Source: Lingula anatina (Eukaryota; Animalia; Brachiopoda). Taken from it: a DNA stretch of 64,000 nucleotides. The position numbers and the translations under genes were made by a program. Each line of letters starts with the position of its first letter. Within the stretch, counting starts at the first letter, position 1. Below, piece by piece: positions 1 to 64,000 of the stretch. The notes under the pieces are model-generated. The model did no database searches and was not told the DNA's origin. It worked only from the letters and a program-made list of their open reading frames with translations. Where the stretch lies: assembly GCA_051362555.1 (NCBI GenBank), contig CM120647.1, forward strand, positions 2,232,001 through 2,296,000. The letters run 5' to 3'.

Positions 1-289
1 CGTAGTTATACTATACTTGGAAACTTCGGGGATTTTTGAACATTTTGATTATTGTTTTTCATGCTATCAGGAGATATAGCTAATATAGATTAAGCGTAGC
101 CTGAAGTTATTTATCTTGTGAGCAATGTTTTTTTTTTTTCAGTTATTCCTTTGTTCAGTTACAACTAATGACAAATTGGAAAAATAACATTGAATGATTT
201 TATTGACTTATCTGGATTTTTAATTTCACGATTGCGAGCACATTCATCTCTTTGAACTCATTAAATTTGTCATTTAAATAAAAGGCAGA

Positions 290-659
290 CAATGCTCGTT
301 AGACCCTATGTAGAAAAAAAAACTAGAACAATCAGCAGTACTTTTGTTTTCCTCCAAGTATACCCTCATCTAAAAGCGTTGAGAAAACTACGATATTTTT
401 AAGTTTAAAAGTTTAAAAAGCAACAGCCTGGATTATATAATATAAACAACCCTGTTTTCGAGTTTTGCACTTTACATTTTCTCGTCACGAGTGAAATTCT
501 CCAGTGTCTGTCTTCATTGCGATGGGACCCTCAGAACCCAAAACACGGTGCATGGATTGTAATTCCATGGTGACTAAGATTCCAGTACCTTCCTGATTAA
601 GGGTGATGGCATTTTTAGGAAAATTCAACGTTTGCTACATAAGGGTCTAACGCTCACTG
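290..659. mobile_element. MITE-like element with imperfect TIRs
   Basis: caatgctcgttagaccctatgtag ... ctacataagggtctaacgctcactg form an inverted pair. Confidence 0.55.
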
Positions 660-2159
660 TGTTGTACTTTTCGGTTGTTTTACTTTAGATGCTCGGATAA
701 GAAATAAGCACAGGTTTTGTTATTGATCAATGTCATTTTAAGACAACGATAAATTTCTTTCTGAAGTGATGTGAATATAGAGCTGACAAATTCAAGTCTT
801 CATCAGCAAATAAATCGTGAGCTTGAAAATCTGCTTTGATGGGTGTAAGATATGCATAAAATTTTTAAAAAACTTTGTTTTTTTATGTTTGTTTTACAGT
901 ATCTATCTTAATTTGTTCATCAGAATTTGAAACTGAATAATTAAGGTGATTGTTATTTATTTAGCATTTTCTGAAGTATATGTTCGTAGAATGTACATTG
1001 TGAAACTTTTTATAGTAAAATACTTGTATAACTGGCATAAGTCCGGATTCAGCATAAATGTGAAGGGCCATTCATTTCACTGAAATTTGTTTATTTTCCA
1101 AAATCTTTGAAATGATTCTTGCCAAAAACTCGCATTTTCTTGCCATCTTTGTGCAGAAATGTTTATTTGCTCGCATGTGAACATTAGTCGTTTAGAAAGT
1201 CGCAAATCATTTGTTACATGATTTTTCATATTGAGAATCGATGTAGCTAGTATAACTTATTCATTGCTTTGTCTCTCGGCAATTGCCTAGATTTGATAAC
1301 TGTTCAAGTTGTATTTCTTTATATAATGTTTCATGTAACATGTATTTGTGGTATTTTATATTCCCCATTCTTATGTGTCATTTGTTGTTCATTTGATTAT
1401 GTAAAATGCTGGCTAGACGTTGAAAATTGTTTTAGAAATGACTTTCGACAATTTTGGCGAAACCAACGTGTGAAGTAATAGCGTGCAGCTTTTCCCTTCC
1501 CAACAATTACCATCACCTTCCACTGTCGCATTATAGTTAACGAATTTTTCCATTATGGCTGTAAAGAGCGAAAACAGTGTCGGATCTGGGACATTTCAAT
1601 GAGGCAAAATTCTGAAATTCTGGGCAATTTGTGGTGTTTTGGAAGTTGATTATCCTAGTTCATATTTCTTTTTCGTTCATTTCTCTTGTGGTGGTGGTGG
1701 TGGGAAGGATAAAAGCCCAGCGCTGTTTTATTAAATGAGAAACTGTAATATTCCTTTGCTGAAATATGTTGAAATATGATCAAATATAATTCAAATACTA
1801 GCTGTTAAGTTGATTTATTCGCCAAATCTAATAAAAAGAAAGATTGAAATAGTTACAATTTTGCGTAAGTCCTGATAAATTACTTTTTTTCTATATTGTT
1901 ATATTCCAACATTCAAACTTTCAAATATTTTGAATGAATGTATACATTAATTGGAATTTGGTTTGTCTTAATAAATAATTTTCCAAAGATGCAAAATGTC
2001 GTCGAATTTTCTTTGACTCAGTGGTACCCCTCGGGTTTGGGTTCGTTTCCTGGTTCGGGTACTTGGAAATCATTGAATACTTTTCAAATGGGCTTAACAA
2101 AAATTTCCCTTTTGTTACTATAAGAGGAAAGTCTTCCCGGGGAGGGTGGGTGGGAACAG

Positions 2160-2395
2160 TTAGAGGAGTAGGTAACGTGCTTGTCTCAGAGTCAGCAAGT
2201 CCCAAGTTCAAAACCTGGCGCTTCTGGGTCCCAGCAAATTACCTTTTGCAAAAAAAAAATTCAAATAAGCAATGGGAATCATTGCAAGAGGGGCAAAGGA
2301 ATTAGAAAACGTAAGCCGAGTCAGTAGCTCAGTAGGTAAGGTGGTGTACCAAAGACAACGGACTCACAAACAAGGAGCCCAAGGTTCGCGCCGAG
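2160..2395 (+). repeat. Two degenerate tRNA-like (SINE-head) sequences
   Basis: A-box/B-box-like pairs: tagaggagtagg...agttcaaaacc (2161-2216) and tagctcagtagg...ggttcgcgcc (2324-2392); no complete cloverleaf. Confidence 0.4.
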
Positions 2396-3300
2396 CAGAA
2401 GAACACAATATTTTTTTCTATATTTAAAACAAAATATTGAATACAATTTTATTATTTCTCAACCAAATACAAGCAAATACATCATAAAAGTCAATAAAAA
2501 CTGAAAAATAAAATTCTGCCTTGGACAAATAAGTTTCCATAACAGCATCGCATTCCACAATATAAATAAAGATGGAATACCAAAAAAAGCACCTCTATAT
2601 CCAACTAACACGTGGCGGAAATTTCTATGCATGTTGAAAGCGCTGCTCAAACAACTAATCTTCTCGATTACGAAAAAATTCTGGACTTAACAGTAGCTAA
2701 AACGGAAGATTTACCGACTTCAGACCAGAATTGATAAACAATTGGGAATATTGGTGAAATCATACTTTGTAACTATTGTTCAGAGCTTACCTTTTCTCAT
2801 AATTGATTCATTGCAAATTCCATTGAGAAATAATCTAAATTCAGTGGTGTGAACTATCAATATTTCAAAATGCATATAATCTCATGCACGCCTTTCCCCC
2901 GCACACAAGAACACACAAACCTTGTTTTATGCCGTCGTGCCGATTCACAAAAGGTAGTCAAAATAATTCAGTTTTTGTAAGATACGTGGTTGTCATTCTC
3001 ATCGATAAATGTTTTCTTAGATCATATGGTTTTCTAGTCATTAAATCTCAGTAAAGGTACTTGATGGCACAATTTTGATTGAAAATTTTAATTTGAACAG
3101 CATGCGAATCAGACTCGGCATAAAGACATGGTCGGTAAACAAAATTTACCAGTAATAGTCGTCTTTCAAAATAATTTGCAAACAAAACTGAAAAGTTTAC
3201 TCATAAATCAATTACAGAAAATCAAGCAACTTAATCCAGAAATGCTAATATCCTCACACACACACACACACACAGCTGAAATACCCCAACAGGACTTGCA

Positions 3301-3794
3301 GGACTGGCATCTAATCAGACATTTTCCTCTCAATCAGACCTTGAAATATTAACAAACAATGTACTAATTTTAAGACCAATATAAAACTACGGGTTTCGGT
3401 TAAAGTTTTGATTTCAAGGTTTTTATACCATTCAAAATGTTGCTATTATGTTTTTTGATAGAAAACGATTTTTTGTATTTCTGAGGAACAAAATGCTACT
3501 AAGTTTTTTGTTGATAATTTGATATATTCCCTAATAAATGATAAAAATTGTTAAATTATCTAAACATTGAGCCAAATAAGGAATGTATATGATTTTTCTA
3601 AAATTTTCCTGTAAATTTTCTAATTAATCTAATTTATTAACCAAACCTGACATAAAAAAACTATACTGAATAATTTGGAGACAGTTATTTCGCCAATGAA
3701 ATTAAGCATTTGATGACAGCTGAGGTAATCAATTTGAATTTGATAAGAATTTTTGGGCGCTTAAAATGTACAAGGTTCTGATTAATGCCAGTCC
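3301..3794. mobile_element. MITE-like element
   Basis: ggactggcatctaatcaga ... tctgattaatgccagtcc inverted termini; no TSD seen. Confidence 0.5.
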
Positions 3795-6700
3795 AACATA
3801 AATGTTGTAATGGTCAAAATATGCTGAAATACATCACTTTCTATAAGGACTTTTTCTTGATAAACATTTATCTCTGCATCATGATGAACAACACATAAAT
3901 GAGCTCAATGTTGGGACATTTTGGTGGCCCAAGGAGCAGCAATTCTTTGCCATGCACGCAACATATATTTTCTTACTGAAACAGCAAATGCACATTTTTA
4001 AAAATCACCCCCAAGTTTCTTTTCCCTAAAAATACCATTTTGCCACCCAACACTGAAAATATAGGCCAAAGAAATTTAGCTCTAAGCATGCATGACGTCA
4101 TTTTTTTATTTTAGAACGACTGTTACACTACACTCGGGCAACTCTGCAATACTGCGGGCATATTTTGCCAGTTTCATACTGCTATAGTACTGAAGCATAA
4201 TGATCTGAATTTTATGTTTTCATGTTATCGTGAACATTTATTTCACTCTTTTCTTAAATTAACAAAAAATATACGCATCTTGAAAAGTTTCCTATATGCA
4301 TTTTACGCACTAGTGTTTCGACTGTTTACCTTCCCAAAATGTCATTTCTTTAAAATTTTTAATTAAAATAATTGAATTCAAGATAAAAGAAATAATTGAA
4401 CCGCACAGCGTAGTGCACTATTGAAGATTTGCCCACAGATATTTTTCTGCCAATAAAAAGTGTACAAGTACAGTACTTTACATGACCATCACCTAAGGAC
4501 AACTTTATAACTATCGCCTCATCAATATTGTTTTCATACACTTCAGCAAGGCATTGTCTGCATTGACATCATTAAATAAGAACGTCGTCTTCGAGTACCA
4601 GAATTGATGGGTAGCCTACACAAGCGTATAAACAAATTACCAGTATAAAACCACCATAGGTGGATAGATTACTGTACGACTTGGTAGCTAATAAACAAAT
4701 TATTCGCTGTACGAGCGATTTTTCATTTGATACCTATTTTGATGCAAATAAGCTTATCCCAAACATTACACTTTACATTAAATGTCAACCCTGTATATCA
4801 ACCAGAGGACAAACTTCGGCCAGCGGGACGATCTTGACATGGGCGTGGCCGATGTTCAACATGAATCTGATGTCTTTGATGGAGGACGCATCTAGTCACC
4901 CCGTAAACGGCTGTGAAGAGTCGCTGAAATTAAAGAAAGAAATCTAAATTAACAAAACGAACATTTTTATTCGATTTTGATAAAGCAATATGTACCATCA
5001 CAGCAACCTATCGCGGTATGCGTGGCTAACATTAACAAATTACTGTTCAACTTTAAAACCACACTAATATATTTATTAAATCAACATGGCCTCTGCTACC
5101 ACGAACTTTATAACGGTATCACTTCCTTCCTTTTATATCCATTACACACTTAAAACGATACAGGGGCTAGGATACAGGAGATACAGGTGTCTTCACGGAG
5201 ATAGATCACGGAAGTGAAAGTCAATAAATGAAAACATTTGACAGTAGAGTAGAGCCCAGTTTACATAAACTTTTCTGGAACTAATAAATTGGCAAAACCT
5301 TTTTTTATTGGGGGGGGGGGTGTTCTAGGATGAAAACAGTTGTCTTGTTTCGCTCACAAAATACAAAAGTCTACACGCAGGCAATTTTATTCTTATTTCT
5401 CTACGCCATTAACGTCGAACTGGACTGGTTTCGTCTGGTTTCTTTTATGTACTGTTTTATATAGAAATATAGTTTGTTTAAAGTTTACTCTAATAAATAT
5501 GTTATTTTGGATATTTTAAAACAAAATCCCTGTTCTAAACAATAAAACAGCGTCCACAAGGAAAATGTAGTTACCTGTCCAGTTACCTTATTGGTTAAGG
5601 CTGTTTAAGACGGAAGGCTCTTTGTTAAGACCTTTCTGGCGTTTAGTTGATATAAGCCCCTTACTTCTTTATTGGCAAATGTGTTCCCCCTGGAAAATAA
5701 CAGAAAATGAATTATTCAGATTACAAGGTGATATTCGGATTTTTAATGTATATTGTTATCGTTAGTAAAAGGTCTCTGTGGAAATAAATATCTACAGAAT
5801 TCATCATTTAGAGAAAATATCGTGAACGCGGAAAAAGCAACGTTCTCTTACATATCTATACCGTACCGGGTCGCTGCAGTTGACAGTATCAAATTCTCGG
5901 TCTTGTAGCAATATGGCGTGAGGCTTCTATCTTCCCCACCCTCTACTGACCTTGGACCTATGTGAATACATCTCACCAAATGCTGATTTACATAATAATA
6001 TCAAGGTCACCTGATTTCGCAATTTTCGATTTGAAATTATTAAGATTTGATGGAGTGCAATGGATCTCAAACCCGAAATAGTGTTTTTTAGCAAAAACAA
6101 TAACACTATACTTGATATCAAGTGATCAGGATGAGCTATCAGATTTCATTGGTCACATGAATGAATCCAAGAAAAAAATCACTGGTTTGAGATTGTGTTA
6201 GAGAAGACAAGGTGTGTGTGTGTGTGTGTGTACTTTATAAAGGCTACACATAGTATAGTGTTAGGAAAAATTAGTGACATCGTGAGCACAGCTCAGTTAA
6301 CTTCAGCTGCCACCTTCAGGAATGACGAAACAGATGTGCTCTCGAAAAAATTACAGTTAAAAACCAAAACGCATCGCTTATCAAGTGTCCGCGAATGTCA
6401 GCCAGTTATAAAATATCCCCCTGTTTACCAACCGTTGTTGTAGTTATAAGCATTGGTGGTAGGCAAATTAAACTGGGGCATAAGCCGGCAAATACGTCAC
6501 TCTATTTTTCCCATTTCGTTGACAGTGATCAGTTAAACACATTCATTTCATCAAGAAGTCGCCTTTAATGTAAATCCCTGTTTCATTCTGAGGTTGTATA
6601 TAATGACCAGTGGGCAAGCTGAAGGTGCACGCAGACAACCGACCCGCTAGAATGGTAGACAACACAATGATGTTGGGACGGGACAGACGACAGCAAATAT

Positions 6701-7425
6701 AATAACATATGACAAGTTGTTTTTAGTAGTTTCCAAATTAAATTCCAGGATAGGATCCAGAGATAATTTCTGACAGTCTTCCGAATTATCTTTGTTGATC
6801 TATTCTCCATTTTTGACCATCTTCCGACAGAGAAAAAGTTAGAAAAATTATACCCGTCAATGTAAACTTCAAAATCTGACCGTCTTTCGGAAGACACAGA
6901 AGACGGCCTCAATGCGCCCCTGAATTCATTAACTTATTCTTCAATTATGTAGACTGACATTCCAGCTATGATAAGCACTAGTAGATGAGAAGAAACAGTG
7001 AAATTGCGTGGATAGTTAAAACCCCTTAACAATACTTAATAATGATTAAAAATAACTTTACGATACCTACAGTTTCCAGTGATCAGTAGCTTCTCACAAC
7101 ATTACAATTTCTATGATCAGAACCGGTTTTTTTATTATTTTATTTTGATAGATTATTTTTAGTTATTGAGTGTGTAAATAATTACATTTATATATTCTTT
7201 TTTCCTTCATGCATTATTTGAGTGGCTTATTACCATTATGTTCATTTTAGTTGTGACTGTTTTTACTCTTTTCAAAATTTCTTTCTTTCTTTCTTTCTAT
7301 AGTTTGTATGTACCGACATACACATTATTTATATTTTTCGTTTTTTCTTCTAAGGAGAGTTTATAATGCTATGTGCGATTTGCCCCCTTTCTTTCTCTAA
7401 AATAAACCTTGTTTAAAATAAGCTT

Positions 7426-7482
7426 CTTCTTCCTGGCCCATTTCCATCAATTCTGTGGTAAGACTGACGACCATGTTCAGAC
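7426..7482 (-). other. Dispersed 57-58 bp motif, diverged copy F
   Basis: Reverse strand gtctgaacatggtcgtcagtcttaccacagaattgatggaaatgggccag aligns without gaps to copy B. Confidence 0.55.
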
Positions 7483-7810
7483 TGGATATGCTTTAAGATT
7501 TGACAGCTTCGGTCGTTTATTGTTAGAATAAGAAGTACTTATTGTTTAGTATTGGATAATAAGTTACAAGTCCTCGTAACGACATATGATCGAGCGTGTA
7601 TATCGCAATTTAGATTCCGTTGAGTAGAGTTTTTAGTCTATAATTTTAGAAATGAACAAACATGCCAGCTTTTAGAAATGACATTACAAGGCAAACTATG
7701 CTTAGTAAATATATATCATATAAATACCGAGCCTCGTGGTAATATGCAGGAATAGCAATTCCCGAGAAAAAAATACTTGCGACGAAATAAAAATAGCAGG
7801 CCTATAACTC

Positions 7811-8127
7811 CAGGCCTACCCAACTACCAGACTCGGCACCGAATGATCCTGAATTCACCGGTAGATCGGACCACACTACCCGTTTTCAAGGTGTGCGTCA
7901 GTACGCGCTTCGAAGTATCAGACGAGACACCGCTCTTGCCTAGTACGCGATATGATAGTGATGATTCTCAACGGGGTTGGAAAGTATTGCATCACCACTC
8001 AAAATTTGTTTGGGGTATGATACTGTGAAATGCGTACTGACACACACCTTGAAAACGGGTAGTGTGGGCCGATATACCTGTGAATTCGGGATCATTCGGT
8101 GCCGAGTCTGGTAGTTGGGTAGGACTG
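7811..8127. mobile_element. MITE with ~95-bp TIRs and a 5-bp TSD (AACTC)
   Basis: caggcctacccaactaccagactcggcaccgaatgatc... and its near-perfect reverse complement ending ...ggtagttgggtaggactg; aactc on both sides. Confidence 0.9.
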
Positions 8128-9590
8128 AACTCGCGCGTGGAAGTACTGATAACTATTTATCAATAGAAGTATTGGCAAGTGCAACCTCCCATCACACAAT
8201 CCCAGCAGCTGAGTTGCTAACTGGTTTACATGTGTTTAAATGAAAAAGAAAAAAAGCATTTCTCCTTCTCCCACTTACTCCAATATAATTCTGGGAATAA
8301 TGTGTTTTCTTTTGGCGTATTCACTGTCCTACGCCTTTAGTTAATTGTCATTGTAATAAAACAGTACTATTATTTATTCACCGATTGATTTATTTGTTGA
8401 TTTATGTTTTTATTTTTAATGGTATCTTATATTTAATGATATCTTGTACAGTTTCTTCTTTCTGTTTCCCAACCTGTACATGTTAGTACGTCCTTTTTAA
8501 TTTGTACATAACTGTTTCTTACTCTACCCTGCGCATGCACATGTAGTACGCACAGAGAATTAAAAAGGTTGGGGACAGTTTAAGAGGATGTTGAAGCAGT
8601 CTTTTAACTTGAATTGCAAAGTGTTTCATTTGTATTTACACATTTTTCTGTATTGGTCGTTGTGATATAAATTGAAGCCTTTCACCTGGTTATTCAAGCT
8701 TGTATATGAGTAAAACACTTGTTTAAAATACTTATAATCACATCAATTGCACACACACATAAAAAATAAAATTAAATAAGCTGCTTAAGTTGATTGCAAT
8801 TTAACGAGAATCCCCTCAGAGATATATATATTGATTCACCGTTAGTACAATAGGGTCTTGAAACGGTCCCTTATAGTAAATTACAGATGGTAGAAATCAT
8901 CAGAGTGCAAGGATGGCTCCAATCAATTGATTTGTCCAAGGAATATTGTTTAATATTTCAGACTTTTAAAACCAATGGTTTCCTTCCCAAGCCCCCACTA
9001 TTCAGAAATTGAACACACACCCTCTCTCCCCCCCCCACCCCCCCCAACACACACATAAGTCTCTCATTGCTGTAAAATAAACAGTCAAAACCTGATCAAT
9101 TCTGCTAAACCCCCCATCTTTTAAAATGTGCTCATTCGAATCATATTATTTAACATAACATTCATGAGTCTGTTTTTCACCTACAGATAAAAATCTAGGT
9201 TATAAGAAAATACAGGTTCCCTTTGTCTCGGAGTTGCACGAGAGTCCTTTGTTTCCACCACATTGCATGGCTCATCTTCACAATGGTCTACTGCGCAAAA
9301 CTGAATTTTGTGGTTTTTCTAAACTGCCATTTTAATGGGCTTTACAGGTAAACAACTGGCTACCCACAATGCACTGGGCCAGAAAGCATTTAGACGCAAG
9401 CTATCGCATCATTATGGTACGTTACAATAATTACTGGGGAAGGGTAAACAAAATAAGACACAAACACTCCAATCCAAACCATCCAATTCTATTGCCATGT
9501 AAATATGTGATAAAAATTGACAGTCAAACAAAGCACCAAAAACAAAACACAACAACTTTCTCCATGATGTCATCACAAAGATTAAAAATT

Positions 9591-9798
9591 AACAGTTGCA
9601 ACTAAAGGACAACTAAAAATATTGCTGGCAAGAAATTTCAATTCTGGAATGTAGAGAGGCAACATATAATGCAATATAAATGTTATAAAATAACTATTAA
9701 TTCAACAGTTGCAACTTAAGCACAACTAAAAAATGTTCCTGGCAAGAAATTTCAATCCTGGAATGTAGAGAGGCAACATATAATGCAATATAAATGTT
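9591..9798 (+). repeat. Tandem duplication of ~113 bp downstream of the CRAL-TRIO stop codon (probable 3' UTR)
   Basis: aacagttgcaact...ggcaagaaatttcaat..tggaatgtagagaggcaacatataatgcaatataaatgtt occurs twice. Confidence 0.85.
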
Positions 9799-11155
9799 TT
9801 TTAATAACTGTTTGTAAGTTAACTGACTATATGGGGAGCAATCCTTCATTCAATAACATAAGCAGGCAAATGCTAAGTTGGCTCTACATACTTAGACATC
9901 TACAGGAGTATAGCCACAGTTTCTCAAAGGAAATTTGAACCCAAAATTTGGTCTTGACTTTTACACCAAAATTTGGCCTGCCTCAACCCAAGATAAATAG
10001 TCATCCACTTACTGAAGTACTGGTCTTAAACTATAGCCATTTTTGTTATATTAATACTGGGGCAATATTTCATTGACATGGGCCACTATTTATCTTGGAT
10101 TAAAGTGGACTAAAATTGTGATCTAAAATTTAATGTAAACTACCAGGCTTAAATTCTATCACAAAGCAGGCTCTAGACAACTTATGTGCACTGACTCTAA
10201 TCACAGCAATGCAGTATCACAGTATCATCTACCGTACATAAATAGGATAAATAGCAAAAGCTGCACATTCTGAGAGCCTTCTCTAATGAAATAAAGATTT
10301 TAACTAGTGAGGAATGCTCAGACAACAACTCATCATTGAAAAATAATATTATGCCATTAACAATACAAAAAGCAAGTTTGAAAATGTTTCCCCTTGTCAC
10401 AGAGCTGTTTTTATGCATAGAGGTAAATATTCAATAGAAAAAGCACAATGACACTGTGCAAAGTTTGGAGCAGTTTCACATATCACACCTGTACTTGTAG
10501 TTGTTCAGTATCAATAATACTAATGTATCAAATACATGGATGCTATAGAAAACAAATCAAAAAAATCATCTGCATATTCATTCATCACATGCAAGGCAAC
10601 ATGTAAGTCAATTCTAGTAAAAATATCACTCCAATGCATAATATATTGGCTATTCAGAAAGCAAAGCATCAGTCCGATTAGTTTTATCGACACATATCAT
10701 ATTCCTAAGTTTGTCCAGCAGTCACATGACCCATGTCACCCCCAGTGTGGGATTACAATGGCCTCACGAGCAGGAAAGGGCGTGTAATCTGTTTCTTAAA
10801 CTATTACAACTTAACCATTCTTCCCTCGATTACTTGGTGCAAATTTGTGCTTTCATATATGGTGTCACAGTTGTGCAATGTGGCTAAATTTTCTGTTCTG
10901 AAATTTCTGACATCAACTGCTACATCAGGACCTTCTAGTAGTCTTCCCTATCACAAGCTATACACTGTGTTCAAATGCGTAATTGAAATTAACTTGCTGG
11001 AATGTATTAAGTAACCACTATATTTGGTTTAAAAAAAACTGCTAACATTTCAGTACTTGTTTGATTGAAGAAAGAAAATGAACTCAGGAGACATCCAGGT
11101 TCACAGTTGCAATGGCTGGCTTCAAAACAGAGATGGTTGGAATCTTTGCCACCAT

Positions 11156-11305
11156 TTAATCCACATTTAACTTCTTAAACGTACCAGTGACACCACCGAT
11201 GGCATCAGCCTGGTTCTCCTCTTTAATAGGAACATACGACTCCAGCTCGTACTTGGCCATTTCCTTGAACTGCTCCTCTGATGCATACATCTTCTCAGTC
11301 CATGC
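11156..11305 (-). CDS. CRAL-TRIO gene last coding exon (AWTEKMYASEEQFKEM...GGVTGTFKKLNVD*)
   Basis: cttccag| acceptor, TAA at 11158-11156, family-typical C-terminus. Confidence 0.92.
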   Translation of the reverse strand, partial: AWTEKMYASEEQFKEMAKYELESYVPIKEENQADAIGGVTGTFKKLNVD

Positions 11306-14300
11306 CTGGAAGGGAAGGCTTTACATTTACAAAATAAGAATAATTTTCAAAAAAGGAAGAAAAAACTGAGTGTGGAAGTATAATATGTAAGACTGTAAGC
11401 ACATGCTATTTTACTACATACTGTACATGTATATTATTACAAACTAGAGAGTAGTGGTTACTCAGCAGATACCGACTGTCTCCAGAAATATCCACTTAGA
11501 CTGAGTTACCATGCCTAGATTGATTCATCTGGATCTGTCTATCTCCCTGGGGAGTCTCACTAAATTGCTATCAGCTTATCTGGCTTAAATGTCTGTCACG
11601 CCTACCTAATCAGCTAGGGTAAAGATAATTACCCCTTAACAGCTTTACTAGGGGTGACAGACATTTAAGCCAGTTAAGATGATAGCAATTCAGTGAGACT
11701 CCCCAGTAGGGAGATAGATCGATCCAAATATCTGTGGGAATGGTCCCTAAACCAACACCAGCGTGTACCTTGTGATTGAACGGTGGCTGATCTCCGCCAT
11801 ATTCCTCAGGCATCAACTCTTTCGGGAAAACATCCAGCAGCTCTTCTTTCCTATCTCCATGGAAATTGACCTGAAATGATCCAAGTCCTATCATTGGCCA
11901 TGTTTAATAACCCCAAATCTACCTGTCACCAAACACACACAGCCCACCACAGGAGGGAAATGGAAATATGAGCAACACTCATTGACAGACACACAGAATG
12001 TGCATTGAAGACCTACAGTGTATAGTTCACGTGATCACGTGTCTAAAGTTTCCATCCTCATACCACTTGTAAAGACTTCTGTCGTTTTGAACAGAATGGA
12101 TGCAATGGCCCAGTATACACAAAGCAACTTTACCTCAAAAATAAATCTAAACTTTTATCCTAAGTCATATATCTGCTTGAGATCTAGGTCCAATCTGATA
12201 CAGTCGTATCGGACTGACATAAGTTCCGTGTTTCTTGTTTTGAAGCAAACACAATATTTCATTGAAGGGGCAATCCGCAGTATTCGTTTTGCATTACGGA
12301 CGGAATTTTGACACTTTAAAAATAAATTCTACAAAAACTATAAAAAGTACATTGTTCAAATTTGGCAGGAATATTGATAAGTGCAAGCCTAAACTTGTCA
12401 CCAAAGAACTTGAAATAACATCTATTGGTTTTTGAGAAATATTGGTTATTGATCACCATTACGGACGGAAAAAAATGGACAAGCATTTTTATTAATCAAC
12501 TTCAACTTCAAAACTCTGCTCTGTTTATGGCTTTTTAAAGATAAAACTGCATTGATATGACAATTTCATTATTCTAGTTACTAGAAATGTAAAAGTTTAT
12601 TTAAAATTTTTTTTTGTTGTTATAAAATTTTGAAGTTTAAAAAATCATGTCAGATTACGGACAGAAAATTACGGACGGAAAATTTGTCCACAGTGGAAAA
12701 CTTACACAGAAGCCATTAAAAAAGTACAATTAATCATTTATTCTTGGTAAAAGTTAACTATTTACTAAATACATACATAATAGGAAGTTATTTTTGATGA
12801 CAACTTAAATATTTTTGTTAGCTATTTCAAATTACAAAAATCAAGTACAGTCTACACTTTCAGGAATAAGAAATTCCTTGCGTTCTGATATTGTTATTGT
12901 TTAAAATTCTGTGTTCAATGCTCATTCAGAATAGCTACATTTTAAATCTTTTTTTTATTTTCATGCTAAAGTTTAAGGTTGTTTTTTTCTGACACATTTA
13001 GATCAATTGAGAATTTGTATCTCTGACGTTGGTCCATCACAGGGAATGGTACAAGTTTGATAATTTGGTCACTGGAAATCCATGCTCTGCCTTCTTGAGA
13101 AGGAAAGGCAAACAGTTTTTTTGGACTTGTCCTTCGCTGGGAGAAAAGTTACTTGCTTGGTTTATATACCTTTTTTAAGAATAAAGACATGATTACAAAA
13201 AGATGATCAAAAGTGGATTCTACTGATCAAGGTATGTTATGATCAAAGTGGATATCAAGGTGCTAATTAGGTGTGACCAGGTAAGTAACTGTTTATCTTT
13301 ACTGTTAATCTCTGAACCAGGATACAGGATAATTTCAGGTAAGTGGCACGGTGCCAGAACAAAGGCCTGGCCTCTAGTCAACTTTGATTAATTGTGGTCA
13401 GTAATTATCTTAACTGCTCATCTCCCAGGTATATGCAATGTGTATATGACAGGTAAGTGATCAAAAGCACATTTTATCTTCAAATTGCAATCAAAGTAAC
13501 TGAAACACATCCAGGAGAAACCCTGATCATAAGTGATCCTTAGGGTGCAATTCAAATGCCACTAATTGACAGGTGAGACAGATGTTGACACGTCTTGCCA
13601 GGTAAGAAAAAGCACTTTTTGACTTTAAATCCTGCATTTTTTTAATAACCTTTTTTTTTTAATAATTTTTCAAGGGAAACAGTTCTTCTTTAGTTTTAAA
13701 ATTCATAAATCAATTACTTGAGTATGCCACATGAAACCACTCAGTAGAAATGTTATAGCCAGGTAGCTGTGCCTTTCCGTCCGTAATGCTAATTTTCCGT
13801 CCGTAAAGATTTTTTATTATGAAATTAATTTGTCATCAAACATGTAAAAAAAGTTTTTTTTGGATATTTGGTAAACATAGGACTAGTATGAGGAGAATAT
13901 AAAAGGAAACTTTTTTTTGCCGAGTAGTCTTTTAAAAAACTTAAAAAATAGAACCCAAATCATTACGGATGGAAAAAATGACTTTGGATTAATGATTAAT
14001 TAACTATTTTTTAAAGATTTCACTTGATTTTTTATGTGTTTACCTCAAGGAATTGCTGTTATTTATGTCTCAATTGAAATATATTGATTAAAATTTATTT
14101 TGAGTGTCATATGCAAAAAATAAAAAATTCTGTCCGTAATGCTAATTTTCACATTTTTCAAGTTTAACGCGCTATAAAATCATGAATTCAAAAAATTCAG
14201 ACAAATCTTTTACAAATTTTTATCCCCTGAAGTCTCTACTTTCAGAATATGCAACTTTTGTTTGATTTTTATACATTTGAAAATTTTATGCCCAGGACAC

Positions 14301-17300
14301 AAATACCACGGATTGACCCTGAAACGGAATGCTACTGGTCATGCTAACATGGGTCAAAGTACAGTAAAATTTTGATCAATACATTTAGACCAATTTTTGG
14401 ACTTTTTTTCTTTTGTCAAACATTACAGGTACCTCTACTTTACACCACATTTTATGGATTATCCATGATTAAAATAAGCTTATCTGAAACAATGTTTCTA
14501 ACTCTACACAAATCTACTAGAATTATTTCCAATAATCACAACATACCCTTTTTTTAATCTTCTCCTTCATAAATGGTTTGATCATTTCAAATATAGTCCC
14601 CATGAAGGAAGGTTCGTTGAAATAATGGATTCCTTTCAGGCGTATTGGCATGCCCTCCTGCAATAAGGACAGACACAGTGGGGACTGATATCTTCCCATT
14701 TACAACTTATTCACAGGTAGACATCAACAATATTGTTCACTAAAACTTGAAAAAATTTATTAATCAAAATTCCTTCCTCATAGTTCTGCATGACATGTTT
14801 GATAAGTTTCATTTCTAAGAAAAGCTGTTGCTTCACTGAATTACTGTTAACATGGAGTAAATTGGACAAAAAACAAACTAAGTATCATTTCTCAAGAAAT
14901 GTGAGATTAATTAATGAAAACCTTATTTATTTATGAAAAGTGCCAATAATTTGAAAAAAATAAATAAAGTAGCACTCATATTTTGGTCAGTCCTACCTGT
15001 ATTATTGACATCAGTTTCTTAGCGAAGAAAGGATTGAAATGTTTCCCATGGTTCCAAGTCATTCCTTTAGCATCAACCAATACAACCAACCCAGACACCT
15101 GAGTCTCTTCATCCTAGTCACACCACCAGATAGAGGAGAAAGGAGAGACTTTATGAATTGACATAACATTCATTGTTTATTAAGTGTGAGAGCGATATAT
15201 GCCATAACAGCTAAAGCATCAGCGAGACGTGTTCATGGCATATATCGCGAGAAGGTGACAGTGTATTATTTGACACACATACCAAGGGAAAATACTGTTA
15301 TTTCATCCTAAAATACCCCTAAAAACTGAATAAAGTGACTCTATATCATGCTATTAGGAATAAACTCATCCACGTAATGGTCAGAGACATGGGTCAGCTG
15401 TTTTTTTTTTTGTGAATAGCTGACCGATCCCTATCTATATAGCGCACATGACAGTCCTTCCCGTCAATTGTTCTGTCACAGCTTAGATCTACAGCACTGC
15501 GTGGATATAGCGACTTTCGATATAAGAATGGATAGCCAGTCTAAACGTAGTTATCCCTTTCTTTGGGGGACATATATGACAATGGTGCAGCCCAAAAGCA
15601 GAAAGAAAATTGTGTAAAAGTTTCGCAGCTTAACTCTGACACTTTGGAAGTTGAACTTCTGAATGCAAGCCAGACAGCAGAGCTTTTGTATTTGGACTCA
15701 AAAAAGAAGACGCAGGTTGCCACAGCTGACACGGTGAGAGGATCAAAAATATATACCGTACATTAAATATCTGAAATCTGCAGGAAAATATGGTTTACTT
15801 ATTACACTGCAAAAAAAAAAATGCACTCCACACTTGCTCTTTTATATTGCTTGTAGGTGTGACACACGTGGGTGGGGCGTGGACTGCTCTACAGATACAA
15901 GGCATATTACAAAAGTTGTTGCTGAATGTAGAATTTATAAACAATGGAAGACCAGTATTTCTATCTCAGCAACTCGTTTTGCATGTGCTTTCAGTAAATA
16001 TAACATAAATGCATTTAGGTAGCTCGCACTTGTTACTTTATTCATAATTAAAAATTTGACAATTTTACCGTTGCATGATGAAGAGTAGGGTTTATCAAGA
16101 CCTAGAAACAAACAATAAAATATAGGTTCAGCCTTCAGGGGTAAGTAGCGGTTTACTTCAGGTCAGCCTTTATGCCATGAGTAGGCCTACCTAGGTATAG
16201 TACACGTGAAGTAGTTATCCAAAAATATTACAATGCTTATAGTTAATTAAAATATATAGTATATACATGGTAGGGACCAACAAACCCATCCGGTGTCAAA
16301 TGGGGAGACATCGCACATCTCAGTATTTAATTTAAAAATTGTAAAGAGCAGTTCATCCTCAAGGAGCCCATTCCAAGGATATCTATCTCTGGGGTCCTCT
16401 TGTTATAACTGCTTTTAATACATTTGTTTACACTAGAGGTGTTGTAGTATATCTCACAAATAAATATACCTCATTTTGATTAAATTTTAATATTTTTTCA
16501 GTTATCTGAGAGGTTTTCCTTCATTTCAGATCAGCAGGTGGATGCTATTGTACAGGATTCCATCCCTCAGAATACCAGACAATGTAATTTCTGGGCTTTT
16601 AATTCATTCGAAAAGTGGAGTATCGCAAGGAATAATAAACATATTTTTGACAGACAAGGGAATGGCATTAATGAAGACCAGTATAATAAAATGCTGTGTC
16701 CCATAGAGCAGATGAATGTGGATCTACTTAACTACTGGGTATCTAAGTTTATAGTTGAAGTTCGTAAGGAAAATGGAGAAGAATATCCACCGAACTCCAT
16801 TATGTCATTGGTGATGGGTTTGCAAAAGTATCTAAGAGTAAAAACTCAGAAGCCCATTAACTTTTTGGAATGCCCAGATTTTAGCCGGATCCGTTTAGTA
16901 CTGCACGCTGAGATGAAAAGATTGACAAGAAAAGGCATGGGAAGAAAAAGTAAGACAGCTGAGCACATTCAGGCTGAGGACGTAGAAAAATTGTGGAAAA
17001 GTAAGCAGTTAGGTGACTTTAATCCTACCGTTCTGGTCGAAAGTATATTTTTTTTCAACAGATTACACTTTGGTCTAAGAGGAGGACAAGAATAAGATGA
17101 ATTTAATCCAACTGAATCCTGTTTTAATCCAAGTCAAATAGCTCTACATGAGCCCACTGGAAAAACCAGCATATTTGAGGTATACTGAGGATTGTTCCAA
17201 AACTGTCCTAGGGGGTTGAAATACAGACAGATAAGTAATAAAGAGGTTGTTCGTCATGCCATCACGAAGTGCCCTGACAGATGCCACGTGCACTTATTCA

Positions 17301-20300
17301 AGCGCTATATGGAATTGTGTCCAACCACAGGTAAGGTGTTAATATTACTAGTATAGGTAATAATGTTAACTTCAAAGTTCACTTAACGCAGTTCGATCAA
17401 CCACTGCATATTTTACTTGGGCACTTTACTGGTCTGGTTAATGGTAGCCACAAGAAGGACACCCAGTCAGATATAATGGTAGCCACAAGAAGGACACCCA
17501 GTCAAATATAATGGTAGGCACAAGAAAAACACCCAGTCAGATATAATGGTAGACACATAAAGGACACCCAGTCAGATATAATGGTAGACACAAGAAGGAC
17601 ACCCAGTCAGATATAATGGTAGCCACAAGAAGGACACCCAGTCAAATATAATGGTAGGCACAAGAAAAACACCCAGTCAGATATAATGGTAGACACATAA
17701 AGGACACCCAGTCAGATATAATGGTAGACACAAGAAGGACACCCAGTCAGATATAATGGTAGACACAAGAAGGACACCCAGTCAGATATAATATATGGTA
17801 GACACAAGAAGGACACCCAGTCAGATATAATGGTAGCCACAAGAAGGACACCCAGTCAGATACAAAGGTAGCCACAAGAAGGACACCCAGTCAAATATAA
17901 TGGTAGGCACAAGAAAAACACCCAGTCAGATATAATGGTAGACACATAAAGGACACCCAGTCAGATATAATGGTAGACACAAGAAGGACACCCAGTCAGA
18001 TACAAAGGTAGCCACAAGAAGGACACCCAGTCAGATATAATGGTAGGCACAAGAAAAACACCCAGTCAGATATAATGGTAGACACATAAAGGACACCCAG
18101 TCAAATATAATGGTAGGCACAAGAAAAACACCCAGTCAGATATAATGGTAGACACATAAAGGACACCCAGTCAGATATAATGGTAGACACAAGAAGGACA
18201 CCCAGTCAGATATAATGGTAGACACAAGAAGGACACCCAGTCAGATATAATATATGGTAGACACAAGAAGGACACCCAGTCAGATATAATGGTAGACACA
18301 AGAAGGACACCCAGTCAGATATAATGGTAGACACAAGAAGGACACCCAGTCAAATATAATGGTAGGCACAAGAAAAACACCCAGTCAGATATAATGGTAG
18401 ACACATAAAGGACACCCAGTCAGATATAATGGTAGACACAAGAAGGACACCCAGTCAGATATAATGGTAGCCACAAGAAGGACACCCAGTCAGATATAAT
18501 ATATGGTAGACACAAGAAGGACACCCAGTCAGATATAATATATGGTAGACACAAGAAGGACACCCAGTCAGATATAATGGTAGGCACAAGAAAAACACCC
18601 AGTCAGATATAATGGTAGACACATAAAGGACACCCAGTCAGATATAATGGTAGACACAAGAAGGACACCCAGTCAGATATAATGGTAGACACAAGAAGGA
18701 CACCCAGTCAGATATAATATATGGTAGACACAAGAAGGACACCCAGTCAGATATAATATATGGTAGACACAAGAAGGACACCCAGTCAGATATAATGGTA
18801 GACACAAGAAGGACACCCAGTCAGATATAATGGTAGACACAAGAAGGACACCCAGTCAGATACAAAGGTAGCCACAAGAAGGACACCCAGTCAGATATAA
18901 TATATGGTAGACACAAGAAGGACACCCAGTCAGATATAATATATGGTAGACACAAGAAGGACACCCAGTCAGATATAATGGTAGACACAAGAAGGACACC
19001 CAGTCAGATATAATATATGGTAGACACAAGAAGGACACCCAGTCAGATATAATGGTAGCCACAAGAAGGACACCCAGTCAGATACAAAGGTAGCCACAAG
19101 AAGGACACCCAGTCAGATATAATATATGGTAGACACAAGAAGGACAACCAGTCAGATATAATGGTAGACACAAGAAGGACACCCAGTCAGATATAATATA
19201 TGGTAGACACAAGAAGGACACCCAGTCAGATACAAAGGTAGCCACAAGAAGGACACCCAGTCAAATATAATGGTAGGCACAAGAAAAACACCCAGTCAGA
19301 TATAATGGTAGACACATAAAGGACACCCAGTCAGATATAATGGTAGACACAAGAAGGACACCCAGTCAGATATAATGGTAGACACAAGAAGGACACCCAG
19401 TCAGATATAATATATGGTAGACACAAGAAGGACACCCAGTCAGATATAATGGTAGACACAAGAAGGACACCCAGTCAGATATAATGGTAGACACAAGAAG
19501 GACACCCAGTCAAATATAATGGTAGGCACAAGAAAAACACCCAGTCAGATATAATGGTAGACACATAAAGGACACCCAGTCAGATATAATGGTAGACACA
19601 AGAAGGAAACCCAGTCAGATATAATGGTAGACACAAGAAGGACACCCAGTCAGATATAATATATGGTAGACACAAGAAGGACACCCAGTCAGATATAATG
19701 GTAGACACAAGAAGGACACCCAGTCAGATATAATGGTAGACACAAGAAGGACACCCAGTCAAATATAATGGTAGGCACAAGAAAAACACCCAGTCAGATA
19801 TAATGGTAGACACATAAAGGACACCCAGTCAGATATAATGGTAGACACAAGAAGGACACCCAGTCAGATATAATGGTAGACACAAGAAGGACACCCAGTC
19901 AGATATAATGGTAGACACAAGAAGGACACCCAGTCAGATATAATGGTAGACACAAGAAGGACACCCAGTCAGATATAATGGTAGCCACAAGAAGGACACC
20001 CAGTCAGATATAATATATGGTAGACACAAGAAGGACACCCAGTCAGATATAATATATGGTAGACACAAGAAGGACACCCAGTCAGATATAATGGTAGCCA
20101 CAAGAAGGACACCCAGTCAAATATAATGGTAGACACAAGAAGGACACCTAGTCAGATATAATATATGGTAGACACAAGAAGGACACCCAGTCAGATATAA
20201 TATATGGTAGACACAAGAAGGACACCCAGTCAGATATAATGGTAGACACAAGAAGGACACCCAGTCAGATATAATGGTAGACACAAGAAGGACACCTAGT

Positions 20301-22996
20301 CAGATATAATGGTAGACACAAGAAGGACACCCAGTCAGATATAATATATGGTAGACACAAGAAGGACACCCAGTCAGATATAATGGTAGACACAAGAAGG
20401 ACACCCAGTCAGATATAATGGTAGACACAAGAAGGACACCCAGTCAGATATAATGGTAGACACAAGAAGGACACCTAGTCAGATATAATGGTAAACACAA
20501 GAAGGACACCCAGTCAGATATAATGGTAGACACAAGAAGGACACCCAGTCAGATATAATGGTAGACACAAGAAGGACACCCAGTCAGATATAATGGTAGA
20601 CACAAGAAGGACACCCAGTCAGATATAATGGTAGACACAAGAAGGACACCCAGTCAGATATAATATATGCTAGACACAAGAAGGACACCCAGTCAGATAT
20701 AATGGTAGACACAAGAAGGACACCCAGTCAGATATAATGGTAGACACAAGAAGGACACCCAGTCAGATATAATATATGGTAGACACAAGAAGGACACCCA
20801 GTCAGATATAATATATGGTAGACACAAGAAGGACACCCAGTCAGATATAATGGTAGACACAAGAAGGACACCCAGTCAGATATAATGGTAGACACAAGAA
20901 GGACACCCAGTCAAATATAATGGTAGGCACAAGAAAAACACCCAGTCAGATATAATGGTAGACACATAAAGGACACCCAGTCAGATATAATGGTAGACAC
21001 AAGAAGGACACCCAGTCAGATATAATGGTAGACACAAGAAGGACACCCAGTCAGATATAATGGTAGACACAAGAAGGACACCCAGTCAGATATAATGGTA
21101 GACACAAGAAGGACACCCAGTCAGATATAATGGTAGCCACAAGAAGGACACCCAGTCAGATATAATATATGGTAGACACAAGAAGGACACCCAGTCAGAT
21201 ATAATATATGGTAGACACAAGAAGGACACCCAGTCAGATATAATGGTAGCCACAAGAAGGACACCCAGTCAAATATAATGGTAGACACAAGAAGGACACC
21301 TAGTCAGATATAATATATGGTAGACACAAGAAGGACACCCAGTCAGATATAATATATGGTAGACACAAGAAGGACACCCAGTCAGATATAATGGTAGACA
21401 CAAGAAGGACACCCAGTCAGATATAATGGTAGACACAAGAAGGACACCTAGTCAGATATAATGGTAGACACAAGAAGGACACCCAGTCAGATATAATATA
21501 TGGTAGACACAAGAAGGACACCCAGTCAGATATAATGGTAGACACAAGAAGGACACCCAGTCAGATATAATGGTAGACACAAGAAGGACACCCAGTCAGA
21601 TATAATGGTAGACACAAGAAGGACACCTAGTCAGATATAATGGTAGACACAAGAAGGACACCCAGTCAGATATAATGGTAGACACAAGAAGGACACCCAG
21701 TCAGATATAATGGTAGACACAAGAAGGACACCCAGTCAGATATAATGGTAGACACAAGAAGGACACCCAGTCAGATATAATGGTAGACACAAGAAGGACA
21801 CCCAGTCAGATATAATATATGCTAGACACAAGAAGGACACCCAGTCAGATATAATGGTAGACACAAGAAGGACACCCAGTCAGATATAATGGTAGACACA
21901 AGAAGGACACCCAGTCAGATATAATATATGGTAGACACAAGAAGGACACCCAGTCAGATATAATATATGGTAGACACAAGAAGGACACCCAGTCAGATAT
22001 AATGGTAGACACAAGAAGGACACCCAGTCAGATATAATGGTAAACACAAGAAGGACACACAGGCAGATATAATGCTTCTTGGTGTTCACCATTAGAGCAA
22101 TGAAGTGCTAATACTACCAAATTAAGTTGGTCTTCCAAGCAAAACATGAGGTAAACCACGCACGACTTACCTGTATGATTTTCTCCAAATTAAGCAGCTG
22201 AGTGCGCATTACGTCCGTCACAGGGTATCTGTCTGGGTCCCAGCGACCTGAAATTATCAAAAATTATATATCAGTTCAAATACATGTAAATCTGAATTGA
22301 AAAGATCTGACACTGAAAATGGTTTGTTGTGTATTTTTTTAAAAATGATCCAGCTAAATAAAAAGTTGGCAAATATGGATACAGACAATCTTTAACAGTG
22401 GGAGAGAGACAAACTATTAAAAACAGTAGTATACAAATGCCGGGGCTTTGACATTGCTACACTCAACCCCATTGTGTAAGAGCCAGAGGCAAGCCTTATC
22501 ACCAGTCTACCAAGATATGCCAGCATATCTCATATCACATCTCACATTAGTGTAGCATCAAAACACTGGCTGTTATTAACTTTACTGTATAAACATTGAC
22601 AAGACAGACGGACAGACAGACAGACAGACATAGATTGTTCTAGATGAATTCAGTGAATTCTAAATATTCACGCAATGTATGAATCAGTAGCTGGGGTAGT
22701 AAATCAAGCAGTGTCAGCCATGGGGCACCAGTTTCCACACAGCTCATAACATTTTTATGACAGATCGACAAGTAACTCCAGGCTTTAGGGTTTTATGAGT
22801 AGTAAACAATTTTATCAAGCTATATCCCCTTTGAACACAAGATCTGAAATTTACCAATATTTATTATTATTATTATTCCTGCTACAATTTAAAGTTGATA
22901 AGATGGATGAAAAACAACACACATACAGGCCAGGTCACCGTAACAGATTACCCATTTTGTATATTATGCATCTACATTATTTATATATATAAAGAC

Positions 22997-23037
<41 letters not shown>

Positions 23038-23101
23038 TAAGGTTATCTTACGTCATAATTAGTTGCTTACTGTAACACACACACACACACACACTGTACA
23101 T

Positions 23102-23135
<34 letters not shown>

Positions 23136-23380
23136 TACATAAACACACACACACACATACACACACACTGTACATAAACACACATACACACACACACTGT
23201 ACATAAACACACACACACACACACACACACACTGTACATAAACACACACACACACACACACACACACACTGTACATAAACACACACACATACACACACAC
23301 ACACACACACTGTACATAAACACACACACACACACACTGTACATAAACACACACACACACACACACTGTACATAAACACA

Positions 23381-23413
<33 letters not shown>

Positions 23414-23456
23414 TGTACATAAACACACACACACACACACACTGTACATAAACACA

Positions 23457-23487
<31 letters not shown>

Positions 23488-23599
23488 TGTACATAAACAC
23501 ACACACATACACACACACACACACTGTACATAAACACACACACATACACACACACACACACACTGTACATAAACACACACACACACACACACTGTACAT

Positions 23600-23637
<38 letters not shown>

Positions 23638-26600
23638 TACATAAACACACACACACACACACGAGTAGCGTGCCTGGTTTTTGAGCTCCCATTCTTTTTG
23701 TCTTTTATGTTGTGCTTTATTTTTTTTTGAACTCATTTTGGTCTTATTGTATATATCCATTATTTTATGTATATGATTTAATTTGTAATTTTTCTTCTTA
23801 TCCAGTTTATTTACAACTTCGACTTTGTGGTTGCTATGTATTAATAAACTAATTATAATTATTATTGTTGTTATTATCATCATCATTATTTTTATTATAA
23901 ACACACACATACACTTACCTATTCTTAACAGAATAATTCGTCTCCCCAGCTTGTCTTTACAATCCAGCACATTGCTCACTCCAGCCTCAAGCATGTGCTT
24001 CAGGTTCATTGGTGTAAAGTTCTCAAAGATGTCCGGGTTCTCTTTCCTCTTCTTGAAGTAGTTCAGCAGCAGATCAAACGCCCTCTGGTGGTCAAATTTA
24101 CGAGCTCGTAAGAAACGCAGTAGGAACGCATCGTCTGTTCTGCACTTCAAACCTGAGGAAGATTTTTTGATTGATTTTTTAAAAATTGATGAATTTCAAC
24201 TAAAATTTTGTTTACACATAATAATACCGATCGATAAATCATTATTTCTATTTCATCTGAATACATAAGTTTCAATCATTCCTTCAATTTAGCAACAGTC
24301 ATGTTGAGAGTAATGAATTAACAACCTGGAATTTAGAATGAATTACTATCATTTTTTTCATGTATAATTAAAGGGATAACAAACCTTTGTATGAGTTCTA
24401 TATTTCACAATAAAAACATTGTAAACAACTCATAAAAATATAATATTCTATTTAACCACCAAAAATGACAGTTAAAGCAAATTATTCTGAAATCTGTGCT
24501 TGTCACCACGTGACCTCCATAGATGGCTATACTCTGTAATAATCTCCTAAGAGATTATTGCAAAAAAAAAACTTTCTTGAAAAAAAAAACAGGGACTAAA
24601 TTTGAATGTAGAAATGGATTCCTTAACCATTTGTAAGTATGGGAAAATTGTTGTTTACCCCAGCAAAATTCATTTTTTGGCCAAAATGAACAGTTGTTAT
24701 TCAAATTATAATGGAAATGAAGTGTCTTTTAGGCGAAGCTTTTAACTGCAATCATCACAGCAGTCACTACAATAATGTATGGAAATCAATGAACCAACGT
24801 AAAACACCCATCCCCCCTATTCCCACTGACATATACTGGTATATCAGAAATAAATCAAATTGTACTGTGCAAATGTCCACATTTTGATGACAAAGACAAT
24901 ACTGTGTGTCACGTACAGTAGGATATAACACTCATTGCACTTTGTGATACTTTGGGTACTTTGTGATCAGGCTTGCAACATGTCAAATTTTAATACCTGC
25001 AGGTACATTTGTTTTTTTATATCATTTCTTGTGAAATTCTTGTTTACAGTTAACAGATCACTTGTTAATGTAGATCTTTCTGAATTCTCAGATGAATACA
25101 CTGCTGATCTGCAAACATGACACTGCAAGCTGTCAAATGTACAGACAACAAGACAGCAAAACTGTTAAATGTACAAACAAAAATCAAAAATATAGAATAA
25201 TAATGATAGTGCACAAAACTGTTATAGTTTTTCATTAATTTTGATGCAAAATAACTTAATGATTAACACCATAATTACCATCAATATTTAATTTAATATA
25301 CTACAGGTAATTTGGACATTTAGAAAACGTTACTAGTAAAGACCTTCAGTTTCATGGGATTTCAAAGTCACACACTGAAAATACCAATTAATATATGAAA
25401 AATGAACATTTCACTAAACAAGGCAGCAAAGCTGTCAAATGTACAGACAAAAAGCAGGAAATAACAAAATAGGCTACTGTCAATTCTGATGCAAAAGTAC
25501 ATTATGTAAAACTGCAAATTCAACATCAAATTTTAATTATGCTCAACAGGTAATACCAATGTAAGTAAAATGTGAAACGAGCATAAGGCTTCAGGCCCAT
25601 GGGAGTTCAAGTTCACACTTTGAAAATGTATAACTTCCAGAAAAAGAAGTCAATTAGACTGCTTTTCCAACTCAGGCTGCATTTTAGTCCTGTATTTCTT
25701 TTTTGAAAGTTTGGCAATCATAAGTAACATGGTTTTCCCATAATGGTCATCATGGCAGCAGCACCCAAAATTGTGTTTTCTTCTATTCTGATGCAGTATC
25801 ACATAATGGTTAACAGCATAATGACAATCAATTTTTAATAACAAAATATATGTATCATGGATTTTCAGAAAATGTGACTAGCCTGGGTCTTCAAGCCTGT
25901 GGAACTTCAAAGTCACACCTTGAAAATGCCAATATGTGAAAAATTAAATTTTCACAAAAAAAATGTTTATCTGGCAGATTGCATTGCCTACTGAAGCTGT
26001 ATTTTAGTCCCATGTTTCTTTCCTGTAAGTTTGAGAACAGTAAGTGACATGGTTTTTCTTAAAAGGTAATCATGGGAGCAGTGCCCAAAATAGGTTTTTT
26101 TCACATTTTGATGCAATATTACATAATTTGTAACAGCATAATGACCATCAATTTTTAATAATAAAATATTAGTATCATGGATATTTAGAAAATGTGACTA
26201 GCAAAGGTCTTCAGGCCCATGGAACTTCAAAGTCACAACTTGAAAATGCCAAAATGTAAACAAGACAGCACTGTTCTGAAATGTTTTTTTCCCCATTTTT
26301 AACAATTTTTAACATAAAACAAAATTAACAGTTTACTGCCATTTTTATATGATCAACTAAGAAAATTGATGAGATGAGAAAAGTATCAAAAGAGCAGTGT
26401 TAAATGTCCAATTTCTTCCATTCTGAGATTCTGAACATAGTGAATGATTGAATCTGACAAATTGCAATGATATGAGTTTATTTCCATTTTTGAAACTTTA
26501 CACAATACACGATAACATGTTTACCATCATTTTTACAAAATCAACTAACAATGTTGTAAAGATGCAGGAAATGTCAAACAAACACTTTCACATATCTTAT

Positions 26601-27898
26601 TAGTTTAATAATGAGACTGTTAACATGCCTAAAATTGAATCTGAGGAAATGTGAAAAAACAGCATACCTTCTAAAATAATGGCACGATTATGCTGATTTA
26701 CGAACTCAACCTGCATTTTAGTAAAATTGACCACTCCTGTGACTTTCATGACAATTGGCCCATCTGTTTTTCTTATATTGTGTTTACAGTGTTGCATATA
26801 TGCTGAAAAGTGTAAAAAACAGCATAACTAGTAAAATGGTGGCCCGATCATGCCGATTTTCGAACTTGACCTGCGTTTTAGTAAGATTGATTACTCCTAT
26901 GAGTTTCATGACAACAGGTCTATTGGTCTTCCTTGAAATGTGTTAACAGTGTTGCATATATGCTGAAAAGTGAAGAAACAGCATAATTACTAAAATAGTG
27001 GCCCGATCATGCCGATTTTCGAACTTGATCTGCGTTTTAGTAAGACTGATTACTCCTGTGAGTTTCATGACAACAGGCCTATCGGTTTTCCTTGAAATGT
27101 GTTAACAGTGTTGCATATGTGCTAAAAAGTGAAAAAACAGCATAAATTCTACAATAATGGCCCGATCATGCTGATTTTCGAACTTGACCTGCGTTTTATG
27201 AATATTAGTCAGCGCTGTAAATATAAAGCCAAAAAGTAAAACTATCTTCCACTTATGGTGTTAACACTGAAAGTGCACGGCGACGGCGACAGCGACGGCG
27301 ACATGATCGGCGACGGCGACGGCGACGACAGACGCAGGTGATGGCAATATGTACAGACACATCTGTGTCTGTACATAAAAAAGCATAACTTAAAGAAAAA
27401 TAATTCAGTTAAGCTGGTTTTTCAATTTTATGTCCTAAGAACAACTCTTATATGTTAATTAAAGAATTATAAGTGACACCGTTTTCCTTCTATTATAGTT
27501 AGAAAGTTTTCTACTATCTGCCTGTTTAAGAAATGGGTTCTTGCAAAAGGTCATCCATTACATCAGTGCTATTTTTTCTAGATTCATGAGGATAATTTAT
27601 TGACTTTTTTCAACACTGGGCTAGAGCACAATATGCCACGTATACTTTATAAACTTGTTGATCAACTGATTGCAATTTTACCTTCTAATCAATCAATTTA
27701 ATCTATATCAAATAGCTCACTATATATTTTGCTGGTGTGGAATCACATCAAATCTGTACAGATATGATGCAGAGTAGGAGCCACCCAGGGTCCAAAGGCA
27801 AACACTCCACCACCCATCCAATGATGCCACATGGGGACCCTAGTTATATGTATGACATATCAATGACAATGAAAGATAGCATGAAGCAAGGCTCTAAC

Positions 27899-27935
<37 letters not shown>

Positions 27936-28880
27936 TTGCAGGTTTTCCAAATTTGTAAGTGCCATAAACTTTCGGGTGTGCATTACTCCATTATTGAAAA
28001 TAGTAATGGGCTGTATAAATAGTAATGGTTGAAAGCTGATCAAATAACTCGAGCTCTTTACCTCAGATGTTAGCAATCACCATTTTTATGGCTGCATCAC
28101 AAAAATCACAGCTTAATGCTTCTCAGTGTCATTATTCTAGTCAAAAAAGATCAATCAATGTATTTCACCAGTAGGCTTATAAATTCTAAACAAAACTCAA
28201 AAAGGACAACATTAACATGGATGCAATTACTGCCAAAAAATTCTCAATAATTTTTTTTTTTTTTTGCAATTACAAGAATTTCAGAGGGACTTGGCTCACA
28301 AATAGAACCTTTTCAGTATTCTCTTGAAGCTGTAAGAATGAAAGGCATCACTGTGGCTGTGGGCAGCCTACCAGATACATAGCTTACAGCAGCACATTAA
28401 CAACCATTTGGTTTTTAACCAGCAACTTGTCATCTTTAACTTATATGAACACATGTTATGACTTTAACATAAAGGATAATTTGTGGTCTTTACATCATGC
28501 GTGGTATGCAATGCATTGTTAAATAATGGCACAAGTCAACCCCACTATTTCTCATAAAATTGATTCGTGTCCTAATTGCAAGGCAGTGGTGTCATGGCTC
28601 TGTGGAAGACGTCACACATCGTAAAACATGCACAAGCACTTAATTGTGAGAAATTACACCCCACAACATTACTCAGAAATTAGTTGGGCAGTGGTGTTAC
28701 TCTAAGTGCTTTCTACTAAATTATTTTATCCAGACAGTAATGGCTACCTGTATATTTGTTCACCATGTCCCTGAGTGCTGCTACATCCTTGGATCTCCAC
28801 TCAGGATCCTCATTTAGCTCATTCTTAGCCTTGTCTTGGAGCTCTGGGGTCAGTGTACACTGGTACGGGGCGGTAGACAT
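11156..28880 (-). CDS. TTPAL: CRAL-TRIO/Sec14-like lipid-binding protein (alpha-tocopherol transfer protein-like; TTPA/TTPAL/clavesin/RLBP1 family), 7 coding exons, 307 aa
   Basis: Manual splice assembly: 28880-28748, 24152-23919, 22247-22171, 15113-14997, 14657-14547, 11870-11769, 11305-11156. All introns are GT-AG, phases are compatible, total 924 nt. Family motifs: RTDDAFLLRFLRARKFD, GRWDPD, DEETQVSG, PIRLKGIHYFNEP, ELMPEEYGG, C-terminal GTFKKLNVD. The symbol is family-level; orthology is not established. Confidence 0.93.
11520..11725. mobile_element. Palindromic MITE; related copy at ~55470-55625
   Basis: Long inverted arms (ggggagtctcactaaattgctatc...ggcttaaatgtctgtcac / gtgacagacatttaagcc...gatagcaattcagtgagactcccc). 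Confidence 0.75.
11769..11870 (-). CDS. CRAL-TRIO gene coding exon 6 (VNFHGDRKEELLDVFPKELMPEEYGGDQPPFNHK)
   Basis: tttcag| acceptor, AAG|gtacac donor, 102 nt. Confidence 0.93.
12267..14319. mobile_element. Non-autonomous Kolobok-like DNA transposon (2053 bp), TSD TGAA
   Basis: TIRs ggggcaatccgcagtatt / aataccacggattgaccc; tgaa at 12263-66 and 14320-23; subterminal ttacggacggaa motifs mostly forward on the left and inverted on the right; GG termini and a TTAA-like 4-bp TSD fit Kolobok. Confidence 0.8.
14547..14657 (-). CDS. CRAL-TRIO gene coding exon 5 (EGMPIRLKGIHYFNEPSFMGTIFEMIKPFMKEKIKKR)
   Basis: ttgcag| acceptor, |gtatgt donor, 111 nt. Confidence 0.93.
14997..15113 (-). CDS. CRAL-TRIO gene coding exon 4 (DEETQVSGLVVLVDAKGMTWNHGKHFNPFFAKKLMSIIQ)
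   Basis: gactag| acceptor, CAG|gtagga donor, 117 nt, phase 0-0. Confidence 0.92.
15175..17335 (+). mobile_element. Crypton (CryptonA/DUF3504-like tyrosine recombinase) element, decayed and 3'-truncated
   Basis: ORF 16538-17095 carries LNYWVSKFIVEVRKENGEEYPPNS and HFGLRGGQE; after a stop and frameshifts it continues YLRYTEDCSKT..GG..KEVVRH...PDRCHVHLFKRY; own introns (donors ~15733 and 17331, acceptor ~16501); left boundary approximate. Confidence 0.85.
16502..17330 (+). pseudogene. Crypton tyrosine recombinase main exon, disrupted
   Basis: Stop after GLRGGQE, then frameshifts; C-terminal catalytic H-x-x-R and Tyr region absent. Confidence 0.8.
17438..22075 (+). repeat. Satellite/minisatellite, 35-bp unit (GATATAATGGTAGACACAAGAAGGACACCCAGTCA) with a 39-bp variant, roughly 125-130 units
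   Basis: Direct inspection; highly homogeneous; lies in CRAL-TRIO intron 15114-22170. Confidence 0.98.
22171..22247 (-). CDS. CRAL-TRIO gene coding exon 3 (GRWDPDRYPVTDVMRTQLLNLEKIIQ)
   Basis: tttcag| acceptor, CAG|gtaagt donor, 77 nt; not in the ORF track. Confidence 0.92.
22998..23661 (+). repeat. Compound microsatellite: (CA)n blocks punctuated by CTGTACATAAA
   Basis: Direct inspection; source of the spurious CV-rich ORFs. Confidence 0.97.
23919..24152 (-). CDS. CRAL-TRIO gene coding exon 2 (GLKCRTDDAFLLRFLRARKFD...GRRIILLRI), CRAL-TRIO N domain
   Basis: ttcctcag| acceptor, |gtaagt donor, 234 nt, phase 1-1. Confidence 0.95.
24850..27383 (+). mobile_element. Helentron-associated (HINE/DINE-like) non-autonomous element with internal tandem repeats
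   Basis: ~160-bp units at 26661, 26821, 26980 and 27139 (core cgaacttgacctgcgtttt); (GACGGC)n; stem-loop tatgtacagacac-atct-gtgtctgtacata at 27348-27377 followed by an A-run; upstream ~300-bp degenerate units; 5' boundary approximate. Confidence 0.7.
28748..28880 (-). CDS. CRAL-TRIO gene coding exon 1 (MSTAPYQCTLTPELQDKAKNELNEDPEWRSKDVAALRDMVNKYT)
   Basis: ATG at 28880 (aagATG); upstream acceptor gtccag| at 28895; donor G|gtagcc, phase 1. Confidence 0.9.
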
Positions 28881-28935
28881 CTTGGCTCCTGATCCTGGAC
28901 AAATATGAATGTTACATAGTATCACTGAACATGAA

Positions 28936-28984
<49 letters not shown>

Positions 28985-29107
28985 GCAGGCCACATTCACA
29001 ACCAAGTTGATCCACAGTCAAACAGATCCACAAATCAGATATGGCCAACCCAACTGAAAGACTACCACTTAATCCCTGTGTAGTGGGAAATCTATTCAGT
29101 GTCTATA

Positions 29108-29220
29108 AGGAGATTGTGCAGCAAGCTTCCAAGTGGGTCATGTGGCAGTGTCTGGTCAGGTAACAGATCCTTGAATCAAATATGGCTGACCCACTTTGAA
29201 GCTTGCTGCACATTCCCCTA
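29108..29220. repeat. Inverted repeat / hairpin-forming element
   Basis: tgtgcagcaagcttccaagtgggtca ... tgacccactttgaagcttgctgcaca. Confidence 0.7.
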
Positions 29221-29993
29221 AAACAGTGATGGAGAGATTGACAGTGTTTGGGTCCAAACTTTTTAGATCACATTATTCAGATGACAATAATTCTAATTTC
29301 GTGCTCTCCAAATAAGAAATTATGCGAGTATAAATTAATACATGTAGCTGGTTCCACACCGAAAAAAAAAAAATTAATAATACCTACATGAAGCTTGTAC
29401 TTGTAGTTATCATGTGAATGCTCAGTTTTGTTTGTTGATGTTGGAAGTTAAAACATTATTTTGGTGTATCTTTTAAAATTATTTTGCGCACGGTAATCGT
29501 TTTATTTGACAGTTATTAGAAGAATACACATCTGAGATGTGCTCATGATCATTTTGGCAAAATAATTTATAAATACAATATTTCTGGACATGTATTTCTG
29601 CGTGTTTACCGATATATACATGTAGTAATAAAATAAACATTATATACTAGACTAGTACTGTTCAAAGCACTAGAGCTAAAAGACGTGAAATGAAAGAGCA
29701 TGACGAGCATACAGAACGCTGAGGCACGCCACACCGTATTAATGGAGTTTACAATCAAAAGGGTCAAATTCCGCTTTATCCGACCACACAGTTTACCCTT
29801 GCACTGGCTACCGGGGGAATGTAGAGGTAATTCATCACGTACTGTACAGCTAGTACGTGACGATTTAATATTGCTACTAAAACTTCTCTGACTTCAACAT
29901 ACAGTTTGCAAATTCACTCTTAGTTTAAGATTCAGGATCAGTAAATACTCTCTTGCAATGTAGATATTGTAAAACAATATTAACAGAACCTAC

Positions 29994-30150
29994 CTGAGCC
30001 ACCAATATTCACCTGGGAAATCTAAACAGGAAATGACCTTGCTAAAGGTCAGCTGGGGATATCTGTGGAACTAGGTCACCAGTGTCAGTCGCCCTATTTT
30101 TTTAATATTAAAATACAGACATCGATAAAGTACCGCAATCCACGTGTCAG
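29994..30150 (-). promoter_or_regulatory. Probable non-coding first exon and promoter of the CRAL-TRIO gene, with nuclear-receptor half sites
   Basis: Candidate donors CAG|gtagg (29993) and CAG|gtgaat (30012); TGACCT-n6-AGGTCA at 30034-30051; AACTAGGTCA at 30069-30078; CACGTG near 30141. Confidence 0.5.
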
Positions 30151-30220
30151 ATACAAGACTTGAAATTATGCAATAAAATATTGAATTAAGTCTTAATTTC
30201 ATAAGTGTTGTTTTGATGCT

Positions 30221-30278
30221 GTCTCAACCATGATTGTGACGGACTCTACAGATTTTACCAGATTGTGCTTGAGAAGAC
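30221..30278 (+). other. Dispersed 57-58 bp motif, copy A
   Basis: gtctcaaccatgattgtgacg...attgtgcttgagaagac; see findings. Confidence 0.85.
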
Positions 30279-30394
30279 CGGACGCGACTTTGAGGGGGGG
30301 GGGGGGGGGGGGGCAGGTGTCCCGTGTGATTTTTTTTAGATTAGATTTAAATATAGTCAAACTAAACTGTACAGTTGCCTGCAATTTATTTTAC

Positions 30395-30441
<47 letters not shown>

Positions 30442-33104
30442 GTGATATTAAAGGCCTACATGTGGCAAAATAGCTTTAATTTTCCTGTTTCCTTTAATTT
30501 GTAATACTCATTTTATTGTAAGTGCAATATCAATAGACACCTTTAGATAACCAAATCCTCTTTTTATTGTTGTATTTAACTAAACGCTCACTGCTGCAAT
30601 TAGATAGGGTGTGGTCAAGCGTTTATCGGCAGTGTTGATGCTTTTTAATTGGTGTTATATAGTGATCGCTTTATCTTAGTAAGACACTGATCAAAACTGG
30701 CATGGTTGACGAATATACTGTAGATTGTGAACTATAATCCAGAGCCAGAGTTTGTTTTTATTTATTTATTTATTTATTTATTTTTATTTAGAAGGTTACG
30801 AGGTTTCATTGAAGAAAGGCATTATTTCGCATCTTTACCGATAAAATCAGAAAAACCTTTTAAATCTATTTTTCATTTACGCAGCTGTTGTTAACACAGT
30901 CACCACGCTTTTTTTTTTTTAATGCAACAGAATTTCTTCCTCATAACATAGCGTGTACAATGCTTATTTCTGTACTAGACCTACATAAGCGGATAAGAAA
31001 AAAATTCATCGAACCCCCCTAAATAAAAAGCCATTGATAATGATGACATATTTCTTCAGTTTAAGAGTAAATGCCGTCAACCAACCTCTACAGCAAGTTA
31101 GCTAAAAACAAAATATATATTTTTTAAAGGAATAACAGACGCAGACAAAATAACTGGTCGACAGTTTTGTCATACTTGTAATTTAATGCCTTGAAATGAA
31201 CTCTGGACTTACTGGACTTTTCAGTGAAATAGCAACTATAAAAATGATGAATTCCATTTCATTAAAGTTCATAAGGTAGCAGGGGCGGATCCAGGATTAT
31301 TTGAAGGGGGGGTCCGGTTTTTTAGGAATGACAGGCCTCGGATGCGAAGCCGACCCTCGCCCCTCCTCCACCCCCCCACCCCACCCCCACCCCCACCCCC
31401 CTTGACGTGGGAACTATACGGCATTTCGGTACTGAGTTTACTTGTGAATGACCCTTAAATCGGGGCTTAAGTAAGCTCAGTATCTGTGGGTATTTCTAAG
31501 GGCAAATTTGGGACTAAGGAAGCCAAGATATGAAGTTGCCTCGTACACAGTTTTTCGATTGCAAGTCTTTTGGTTACGTAGGCCTACTACTAATATAATA
31601 ATAATAATAATTTTATTAACGTCTCACGTTTAAAAAAAATAAAACCCACCCTACTAAGGGTTATGAAAGACTAAAACCTGTAATACTGCATTTAAAGTTG
31701 ATAAAAGTTCATTAAAATTATTACTTATCAATAAAACACATAAAAATGATATTATAAATAAAACTGTTCAAACACTCTCTTTGTTGTTAGCTTTGCTTCT
31801 TTTCCACATCATTGCGTGTACTTATTACGCTGTATAAAATTGTATTTGGTCGTTTTTGCATAAGAAATATGCTTATGTACTAAAAGAGAGGAATGTCAAG
31901 ACTCGCCTACCGCCCCCGGCTGATAAACCGACTTTTCTCGATCTGAGCTCAAAACTACGGAAGATTTTACCTAATCTGGATTATAGAAAAAGTTAAATAT
32001 GTTTCTCTATATATGATAGATTAGAAAAAATTACCGAGAGAAAAAAGCTTCATTTTTAGCGTCACTTGCGGTATGAAACATTAATGTGCTGCACGTAGAA
32101 TATTAACTGCAAAAAGCATGCCAGGAAATCTATTATATTATAATATGCGCCTTCGAACAAAAACTTCAAAGAATGTGCTAGATGAGGCAAAGCAAAGATG
32201 CTGTTGTTAATGCTGAATTAATTTTGTTTTTACTTTAGAATAGAATAAAATAAATTATACGGCGTAGCATCCATTTTATATATAACGAAAAGATGATTTT
32301 TACCAATCTGATGAAATACAAATTAAAATATTGAACGAACAACTTCAATAAATTAAAACAAGAATTAAACCAACCCGACTTATTCCATTATTAGTTTTTA
32401 ATTTTCACACGTTATTGAAATCTGGAGTTTTTTTTTTTTCATACTTATGAAGTACTAACAATATATCGCACATTAAAGCACAAAATATTGTTAACGCATT
32501 GCATAAAATTGTTTTCAATTTTTATTTATTGGTTGCGTTATTTATTTAAAAACAACAGTTTTCACGAACGCTCCTGTCAATATACAGAGACGGGCTTCTT
32601 ATTGCCCCGGCCGTTTAAAAGGAACGAACAAAACCGGTAGTTTTAGATTTTACCTGGCCACTAACATCATTATCTCGGCATTTTTCTCTCCATGGCTCAT
32701 TATAAAAATTGACAAGGTTTTGGTTTTTTCACCAGTGTTTTTTTTTTTTTTTTTAATGATCCAAATATATTCACTGGATGTAAAAGAACATGAGTATGAT
32801 TAAAGTAATATGTTCAGTTCGTACACGAAGTTCCGATTTCGTACGAGCACCAAAGAAAGGATCATGGAGCAACAAACATTGACATCAACGTTAATTCATG
32901 TATAGTCATTTTACACCGTATCCAGAAAAAGAATGACAGCTGATTTTTAGTACAATTAAAAACGCCTGTGAAACAACCCGGGACTCTTTCACGTTGTTAA
33001 ATTTCAGTCCCTCGGTTGAAATAAAGAAGCCGGCGTTTTTTAACGCTGCAAAAAGAAAAGAAAAGAAAATGCCCCCTACCTCTAGAATGTTACGGCATGT
33101 ATTG

Positions 33105-33512
33105 TTATAGACAGGTATGAATCAAATTCAAACAGGCTAATTCAGCTTTGATGGAAGCTGTCAAGCGCACATGACTATGGATGACAGTTTTTATAACAAA
33201 CGTCAAACACAATTACTACTCTCTTCTCTCCGAACATGTAAAAAAAAACCTAAATCCTTTGATTGACAAGGTGTCAATCAAATTCATTAGTTTTGATAGC
33301 TGCTGTCAAGTAATAACAGCTTGATTGGCAGGTTATATAAACAAACGTCAATCACAATCATTACACAGTGGATTACTATAGTCGTCGAACACGTTTAGTT
33401 CAATCTTCTACACCCTTTGATTGACAAGGTGCCAATCAAATTCAGTTAGTTTTGATAGTTGCTGTCAAAAATAACAGCTTGATTGGCAGGTTATATAAAC
33501 AAACGTCAATCA
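33105..33512 (+). repeat. Three ~155-bp tandem units rich in TGATTGACAA/TGATTGGCAG
   Basis: 33255-33355 and 33413-33512 are nearly identical; 33105-33210 is a diverged unit. Confidence 0.8.
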
Positions 33513-34119
33513 TCGCGCACTGTGATTTCTCTTACTGTGAAACAGTGAGTACGCCAAAAGAGAGCGCTAAAATCTGAAGTTAGTAATTAAATTGCAAAAT
33601 ATTTCAAGAGCAAATGTGCAACATGTTTCCAAAACTAGTTCTCTTTTTGAACCCCTTCAACGTGTCTAGTACAACACTCTAGATTACAAACTATCGTGAA
33701 AAGGAGGATTTAGCAAAAGAAACCAATTTAAAAACAGATTCAAGTAAAGAAATATTTATTCTGGAGGTATAGCGCATGGGTCATTTCAAAATTAGTTCAA
33801 CTATGTACCCCAGTTTGTGCATGGAAGAAGGAAGAATAAATGTTTTTGCATTATGTGTGGAATATTGACAGGTTCTTTTACTGTCAAACACTTTCCGCAA
33901 ATTAATTGATTAATTAAACGATACTAATCCATCCTCATTAAAGGTGATATTCGTGTTGTGGTTGAAGTGGTTTTTGCGGGGCTAAATCTTAGCAAGGACC
34001 TGTGATAATAAGATACGTGGATGGGAAAGAAAAATATTACTGTTAACAAAAATATTACTATCCTATTTAACAAACAAACCGCTCTTGTAACTATTTGTTG
34101 GTTCATTTCACTGCATGCC

Positions 34120-34150
<31 letters not shown>

Positions 34151-34424
34151 ACACACACACCTCTAAATCGCCACTGGTTTATTATAACTCGCCAATCCGC
34201 CAGTCATTTCAAGCGGTCAATACACGTCTTCAACACATATCATAAATCACATTATTATTTGACATGCCAGTACAACACTTAAAGGACATTCAATTTTATC
34301 TCATATAAGAATTTAAAGCGATGCATGTATCTAATTTCCTCGAGAAATGATATTTTGACATAGGGGGCCCGGTCCATATGTAAAAACTACTTTTTATACG
34401 CGGTAATATTCTGACGTTTGTCTT

Positions 34425-34481
34425 GTCTCAACATGGTTGTGACGTCTTCTACAAAATTGATGGAAATGTGTTAGATGTGAC
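34425..34481 (+). other. Dispersed 57-58 bp motif, copy B
   Basis: gtctcaacatggttgtgacg...aatgtgttagatgtgac. Confidence 0.75.
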
Positions 34482-35308
34482 AAGCCGTTGGCCGCTGTAA
34501 ATGCATATTGTAGGCCATAATAACCGATTTTTAACCATTTACCTAAAATATCTTGTTAAAGGGTTTTTTTTAAAGCGCGTCTTTTTGATACTTCTGTTCC
34601 TCTTCTACTGATACGCATAGTTGAAAGTGTAATATATACGCATAGTATATTCCTTTAAGAAATTGTAATATAAAGTTTTTCATGAATCTCTCAAATGTAG
34701 TATGATTGTAAGGTATACTACCAAACACACAAGACACGGTGCATTTTTCACGTGTGTCCTACATGTACGACAAGACACCACACCACACATTTCTTCATTG
34801 CTTGCGACGTACGTCTTGAGCACGCACGTCTCACTTGCGATCTCCTTTCGAGAGGAGCAAGATACGCTTGCGCCTCGCTGTTCGCAGATTATTCGTAGAA
34901 TCTTTTGGACATGTCTAATATCCTCCGCACGTGCTTACGGGCTGTCTACGAACTCCAAATTTCGCAAAAAGGACTTGCGCGGCACGTGAGATTCTGCGAA
35001 AATTTGGACGCAAACAGGCCGTAAGAGCCCTTTAGAACTCGCTGGCCCAAATTAAAAGGTCTCGAATAATTATCAAAATTGGGTAAACTTTTGCAGATTA
35101 ATGTGATTTCGGAGGAGATGAAAGTCCTGGAATCATGATGAAGACAAACATTGAATATACTTGCTTCATCTTTGTAGTGCTTACATTTTATTTGTACCTC
35201 TGTCAGAATATTACTTCGTAGCTGCTAGAGAGAGAAGCTATTTCTACATAAAATTAAAACTGCAAATGAGCAAAAAGCTTAATTTTTTGTGAAAGAAAAG
35301 TTTTTTTT

Positions 35309-35350
<42 letters not shown>

Positions 35351-36050
35351 TGTGTGTAATCTGTGTCAACATTATATTATATAAGTCTTTATTTGCCTTA
35401 TTCTCTTACTGGTTATAACGAGATAATAAAGATGAAGATAAATGTTCAGTGACTCAATGATATACAAATAAAAATCATTAATCATCCGAGTTCATGAAAG
35501 CGAGATCTGCAGCAAAGAGAAAAAGCCGTCTCCAAGACATCAGGCCGCCCCCCCTCCCCACCCACTCCACAATACCCAGTAATCAGCACCAATTATACAT
35601 AGACTGTCTCATTTCCAGAGTTCAGAACTGATGACGGTCAAAATCTGGTATTTGGATTAATTTCCTTTCATGCAGAAAACCTGATTATAATCTTTGGTTT
35701 GAATGAATAGCAATAAAAAGAACTGAGTGAAACCATTTCTGGCAATCAAGTTAACATTCGTAGCTGCTACATCAGTCTTTGAAGCTGAAAGGATATGAAT
35801 ATTTTATGCGTTTTTTTATTATGGTCATCTAATTTGCATCAGTACTTGAATTACACGTAATCCACAAAAGGAGACCTAACGACAGAAGTCCAGTAACAGA
35901 CACACCCTTCCTCGTCTTAATACATGTATCTACACATTAATTGGGCCACAGAGGGCAGCACTGGGAAAGTCCGATGCGTTTATTTTTAACGTAAAATAGA
36001 TAAAATAAGAAATATTAAACGAACAATTATTTTGAGGAAATTTAATTTTT

Positions 36051-36087
36051 ATCCCCGAAGAAGGCCCTGGGGCCGAAAGCTCGGATT
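36051..36087 (+). ncRNA. Degenerate minimal type I hammerhead-like motif (Penelope-like relic)
   Basis: atcc-c-CCGAAGA-a-ggcc-ctgg-ggcc-GAAA-gc-tc-ggat; the core reads CCGAAGA rather than CUGANGA. Confidence 0.45.
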
Positions 36088-39000
36088 GTATTTTACAACT
36101 GTAATGTAGATCTTCAAAGGTGTATCAATATATATACGTATCGATACATGTTTGTTTTTACGTCTGAAATTTATTTTTCTTTGTTAGATTGTCATACAGA
36201 GTTTAATATTCGTCGACACATACATAACCTTTGTTTTTAATAACTGTTGGCTGCTTTCAACTTATGGTGAGTCAACACCTATTTGTCTTACTTTATATTA
36301 GGTTACAATTAAATAGAAACGGGACAAAAGATGGAAGTTGTCTTCAAACTATTTGTAAAAAATTACCACGTGATACATTAAATTAGAATTTTGACTAGCT
36401 GAATCATAATTCTAAACCGTATCAAATGGCACCGTTCGCTCCCTAAAATAACTAAAAATTTTCGGGCCTCTTCAGCGGGCCCCGAACCCCACGTCAAGAT
36501 TTGAGGGGGAGGGGGCTTCGCATCCGCGGACCCCCCCCCCCCCTTCAAACAATCTTGGATCCGCCCCTAGGTGCAACTACATAGTAAAAGTAGGTGCCCA
36601 AAATTAAGTTTAGTTAGCTTGTGACCTACCCTAAATGAATGGCTTAATTTTTGGCCCACCTCTTTTAGTAGACAAAAAAAAAAAAAAAAAAAAAATGTGC
36701 CCCCCCCACACACACACACACGCACACACTTTCTCCACACCCACCCCGTACTTTATGATGATCATCATCTTTAACCCGATCCTCCGCATATCGAAGATTG
36801 TCGCCACACTCCATGGACCAAGCCCCTCTACTTCTTTCTATCAACTGCCATCCTCGTGACCTCTGTTAAACTTTTTCTTGTCCATTTGTATGTTGATTTT
36901 TCATCCAAACCTTGGCCCTCCACGTTTTCTCTTTATTGGGATGCTTAGAAATGCTGATGTAAACAACTAATTTTTCCAATGACAACTTTATGATCAGTCC
37001 ATCAACAAAGATATAGAGCAATTACTTTTTATAAGCACCTCAATATTAGGAATCGTTCATTCATAAAAAGGAAAAAGGATACAGAATAGATATAAGTAAA
37101 GTAACAGTGTGTAGAGGGTAAACGTTGTCTGGATAGGGTATACATGTACAACACATTGGGGGGTGGGGGGGGGGCGTACTCACAAGACCTTCTGGCTGTT
37201 ACTAAATTCATCCCAGGAGCGAGTCGAGCATTGGTTCGTAATTAGAAAAAAAAAACTCTCGAGGAATATATAATTTGGTAGCTTCAATTATATTTTACAT
37301 TTATCAATATTGATTTAATATCAAAATATAGATTAATCAAGATCACCACCTTTGAAATCTCTGGTTTGAGCATCACTTCCTGTCAGCTTTATTACTAAAG
37401 ACAATCTAATTTGCATATAAGAGAAAAAAGGCGTTTTTATCTTGTGATTGGTTCTTTACATATTTTTTCATTATTTTCAAAAAGCAATGTTCCTTTTTTA
37501 CTGACACATTTATAAATATTTTATTAACATGTGTAATTTATTAATTATATAATCATAAAAAAGACACATTCCAGACGTGCATGACGTAATCTCTCCCAAG
37601 TCATAAAAGTAGTAAAATAGCGCTGACTGGTGAAGTAGGTCAATTGCCTGTGTTATTCTCCCATACGATTATTGATTTTTTTCTAACATGGAACATTTTA
37701 GGGGGAGGATGAAGAGAGAGAGAGTTCAAATAACCAAAAATATTTGGAATGCCTAGAATAACTGAAAGCAGAATATACTGCAAATTTAAGAAAGGCTAAT
37801 AAATAAAATCCATTCATTCAATTTCAGTGAGTACAATTTTATAGATATTATGAGATCTTTGTATTTCATCTGCCTCTCCCTAAAATGGCGCTGACCGCGT
37901 TAACTCTTCCGCTCCCGGGAAACGCAGAGAATCCAGCGCCTAGTGGCAGCATGAGACCCGACAACGATAGTGGATATACATACACAGTAGCTGGGGTGGG
38001 TTAGGAGGGGGTTAAACCTCCCCCCCCCCCCCCCAACACACACATTTCCAACCACGTCAGTATTCAGCGGAGAGAGTGTGGTGGACTAACATTATATACT
38101 TTCCCTCAGCTCGAGGAAGACAGTACCAAGGACACTCAGGTAAACTGATTAGAGATGTGGTCAGCAGTGAACTGGATGCAGTGGTCAGTGTCACTGTCAG
38201 TGGGTTATATTGATATTATTATATAAATCTATTTGGTATCAATGCTATGTTTATCAATATCTTTCTGGGATCAGGCATGGAATTTCTGTTATGTCTAAAA
38301 GTTCGCTCTGGGACTCTGTGCAGATAGGATGTAAAAATCAGTGTGCGGAGAGGAATAGAAAAACTTTTTCTCACTGAACTACTTTTTCATGTTTTGAAAG
38401 CAACATATTTTATTCTAAGTCGGCAGAACTGTTTACTTTTGAAATGCATTCTTTAATTTGCCGGAAAAAATAATCAAAATTTTAACCAGTACACTAACAC
38501 ATGTAGCTGTATTGTCACATGCCTGTGGACAGTGTCCAGGTAGATAGCCACAGTTAACATCTGATGACAGCATCCAGGTCTTGGAATAGTAATTAAGGAA
38601 AATGTGACATGATTATTTTTAAATGTTTTGATGTAGGAATATCATTTTCTTTGCGTTGGTTATCCTACACATGTACACATTGTATTTTATTGAAAAGAAA
38701 AACTTTGATTTCTTCTAAAGAGAACTTAAATATGACCTTGTTTGATTTATATTTATAGCTGTATCAACAAAAAATTTGTAAATGGAGAAGTTAGCTGCAT
38801 TAAAAAAAATAATATAATTGTTTAGATAAATGTTTTTTTAATTCAGTTACTTAATTTTCAGGAAGTTGACTCTAGATGGCAGCGTTGATGTTTGTGACAA
38901 AACGATAGATGCAGATGAATGTATTGAATTTTCTCTCCAAAAGGGGGTGAGTAATCTAAAAATAATGTCTTATTTTCAGTAAATTGTAATAGATTTTATT

Positions 39001-40439
39001 AAAGGTGCTGAAATGTCAAGCTTATTATAAAATGCTTATTACAGCATATAAAGGTTTTGCAAAGTCATAATTTTCAAGTTTATATATCTTTTAAACATCT
39101 TTCCTCATTCAGTTCTGATCTTTAAAAGAGGTTGACGGTACAATCTGATTTAACCTAAAGGTGAAGCGAAATCATGGTGAACTGTATTGAGACAATTGTC
39201 TTGGCTGCTTTGGGCCCTCTTTAACATGTTAATTTCTGGTTGTGAAATTTGATGAGTTTTTGACAAAAGTGATTGATTTATGACAGTTTTTATTATCATA
39301 TTGGGATGGGTATATCTTTGTTGTGCATCTGTACATACACCCATGGCATAAGCTTAAAGTGTGTTGTAGTCTCAGTGGACCACCAGGTAACTGTCAGACA
39401 GGATTGGTTGACCATTGTTTAATGGGGTATAAGCATGGTCTATCCCAGGAAAGGCTGTTTTGTGTCAATTTTCTTGCCAGATGAAAAGTTGTTATCCCTT
39501 TATTTACTTGTGCATATTATGGAAAGTGATTGAGATTTTGCTGGTGAACAAAGTAATATTGCATTAAAATTGAAAACTAACCTGTTTTGTACACTAGTTA
39601 TTATAGCATTATTATTATCTGCTTTATGACTGTATATTGAACAGCTTTGCTGCCTTGTTTTCACAATGTTTGTCATTCAGTAAATCAGTGTCATACTTTT
39701 TCAAACAAAAGTCAATTGTTTCTTTATTGAACTTGGTTCTTGCTTAGACCTCTGCAGTTCATACACCCTAATTTTATGCTTGTCATAAACATTACACAAC
39801 ATATAATATAAAAGGGCCATCCAACATCACTGCACCCTTTAGTCAATAGCATGCACTTCTTGTTTGGTTAGGGTTTTGTGATCATTTTTATATATAATAT
39901 TCATAAACAGCAATTCTTTCAATTTATTATTTCATTTTTTTCAATTTTTCTTCTACCAGTATTATACATGTATTTGATATGGACTGGTATCACTGTTTTA
40001 GCTTCGTAATATACAATGCCATTAAAGAACCATGCTTGTTTCATTGATTGGCATTTCTTTAGACTGAGTTTCAGTCCAATGTCTAGGTTGGTGACATCAT
40101 CTGCATTTTTTAGCCTTTTTCCCAGAGTTCTTAACTACAGTGCAGTATATGAACCTTCACCTCATTGTTTTATTAATTTTTTTATACCTTCAATAAATAT
40201 GGTCTTAATCTTGCCCTTGCTTGCTGGTATTTTATGGACTGCTGTAGTCTTATAAGATGTGCTTTACGAAGTCTGGCTGCACAAACCATCTTTCTGCTGA
40301 AAACTTCTATACAACCTATACAATATGGGTCAAAGTTATGTGGGAAGAAAATCATTTTGGTCACTTAAACTCCGTATAACACCAGATAGAACTTTGTCTC
40401 ACATTGGTTTCTCTTGTGTTAAAAAAATGAGCATTTAAG

Positions 40440-41240
40440 TAACAATGATTGCTGTTTTATAATGGGAAGACATTGGAAATTGTGATTTCAACTATTGCTA
40501 ACTTGCTGTTATACATAGGGACCAATCAGAATGAGAAGAGCCCAGTGCTAGTTAGGCCATGACCTAAATATGGCAGACCTACATATGAAAGGAAGACTGC
40601 TTAATCCTGTAATGAACTCTCCACCTCTCACATGCCTCACCACATGTCGTCAGTAATTAAATCTCTGTATAATTCAACGGTTGCAGTTGCATTATGGGAA
40701 TATATTCAGCATTGTGACATTAGCAATTGCAGTTGCATTATGGGATTAAGCATTGTGATATCATCAATAGCAATTGTATTATGGGAATACATTGAACATT
40801 GTGACATTTGCATTGTGGGAAGACATTGAACATTGTGACATCAACAATTGCTGTTGTATTATGGGAATACATTGAACATTGTGACATTTGCATTGTGGGA
40901 AGACATTGAACATTGTGACATCAACAATTGCTGTTGTATTATGGGAAGACATTGAACATTGTGACATCAACAATTGCTGTTGTATTATGGGAATACATTG
41001 AGCATTGTGACATCAACTATTGCTGTTGTATTATGGGAATACATTCAGCATTGTGACATCAACAATTGCTGTTGTATTATGGGAATACATTCAACATTGT
41101 GACATCAACAATTGCTGTTGTATTATGGGAATACATTCAACATTGTGACATCAACAATAGCAGTTGCATTATGGGAATACATTAAACATTTTAACATCAA
41201 CAACTGCTGCTGTATTTTGGTAAGAGATTGAACATTGTGA
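40440..41240 (+). repeat. Short diverged array of the 46-bp satellite
   Basis: attatgggaa(t/g)acattgaacattgtgacatcaacaattgctgttgt units with degenerate edges. Confidence 0.9.
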
Positions 41241-42099
41241 ATTACTTTTTTCACTTGCTTAAATTATTATTCAATCATATTGTTTCTTTGAATTTATTAT
41301 TTTTACTGTTTTATGTACAGACACATCATGCCTGTATATGTAGCCATCACCTACATCTGTTGTAGTTGTCCCCAACATTCAGTGTACTTTCAGTGTCAAC
41401 ATGATATTATTAAGTGGAAAACTGGTAGATCTAGGCATAATCCCATGAATTTTTTTCAAAAATTAACCTTTTTTTTTTTTTGGCATGTATGCAATACAGT
41501 CAACATATTTTGTTTTCAAACTTACTGGAGTGACCAATGTTACTTGAATACAGGTTAAATCTGAAAATCCACTTATTCAAACTATTCTTCTGGAAGTAAT
41601 GCTGATATATTTTTTTCAATATTTTTTATGCTGTATGCAACACATTTCAAGGAAAACCAATAATGTTGTCTTCAGGAGTAATCAATATTATTATTATTAT
41701 TATTATTTTTTTTTTTTTGGTATACATTATAATATATGAAGTACAGATAACACAAACTTACATCAATAGTATTAATATACAGGCCAAGTCTTAAAATCAG
41801 CTTGATGGAACCATTTTTCTTGAATTTATGTTTTTTGTTTTATTTCTCAGCATATAAAACATGGTATAAAGATAACACCTTCCATATAAAACTTACAGGA
41901 CTGATGAATGTGCATGTCTTAGATACAGGTTGAATTTCAAAACCAGCCTCATTGGAGTTTTTTAATGTTTTTAACAGTGTGTGTGTGTGTGTGTACATAT
42001 ACGTAATATGCAATTTCACGGAAAACAATTTAAAACCAGCCACATCGCATACTTTTTTGTTGTTGTTGTTATTGAAGGAGTGTGTGTGTTTGTTTCTAT

Positions 42100-42700
42100 G
42101 TGTGTGGAAAATTAAATTTTTTACATCGTAGTATTTTCAAAGTGTGACTATTGAACTTCAATGGGCCTGAAGACTTTAGCTAGTATCATTTCTAAATGCC
42201 TGTCATCTGCAGTGCATCATTTAAATTGGTGGTGATTATACTGTTAAGCATTATGTAGTATTTCATCGAAATTGAAGAAAACCCTATTTTGGGCACTGCC
42301 GCAGTAGTGGCCATTTAAGATAAACCAAATATTCTCAAACCTACAGAAAAGATCAAAACATACAACTAAAATACAGCTTGTCACCATAAATGCAATAAAA
42401 GGAAAACAGTGTGACTTATTTTTGAACTTATAAAAATGATACATAGAATTGATGTGTAGCTCAAATTAGAGAACCTGCATGATTGGATTATTTATCTTGC
42501 ATTTTTGCATTTTTTTTCTTTATTTTTTTCATTTTTGCACGTTAAATGTGTGAATCTGCACCTTCACAGACCTGAAGGTGGTCATCTATCCTTAATATCT
42601 GTGTTACCTACAGTGCATAATCAAAATTTGGTGTTGATTTTGCTGTTAAGCTTTATGTAATGTTGCATTAAAACTGACAGAATGTATCACAAATTCCTTT
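42100..42700 (-). repeat. Inverted copy of the ~300-bp repeat family found at 25330-26260
   Basis: gtattttcaaagtgtgactattgaacttcaatgggcctgaagac is the reverse complement of the gtcttcaggcccatggaacttcaaagtcaca..tgaaaat units. Confidence 0.7.
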
Positions 42701-43376
42701 ATGTTGCAGACATTATTTTCAATCTACTGTCATGTACCGGTAGCTGTACAAGGCATCTGCAGGCATTTAAACTTTTTATGCACCTATAAATCAAGGTTTT
42801 TAAATCTTTGTCTTATTTCAACCAGTTTTGTTTTATTTTGTTTGTTGCCCCAGTTATGCTTTAAATACAATGTATAGCTTTAATTACTATAATGTTGTTT
42901 GAAGACACCCCCTGTCCCAGTGTACAAACATGTATATAAATACATTTACCACCACTGGATACGTGTCGTAGCTAATATGTTGACCAATGCATCTGTAGAA
43001 TTTACATTCCATATTTTACCAGCGTAAGAGTTTATTTTATTATCTTAGCAACAGAGGTTAGGTAAAACTGTAGTCTAAATTATGCCATTAATTAAGCCAT
43101 TCAGAATGTCTGGTGGTGTTGTAAAACAGCATTTGCTACTCCCAGAAGAGCAGGTGATCTTTTAGTTTCTGGATAATGTTTTCAAAACATATTCAGATTT
43201 CATCTTTCATCGTTGGCCACTTAAGCATATTGTTGCACTTGCCACATTTTGTTAAAAATTTAATGAGCAGGGTTAAATCATTGGAGTCACTTTATGTTAT
43301 TTCTCCAATATAAGATGGTAAGGTGCTTGTGACTGAGGATTAGCTTCTCTGACTAATACACTAGTACATGCATGCG

Positions 43377-43526
43377 CATGGGCGTCCGCAGGGGGGTCAA
43401 TGGGGTCACTTGACCCCCCTCCCCCCTGGAATTTTGGCAGGCATGTAATTGCGGGTACGCAGCCAATCATTATCTCCCCTTTCAATGACTTTGACCCCCC
43501 TGGAAAATTTTCTGTGGACGCCCATG
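43377..43526. mobile_element. hAT-like MITE with an 8-bp TSD (TGCATGCG)
   Basis: TIRs catgggcgtccgcag / ctgtggacgcccatg; tgcatgcg on both sides. Confidence 0.9.
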
Positions 43527-44192
43527 TGCATGCGAAAACATTGTTTCCCATTAGGTATGAAATGGCAAGTTTACAGGCATGACATGGAAGCCATCAACAC
43601 TTAGTATGCTGCAGCTGTCATTAGTGGTTCAAAGGGCTAATGTACAGATTATATTTTTAAAGAAAGCTTGATTGTTTCTGTTTCGCTAAAGTTATGCCTC
43701 TTTTTGTATAAGTGGTTTTTCCTCAGAATTAATATATTAAGCATATCAAATAACAGCCTCATTATTGAATTAATTAGATAGGTAAAAGTGTTTTTTTTTT
43801 TTTTTGACTTTCTGTATTGTGGTACATTGTTGTACATTGTTAGTTGATTATATAAAAATAAGGGTAAACCTGTTATCGTGTATTGTGCAGTAAAGTGTCA
43901 AAAATGGAGATAAACCCATATCATTGCTTTTTGTCAGATTATGTTCAAAATATCAGAATGGAGCAAATTTGACATTTAAAAATGTTCTGTTGCTATTTTT
44001 TCCTATCTCAGCAATTTTTTTAATTGATCATATGAAGATGACATGAAATTTATTATTTGTATTATGTAAAAAGTGTAGAAAATGGAAATAAACTCATTTC
44101 AGTGTAGTTATCTCTTGTCTGTACAGTTGACAATTTTGCTGCCTTGTTTTAGCATTGTTGAAAAAGATTTTTTTTTTTTTTGGTGTTTTTAT

Positions 44193-44580
44193 ATTTATTA
44201 GTACCACCAGTGTGTACTCTGGCAGTACTCATGGTTTTAGTCCTGCCCCATATAGTATGGTTCTGCTGGCTCCGTGAGCTCCACTGGCTATGCAGGATGG
44301 CGTGGGATACAATTCTCCGTTACCGCTTTTCCTCCTAGACAGCAAGGACCTGTGTCTCTACTGGCAATATAACTGTGACCTTGAAATTGACCTTTGACTT
44401 ACTTTTCATAATGAACTGCACTTTATATTTGCAAAACTGGCAAAGATATGACCATAGTTACTATTGAACTTGAATAGGAAGTCATGTACTGGCAATTTAA
44501 CTACGTATGACTTTGAAATTGACCTTTGACTTTTGCAAATTTTCCATCCCTTGTATTTCAAAAACTGGCAGAGAAAGGCC
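44193..44580 (+). mobile_element. HINE-like fragment with two ~130-bp core repeats
   Basis: tactggcaat..aact..tgac.ttgaaattgacctttgactt repeated at ~44358 and ~44487. Confidence 0.5.
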
Positions 44581-45421
44581 TATTTCTTTTTTAAACATAT
44601 ATTCAACACTGATAATTAACACATTTTAAGGAAAACTGACAATCTTATTGTCTTGAGAATCGGCTTGATTGGACAATTTTTATAAAAGTTGTGCTTTTTT
44701 TTTTTTTTTCTTGGGGGGGGGGGGCACATTTCTTGTCTTGTTAATTGCATTTTGTAGAGTTTGTCAAACACAAAACTGGTGCTTGTGTCCCTTTGTTTTT
44801 GGTTTTCAATATGAGTGCCCTTACTACAGCTGGTGGTACAATATCAGGAGGCAGTTTTGCCTCTCTGATCCTCCAATTAACTTTGCTGTCTAGTTTTAAT
44901 TATTTTATTTCTTTGAATTTTAGTGTATGGAAAAGGATGTGGTACTGGGTATATTGTTGAAACGGGGGAAGATGGACTTAGAGAACTGATATGATACACT
45001 GTAAGATGTGCTATCCAGTAAGATTGCAGCTTCATCCAGTCACCCCATACTACAGTACTGTTATCTGATGTGCTTTACAAAGTGTGGCTGCCCAAACCAG
45101 CTCAGAGCTTTTATCCACTGTAGAATGTGTCAAGGTTATGAGGGAAGACAGGTAAGAAAATCATTTTGGTCACTTCATCACCTTATAATAAAAGATAAAA
45201 CTTTGCTACATATTGTTTCTTGTGTTACGAACCCGATCATTATGTTTGAGTGGGTTGGGAATTTGAAATGCTGTCCCGGACCTGCATGCACCGTCAGGGC
45301 TGGTTGATACGCTGAGGTTCATAGTAAACAGCCCCTGCTATCAGAACAGACTCTCAAAAGAATATTTGTTAGCAGGACTGCTCTTGAAATCGTTTTAACT
45401 ACTGTTCTTATATATTGTACC

Positions 45422-45492
<71 letters not shown>

Positions 45493-45616
45493 TCTTTTAC
45501 GCATCTTTTAAACTGAGGTAGTTTTTAATTAATAAGTAAATAATTGTATTCAGTTTGGTATATCTTGTTGTTGGAAATTTATTGAGCATTTAAACAACAG
45601 CTATTGCTTATGTATC

Positions 45617-48600
45617 ATGGGAAGACATTGAACATTGTGACATCAACAATTGCTGTTGTATTATGGGAAGACACTGAACATTGTGACATCAACAATTGCT
45701 GTTTTATTATGGGAAGACACTGAACATTGTGACATCAACAATTGCTGTTTTATTATGGGAAGACACTGAACATTGTGACATCAACAATTGCTGTTGTATT
45801 ATGGGAATTAGACATTGAACATTGTGACATCAACAATTGCTGTTGTATTATGGGAATTAGACATTGAACATTGTGACATCAACAATTGCTGTTGTATTAT
45901 GGGAAGACATTGAACATTGTGACATCAACAATTGCTGTTGTATTATGGGAATTAGACATTGAACATTGTGACATCAACAATTGCTGTTGTATTGTGGGAA
46001 GACATTGAACATTGTGACATCAACAATTGCTGTTGTATTATGGGAATTAGACATTGAACATTGTGACATCAACAATTGCTGTTGTATTATTGGAATTAGA
46101 CATTGAACATTGTGACATCAACAATTGCTGTTGTATTATGGGAATAAGACATTGAACATTGTGACATCAACAATTGCTGTTGTATTATGGGAATTAGACA
46201 TTGAACATTGTGACATCAACAATTGCTGTTGTATTATGGGAATTAGACATTGAACATTGTGACATCAACAATTGCTGTTGTATTATGGGAATTAGACATT
46301 GAACATTGTGACATCAACAATTGCTGTTGTATTGTAGGAAGACATTGAACATTGTGACATCAACAATTGCTGTTGTATTATGGGAATTAGACATTGAACA
46401 TTGTGACATCAACAATTGCTGTTGTATTGTGGGAATTAGACATTGAACATTGTGACATCAACAATTGCTGTTGTATTATGGGAATTAGACATTGAACATT
46501 GTGACATCAACAATTGCTGTTGTATTATGGGAATTAGACATTGAACATTGTGACATCAACAATTGCTGTTGTATTGTGGGAATTAGACATTGAACATTGT
46601 GACATCAACAATTGCTGTTGTATTGTGGGAAGACATTGAACATTGTGACATCAACAATTGCTGTTTTATTATGGGAAGACACTGAACATTGTGACATCAA
46701 CAATTGCTGTTGTATTATGGGAATTAGACATTGAACATTGTGACATCAACAATTGCTGTTGTATTATGGGAATTAGACATTGAACATTGTGACATCAACA
46801 ATTGCTGTTGTATTATGGGAAGACATTGAACATTGTGACATCAACAATTGCTGTTGTATTATGGGAATTAGACATTGAACATTGTGACATCAACAATTGC
46901 TGTTGTATTGTGGGAAGACATTGAACATTGTGACCTCAACAATTGCTGTTGTATTATGGGAATTAGACATTGAACATTGTGACATCAACAATTGCTGTTG
47001 TATTATTGGAATTAGACATTGAACATTGTGACATCAACAATTGCTGTTGTATTATGGGAATAAGACATTGAACATTGTGACATCAACAATTGCTGTTGTA
47101 TTATGGGAATTAGACATTGAACATTGTGACATCAACAATTGCTGTTGTATTATGGGAATTAGACATTGAACATTGTGACATCAACAATTGCTGTTGTATT
47201 GTAGGAAGACATTGAACATTGTGACATCAACAATTGCTGTTGTATTATGGGAATTAGACATTGAACATTGTGACATCAACAATTGCTGTTGTATTGTGGG
47301 AATTAGACATTGAACATTGTGACATCAACAATTGCTGTTGTATTGTGGGAATTAGACATTGAACATTGTGACATCAACAATTGCTGTTGTATTATGGGAA
47401 TTAGACATTGAACATTGTGACATCAACAATTGCTGTTGTATTGTGGGAATTAGACATTGAACATTGTGACATCAACAATTGCTGTTGTATTGTGGGAAGA
47501 CATTGAACATTGTGACATCAACAATTGCTGTTGTATTATGGGAATTAGACATTGAACATTGTGACATCAACAATTGCTGTTGTATTATGGGAATTAGACA
47601 TTGAACATTGTGACATCAACAATTGCTGTTGTATTGTGGGAATTAGACATTGAACATTGTGACATCAACAATTGCTGTTGTATTGTGGGAATTAGACATT
47701 GAACATTGTGACATCAACAATTGCTGTTGAATTGTGGGAAGACATTGAACATTGTGACATCAACAATTGCTGTTGTATTATGGGAATTAGACATTGAACA
47801 TTGTGACATCAACAATTGCTGTTGTATTGTGGGAATTAGACATTGAACATTGTGACATCAACAATTGCTGTTGTATTGTGGGAAGACATTGAACATTGTG
47901 ACATCAACAATTGCTGTTGTATTATGGGAATTAGACATTGAACATTGTGACATCAACAATTGCTGTTGTATTATGGGAATTAGACATTGAACATTGTGAC
48001 ATCAACAATTGCTGTTGTATTATGGGAATTAGACATTGAACATTGTGACATCAACAATTGCTGTTGTATTATGGGAATTAAACATTGAACATTGTGACAT
48101 CAACAATTGCTGTTGTATTGTGGGAAGACATTGAACATTGTGACATCAACAATTGCTGTTGTATTATGGGAAGACATTGAACATTGTGACATCAACAATT
48201 GCTGTTGTATTATGGGAATTAGACATTGAACATTGTGACATCAACAATTGCTGTTGTATTATGGGAATTAGACATTGAACATTGTGACATCAACAATTGC
48301 TGTTGTATTGTGGGAAGACATTGAACATTGTGACATCAACAATTGCTGTTGTATTATGGGAAGACATTGAACATTGTGACATCAACAATTGCTGTTGTAT
48401 TATGGGAATTAGACATTGAACATTGTGACATCAACAATTGCTGTTTTATTATGGGAAGACATTGAACATTGTGACATCAACAATTGCTGTTGTATTATGG
48501 GAATTAGACATTGAACATTGTGACATCAACAATTGCTGTTGTATTATGGGAATTAGACATTGAACATTGTGACATCAACAATTGCTGTTGTATTATGGGA

Positions 48601-50782
48601 AGACATTGAACATTGTGACATCAACAATTGCTGTTGTATTATGGGAATTAGACATTGAACATTGCGACATCAACAATTGCTGTTGTATTGTGGGAAGACA
48701 TTGAACATTGTGACATCAACAATTGCTGTTGTATTATGGGAAGACATTGAACATTGTGACATCAACAATTGCTGTTGTATTATGGGAATTAGACATTGAA
48801 CATTGTGACATCAACAATTGCTGTTGTATTATGGGAATTAGACATTGAACATTGTGACATCAACAATTGCTGTTGTATTATGGGAATTAGACATTGAACA
48901 TTGTGACATCAACAATTGCTGTTGTATTGTAGGAAGACATTGAACATTGTGACATCAACAATTGCTGTTGTATTATGGGAATTAGACATTGAACATTGTG
49001 ACATCAACAATTGCTGTTGTATTATGGGAATTAGACATTGAACATTGTGACATCAACAATTGCTGTTGTATTATGGGAATTAGACATTGAACATTGTGAC
49101 ATCAACAATTGCTGTTGTATTTTGGGAATTAGACATTGAACATTGTGACATCAACAATTGCTGTTGTATTATGGGAATTAGACATTGAACATTGTGACAT
49201 CAACAATTGCTGTTGTATTATGGGAATTAGACATTGAACATTGTGACATCAACAATTGCTGTTGTATTATGGGAATTAGACATTGAACATTGTGACATCA
49301 ACAATTGCTGTTGTATTATGGGAATTAGACATTGAACATTGTGACATCAACAATTGCTGTTGTATTATGGGAATTAAACATTGAACATTGTGACATCAAC
49401 AATTGCTGTTGTATTGTGGGAAGACATTGAACATTGTGACATCAACAATTGCTGTTGTATTATGGGAAGACATTGAACATTGTGACATCAACAATTGCTG
49501 TTGTATTATGGGAATTAGACATTGAACATTGTGACATCAACAATTGCTGTTGTATTATGGGAATTAGACATTGAACATTGTGACATCAACAATTGCTGTT
49601 GTATTGTGGGAAGACATTGAACATTGTGACATCAACAATTGCTGTTGTATTATGGGAATTAGACATTGAACATTGTGACATCAACAATTGCTGTTGTATT
49701 ATGGGAATTAGACATTGAACATTGTGACATCAACAATTGCTGTTGTATTATGGGAATTAGACATTGAACATTGTGACATCAACAATTGCTGTTGTATTAT
49801 GGGAATTAGACATTGAACATTGTGACATCAACAATTGCTGTTGTATTATGGGAATTAGACATTGAACATTGTGACATCAACAATTGCTGTTGTATTATGG
49901 GAAGACATTGAACATTGTGACATCAACAATTGCTGTTGTATTATGGGAATTAGACATTGAACATTGTGACATCAACAATTGCTGTTGTATTGTGGGAAGA
50001 CATTGAACATTGTGACATCAACAATTGCTGTTGTATTATGGGAAGACATTGAACATTGTGACATCAACAATTGCTGTTGTATTATGGGAATTAGACATTG
50101 AACATTGTGACATCAACAATTGCTGTTGTATTATGGGAATTAGACATTGAACATTGTGACATCAACAATTGCTGTTGTATTGTAGGAAGACATTGAACAT
50201 TGTGACATCAACAATTGCTGTTGTATTATGGGAATTAGACATTGAACATTGTGACATCAACAATTGCTGTTGTATTATGGGAATTAGACATTGAACATTG
50301 TGACATCAACAATTGCTGTTGTATTATGGGAATTAGACATTGAACATTGTGACATCAACAATTGCTGTTGTATTATGGGAATTAGACATTGAACATTGTG
50401 ACATCAACAATTGCTGTTGTATTATGGGAATTAGACATTGAACATTGTGACATCAACAATTGCTGTTGTATTATGGGAATTAGACATTGAACATTGTGAC
50501 ATCAACAATTGCTGTTGTATTATGGGAATTAGACATTGAACATTGTGACATCAACAATTGCTGTTGTATTATGGGAATTAGACATTGAACATTGTGACAT
50601 CAACAATTGCTGTTGTATTATGGGAATTAGATATTGAACATTGTGACATCAACAATTGCTGTTGTATTATGGGAAGACATTGAACATTGTGACATCAACA
50701 ATTGCTGTTGTATTATGGGAATTAGACATTGAACATTGTGACATCAACAATTGCTGTTGTATTATGGGAATTAGACATTGAA
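45617..50782 (+). repeat. Satellite, 46-bp unit (ATTATGGGAAGACATTGAACATTGTGACATCAACAATTGCTGTTGT) with a dominant 49-bp variant (+TTA), just over 100 units
   Basis: Direct inspection; ends at the TGAA target site of the inserted transposon. Confidence 0.98.
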
Positions 50783-51256
50783 GGGCAGAAAACACTAAAT
50801 GGAGCAATCACTGACTGTTATAGACAAATGTATACATATATAGTTCAGTGAGAGAAAGTTAATTGGTGCTTTTTACATATTTTTCCTGGTATTTCTTGTG
50901 TGTTCCTAGCAGGCTATGGTATAAAATACTGCCATTTTTTTTTCAGAACCAGGCATAGCTGTGGTGCAGTCATGAGACCTCTGGTGGAGGGACTACTGAC
51001 TGTGAGTGGTGCAGTGGTTTGTTTACAAACAGAGGGGTGCGCATGTTCAAGTAATGATGACACTATATTTTTGTGCCATTGGGAGTTATGTCAGTGTATC
51101 TGCTGTCCATGGGGATGTGAAATGTTTCACCCATTTATTTTGTTCATGCAATTTTGCAGGTATTTCTTAGTATGGCCATCAATGGGAAATTATATGCCAG
51201 GTTGATTCTGTCCTGAAGGGGGAAAATATTTAAGGGGTGGTCTGGCTAATTATCAA

Positions 51257-51637
51257 TTTTTTGATCAATTAAATGAAAAATTACCCAGAAACTTGCATAC
51301 CACACAGGAGAGATACTGTTGACTGTGGACTGGGGGCACCAGTTGTTCCAGTGGGGTCTGTTATGGGATCATGAGGGTTACATTTCCTGGGGCCAGATAC
51401 TCCGTTACTGTTGGAGTGCACAGGGTGACATTTATGCTAAAGGAAAGGATTCTCAAGATACCGAGAGAGACAGAAGTATCTCACCTGTGTGGAGTCACTT
51501 TGTGCTGTAACCCAGATCATCTTACAGCAGAGCCTCACGGAAGCAACAGTAACAGACTACATTGTCATAATCTGGAAAGGTGCATAGGACACGGACAGAG
51601 GCCAAACTATGTACATGATAATTATTATTTTATTTAA
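51257..51637 (+). pseudogene. His-Me finger (I-PpoI-like zinc-binding loop) endonuclease of the KolobokP element
   Basis: C*LWTG...YGIMRV...VHRVTF...EVSHLCGVTLCCNPDHLTAEPHGSNSNRLHC...CIGH; in-frame TGA upstream of the annotated Met. Confidence 0.85.
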
Positions 51638-51803
51638 ATTTATTTTATTTTTTATTATTATTATTTTTTTTTTTTACATTTGCTTTATTTCTAGATTTCT
51701 CAATTATATTTTTAAGTTTTAAGTAGAAGAAAGACCAACACACTTGTGTATATTTCACAACCAGTTTATTACAGAGAAGTATCTTGAAATCATACATTTT
51801 CTT

Positions 51804-52910
51804 TTAAGTACATGTTCTCTTTGAATAACTGTGATCAGGAAATACAAGTTTTGGCATAGATATGCATTTTCTATAGTCATTACTTTTCAATGCTTTAGAT
51901 CTGCCATACTTTATGTAGCAGTTAAGGATTCTCCTTCTAGCTCTTAACTTGAATGCAAGTGTCTTATTGTGATTCACTCTCATTTTCATCTGTTTTTCAT
52001 CTTTCTTCAGATATTTAATGACTGAGGAGTTTGCACAATACCAACAGAGGCCATCTCACTCAAACTGGATAGTTTAAGTCCATTATTGTATAAGTGGACT
52101 GCACTGTTAATCCTTCCTGCAAAGTTCTGAGAAAAGGTGACAACTTTATTATTAGTTTTCTGAAATGTCTGGGTTGAAGACTCCACTTTTTGTGTGTTGG
52201 TATTTTAATTAAAATTAAGTTTTGTTGATTCAATTGCCCTTGGGCCCAGTCTATAATTCAGGCACTGTCTCAAGATTTGCATGTCTTCAGTGTTGCTAAA
52301 GTCTAGTTTGCCTTTCTCAGGGAAAATAGTTTCTGAGTCATCTTTACATACATAAGAGTACTTTAAACAATTTTGACAATCACCACTGTAACAATACTAA
52401 TGATAGAGTCAATAACATAACTCATTGCTCTTTTAATCAAACCCATGTCTCCTTGATTTGTTCTAAAACAAGCATCAAATTCAGAATAGCAGCACATATT
52501 GCTGTACACTGAGCAAAGTGTTTTTGCATTTTGTCTCTAGTGTTTTTATTTATTTATTTTTTTTTTTTTGCTGGAAACACTTGACCAGAAGATGGTGCTT
52601 TTTCCCTTTTTTTTTTTCAGAGCTTTGGTAAAGTGTAAAGAGTCGTTTGTCCCAAAGACTTTCAACATTGTCATATGCAGAGTGGGCTTGGCTGTCCCCA
52701 GCAGTAGTTAAGGTGCCAACTGTGACCTCTCCAGAAATATCCTCAAGGATCTGCTGCATGGCGTGTTGGTTGTCCCCATTGCTATCCTCTTCTCATATAT
52801 TGGCTGTGCAGACTCCACTGTGCTCTGGACAAGAGACATCTTCCCTTCTACTTCTGAGCAGTTGAGCAGTATGACAGAGCTTGTTACCAGTATAAACACC
52901 AATAATGTCC
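51804..52910 (-). pseudogene. Kolobok DDE transposase remnant
   Basis: Fragments NKLCHTAQLLRSRREDVSCPEHSGVCTAN, TLTTAGDSQA (DGDS motif with D>A) and NTQKVES...TFSQNFAGRINSAVHLYNNG; stops and frameshifts. Confidence 0.75.
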
Positions 52911-54353
52911 TATAAAAAAAACAAACAGATAAATAAATATTAATAAAGTGAACACATTCAATAATAAAGATAAATGCTACACTACTTTTGAAATTACCCA
53001 CGTGTCCACACCCAAATTTTACTAAAACTTGTAAACTACAATATACATACCCCAAACCAAAATTTAACTCCATATAAATTTAATAGTGATAATGACAGTT
53101 TTATAAAGTACAAGTAAATGAAACTTACAATTTTATGTCCTCTTTTGTATGACTACATTTTTGCTTCTTAGGTGTCTGCATAAAAATGAACTGCTAGCTT
53201 CTAAGGTGTCTGTGTAAATGAACTGCTCACTCTAGGTGGCATTGTCTATTATTCAATAGGGGTGTGTGGACTAAACTAAACTGAAGGGGTGGTAGGTTAT
53301 GTCCTTTACACCGGCCCCTTAAATGTGAGATTATAAAACAAACATTTACCTAATATACTATTAAAGGACAGAACTGAACTCTGTATGTATGAAGTACATT
53401 TTAAAACATAAACATATCAGTTATATGGTACATCTTAAATTAACTATACTCCTTAAATGTCAATCTTAAACTAAGTAACACAGTGCCCACTCTTTAATTA
53501 ATATATGTCACTTTATCCAATGTCCTTCATGGTAACCTCCATGAATTATTGTCCTCATTGATCACTTTCCATGTCTTAAATGTCCTCCATGAATATCCTT
53601 TCCATGAATAAAATCGAATGTTATAACAGTTTCTGACTTTAACATTAACTGTCTCTGACTTAAACATAATATAAACTTATTCATGAAATTGTGCCTTTCT
53701 CACTAGGTGCAATGTGAGCTCAGTGGCCTACACAGCAACCACATTTTCAACTTGACTGTTCTCAGGAACCAAAAGACCATTCTCAGTCATATTGGGCAGA
53801 GCAGTTGGCAGTGTATGAAGGTTTTAATATTTGGTGTCAGAAGGTAAGAACAGGGGGGGTGGTGGTTTGTGTGAAGGGCAGAAACCACTAAATCAGCCTA
53901 TCAGCGCCTGTTATAGACAAATGTAGTTCAGTGAGAGAAAAATAGTGCTTTTTTTTTCAGTTTTTCCTGCCATTTCTTGTGTGTTGCTAGGGTTAATTTT
54001 GGTGTCAACTAGCAGGCTAGCATATAAACTACTGCCAGTTTTTTTTTTTTTTTTTTTTTTTTTTTCCAGGACCAGGCACAGTTGTGGTGCAGTCGTGAGA
54101 CCTCTGGTGGAGGGAGCTACTGACTGTGAGTGGTGCAGTGGTTTGTTTACAAACAGAGGGGTGCACATGTTCAAGTAATGCTGGTAAGAAAGTTTACTTG
54201 ATAACAGTTTATTTTTGTGCCATTGGGAGTTATGTCAGTGTGTCTGCTGTCCATGGGGATGTGAAATGTTTCACCCATTTATGTTGTTCATGCAGTTTTG
54301 CAGGCATTTCTTAGTATGGCTGTCAATGGGAAATTATTTGGTGGATTCTGCCC

Positions 54354-54860
54354 TGAACATTGTGACATCAACAATATTGGTTGTATTATGGGAAGACATT
54401 GAACATTGTGACATCAACAATTGCTGTTGTATTATGGGAAGACATTGAACATTGTGACATCAACAATTGCTGTTGTATAATAGGATGACATTGAACATTG
54501 TGACATCAACAATATTGGTTGTATTATGGGAAGACATTGAACATTATGACATCAACAATTGCTGTTGTATTATGGGAAGACATTGAACATTGTGACATCA
54601 ACAATTGCTGTTGTATTATTGTAAGACATTGAACATTGTGACATCAACAATTGCTGTTGTATTATGGGAAGACATTGACTATTGTGACATCAACAGTTGT
54701 TGTTGTATTATGGGAAGACTTTGAACATTGTGACATCAACAATTGCTGTTGTATTATGGAAAGACATTGGACATTGTGACATCAACAATTGCTGTTGTAT
54801 TATGGGAAGACATTGAACATTGTGACATCAACAATTACTGTTGTACATGTATTATGGGAA
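54354..54860 (+). repeat. Continuation of the 46-bp satellite right of the transposon (~11 more diverged units)
   Basis: Resumes in register (tgaa|cattgtgacatc). Confidence 0.95.
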
Positions 54861-55069
54861 GCAGTAGGCAAATACAAAATTGCATAATGTCTCTGTAAGA
54901 CTGATAACTTCTCACTGTCAGCTAAACATTTTTAAATGTTAGTGTATAGAAATGAGGTCTTTCCGAAAAATTGTGAAATAGTTATTCCATTTATTGATTG
55001 AGGCAGTTGATAAAAATTTATATAAATAAATTGTTGAATAATTTTCCCAAATTTATTAAATTTTTTTCC

Positions 55070-55123
<54 letters not shown>

Positions 55124-55174
55124 TTATTTAAATGAAAACAATGATTAATTCAAGAATTGGTATAAAATCTGTAG

Positions 55175-55274
55175 GTATCATTGTGTGGATATAAAGAAGG
55201 GCTGTGTGATGATCTACTTTAGCACAGAGTTCAAAGACCTAGATGATGTCAACACTGGAAAGGTGTTTATGCAG
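55175..55274 (+). pseudogene. ARPC2: Isolated, diverged ARPC2 (Arp2/3 p34)-like exon
   Basis: ctgtag|G-YHCVDIKKGCVMIYFSTEFKDLDDVNTGKVFMQ|gtgagt versus ARPC2 [31 protein letters not shown] (recalled); no other ARPC2 exons recognised. Confidence 0.75.
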
Positions 55275-56251
55275 GTGAGTCATGAGTTTGTAAAAACAAT
55301 ATGCACTGCCTGTTGTTTTATCACTATGAAACTAGCTTAGAAGAAATCCTGCTTTAAAATGGCAATTCCATTGCACAGCCTTTAAATTGTCTTCAGGTAT
55401 AGAAAAAGATCCAAAGAATGGCTTAACTTTCGAGTTATTACCATAATTTCTAAATGATATACATTATTTCACTAGATGTCTGTCATGCCTACTGAACCTG
55501 CTAGGGGGTAATTAATTATCATTTAGCAGGTTCAGTAGGTGTGTCAGACATTTAAGCAACTTAAGCTGAAAGCAATGAGCGAGAAACCCTTTGGAGATGA
55601 ATCGATCCTGTTAGATTGATCTAAGTATGGGAACCCAGTCTTAATATTTGCTATGTCTAAAGGTTGATGTACTAATAGATAATATTTTCTCCTATTACAT
55701 GAATTAATATTATATGAATCAATATTATATAACCTATTTGGGTTTTATGTAAATATGATGATGGTTTACTCATACTGCCAATGTTAATGAATAGTTGTGT
55801 TCAGTTGATAGATTAAAAGGGTACAGACACAGTAGTATTGATGACTGGCCAGAAAATTAAACCAAACCAAACCAAAAGATTTGGAACAATGAAAAAACAA
55901 ATTTTACTTCTATTATAGACAGACCATACCTGTTGAGGTGAAAGTATCTGATTTTTTCAAAGAATTTTACAATTCATGTGTCACTACTCTTGCCTACGGA
56001 TGCCATTGAATCTGCTTCATACCATGTAGAATATATTTTAATGTGTGTTTATATATACTGTATTTGTGTGTATATATTCTGATCTCATTCTCACAGACAC
56101 CATTGGTCAACTTGGAGTGATCCAACTCTGTGCCTAGACTCTCGCAAAGTGCAATTAGCTTAACTGAGTGAAGCGCCTCTGCAGGCATTGAATAGAATAC
56201 AAAATAGCTGCTGATTATGCAAGCAGTATATGTTGGAAACAAGAGGAGGCA

Positions 56252-56417
56252 CAGGGGCGTAACCAGGCATACGCATGGATGCACTGTGCGTACAATTTTT
56301 TGAGCCAACCATGATATTATTCTCCATAAATTCAGTGTATTTTTCACGGAATATAATCGTACCTGGGAATTTTCAAAATCTGTGCGTACAATTTAAAATG
56401 GTCTGGTTACGCCCCTG
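56252..56417. mobile_element. MITE (CAGGGGCGTAACCAG TIRs) with flanking GAGGCA duplication
   Basis: caggggcgtaaccag ... ctggttacgcccctg. Confidence 0.85.
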
Positions 56418-57074
56418 GAGGCATGTCATTCACTTAAGCTGTTTGCACTCAGCAAGAGTCCCTGCAAATCTACAATCAATGTCAGATTTGTTTTTTAGTT
56501 GATTTTTCATTTCAGAATTTTGGCACATTTCTTGTGGAAGTAGTGAGCAAGGACCAGAAATAGTGGGTGGTTACTAAGCCTCTGGACGCCATCGTTGACC
56601 ATCTGGACCTTTTGTCATGGAGATCAGGGTAACGGACATACTCCAGACCATATGGTACCACAGCTGACAGCTGAGGTAAAACTGCTCGCTGTGGTTTTAT
56701 TTATTTATTTATTTATTTATTTATCAAAATAACTTAAGAACTATATCAGCTGCAAATCCATCATCTGCATAGTGAACAATATAAAAAAGTGTCATGTTTT
56801 GCTTACTAAAATGATTCCTGCAGTTGGGTATTTAACATATTCTTGAATATCTTTATTTCAAGACATATTGATCAATTAAAGCAATGGATATCTTCTGAAA
56901 GAATATTGTGAAATTTTTCCAGATTCATCAACAGAAAAGCAGCCTGGGAGCCCACCTTCCTATCAGTATGACAGCAAGGACAAATCTGGTTCAGTTCATC
57001 AAATACAAGTCTTGACCAGTAGATTAACTTAGATATCTGGCACACCTACTGAACTTTACGTCAGTCGAAATCAA

Positions 57075-57310
57075 GTAAAGTCCAATGTGTTTAATTCTTA
57101 AAAATAAAAGATAATATACATATTGTAAACTTTGATGTTGTGAAAAACTTGTGGAAACAACTCACAAACTGGATTAGGGAAGAAAAGGAAGCCAATGTTC
57201 AGATTTACGCATCAGATATTATTTTCAGAAATGATGATAAAAAAAATCTACTAATTTCTCAGGTAAAATAATACATTTACAGAAAATCACAAAATGGAGG
57301 GCATCCATAA
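57075..57310 (+). mobile_element. Non-LTR retrotransposon (L1/Tx1-like) ORF2 C-terminal remnant
   Basis: CPMC..H..VVKNLWKQLTNWI...DIIF...NLLISQVK*YIYR pattern. Confidence 0.6.
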
Positions 57311-60193
57311 TCCAGGGACATCAAATTTTTTCTGAACTAAAAAATAATGCTTTATATGTATTTATTTCATACAGTAGTTACATATAGCTGGCATGTATGT
57401 ATGCATATGTTTTTGAGAAATGTATATGTGAGAAGTGATTTGTATTGTACTCCACATTTTATTGCTTATTTTTTAAGTCTAATTAAAGAAAATATACATT
57501 CTATTTCGAGATATACATCTTTAATAATCCTTACATAGAATACATTGATCATATGTTACTGAACATGTCAAACTATTGGCTCTAAGTCAGTAATTATAAA
57601 CTCATCACAGGCATCCGTAAGTAGCAGGAGAACAAGATGTGTAATTTAAATGCATCTGCAGATTGTTACTTTTCATAAAATTTGTATTTGCAACTTATTC
57701 GAAATAAACAAAATGTTTGCACACACTTGCAGAAAAGTGCACGACTACCAGGGTGGTATTATTGGGGAGTGGGTTGAGGGGGGTACAGAGTTCAAGGCCC
57801 ATCTCGCCATGCCTATAGCTTAGGTGTACGTCTCTGTGGTTTAGGGGTACAGTGGTCGCCTGATTCGCGGATTAGATTCCCGACACATTTGGAAAACATG
57901 AGACAGTTCTGTCTACTATTTTTTACATCATCTACTTTCCAGGAAAGAAATTTGAAGCTTACGGCAGCTGTGGACAATATGTCTACCAATAAATTACTGA
58001 GAGCTCTAACAGTAGAGCCGTTCAATGGATTTTGTTTTGGTCATTTCCTAAAAGTCCAGCTTAGGGTGTTTTATGTTTATCTTGTTTTTTTTTTCCTATC
58101 TAATGAAATAAGATAAAAATTAATTCAGCCAATATATAATGGAAATATAAATATCGGAATGTTTTTCATTTTAGACAAAAAATAATAATAAAGGACTGAA
58201 TATTATAATAATTATTAGCTAGGCTTAAAAGTGGAATTAATATTAGATACTTGGAGAGGAAAAGTGAATAAAATGTAAGGGGTTTATTGTGAATTTGAAC
58301 ACACACACAAACCCATTCATCAAATTCTCTTTATTTCTCACCAACGATATTAAACTTCTGATTTTAAGGGGAGTTCAAATTCACAATATTAAAATGAAAA
58401 CAAGTATTTTGTATTCATTTTCCATATATCTGATCTACGGTGTACAGTAGAAATGGGTGATGTAAAGAATTCTAATTTGGAAAAGTGAATAAAATGTAAG
58501 TAAATAGAATGCTTTTTACTTTATATTCCGTAGTCCAATTTTCTATATTTTTTCTTTCCAACTGAAAAGGCTACAAATAAATTACGTTCAGAACGTTGTC
58601 TGTACCCAGTTCTGTGAAGGGTGACCTCGTACTACTGGCATTCAAAACACACGTGAGCGCCAAAGAAACAGAAATGAAAGGGTACACAATAAAAAAACGT
58701 GTTCTGGGAAGGGAAGAGAAATGTGGGTGGGGGTCGATACTACAGTCTACACATCAGGACTTGACTCTTCAGTGATGGCAGTGGGTCAATCTTGACTGGA
58801 ATACATGATTCTAGGACCCCACCCCCCTCCCCGGATAATTCCTCCTGGGTAACCCCCCCTTCCCCAAGACGATCCCCACCAAGGCAATCCCCCCGAACGA
58901 TTCCTCCAAGACACCCCGCCTTCCCAGAAAATAAAACACTCTGGTTTTGAATTATCTGTATTATACATGTATCCCATTTTATACACATCTTGAATGTTCA
59001 ACTGACTATAAGAAAAGAGAGAAAATGAAATAAAAACAAATGTATTGGCTATAATTATAAATTACAAGAATCAGGAAGTCCGCTTACGCTTATAAACAGG
59101 CCTGAGAGGCATCCTTATTAACAATTATTTAAGTAAATTTGGTCATTTGCCATTACATGTCATTTTTAATCAAACTAATACTGTCATTTTCTCTATTTTT
59201 TCCTGAAAGCAAACAAACATTTTATCTGCATTTCATTTGATGTTAGTGAGGTTTCTGTAGACAGGTTAAGCAAATAATAATGAAATAATATATACATATA
59301 TATATATAATAATATAATAATGAAATACTAATAATAATAAAAAGAAGATAAGTTTCGAAGCTTATTTATTTCTGTCTGGGGCAGTGGTAAATAAATGAAA
59401 ACTTCAAAATTTCATCAAAGAGATACCTGAACGAGTATGATTATCTGTTTACCCACCTCTGCCTGGGGACAGAGTTTTATGAAAAGCTGGCATTTATCAA
59501 TTTTCTCAATATCACATTTTCATTCTCATTATTATGTTCATTACAGGGGGGGGGGGGGGGGGTCCGGGGGTGTCATGATACCCAGATGGATGTTTGAGCT
59601 CTATTATTATCAGATGACCAAGATGAATAAGAACATTTGAAGATTTTTTTCAAATATTATGTCCACGAAATTGCTCTTGGGAGATAAGGATTAAGAAATT
59701 TAAGTTGACTTATTAGCTGTATTATTTATGGTAGCAGTTTCGATAAAATTTTGTTCGGGACTTCCAGGCCTTATGAACGGATTAGGCGTTTACTGACACT
59801 AGCCGCAGATATTTCAGCACTAACGCTCATATTAATCACAAAACCCAAGAATTAACCAACACACCACACGTTTATTTAGCACCAACAAAACGATACCTAG
59901 CACTAACATTCATCCGCTCTGGTAGTACTTCAAGACTAAGGACTCCTCAGGTAAACATTTAGCATCGTGGATCACCTCATACCCCATTACCCCAGTCAGT
60001 ATAAGGTAAAAACAACCCACCCGCACTTGACATATATCACTTCAATAAATTCTGATGAGATGTTGTCACGGTTATGTTGTTGATACACCTTTAAAATATC
60101 AATACATTCGTAACGTGAGACATAACCTTGTTCGCACCGAGAGGTACATTTTAAAATTTAAAACTGGAATTCTTCACTTTGTGAGGTTGTATA

Positions 60194-60291
60194 CCCAGCA
60201 GACAAACGACATTGATTCACCGTTGAATCAACGTTAATTTTGGTGGATCAACGGTGAATCAACGTAGAATCAATGTCGTTTGCCTGCTGGG
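60194..60291. mobile_element. Palindromic MITE (CCCAGCAG termini, ATA TSD), EnSpm/CACTA-like
   Basis: cccagcagacaaacgacattgattc ... gaatcaatgtcgtttgcctgctggg; ata on both sides. Confidence 0.85.
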
Positions 60292-60296
60292 ATAAC

Positions 60297-60457
60297 GTGG
60301 GCGTCAGGTTCATTGGTCCGAAGGTTCATTGGTCCGAAAAGTGGTAACATTATATCGATTTTTTAAAGAAGGGTTCATTGGTCCGAAGGTTCTATAGCGA
60401 ACATTCGGACCAATGAACCTTCGGACTATTGAACCTTCGGACTATCGCTACGGCCCC
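60297..60457. mobile_element. MITE with internal ggttcattggtccgaa repeats and an 8-bp TSD (GGGATAAC) overlapping the end of the preceding MITE
   Basis: Short repeats forward then inverted; gggataac at 60289-96 and 60458-65. Confidence 0.75.
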
Positions 60458-60689
60458 GGGATAACACGTAAATACTCTGCAGAGGCTTTTACTACCTTTC
60501 GCAAGTTCTTCGGGTGGCGTTTTATTATTTTTGTTTTCAAAGTTTCTCGCTGGACAACACAAAAACTGTTAAGAATTGACCAGAAAAAATATTTGTGTCA
60601 CTTTAATGAATAATTCTCTGTGTGGCCCTGGTAGAGGTTACTAGTGTCCTTTCAACATTACAAGCGAGATTCCAGCTGATTCTGATGCC

Positions 60690-60747
60690 GTCTCAACCAT
60701 GATTGTGACGGATAGCACAGATATCACCCCATTGTGTTAGTGAAGAC
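60690..60747 (+). other. Dispersed 57-58 bp motif, copy C
   Basis: gtctcaaccatgattgtgacg...attgtgttagtgaagac. Confidence 0.85.
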
Positions 60748-62017
60748 ATAACGTGAGACTGGAGGGGAGGGAGATAGCATGTACGTGTATTGCAATGATT
60801 GGAGTGTTTGAAGGGGAATGTGGTGGGGTGGGGGGGGGGAGGATAACGGGGATGGATGTAGGAGAGAGGAAGGGAGACACAGAAAGATCAGTTCGTTACA
60901 ACAGTCGTACTAACTCACGGGGAACAATATTTTTAGGTTGTCCCTGACAGCATCTAAGAGACTTCTGGAAACTCACCTTAGCATACCTGTGGCAGTGTAA
61001 GTAAGTAGTAGTAGCAGTGCATGTAGTAGTAGGCCTACAAGATGAAGTTGTCCACTGTGGTAGTAATAGTAGTAGTATTTAATGTGGAAGTATAGAAGGC
61101 AATGTAAGTGCTGGCATAGGCTGTATATGTATACAAGTAATACTCACTGCACGTGGCTGTGATGACAATACAATTAGATCTAGAAAACCCAATCCATTGA
61201 GCAATGAGCGGATCTCGTTTAATTACCCGTAGAAAGGACCGACCCCCTCCCCTTCCACCCCCCCCCCCCCCCCAACACACGCACAAACAGTTTTTGATGA
61301 TAATGATAAAAATATAAGACCGAAATTTCTCTCAGGTGCGCCCCCAAACTTTCAAAACCTGTACGCATCATTCCCGAACAAATATATTAAAAATTTACCA
61401 CATATCCAATCCTAGGTTTCATTTGTCGTATACGATGTCCTATGGTGTCCATGTATTGCCCATATGCCCCTACTCGTGGGACGTCCGTCACTTAACTTCA
61501 AAGTCATGTGGGAAAAATAGTACGTCATCCGTTACTTAACCTCAAATTCATGTGGGACAAATGGTACCTATACTAGTCCATAGTCACTTTTACTATGCAC
61601 AAAATACGGCAAATTGATTCGATTTCATCGTACGGCGTCTGTGAAAAAAGTAGCCAAAGCTTTAGCAGAACGCTGATAATAATAATACCCCCAATGGCGA
61701 TATCCGACATTAGTTCTAGATATTTGTGTGTAATTTAATATTGTCCATCAAAATGCTCCTGCTTTATAAGCAATTATTATGAATTTGGTTTTCGATTTTA
61801 TTAATGTCTCGACTAAATCTACTTGATGTGAAAATTAATCGCTGACAGTTTATGTAGTTCACTCTCTTTCTCGCACGCGTTTTTATCCCCTTAATCTTTC
61901 TTGCTAACCCAAAATAAGTTTTCTGTCACTGTGAAGACATTTCAAATGAGCAATCTCAGTTAATACGGGAAATGAGCCACAGGCAGGTATTGTGCTGTGG
62001 ACATTTCTTTGCTTTTA

Positions 62018-62259
62018 CAGTAGGGGAGACAGGGGCTAGTTGGACCCCGGGGTAAGTTGCCCCCCATCAATTTATAACAAAGTAACTATGGGGTAAAAGA
62101 ATTGATCACATCATTTTGTAAAGCGACCTTATCCAATAGCGCTAAGAAAGCGTCGGCAGTGAGTCCAAATGAAATAATTTAGTATCTATAATTTATTAAA
62201 TAGACTTGATGAGGGGGCCAACTTATCACGGGGTCCATCCAACCCCGTCTCCCCTACAG
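62018..62259. mobile_element. MITE (gtaggggagac TIRs)
   Basis: gtaggggagacagggg ... ccccgtctcccctac. Confidence 0.75.
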
Positions 62260-62370
62260 AGATTAGCCATCTATTTAACCAGCGAAGCATATTTGAATAT
62301 ATAGTGAAAAAATCGATCTATGGCCCTGGTAGAGGGTAGCCAGAATCTGCGGTGTGTTGATTTTGATGCT

Positions 62371-62428
62371 GTCTCAACCATGATTGTGACGGACTCCACA
62401 AATATCAGCCAATTGTGTTAGTGAAGAC
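62371..62428 (+). other. Dispersed 57-58 bp motif, copy D
   Basis: gtctcaaccatgattgtgacg...attgtgttagtgaagac. Confidence 0.85.
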
Positions 62429-63611
62429 ATAACGCGAGACGGGGAGGGGGATGAAATGTTTATAAAGAAATGACCTAATAAGTCATTGGAAATGACAACA
62501 TGCTATTTTAGTTTAAAATAGATGTCGACGAGCCTTTAAGCAGAGAAAGTTGGATTAAAAGGAAAGATGTTGAAATAAAACGGCGCAAAAATGATGGGGG
62601 GAGGGTATGATGATAGTATAAAAGGTTTGGGAGAGTCGGGGAAATTGAGTTTTGAGAGCGTTTGGGTGTTTACTGATGTCCTTTAACTTTAACACACCAG
62701 GTTATACAAACTTTTGCAACTTTTGTCTTTAAAGAAAATATGTACAGATTATCTTTTTTTATATAACTACCGTATGTTTCAGCTATAGTAATTCATAAAA
62801 ATGTACTTTAAGGATGACTTTTGAGAAAGAGCGCCATTACTAAAATCGCAGCACTGGAAAATTAACTGGCAAAGCGTCAGCACTACGAAAGGAACTAAAA
62901 TAGGTTAAAAATTGAACATAAAGTGCCGACAGAATTTACGTGGAGTCCAAGTTTGCAAATTTTGAACTACACAAACTGTCAGCGATTAATTTTCACATCA
63001 AGTATGTTCGCCGACTTGCACGAAATATTGCACATTTCCATTTATGCACTGGGACCTATTTGCGTGACAATCCAGAACATATACATAGGAAAACATAAAA
63101 CAGAAGTGCTAATGAATGAGCCGAATTGCCGAACTATCCACATTGCCAATGAGCTAAAATAGTACAGATTGCGGGTTGAAGGACAGAATGATAATTTTAT
63201 TTTATTTTTTAAATTAAAAATGAATTCGTTACGAGGTGAGATATTCGAGACTTCACAAAGAAATCTAAACAATATTTCAAAAATGTTCCAGTAATATAAA
63301 AAGTTAGGCTAACTTTTGAGGTGAGTGTCACCTCTACCTGAGGTGTGCAATAAGCCACACAACGGAGACTGAAATATTGGAGCGCAAAAATTGACTTGTT
63401 TTAATTATTGATTAAAACAGGCTGTTAGTATGACTAAGTTGTAAAACAACCGGAATAATTCTTGAAACATTGAAAGACTTGAATTGAAATATAATAAATT
63501 TCTTAATTGCCGATTTAGTTTTTCTATTTAATTTTGTATACTCAAAGTATTTTAGCAAACTGCTTACAATTCATTTATAACCGAGGCGTTTCTTTCCAAA
63601 GCATAAAAAAT

Positions 63612-63653
<42 letters not shown>

Positions 63654-63801
63654 CGTGAGTGTGTCGGGTGGGGGCGTAGGTCGTGCACGGGAATCTCCCT
63701 CTCTGGCAATTGTCAATATTGACAGGTACGTAATGGTCCGGGAGAATAGAGGAAGTTGAGTTACAACAGGGTTAATGCTACAGTATTTGACTTCAGAGTC
63801 T

Positions 63802-63858
63802 ATCTCAACATGATTGTGACGGTGTCCATGAATTTCATCATATTGTGCTAGTGAAGAC
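63802..63858 (+). other. Dispersed 57-58 bp motif, copy E
   Basis: atctcaacatgattgtgacg...attgtgctagtgaagac. Confidence 0.85.
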
Positions 63859-64000
63859 AGCGATAAAGCACAGAGGGCGCTGATATGATAATTATCATAA
63901 TTATTTTTTTAAATACTAGAAACTTTTTGCACTGAATACACTAACTTCAATACTGCCCAAATTTCTTGAATCTCATTGATATGAAAAAAGAGTACCATGT

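What the first reader, a model, noticed from the sequence alone, without database searches (positions are those of the whole stretch)
60690..63858. Unexplained dispersed 57-58 bp motif with fixed internal spacing (at least 6 copies; 3 clustered here)
Seen: copies at 30221, 34425, 60690, 62371 and 63802 (+) and 7482 (-) share GTCTCAAC(C)ATG(A/G)TTGTGACG, then ~20 variable nt, then ATTGTG(C/T)TAGTGAAGAC. The middle varies freely in sequence but never in length; the only indel is one C before the ATG. Flanks are mostly unrelated and no TSD or poly-A is evident. The ends are near-inverted (GTCTCA / TGAAGAC), and a TTGTG sub-motif recurs 29 bp apart. Inference: conserved blocks with an invariant spacer look like selection rather than neutral decay of a transposon. 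Candidates are a bipartite protein-binding or recombination-type site, an snRNA/piRNA-type promoter element, a small hairpin RNA, or a micropeptide (next finding). I recognise no known family.
Basis: partly seen in the sequence, partly recalled or inferred. Interest (0 to 1): 0.85.

Follow-up and report, generated by a model that had tools for sequence, protein, structure and literature searches.

The report
Conserved palindromic core of invertebrate repeat
The 58-base motif is the best-conserved inner part of a longer repeat found at many places in this invertebrate's genome, likely a non-coding DNA transposon whose palindrome was probably kept because the element needed it to move, so it is a new but probably ordinary piece of mobile DNA.

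Summary
The motif is real: five clear copies with a 20-base spacer (0 in 100 shuffles), one degenerate copy and one possible half copy. It is not a free-standing 58-mer. Whole-genome contigs laid on two copies show a family of likely hundreds of copies that runs at least 34 bases upstream and into a G-rich tract downstream. In some copies it abuts the sharp end of a higher-copy 63-base module. The spacer is not free: it has a genome-wide consensus, subfamily variants, and length variants (each about 2-6% of local depth). An unbroken spacer in five copies is expected by chance (P about 0.1-0.3). No support was found for a structured RNA, a Pol III SINE, a micropeptide or a recombinase site. Best reading: a constrained cis-acting core in the left arm of a non-autonomous DNA transposon, laid out like DINE-1/HINE rolling-circle elements. 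Membership is not shown, because the TT target and 11-15-base subterminal repeats were not found. Interest is low to moderate.

The parts
60690..60747 (+). Motif copy: palindromic block (60689-60710), 20-base spacer, 17-base 3' block
60677..60782 (+). Extent of the longer repeat family ('A') at this copy, ending in a G-rich tract
   Evidence: 84% over 106 bases to 62358-62459; summed contig depth rises from under 700 to 36,757 and falls after 60762
60576..60640 (+). Diverged copy of the 63-base module 'X', 36 bases upstream of the family A segment
   Evidence: 71% over 66 bases to 62275-62338, E 2e-5
62275..62338 (+). Module X: very high-copy element end with a short terminal stem-loop (about 62323-62337), followed by TA and unrelated flanks genome-wide
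   Evidence: depth about 126,000 falling to about 3,600 by 62345; 12 contigs with loose ends of agreement 0.42 behind 62338; fold
62337..62459 (+). Most consensus-like family A copy: inferred left end at 62337, motif at 62371-62428, G-rich tract
   Evidence: loose-end consensus of runs X2, X8 and X18 reproduces this copy's upstream sequence; depth profile
63792..63892 (+). Diverged copy (motif 63802-63858, 1-base deletion in the palindrome centre) with homologous flanks
   Evidence: 72% over 98 bases to 62369-62463, E 2e-12; flank test
30205..30304 (+). Family A copy (motif 30221-30278) followed by a poly-G run
   Evidence: 80% over 101 bases to 62354-62450
34425..34481 (+). Distant subfamily copy; core only, flanks not alignable
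   Evidence: found at E 7e-5 by a profile built without it; flank test negative
7433..7487 (-). Degenerate copy sharing its spacer with 34425; 3' block lost
   Evidence: 84% over 45 bases to 34425; E 0.001
6189..6210 (+). Possible 3'-block-only fragment; not clearly above chance
   Evidence: E 0.015; the best hit on the reversed-window control had E 0.029
62021..62256 (.). Unrelated MITE inserted just upstream of X: TAG...CTA ends, CAG duplicated on both sides
   Evidence: inverted arms; flanks

Best explanation
The motif is the best-conserved inner part of a longer multi-copy repeat, likely the left arm of a non-autonomous DNA transposon, and its palindrome was probably kept because only copies with an intact signal could be moved by a transposase supplied in trans. 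Shown: the family extends beyond the 58-mer on both sides; it has a consensus spacer, subfamilies and spacer indels; its right side frays in a G-rich tract; some copies abut the sharp end of a higher-copy module X that ends in a small stem-loop. Inferred: A and X are the left and right modules of one kind of element, or sister elements that share the 9-base start TAGCCAGAG; the X-then-A junctions are head-to-tail insertions; the palindrome and the 3' block are recognised as DNA, as a single-strand hairpin or a transposase-binding site. The mechanism I commit to is rolling-circle transposition of the Helitron2/Helentron (HINE, DINE-1) type: about 0.4 for that class, about 0.9 for transposon origin of any class.
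For: Multi-copy: 380 of 2,210,286 contigs (run X1) and 284 of 2,705,218 (X8) lay on 62260-62560; 168 of 3,950,069 (X2) and 76 (X8) lay on 60645-60885. Summed depth at the palindrome is 13,700-50,200, against about 25-90 for low-depth pieces, a rough 300-700-fold. Longer than 58 bases: and loose ends in three runs. Consensus spacer: 60713-60715 differ from the window copy in 82-99.7% of depth, 60720 in 74-79%. Indel variants: 1,198 of 32,742 at 62399 and 222 of 5,747 at 62408; 267 of 14,775 and 300 of 5,353 at 60720, plus a loose end implying a 17-base spacer. Constraint on the blocks; at least 3 of 20 spacer sites but 0 of 38 block sites are polymorphic at 5% or more (Fisher p 0.037). The constraint is on DNA letters, not codons: third positions of codons 2-4 are invariant in 5 of 5. 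The one indel sits in the hairpin loop. Precedent: DINE-1 has a conserved core of about 90 bp in its left block, a microsatellite and a 3' stem-loop (PMC2374699, passages); oyster HINEs have a left module ending in a microsatellite-like tract and a 60-bp right module (PMC7492417, passages).
Against: The HLE2 rule of insertion between two Ts is not met: the best-supported right end of X is followed by TA (15 of 110 loose-end rows were shown). No 11-15-base subterminal inverted repeat was found; the best match is about 7 of 9 bases. That A and X belong to one element is inferred from two window copies and a junction depth of only about 3% of X. The depth ratio suggests hundreds of copies, while 5-7 copies in 64 kb would imply far more if evenly spread; this is unexplained. 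No compensatory change supports the hairpin, and its folding energy as DNA is only -2.7 kcal/mol.
Confidence: 0.7

Rival explanations
1. It is the internal or subterminal segment of a cut-and-paste MITE (TA-targeting) or of a Crypton-type tyrosine-recombinase element, and the repeated GAC-ending words are transposase-binding sites.
For: X is followed by TA, and the X-A junction reads end-TA-start. The region is dense in MITEs. The window holds a broken QRICH1/DUF3504 reading frame whose relatives also carry PF00589.
Against: No inverted copy of the X end in the window (2 of 2 matches are on +). Crypton ends are 4-6-base direct repeats (PMC3212892, passages) and none was identified. No copy of the motif or of X lies near the DUF3504 frame.
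Confidence: 0.15
2. It is the conserved central domain of a SINE-like retroelement, shared by families with different heads and tails (like the CORE, Deu or Meta domains), and acts as RNA.
For: The core is shared by copies with unalignable flanks (34425, 7482). Two adjacent hairpins are possible on + in all five copies, 62 of 65 cells paired, with changes compatible with G-U pairs.
Against: Best Pol III A+B box fits carry 6-8 mismatches, the same as 40 random segments (6-9). No tRNA gene, no Rfam hit, no TSD, no covariation, folding z-scores -1.1 to +1.1. Six motif words were absent from 2 of 3 MetaSINE supplement files; one 8-mer hit an unrelated RTE alignment in another supplement.
Confidence: 0.07
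3. It is a host regulatory module: a bipartite binding site, spread by a transposon and now kept by host selection.
For: Strong block-versus-spacer contrast. The window holds 5-7 copies, more than the depth ratio predicts for an even spread. Copy 30221 lies about 1.3 kb upstream of the start codon of a CRAL-TRIO gene.
Against: Individual copies decay in the blocks (30221, 34425, 7482). No regular position relative to genes was seen. None of 8,073,193 contigs of organism B, from the same study as run X2, lay on the stretch (weak, since its relatedness is unknown and a filter drops records).
Confidence: 0.05
4. It encodes a 13-residue micropeptide (ATG in an A-at-minus-3 context, then TAG).
For: Four of five copies keep ATG-12 codons-TAG in frame, and the serine at codon 6 uses both TCN and AGC.
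Against: pN/pS is 0.82 in that frame, within the 0.66-1.32 range of the six frames; changes fall evenly on codon positions (8, 10, 9); 30221 has lost the stop. No homologue among 1.84 billion representatives or by word search; both queries were short, so this is weak.
Confidence: 0.03

Closest known systems
DINE-1 / HINE (non-autonomous Helentron, HLE2)
   Same: No coding capacity; a conserved core in the left module; a variable simple-sequence tract after it; a right module of about 60 bases ending in a short stem-loop; a small hairpin at the inferred left end (passages of PMC2374699, PMC4067079, PMC7492417, PMC3627910).
   Different: No 11-15-base subterminal inverted repeats found; right end followed by TA rather than T-rich DNA; the tract is G-rich rather than GTCY; the palindrome is internal, 34 bases from the inferred end; no shared sequence shown.
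Non-autonomous Crypton (CryptonA-N, Eulor5/6)
   Same: No TIR or long TSD; ends conserved across distant families (PMC5753468, passages); a Crypton-like pseudogene lies in the window.
   Different: No 4-6-base terminal direct repeat found; copy number is high; the palindrome has 9-10-base arms and a 5- or 6-base centre, not 11-13-base arms around a 6-8-base core.
SINE superfamilies with a conserved central domain (CORE, V, Deu, Ceph, Meta)
   Same: A core of about 60 bases shared by subfamilies with different flanks (PMC4824008, start of abstract in search listing).
   Different: No Pol III boxes, tRNA head, tail repeat or TSD.

Membership tests
HINE / HLE2 (Helitron2, Helentron) | 11-15-bp subterminal (asymmetric) inverted repeats | tested here: not met
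   Best match between the inferred left end and the right module is about 7 of 9 bases (read); the full consensus was not available
HINE / HLE2 (Helitron2, Helentron) | Short stem-loop near the 3' end | tested here: met
   5-pair stem at about 62323-62337, at the sharp end of X; weak, -2.9 kcal/mol
HINE / HLE2 (Helitron2, Helentron) | Hairpin or inverted repeat at the 5' end | tested here: inconclusive
   AGCC...GGCT with a 3-base loop in the loose-end consensus of X8 and X18; four pairs can be chance, and the left end is inferred
HINE / HLE2 (Helitron2, Helentron) | Insertion between T and T, no TSD | tested here: not met
   Best-supported right end is followed by TA; no empty site could be examined
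HINE / HLE2 (Helitron2, Helentron) | Conserved core and microsatellite-like tract in the left module | tested here: inconclusive
   Conserved core present; a G-rich tract of variable length follows, but it is not GTCY
HINE / HLE2 (Helitron2, Helentron) | Autonomous Rep-helicase partner with the same ends | not testable with these tools
Crypton | 4-6-bp direct repeat at both termini, alike in all copies | tested here: inconclusive
   Only TA seen at the X end; a 9-base start is shared by X and A as a direct repeat
Tyrosine-recombinase site | 11-13-bp inverted arms around a 6-8-bp core of fixed length | tested here: not met
   Arms 9-10 bases; centre 6 bases in 3 of 5 copies and 5 bases in 2 of 5; definition from PMC3212892, fixed length recalled
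TIR MITE (the 58-mer as a whole element) | TIRs bounded by a TSD and unrelated flanks | tested here: not met
   No TSD in 5 of 5; flanks homologous in 4 of 5
SINE | Pol III A and B boxes, tRNA or 5S head | tested here: not met
   6-8 mismatches, as in random segments; ARAGORN 0 genes; no Rfam hit
Structured ncRNA or ribozyme in Rfam | Match to a covariance model; covarying pairs | tested here: not met
   None of the 10 matches at E up to 5 overlaps a copy; 0 of 13 pairs covary in 5 sequences, low power
Named Repbase or Dfam family | Sequence match to a curated consensus | not testable with these tools
   These libraries are not held; motif words were not found in a relevant paper

The most novel reading that the evidence does not exclude
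The palindrome-20-base-block module is the cis-acting signal of an undescribed lineage of TA-flanked DNA transposons that have neither TIRs nor Helitron-type ends. It has been held almost invariant while its spacer diverged to 35-70% identity, and it is read by an unknown recombinase or nuclease as a hairpin plus a second site at fixed distance.
Probability: 0.12. Interest if true: 0.6.

Novelty: new member of a known kind. Interest (0 to 1): 0.27.

Why it matters
If the best reading holds, this is one more unnamed non-autonomous transposon family in a repeat-rich invertebrate, and it matters mainly for repeat annotation. One point has wider use: the internal palindrome, conserved across subfamilies whose spacers are only 35-70% alike, marks a candidate transposase-recognition signal that could be tested. 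DINE-1's conserved core has only been suggested to matter for transposition (PMC2374699). If the ends fit no known superfamily, the module would point to a new class of DNA transposon.

Tried and rejected
Pattern scans: the bipartite pattern had 0 matches in metagenome, viral and prokaryote genome collections; block 1 and the X end had 0 in viral contigs. A degenerate 20-base palindrome found 8 metagenome loci, all 40-62% GC and none with the 3' block, so I treat them as unrelated. Earlier findings of this scan: nothing in 4 of 4 look-ups. Run search: no RNA holder listed. RNA lays: 16, 5 and 6 reads in three runs (6%, 6% and 25% of each run read), all under 95% identity and so from other copies; two libraries are poly(A)/oligo-dT and one unspecified, so small RNAs are untested. 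Tandem-array relic (copies 1,681 and 1,431 bases apart): the intervals share nothing beyond X, the family A segment, one 42-base inverted pair and low-complexity matches. RSS-like reading (CACAAT, 23 bases, ACAA on the minus strand; RSS layout recalled): rejected because the would-be cut side is conserved family sequence. Hammerhead, SECIS and twister readings (recalled): no Rfam support. piggyBac TTAA end for X: the best-supported end is TA. My first structure string was one column off in helix 2; one search is the corrected count. Literature: two full-text searches for motif words gave 6 and 6 unrelated papers (listings only); one search gave nothing relevant; one MetaSINE supplement file could not be searched, and sequences shown only in figures are not visible.

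Full report
Setting. The window is animal DNA, 32-41% GC, rich in satellites and small inverted-repeat elements. It holds exons of a CRAL-TRIO gene; the top hits of one exon are mostly molluscan proteins at 52-58% identity, so the host is an invertebrate with no close relative among the hits.

Observation. A pattern with a free 10-30-base gap finds 5 matches, against 0 in 100 shuffles. All five have a 20-base spacer, and the only indel is the C before ATG. A profile built from three copies recovers 63802 (E 2e-12) and 34425 (E 7e-5). The copy at 7482(-) is degenerate and shares its spacer with 34425. A 3'-block fragment at 6192 is not clearly above chance. Block 1 is an imperfect 22-base palindrome with a conserved T-T mismatch, and the indel lies in its loop.

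It is part of something longer. Four of five copies share flanks: 106 bases at 84% (60690/62371) and 98 bases at 72% (62371/63802), and 101 bases at 80% (62371/30221). Only 34425 does not. Both 60690 and 62371 are preceded by the same 63-base module X (71% over 66 bases), and these are the only 2 matches to its end in the window.

Genome-wide view. Contigs of whole-genome runs were laid at 80% likeness. On 62260-62560, 380 of 2,210,286 contigs (X1) and 284 of 2,705,218 (X8) aligned, and none of 8,073,193 from organism B. On 60645-60885, 168 of 3,950,069 (X2) and 76 of 2,705,218 (X8) aligned. Summed depth peaks over the palindrome at 50,200, 26,700, 36,800 and 13,700. Against the median of 5-10 low-depth pieces that I picked from the piece tables (pieces above depth 90 and one at 10.6 left out), that is about 300-700-fold. 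The tool warns that depth is not copy number, so I read this only as hundreds of similar copies. Loose ends upstream of 60677 in three runs reproduce the upstream sequence of copy 62371, including the end of X. Downstream, the family runs into a G-rich tract and then frays. X has a sharp right end: depth falls from about 126,000 to about 3,600 within 10 bases, and 12 contigs run on into unrelated DNA after TA. Loose ends on the left of X agree for only about 13-18 bases, and both X and A appear to begin with TAGCCAGAG (inferred). Only 15 of 110 and 13 of 40 loose-end rows were shown.

The spacer. It has a consensus: at 60713-60715 the family differs from the window copy in 82-99.7% of depth, and at 60720 in 74-79%. 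Length variants exist: an inserted A at 62399 (1,198 of 32,742) and a deletion at 62408 (222 of 5,747); a deletion at 60720 (267 of 14,775 and 300 of 5,353) and two contigs implying a 17-base spacer. The five window spacers carry at least 23 substitutions. With the local ratio of 10 indels to 146 substitutions in 8 repeat pairs (likely biased low, since several pairs were found without gaps), the chance of no indel is 0.21, or 0.10-0.32 over ratios of 0.10-0.05. Fixed spacing is therefore not evidence of selection.

What remains unusual. Divergence is uneven: 2 changes in 21 palindrome columns, 23 in 20 spacer columns, 7 in 17 3'-block columns. Shuffling columns and taking the best window gives p 0.0008 and 0.00005; clustered multi-base changes would inflate this somewhat. 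Among near-identical copies, at least 3 of 20 spacer sites and 0 of 38 block sites are polymorphic at 5% or more (p 0.037). Spacers are 7-14 of 20 identical between copies. So the blocks were constrained while subfamilies diverged.

What the constraint is not. RNA: folding z-scores run from -1.1 to +1.1 in 10 of 10 folds. A two-hairpin consensus pairs 62 of 65 cells, but 0 of 13 pairs covary and the score does not beat shuffles (five sequences, low power). None of 10 Rfam matches at E up to 5 touches a copy. RNA reads were few (16, 5, 6) and all under 95% identity. Peptide: four of five copies keep a 13-codon frame, but pN/pS is 0.82, changes are spread evenly over codon positions, and third positions in block 1 never vary; no homologue was found. 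SINE: Pol III boxes fit no better than in random DNA, and there is no tRNA gene. Recombinase site: arms are 9-10 bases and the centre is 5 or 6 bases, against 11-13 and 6-8 in PMC3212892 (passages).

Mechanism. Shown: an internal, DNA-level conserved module in a multi-copy non-coding family, next to a sharp element end with a small stem-loop. Inferred: selection acted on the line of active master copies, which needed the module to be mobilised in trans; individual insertions then decay, as 30221, 34425 and 7482 show. The layout (left module with conserved core and simple-sequence tract; right module of about 60 bases with a terminal stem-loop; head-to-tail junctions at about 3% of X depth) is most like DINE-1 and HINE rolling-circle elements. 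DINE-1 has a core of about 90 bp, conserved across 12 species and suggested to matter for transposition (PMC2374699, passages). Oyster HINEs have a left part ending in a microsatellite-like tract and a 60-bp right part (PMC7492417, passages). It works like these elements with odds of about 0.4. It is not filed as a member, because the TT target (PMC11417382 and PMC4067079, passages) and the 11-15-base subterminal repeats were not found. A TA-targeting MITE or a Crypton derivative is the main rival; the window holds a broken DUF3504 frame but nothing links it to the motif.

Unexplained. Hundreds of copies in a genome of several hundred million bases (run contigs total 353-635 million letters) would give well under one per 64 kb, yet the window has 5-7. 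Either the lays miss old copies or the family clusters locally.

Novelty. No match was found in metagenome, viral or prokaryote collections (the 8 palindrome-only loci lack the 3' block), in two full-text searches (listings) or in supplements of three papers (one file not searchable). Repbase and Dfam could not be searched, so the family may already be named. Other papers seen as passages only: PMC5753468, PMC3627910, PMC8969392. Verdict: a likely new member of a known kind, interest 0.27.

Noticed in passing
window 16484-17345 (+): Broken Crypton-like tyrosine recombinase frame (QRICH1 and DUF3504 hits; relatives 47-50% identical also carry PF00589). It has in-frame stops, and a 4.6-kb 35-base satellite begins just downstream at 17439.
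   Followed up: partly
window about 11600-28880 (-): Exons of an alpha-tocopherol-transfer-like CRAL-TRIO gene; likely start codon at 28880. The Crypton-like frame and the 35-base satellite appear to lie in one of its introns.
   Followed up: partly
window 62021-62256: 236-base MITE with TAG...CTA ends and a 3-base CAG duplication; resembles Academ-type ends (recalled, from no call).
   Followed up: partly
window 62275-62338 and 60576-60640: Module X is a very high-copy element end (roughly 1,400-1,900-fold depth) whose superfamily is unresolved; it deserves its own classification.
   Followed up: partly
window 40751-41240, 45603-50782, 54354-54845: A 46/49-base satellite in three separate arrays, with higher-order mixing of the two unit lengths.
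   Followed up: no
window 22602-22629: AGAC/GGAC microsatellite (GTCY on the minus strand), the type described for DINE-1/HINE left modules, about 530 bases from the end of the 35-base satellite; may mark a HINE carrying that array.
   Followed up: no
window 7811-8127, 11547-11706, 55468-55559, 60194-60291, 60306-60442: Further palindromic or TIR-bounded small elements; 11564-11667 and 55473-55576 are related.
   Followed up: no
window 61820-61861 and 62963-63004: 42-base inverted pair, 98% complementary, flanking copy 62371; either two insertions of one family or the arms of a 1.2-kb element.
   Followed up: no
L004, L006, L008; L007:1001-1020: The same 20-base palindrome occurs in intergenic-looking DNA of likely bacterial contigs, possibly operator sites; unrelated to the window motif.
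   Followed up: no
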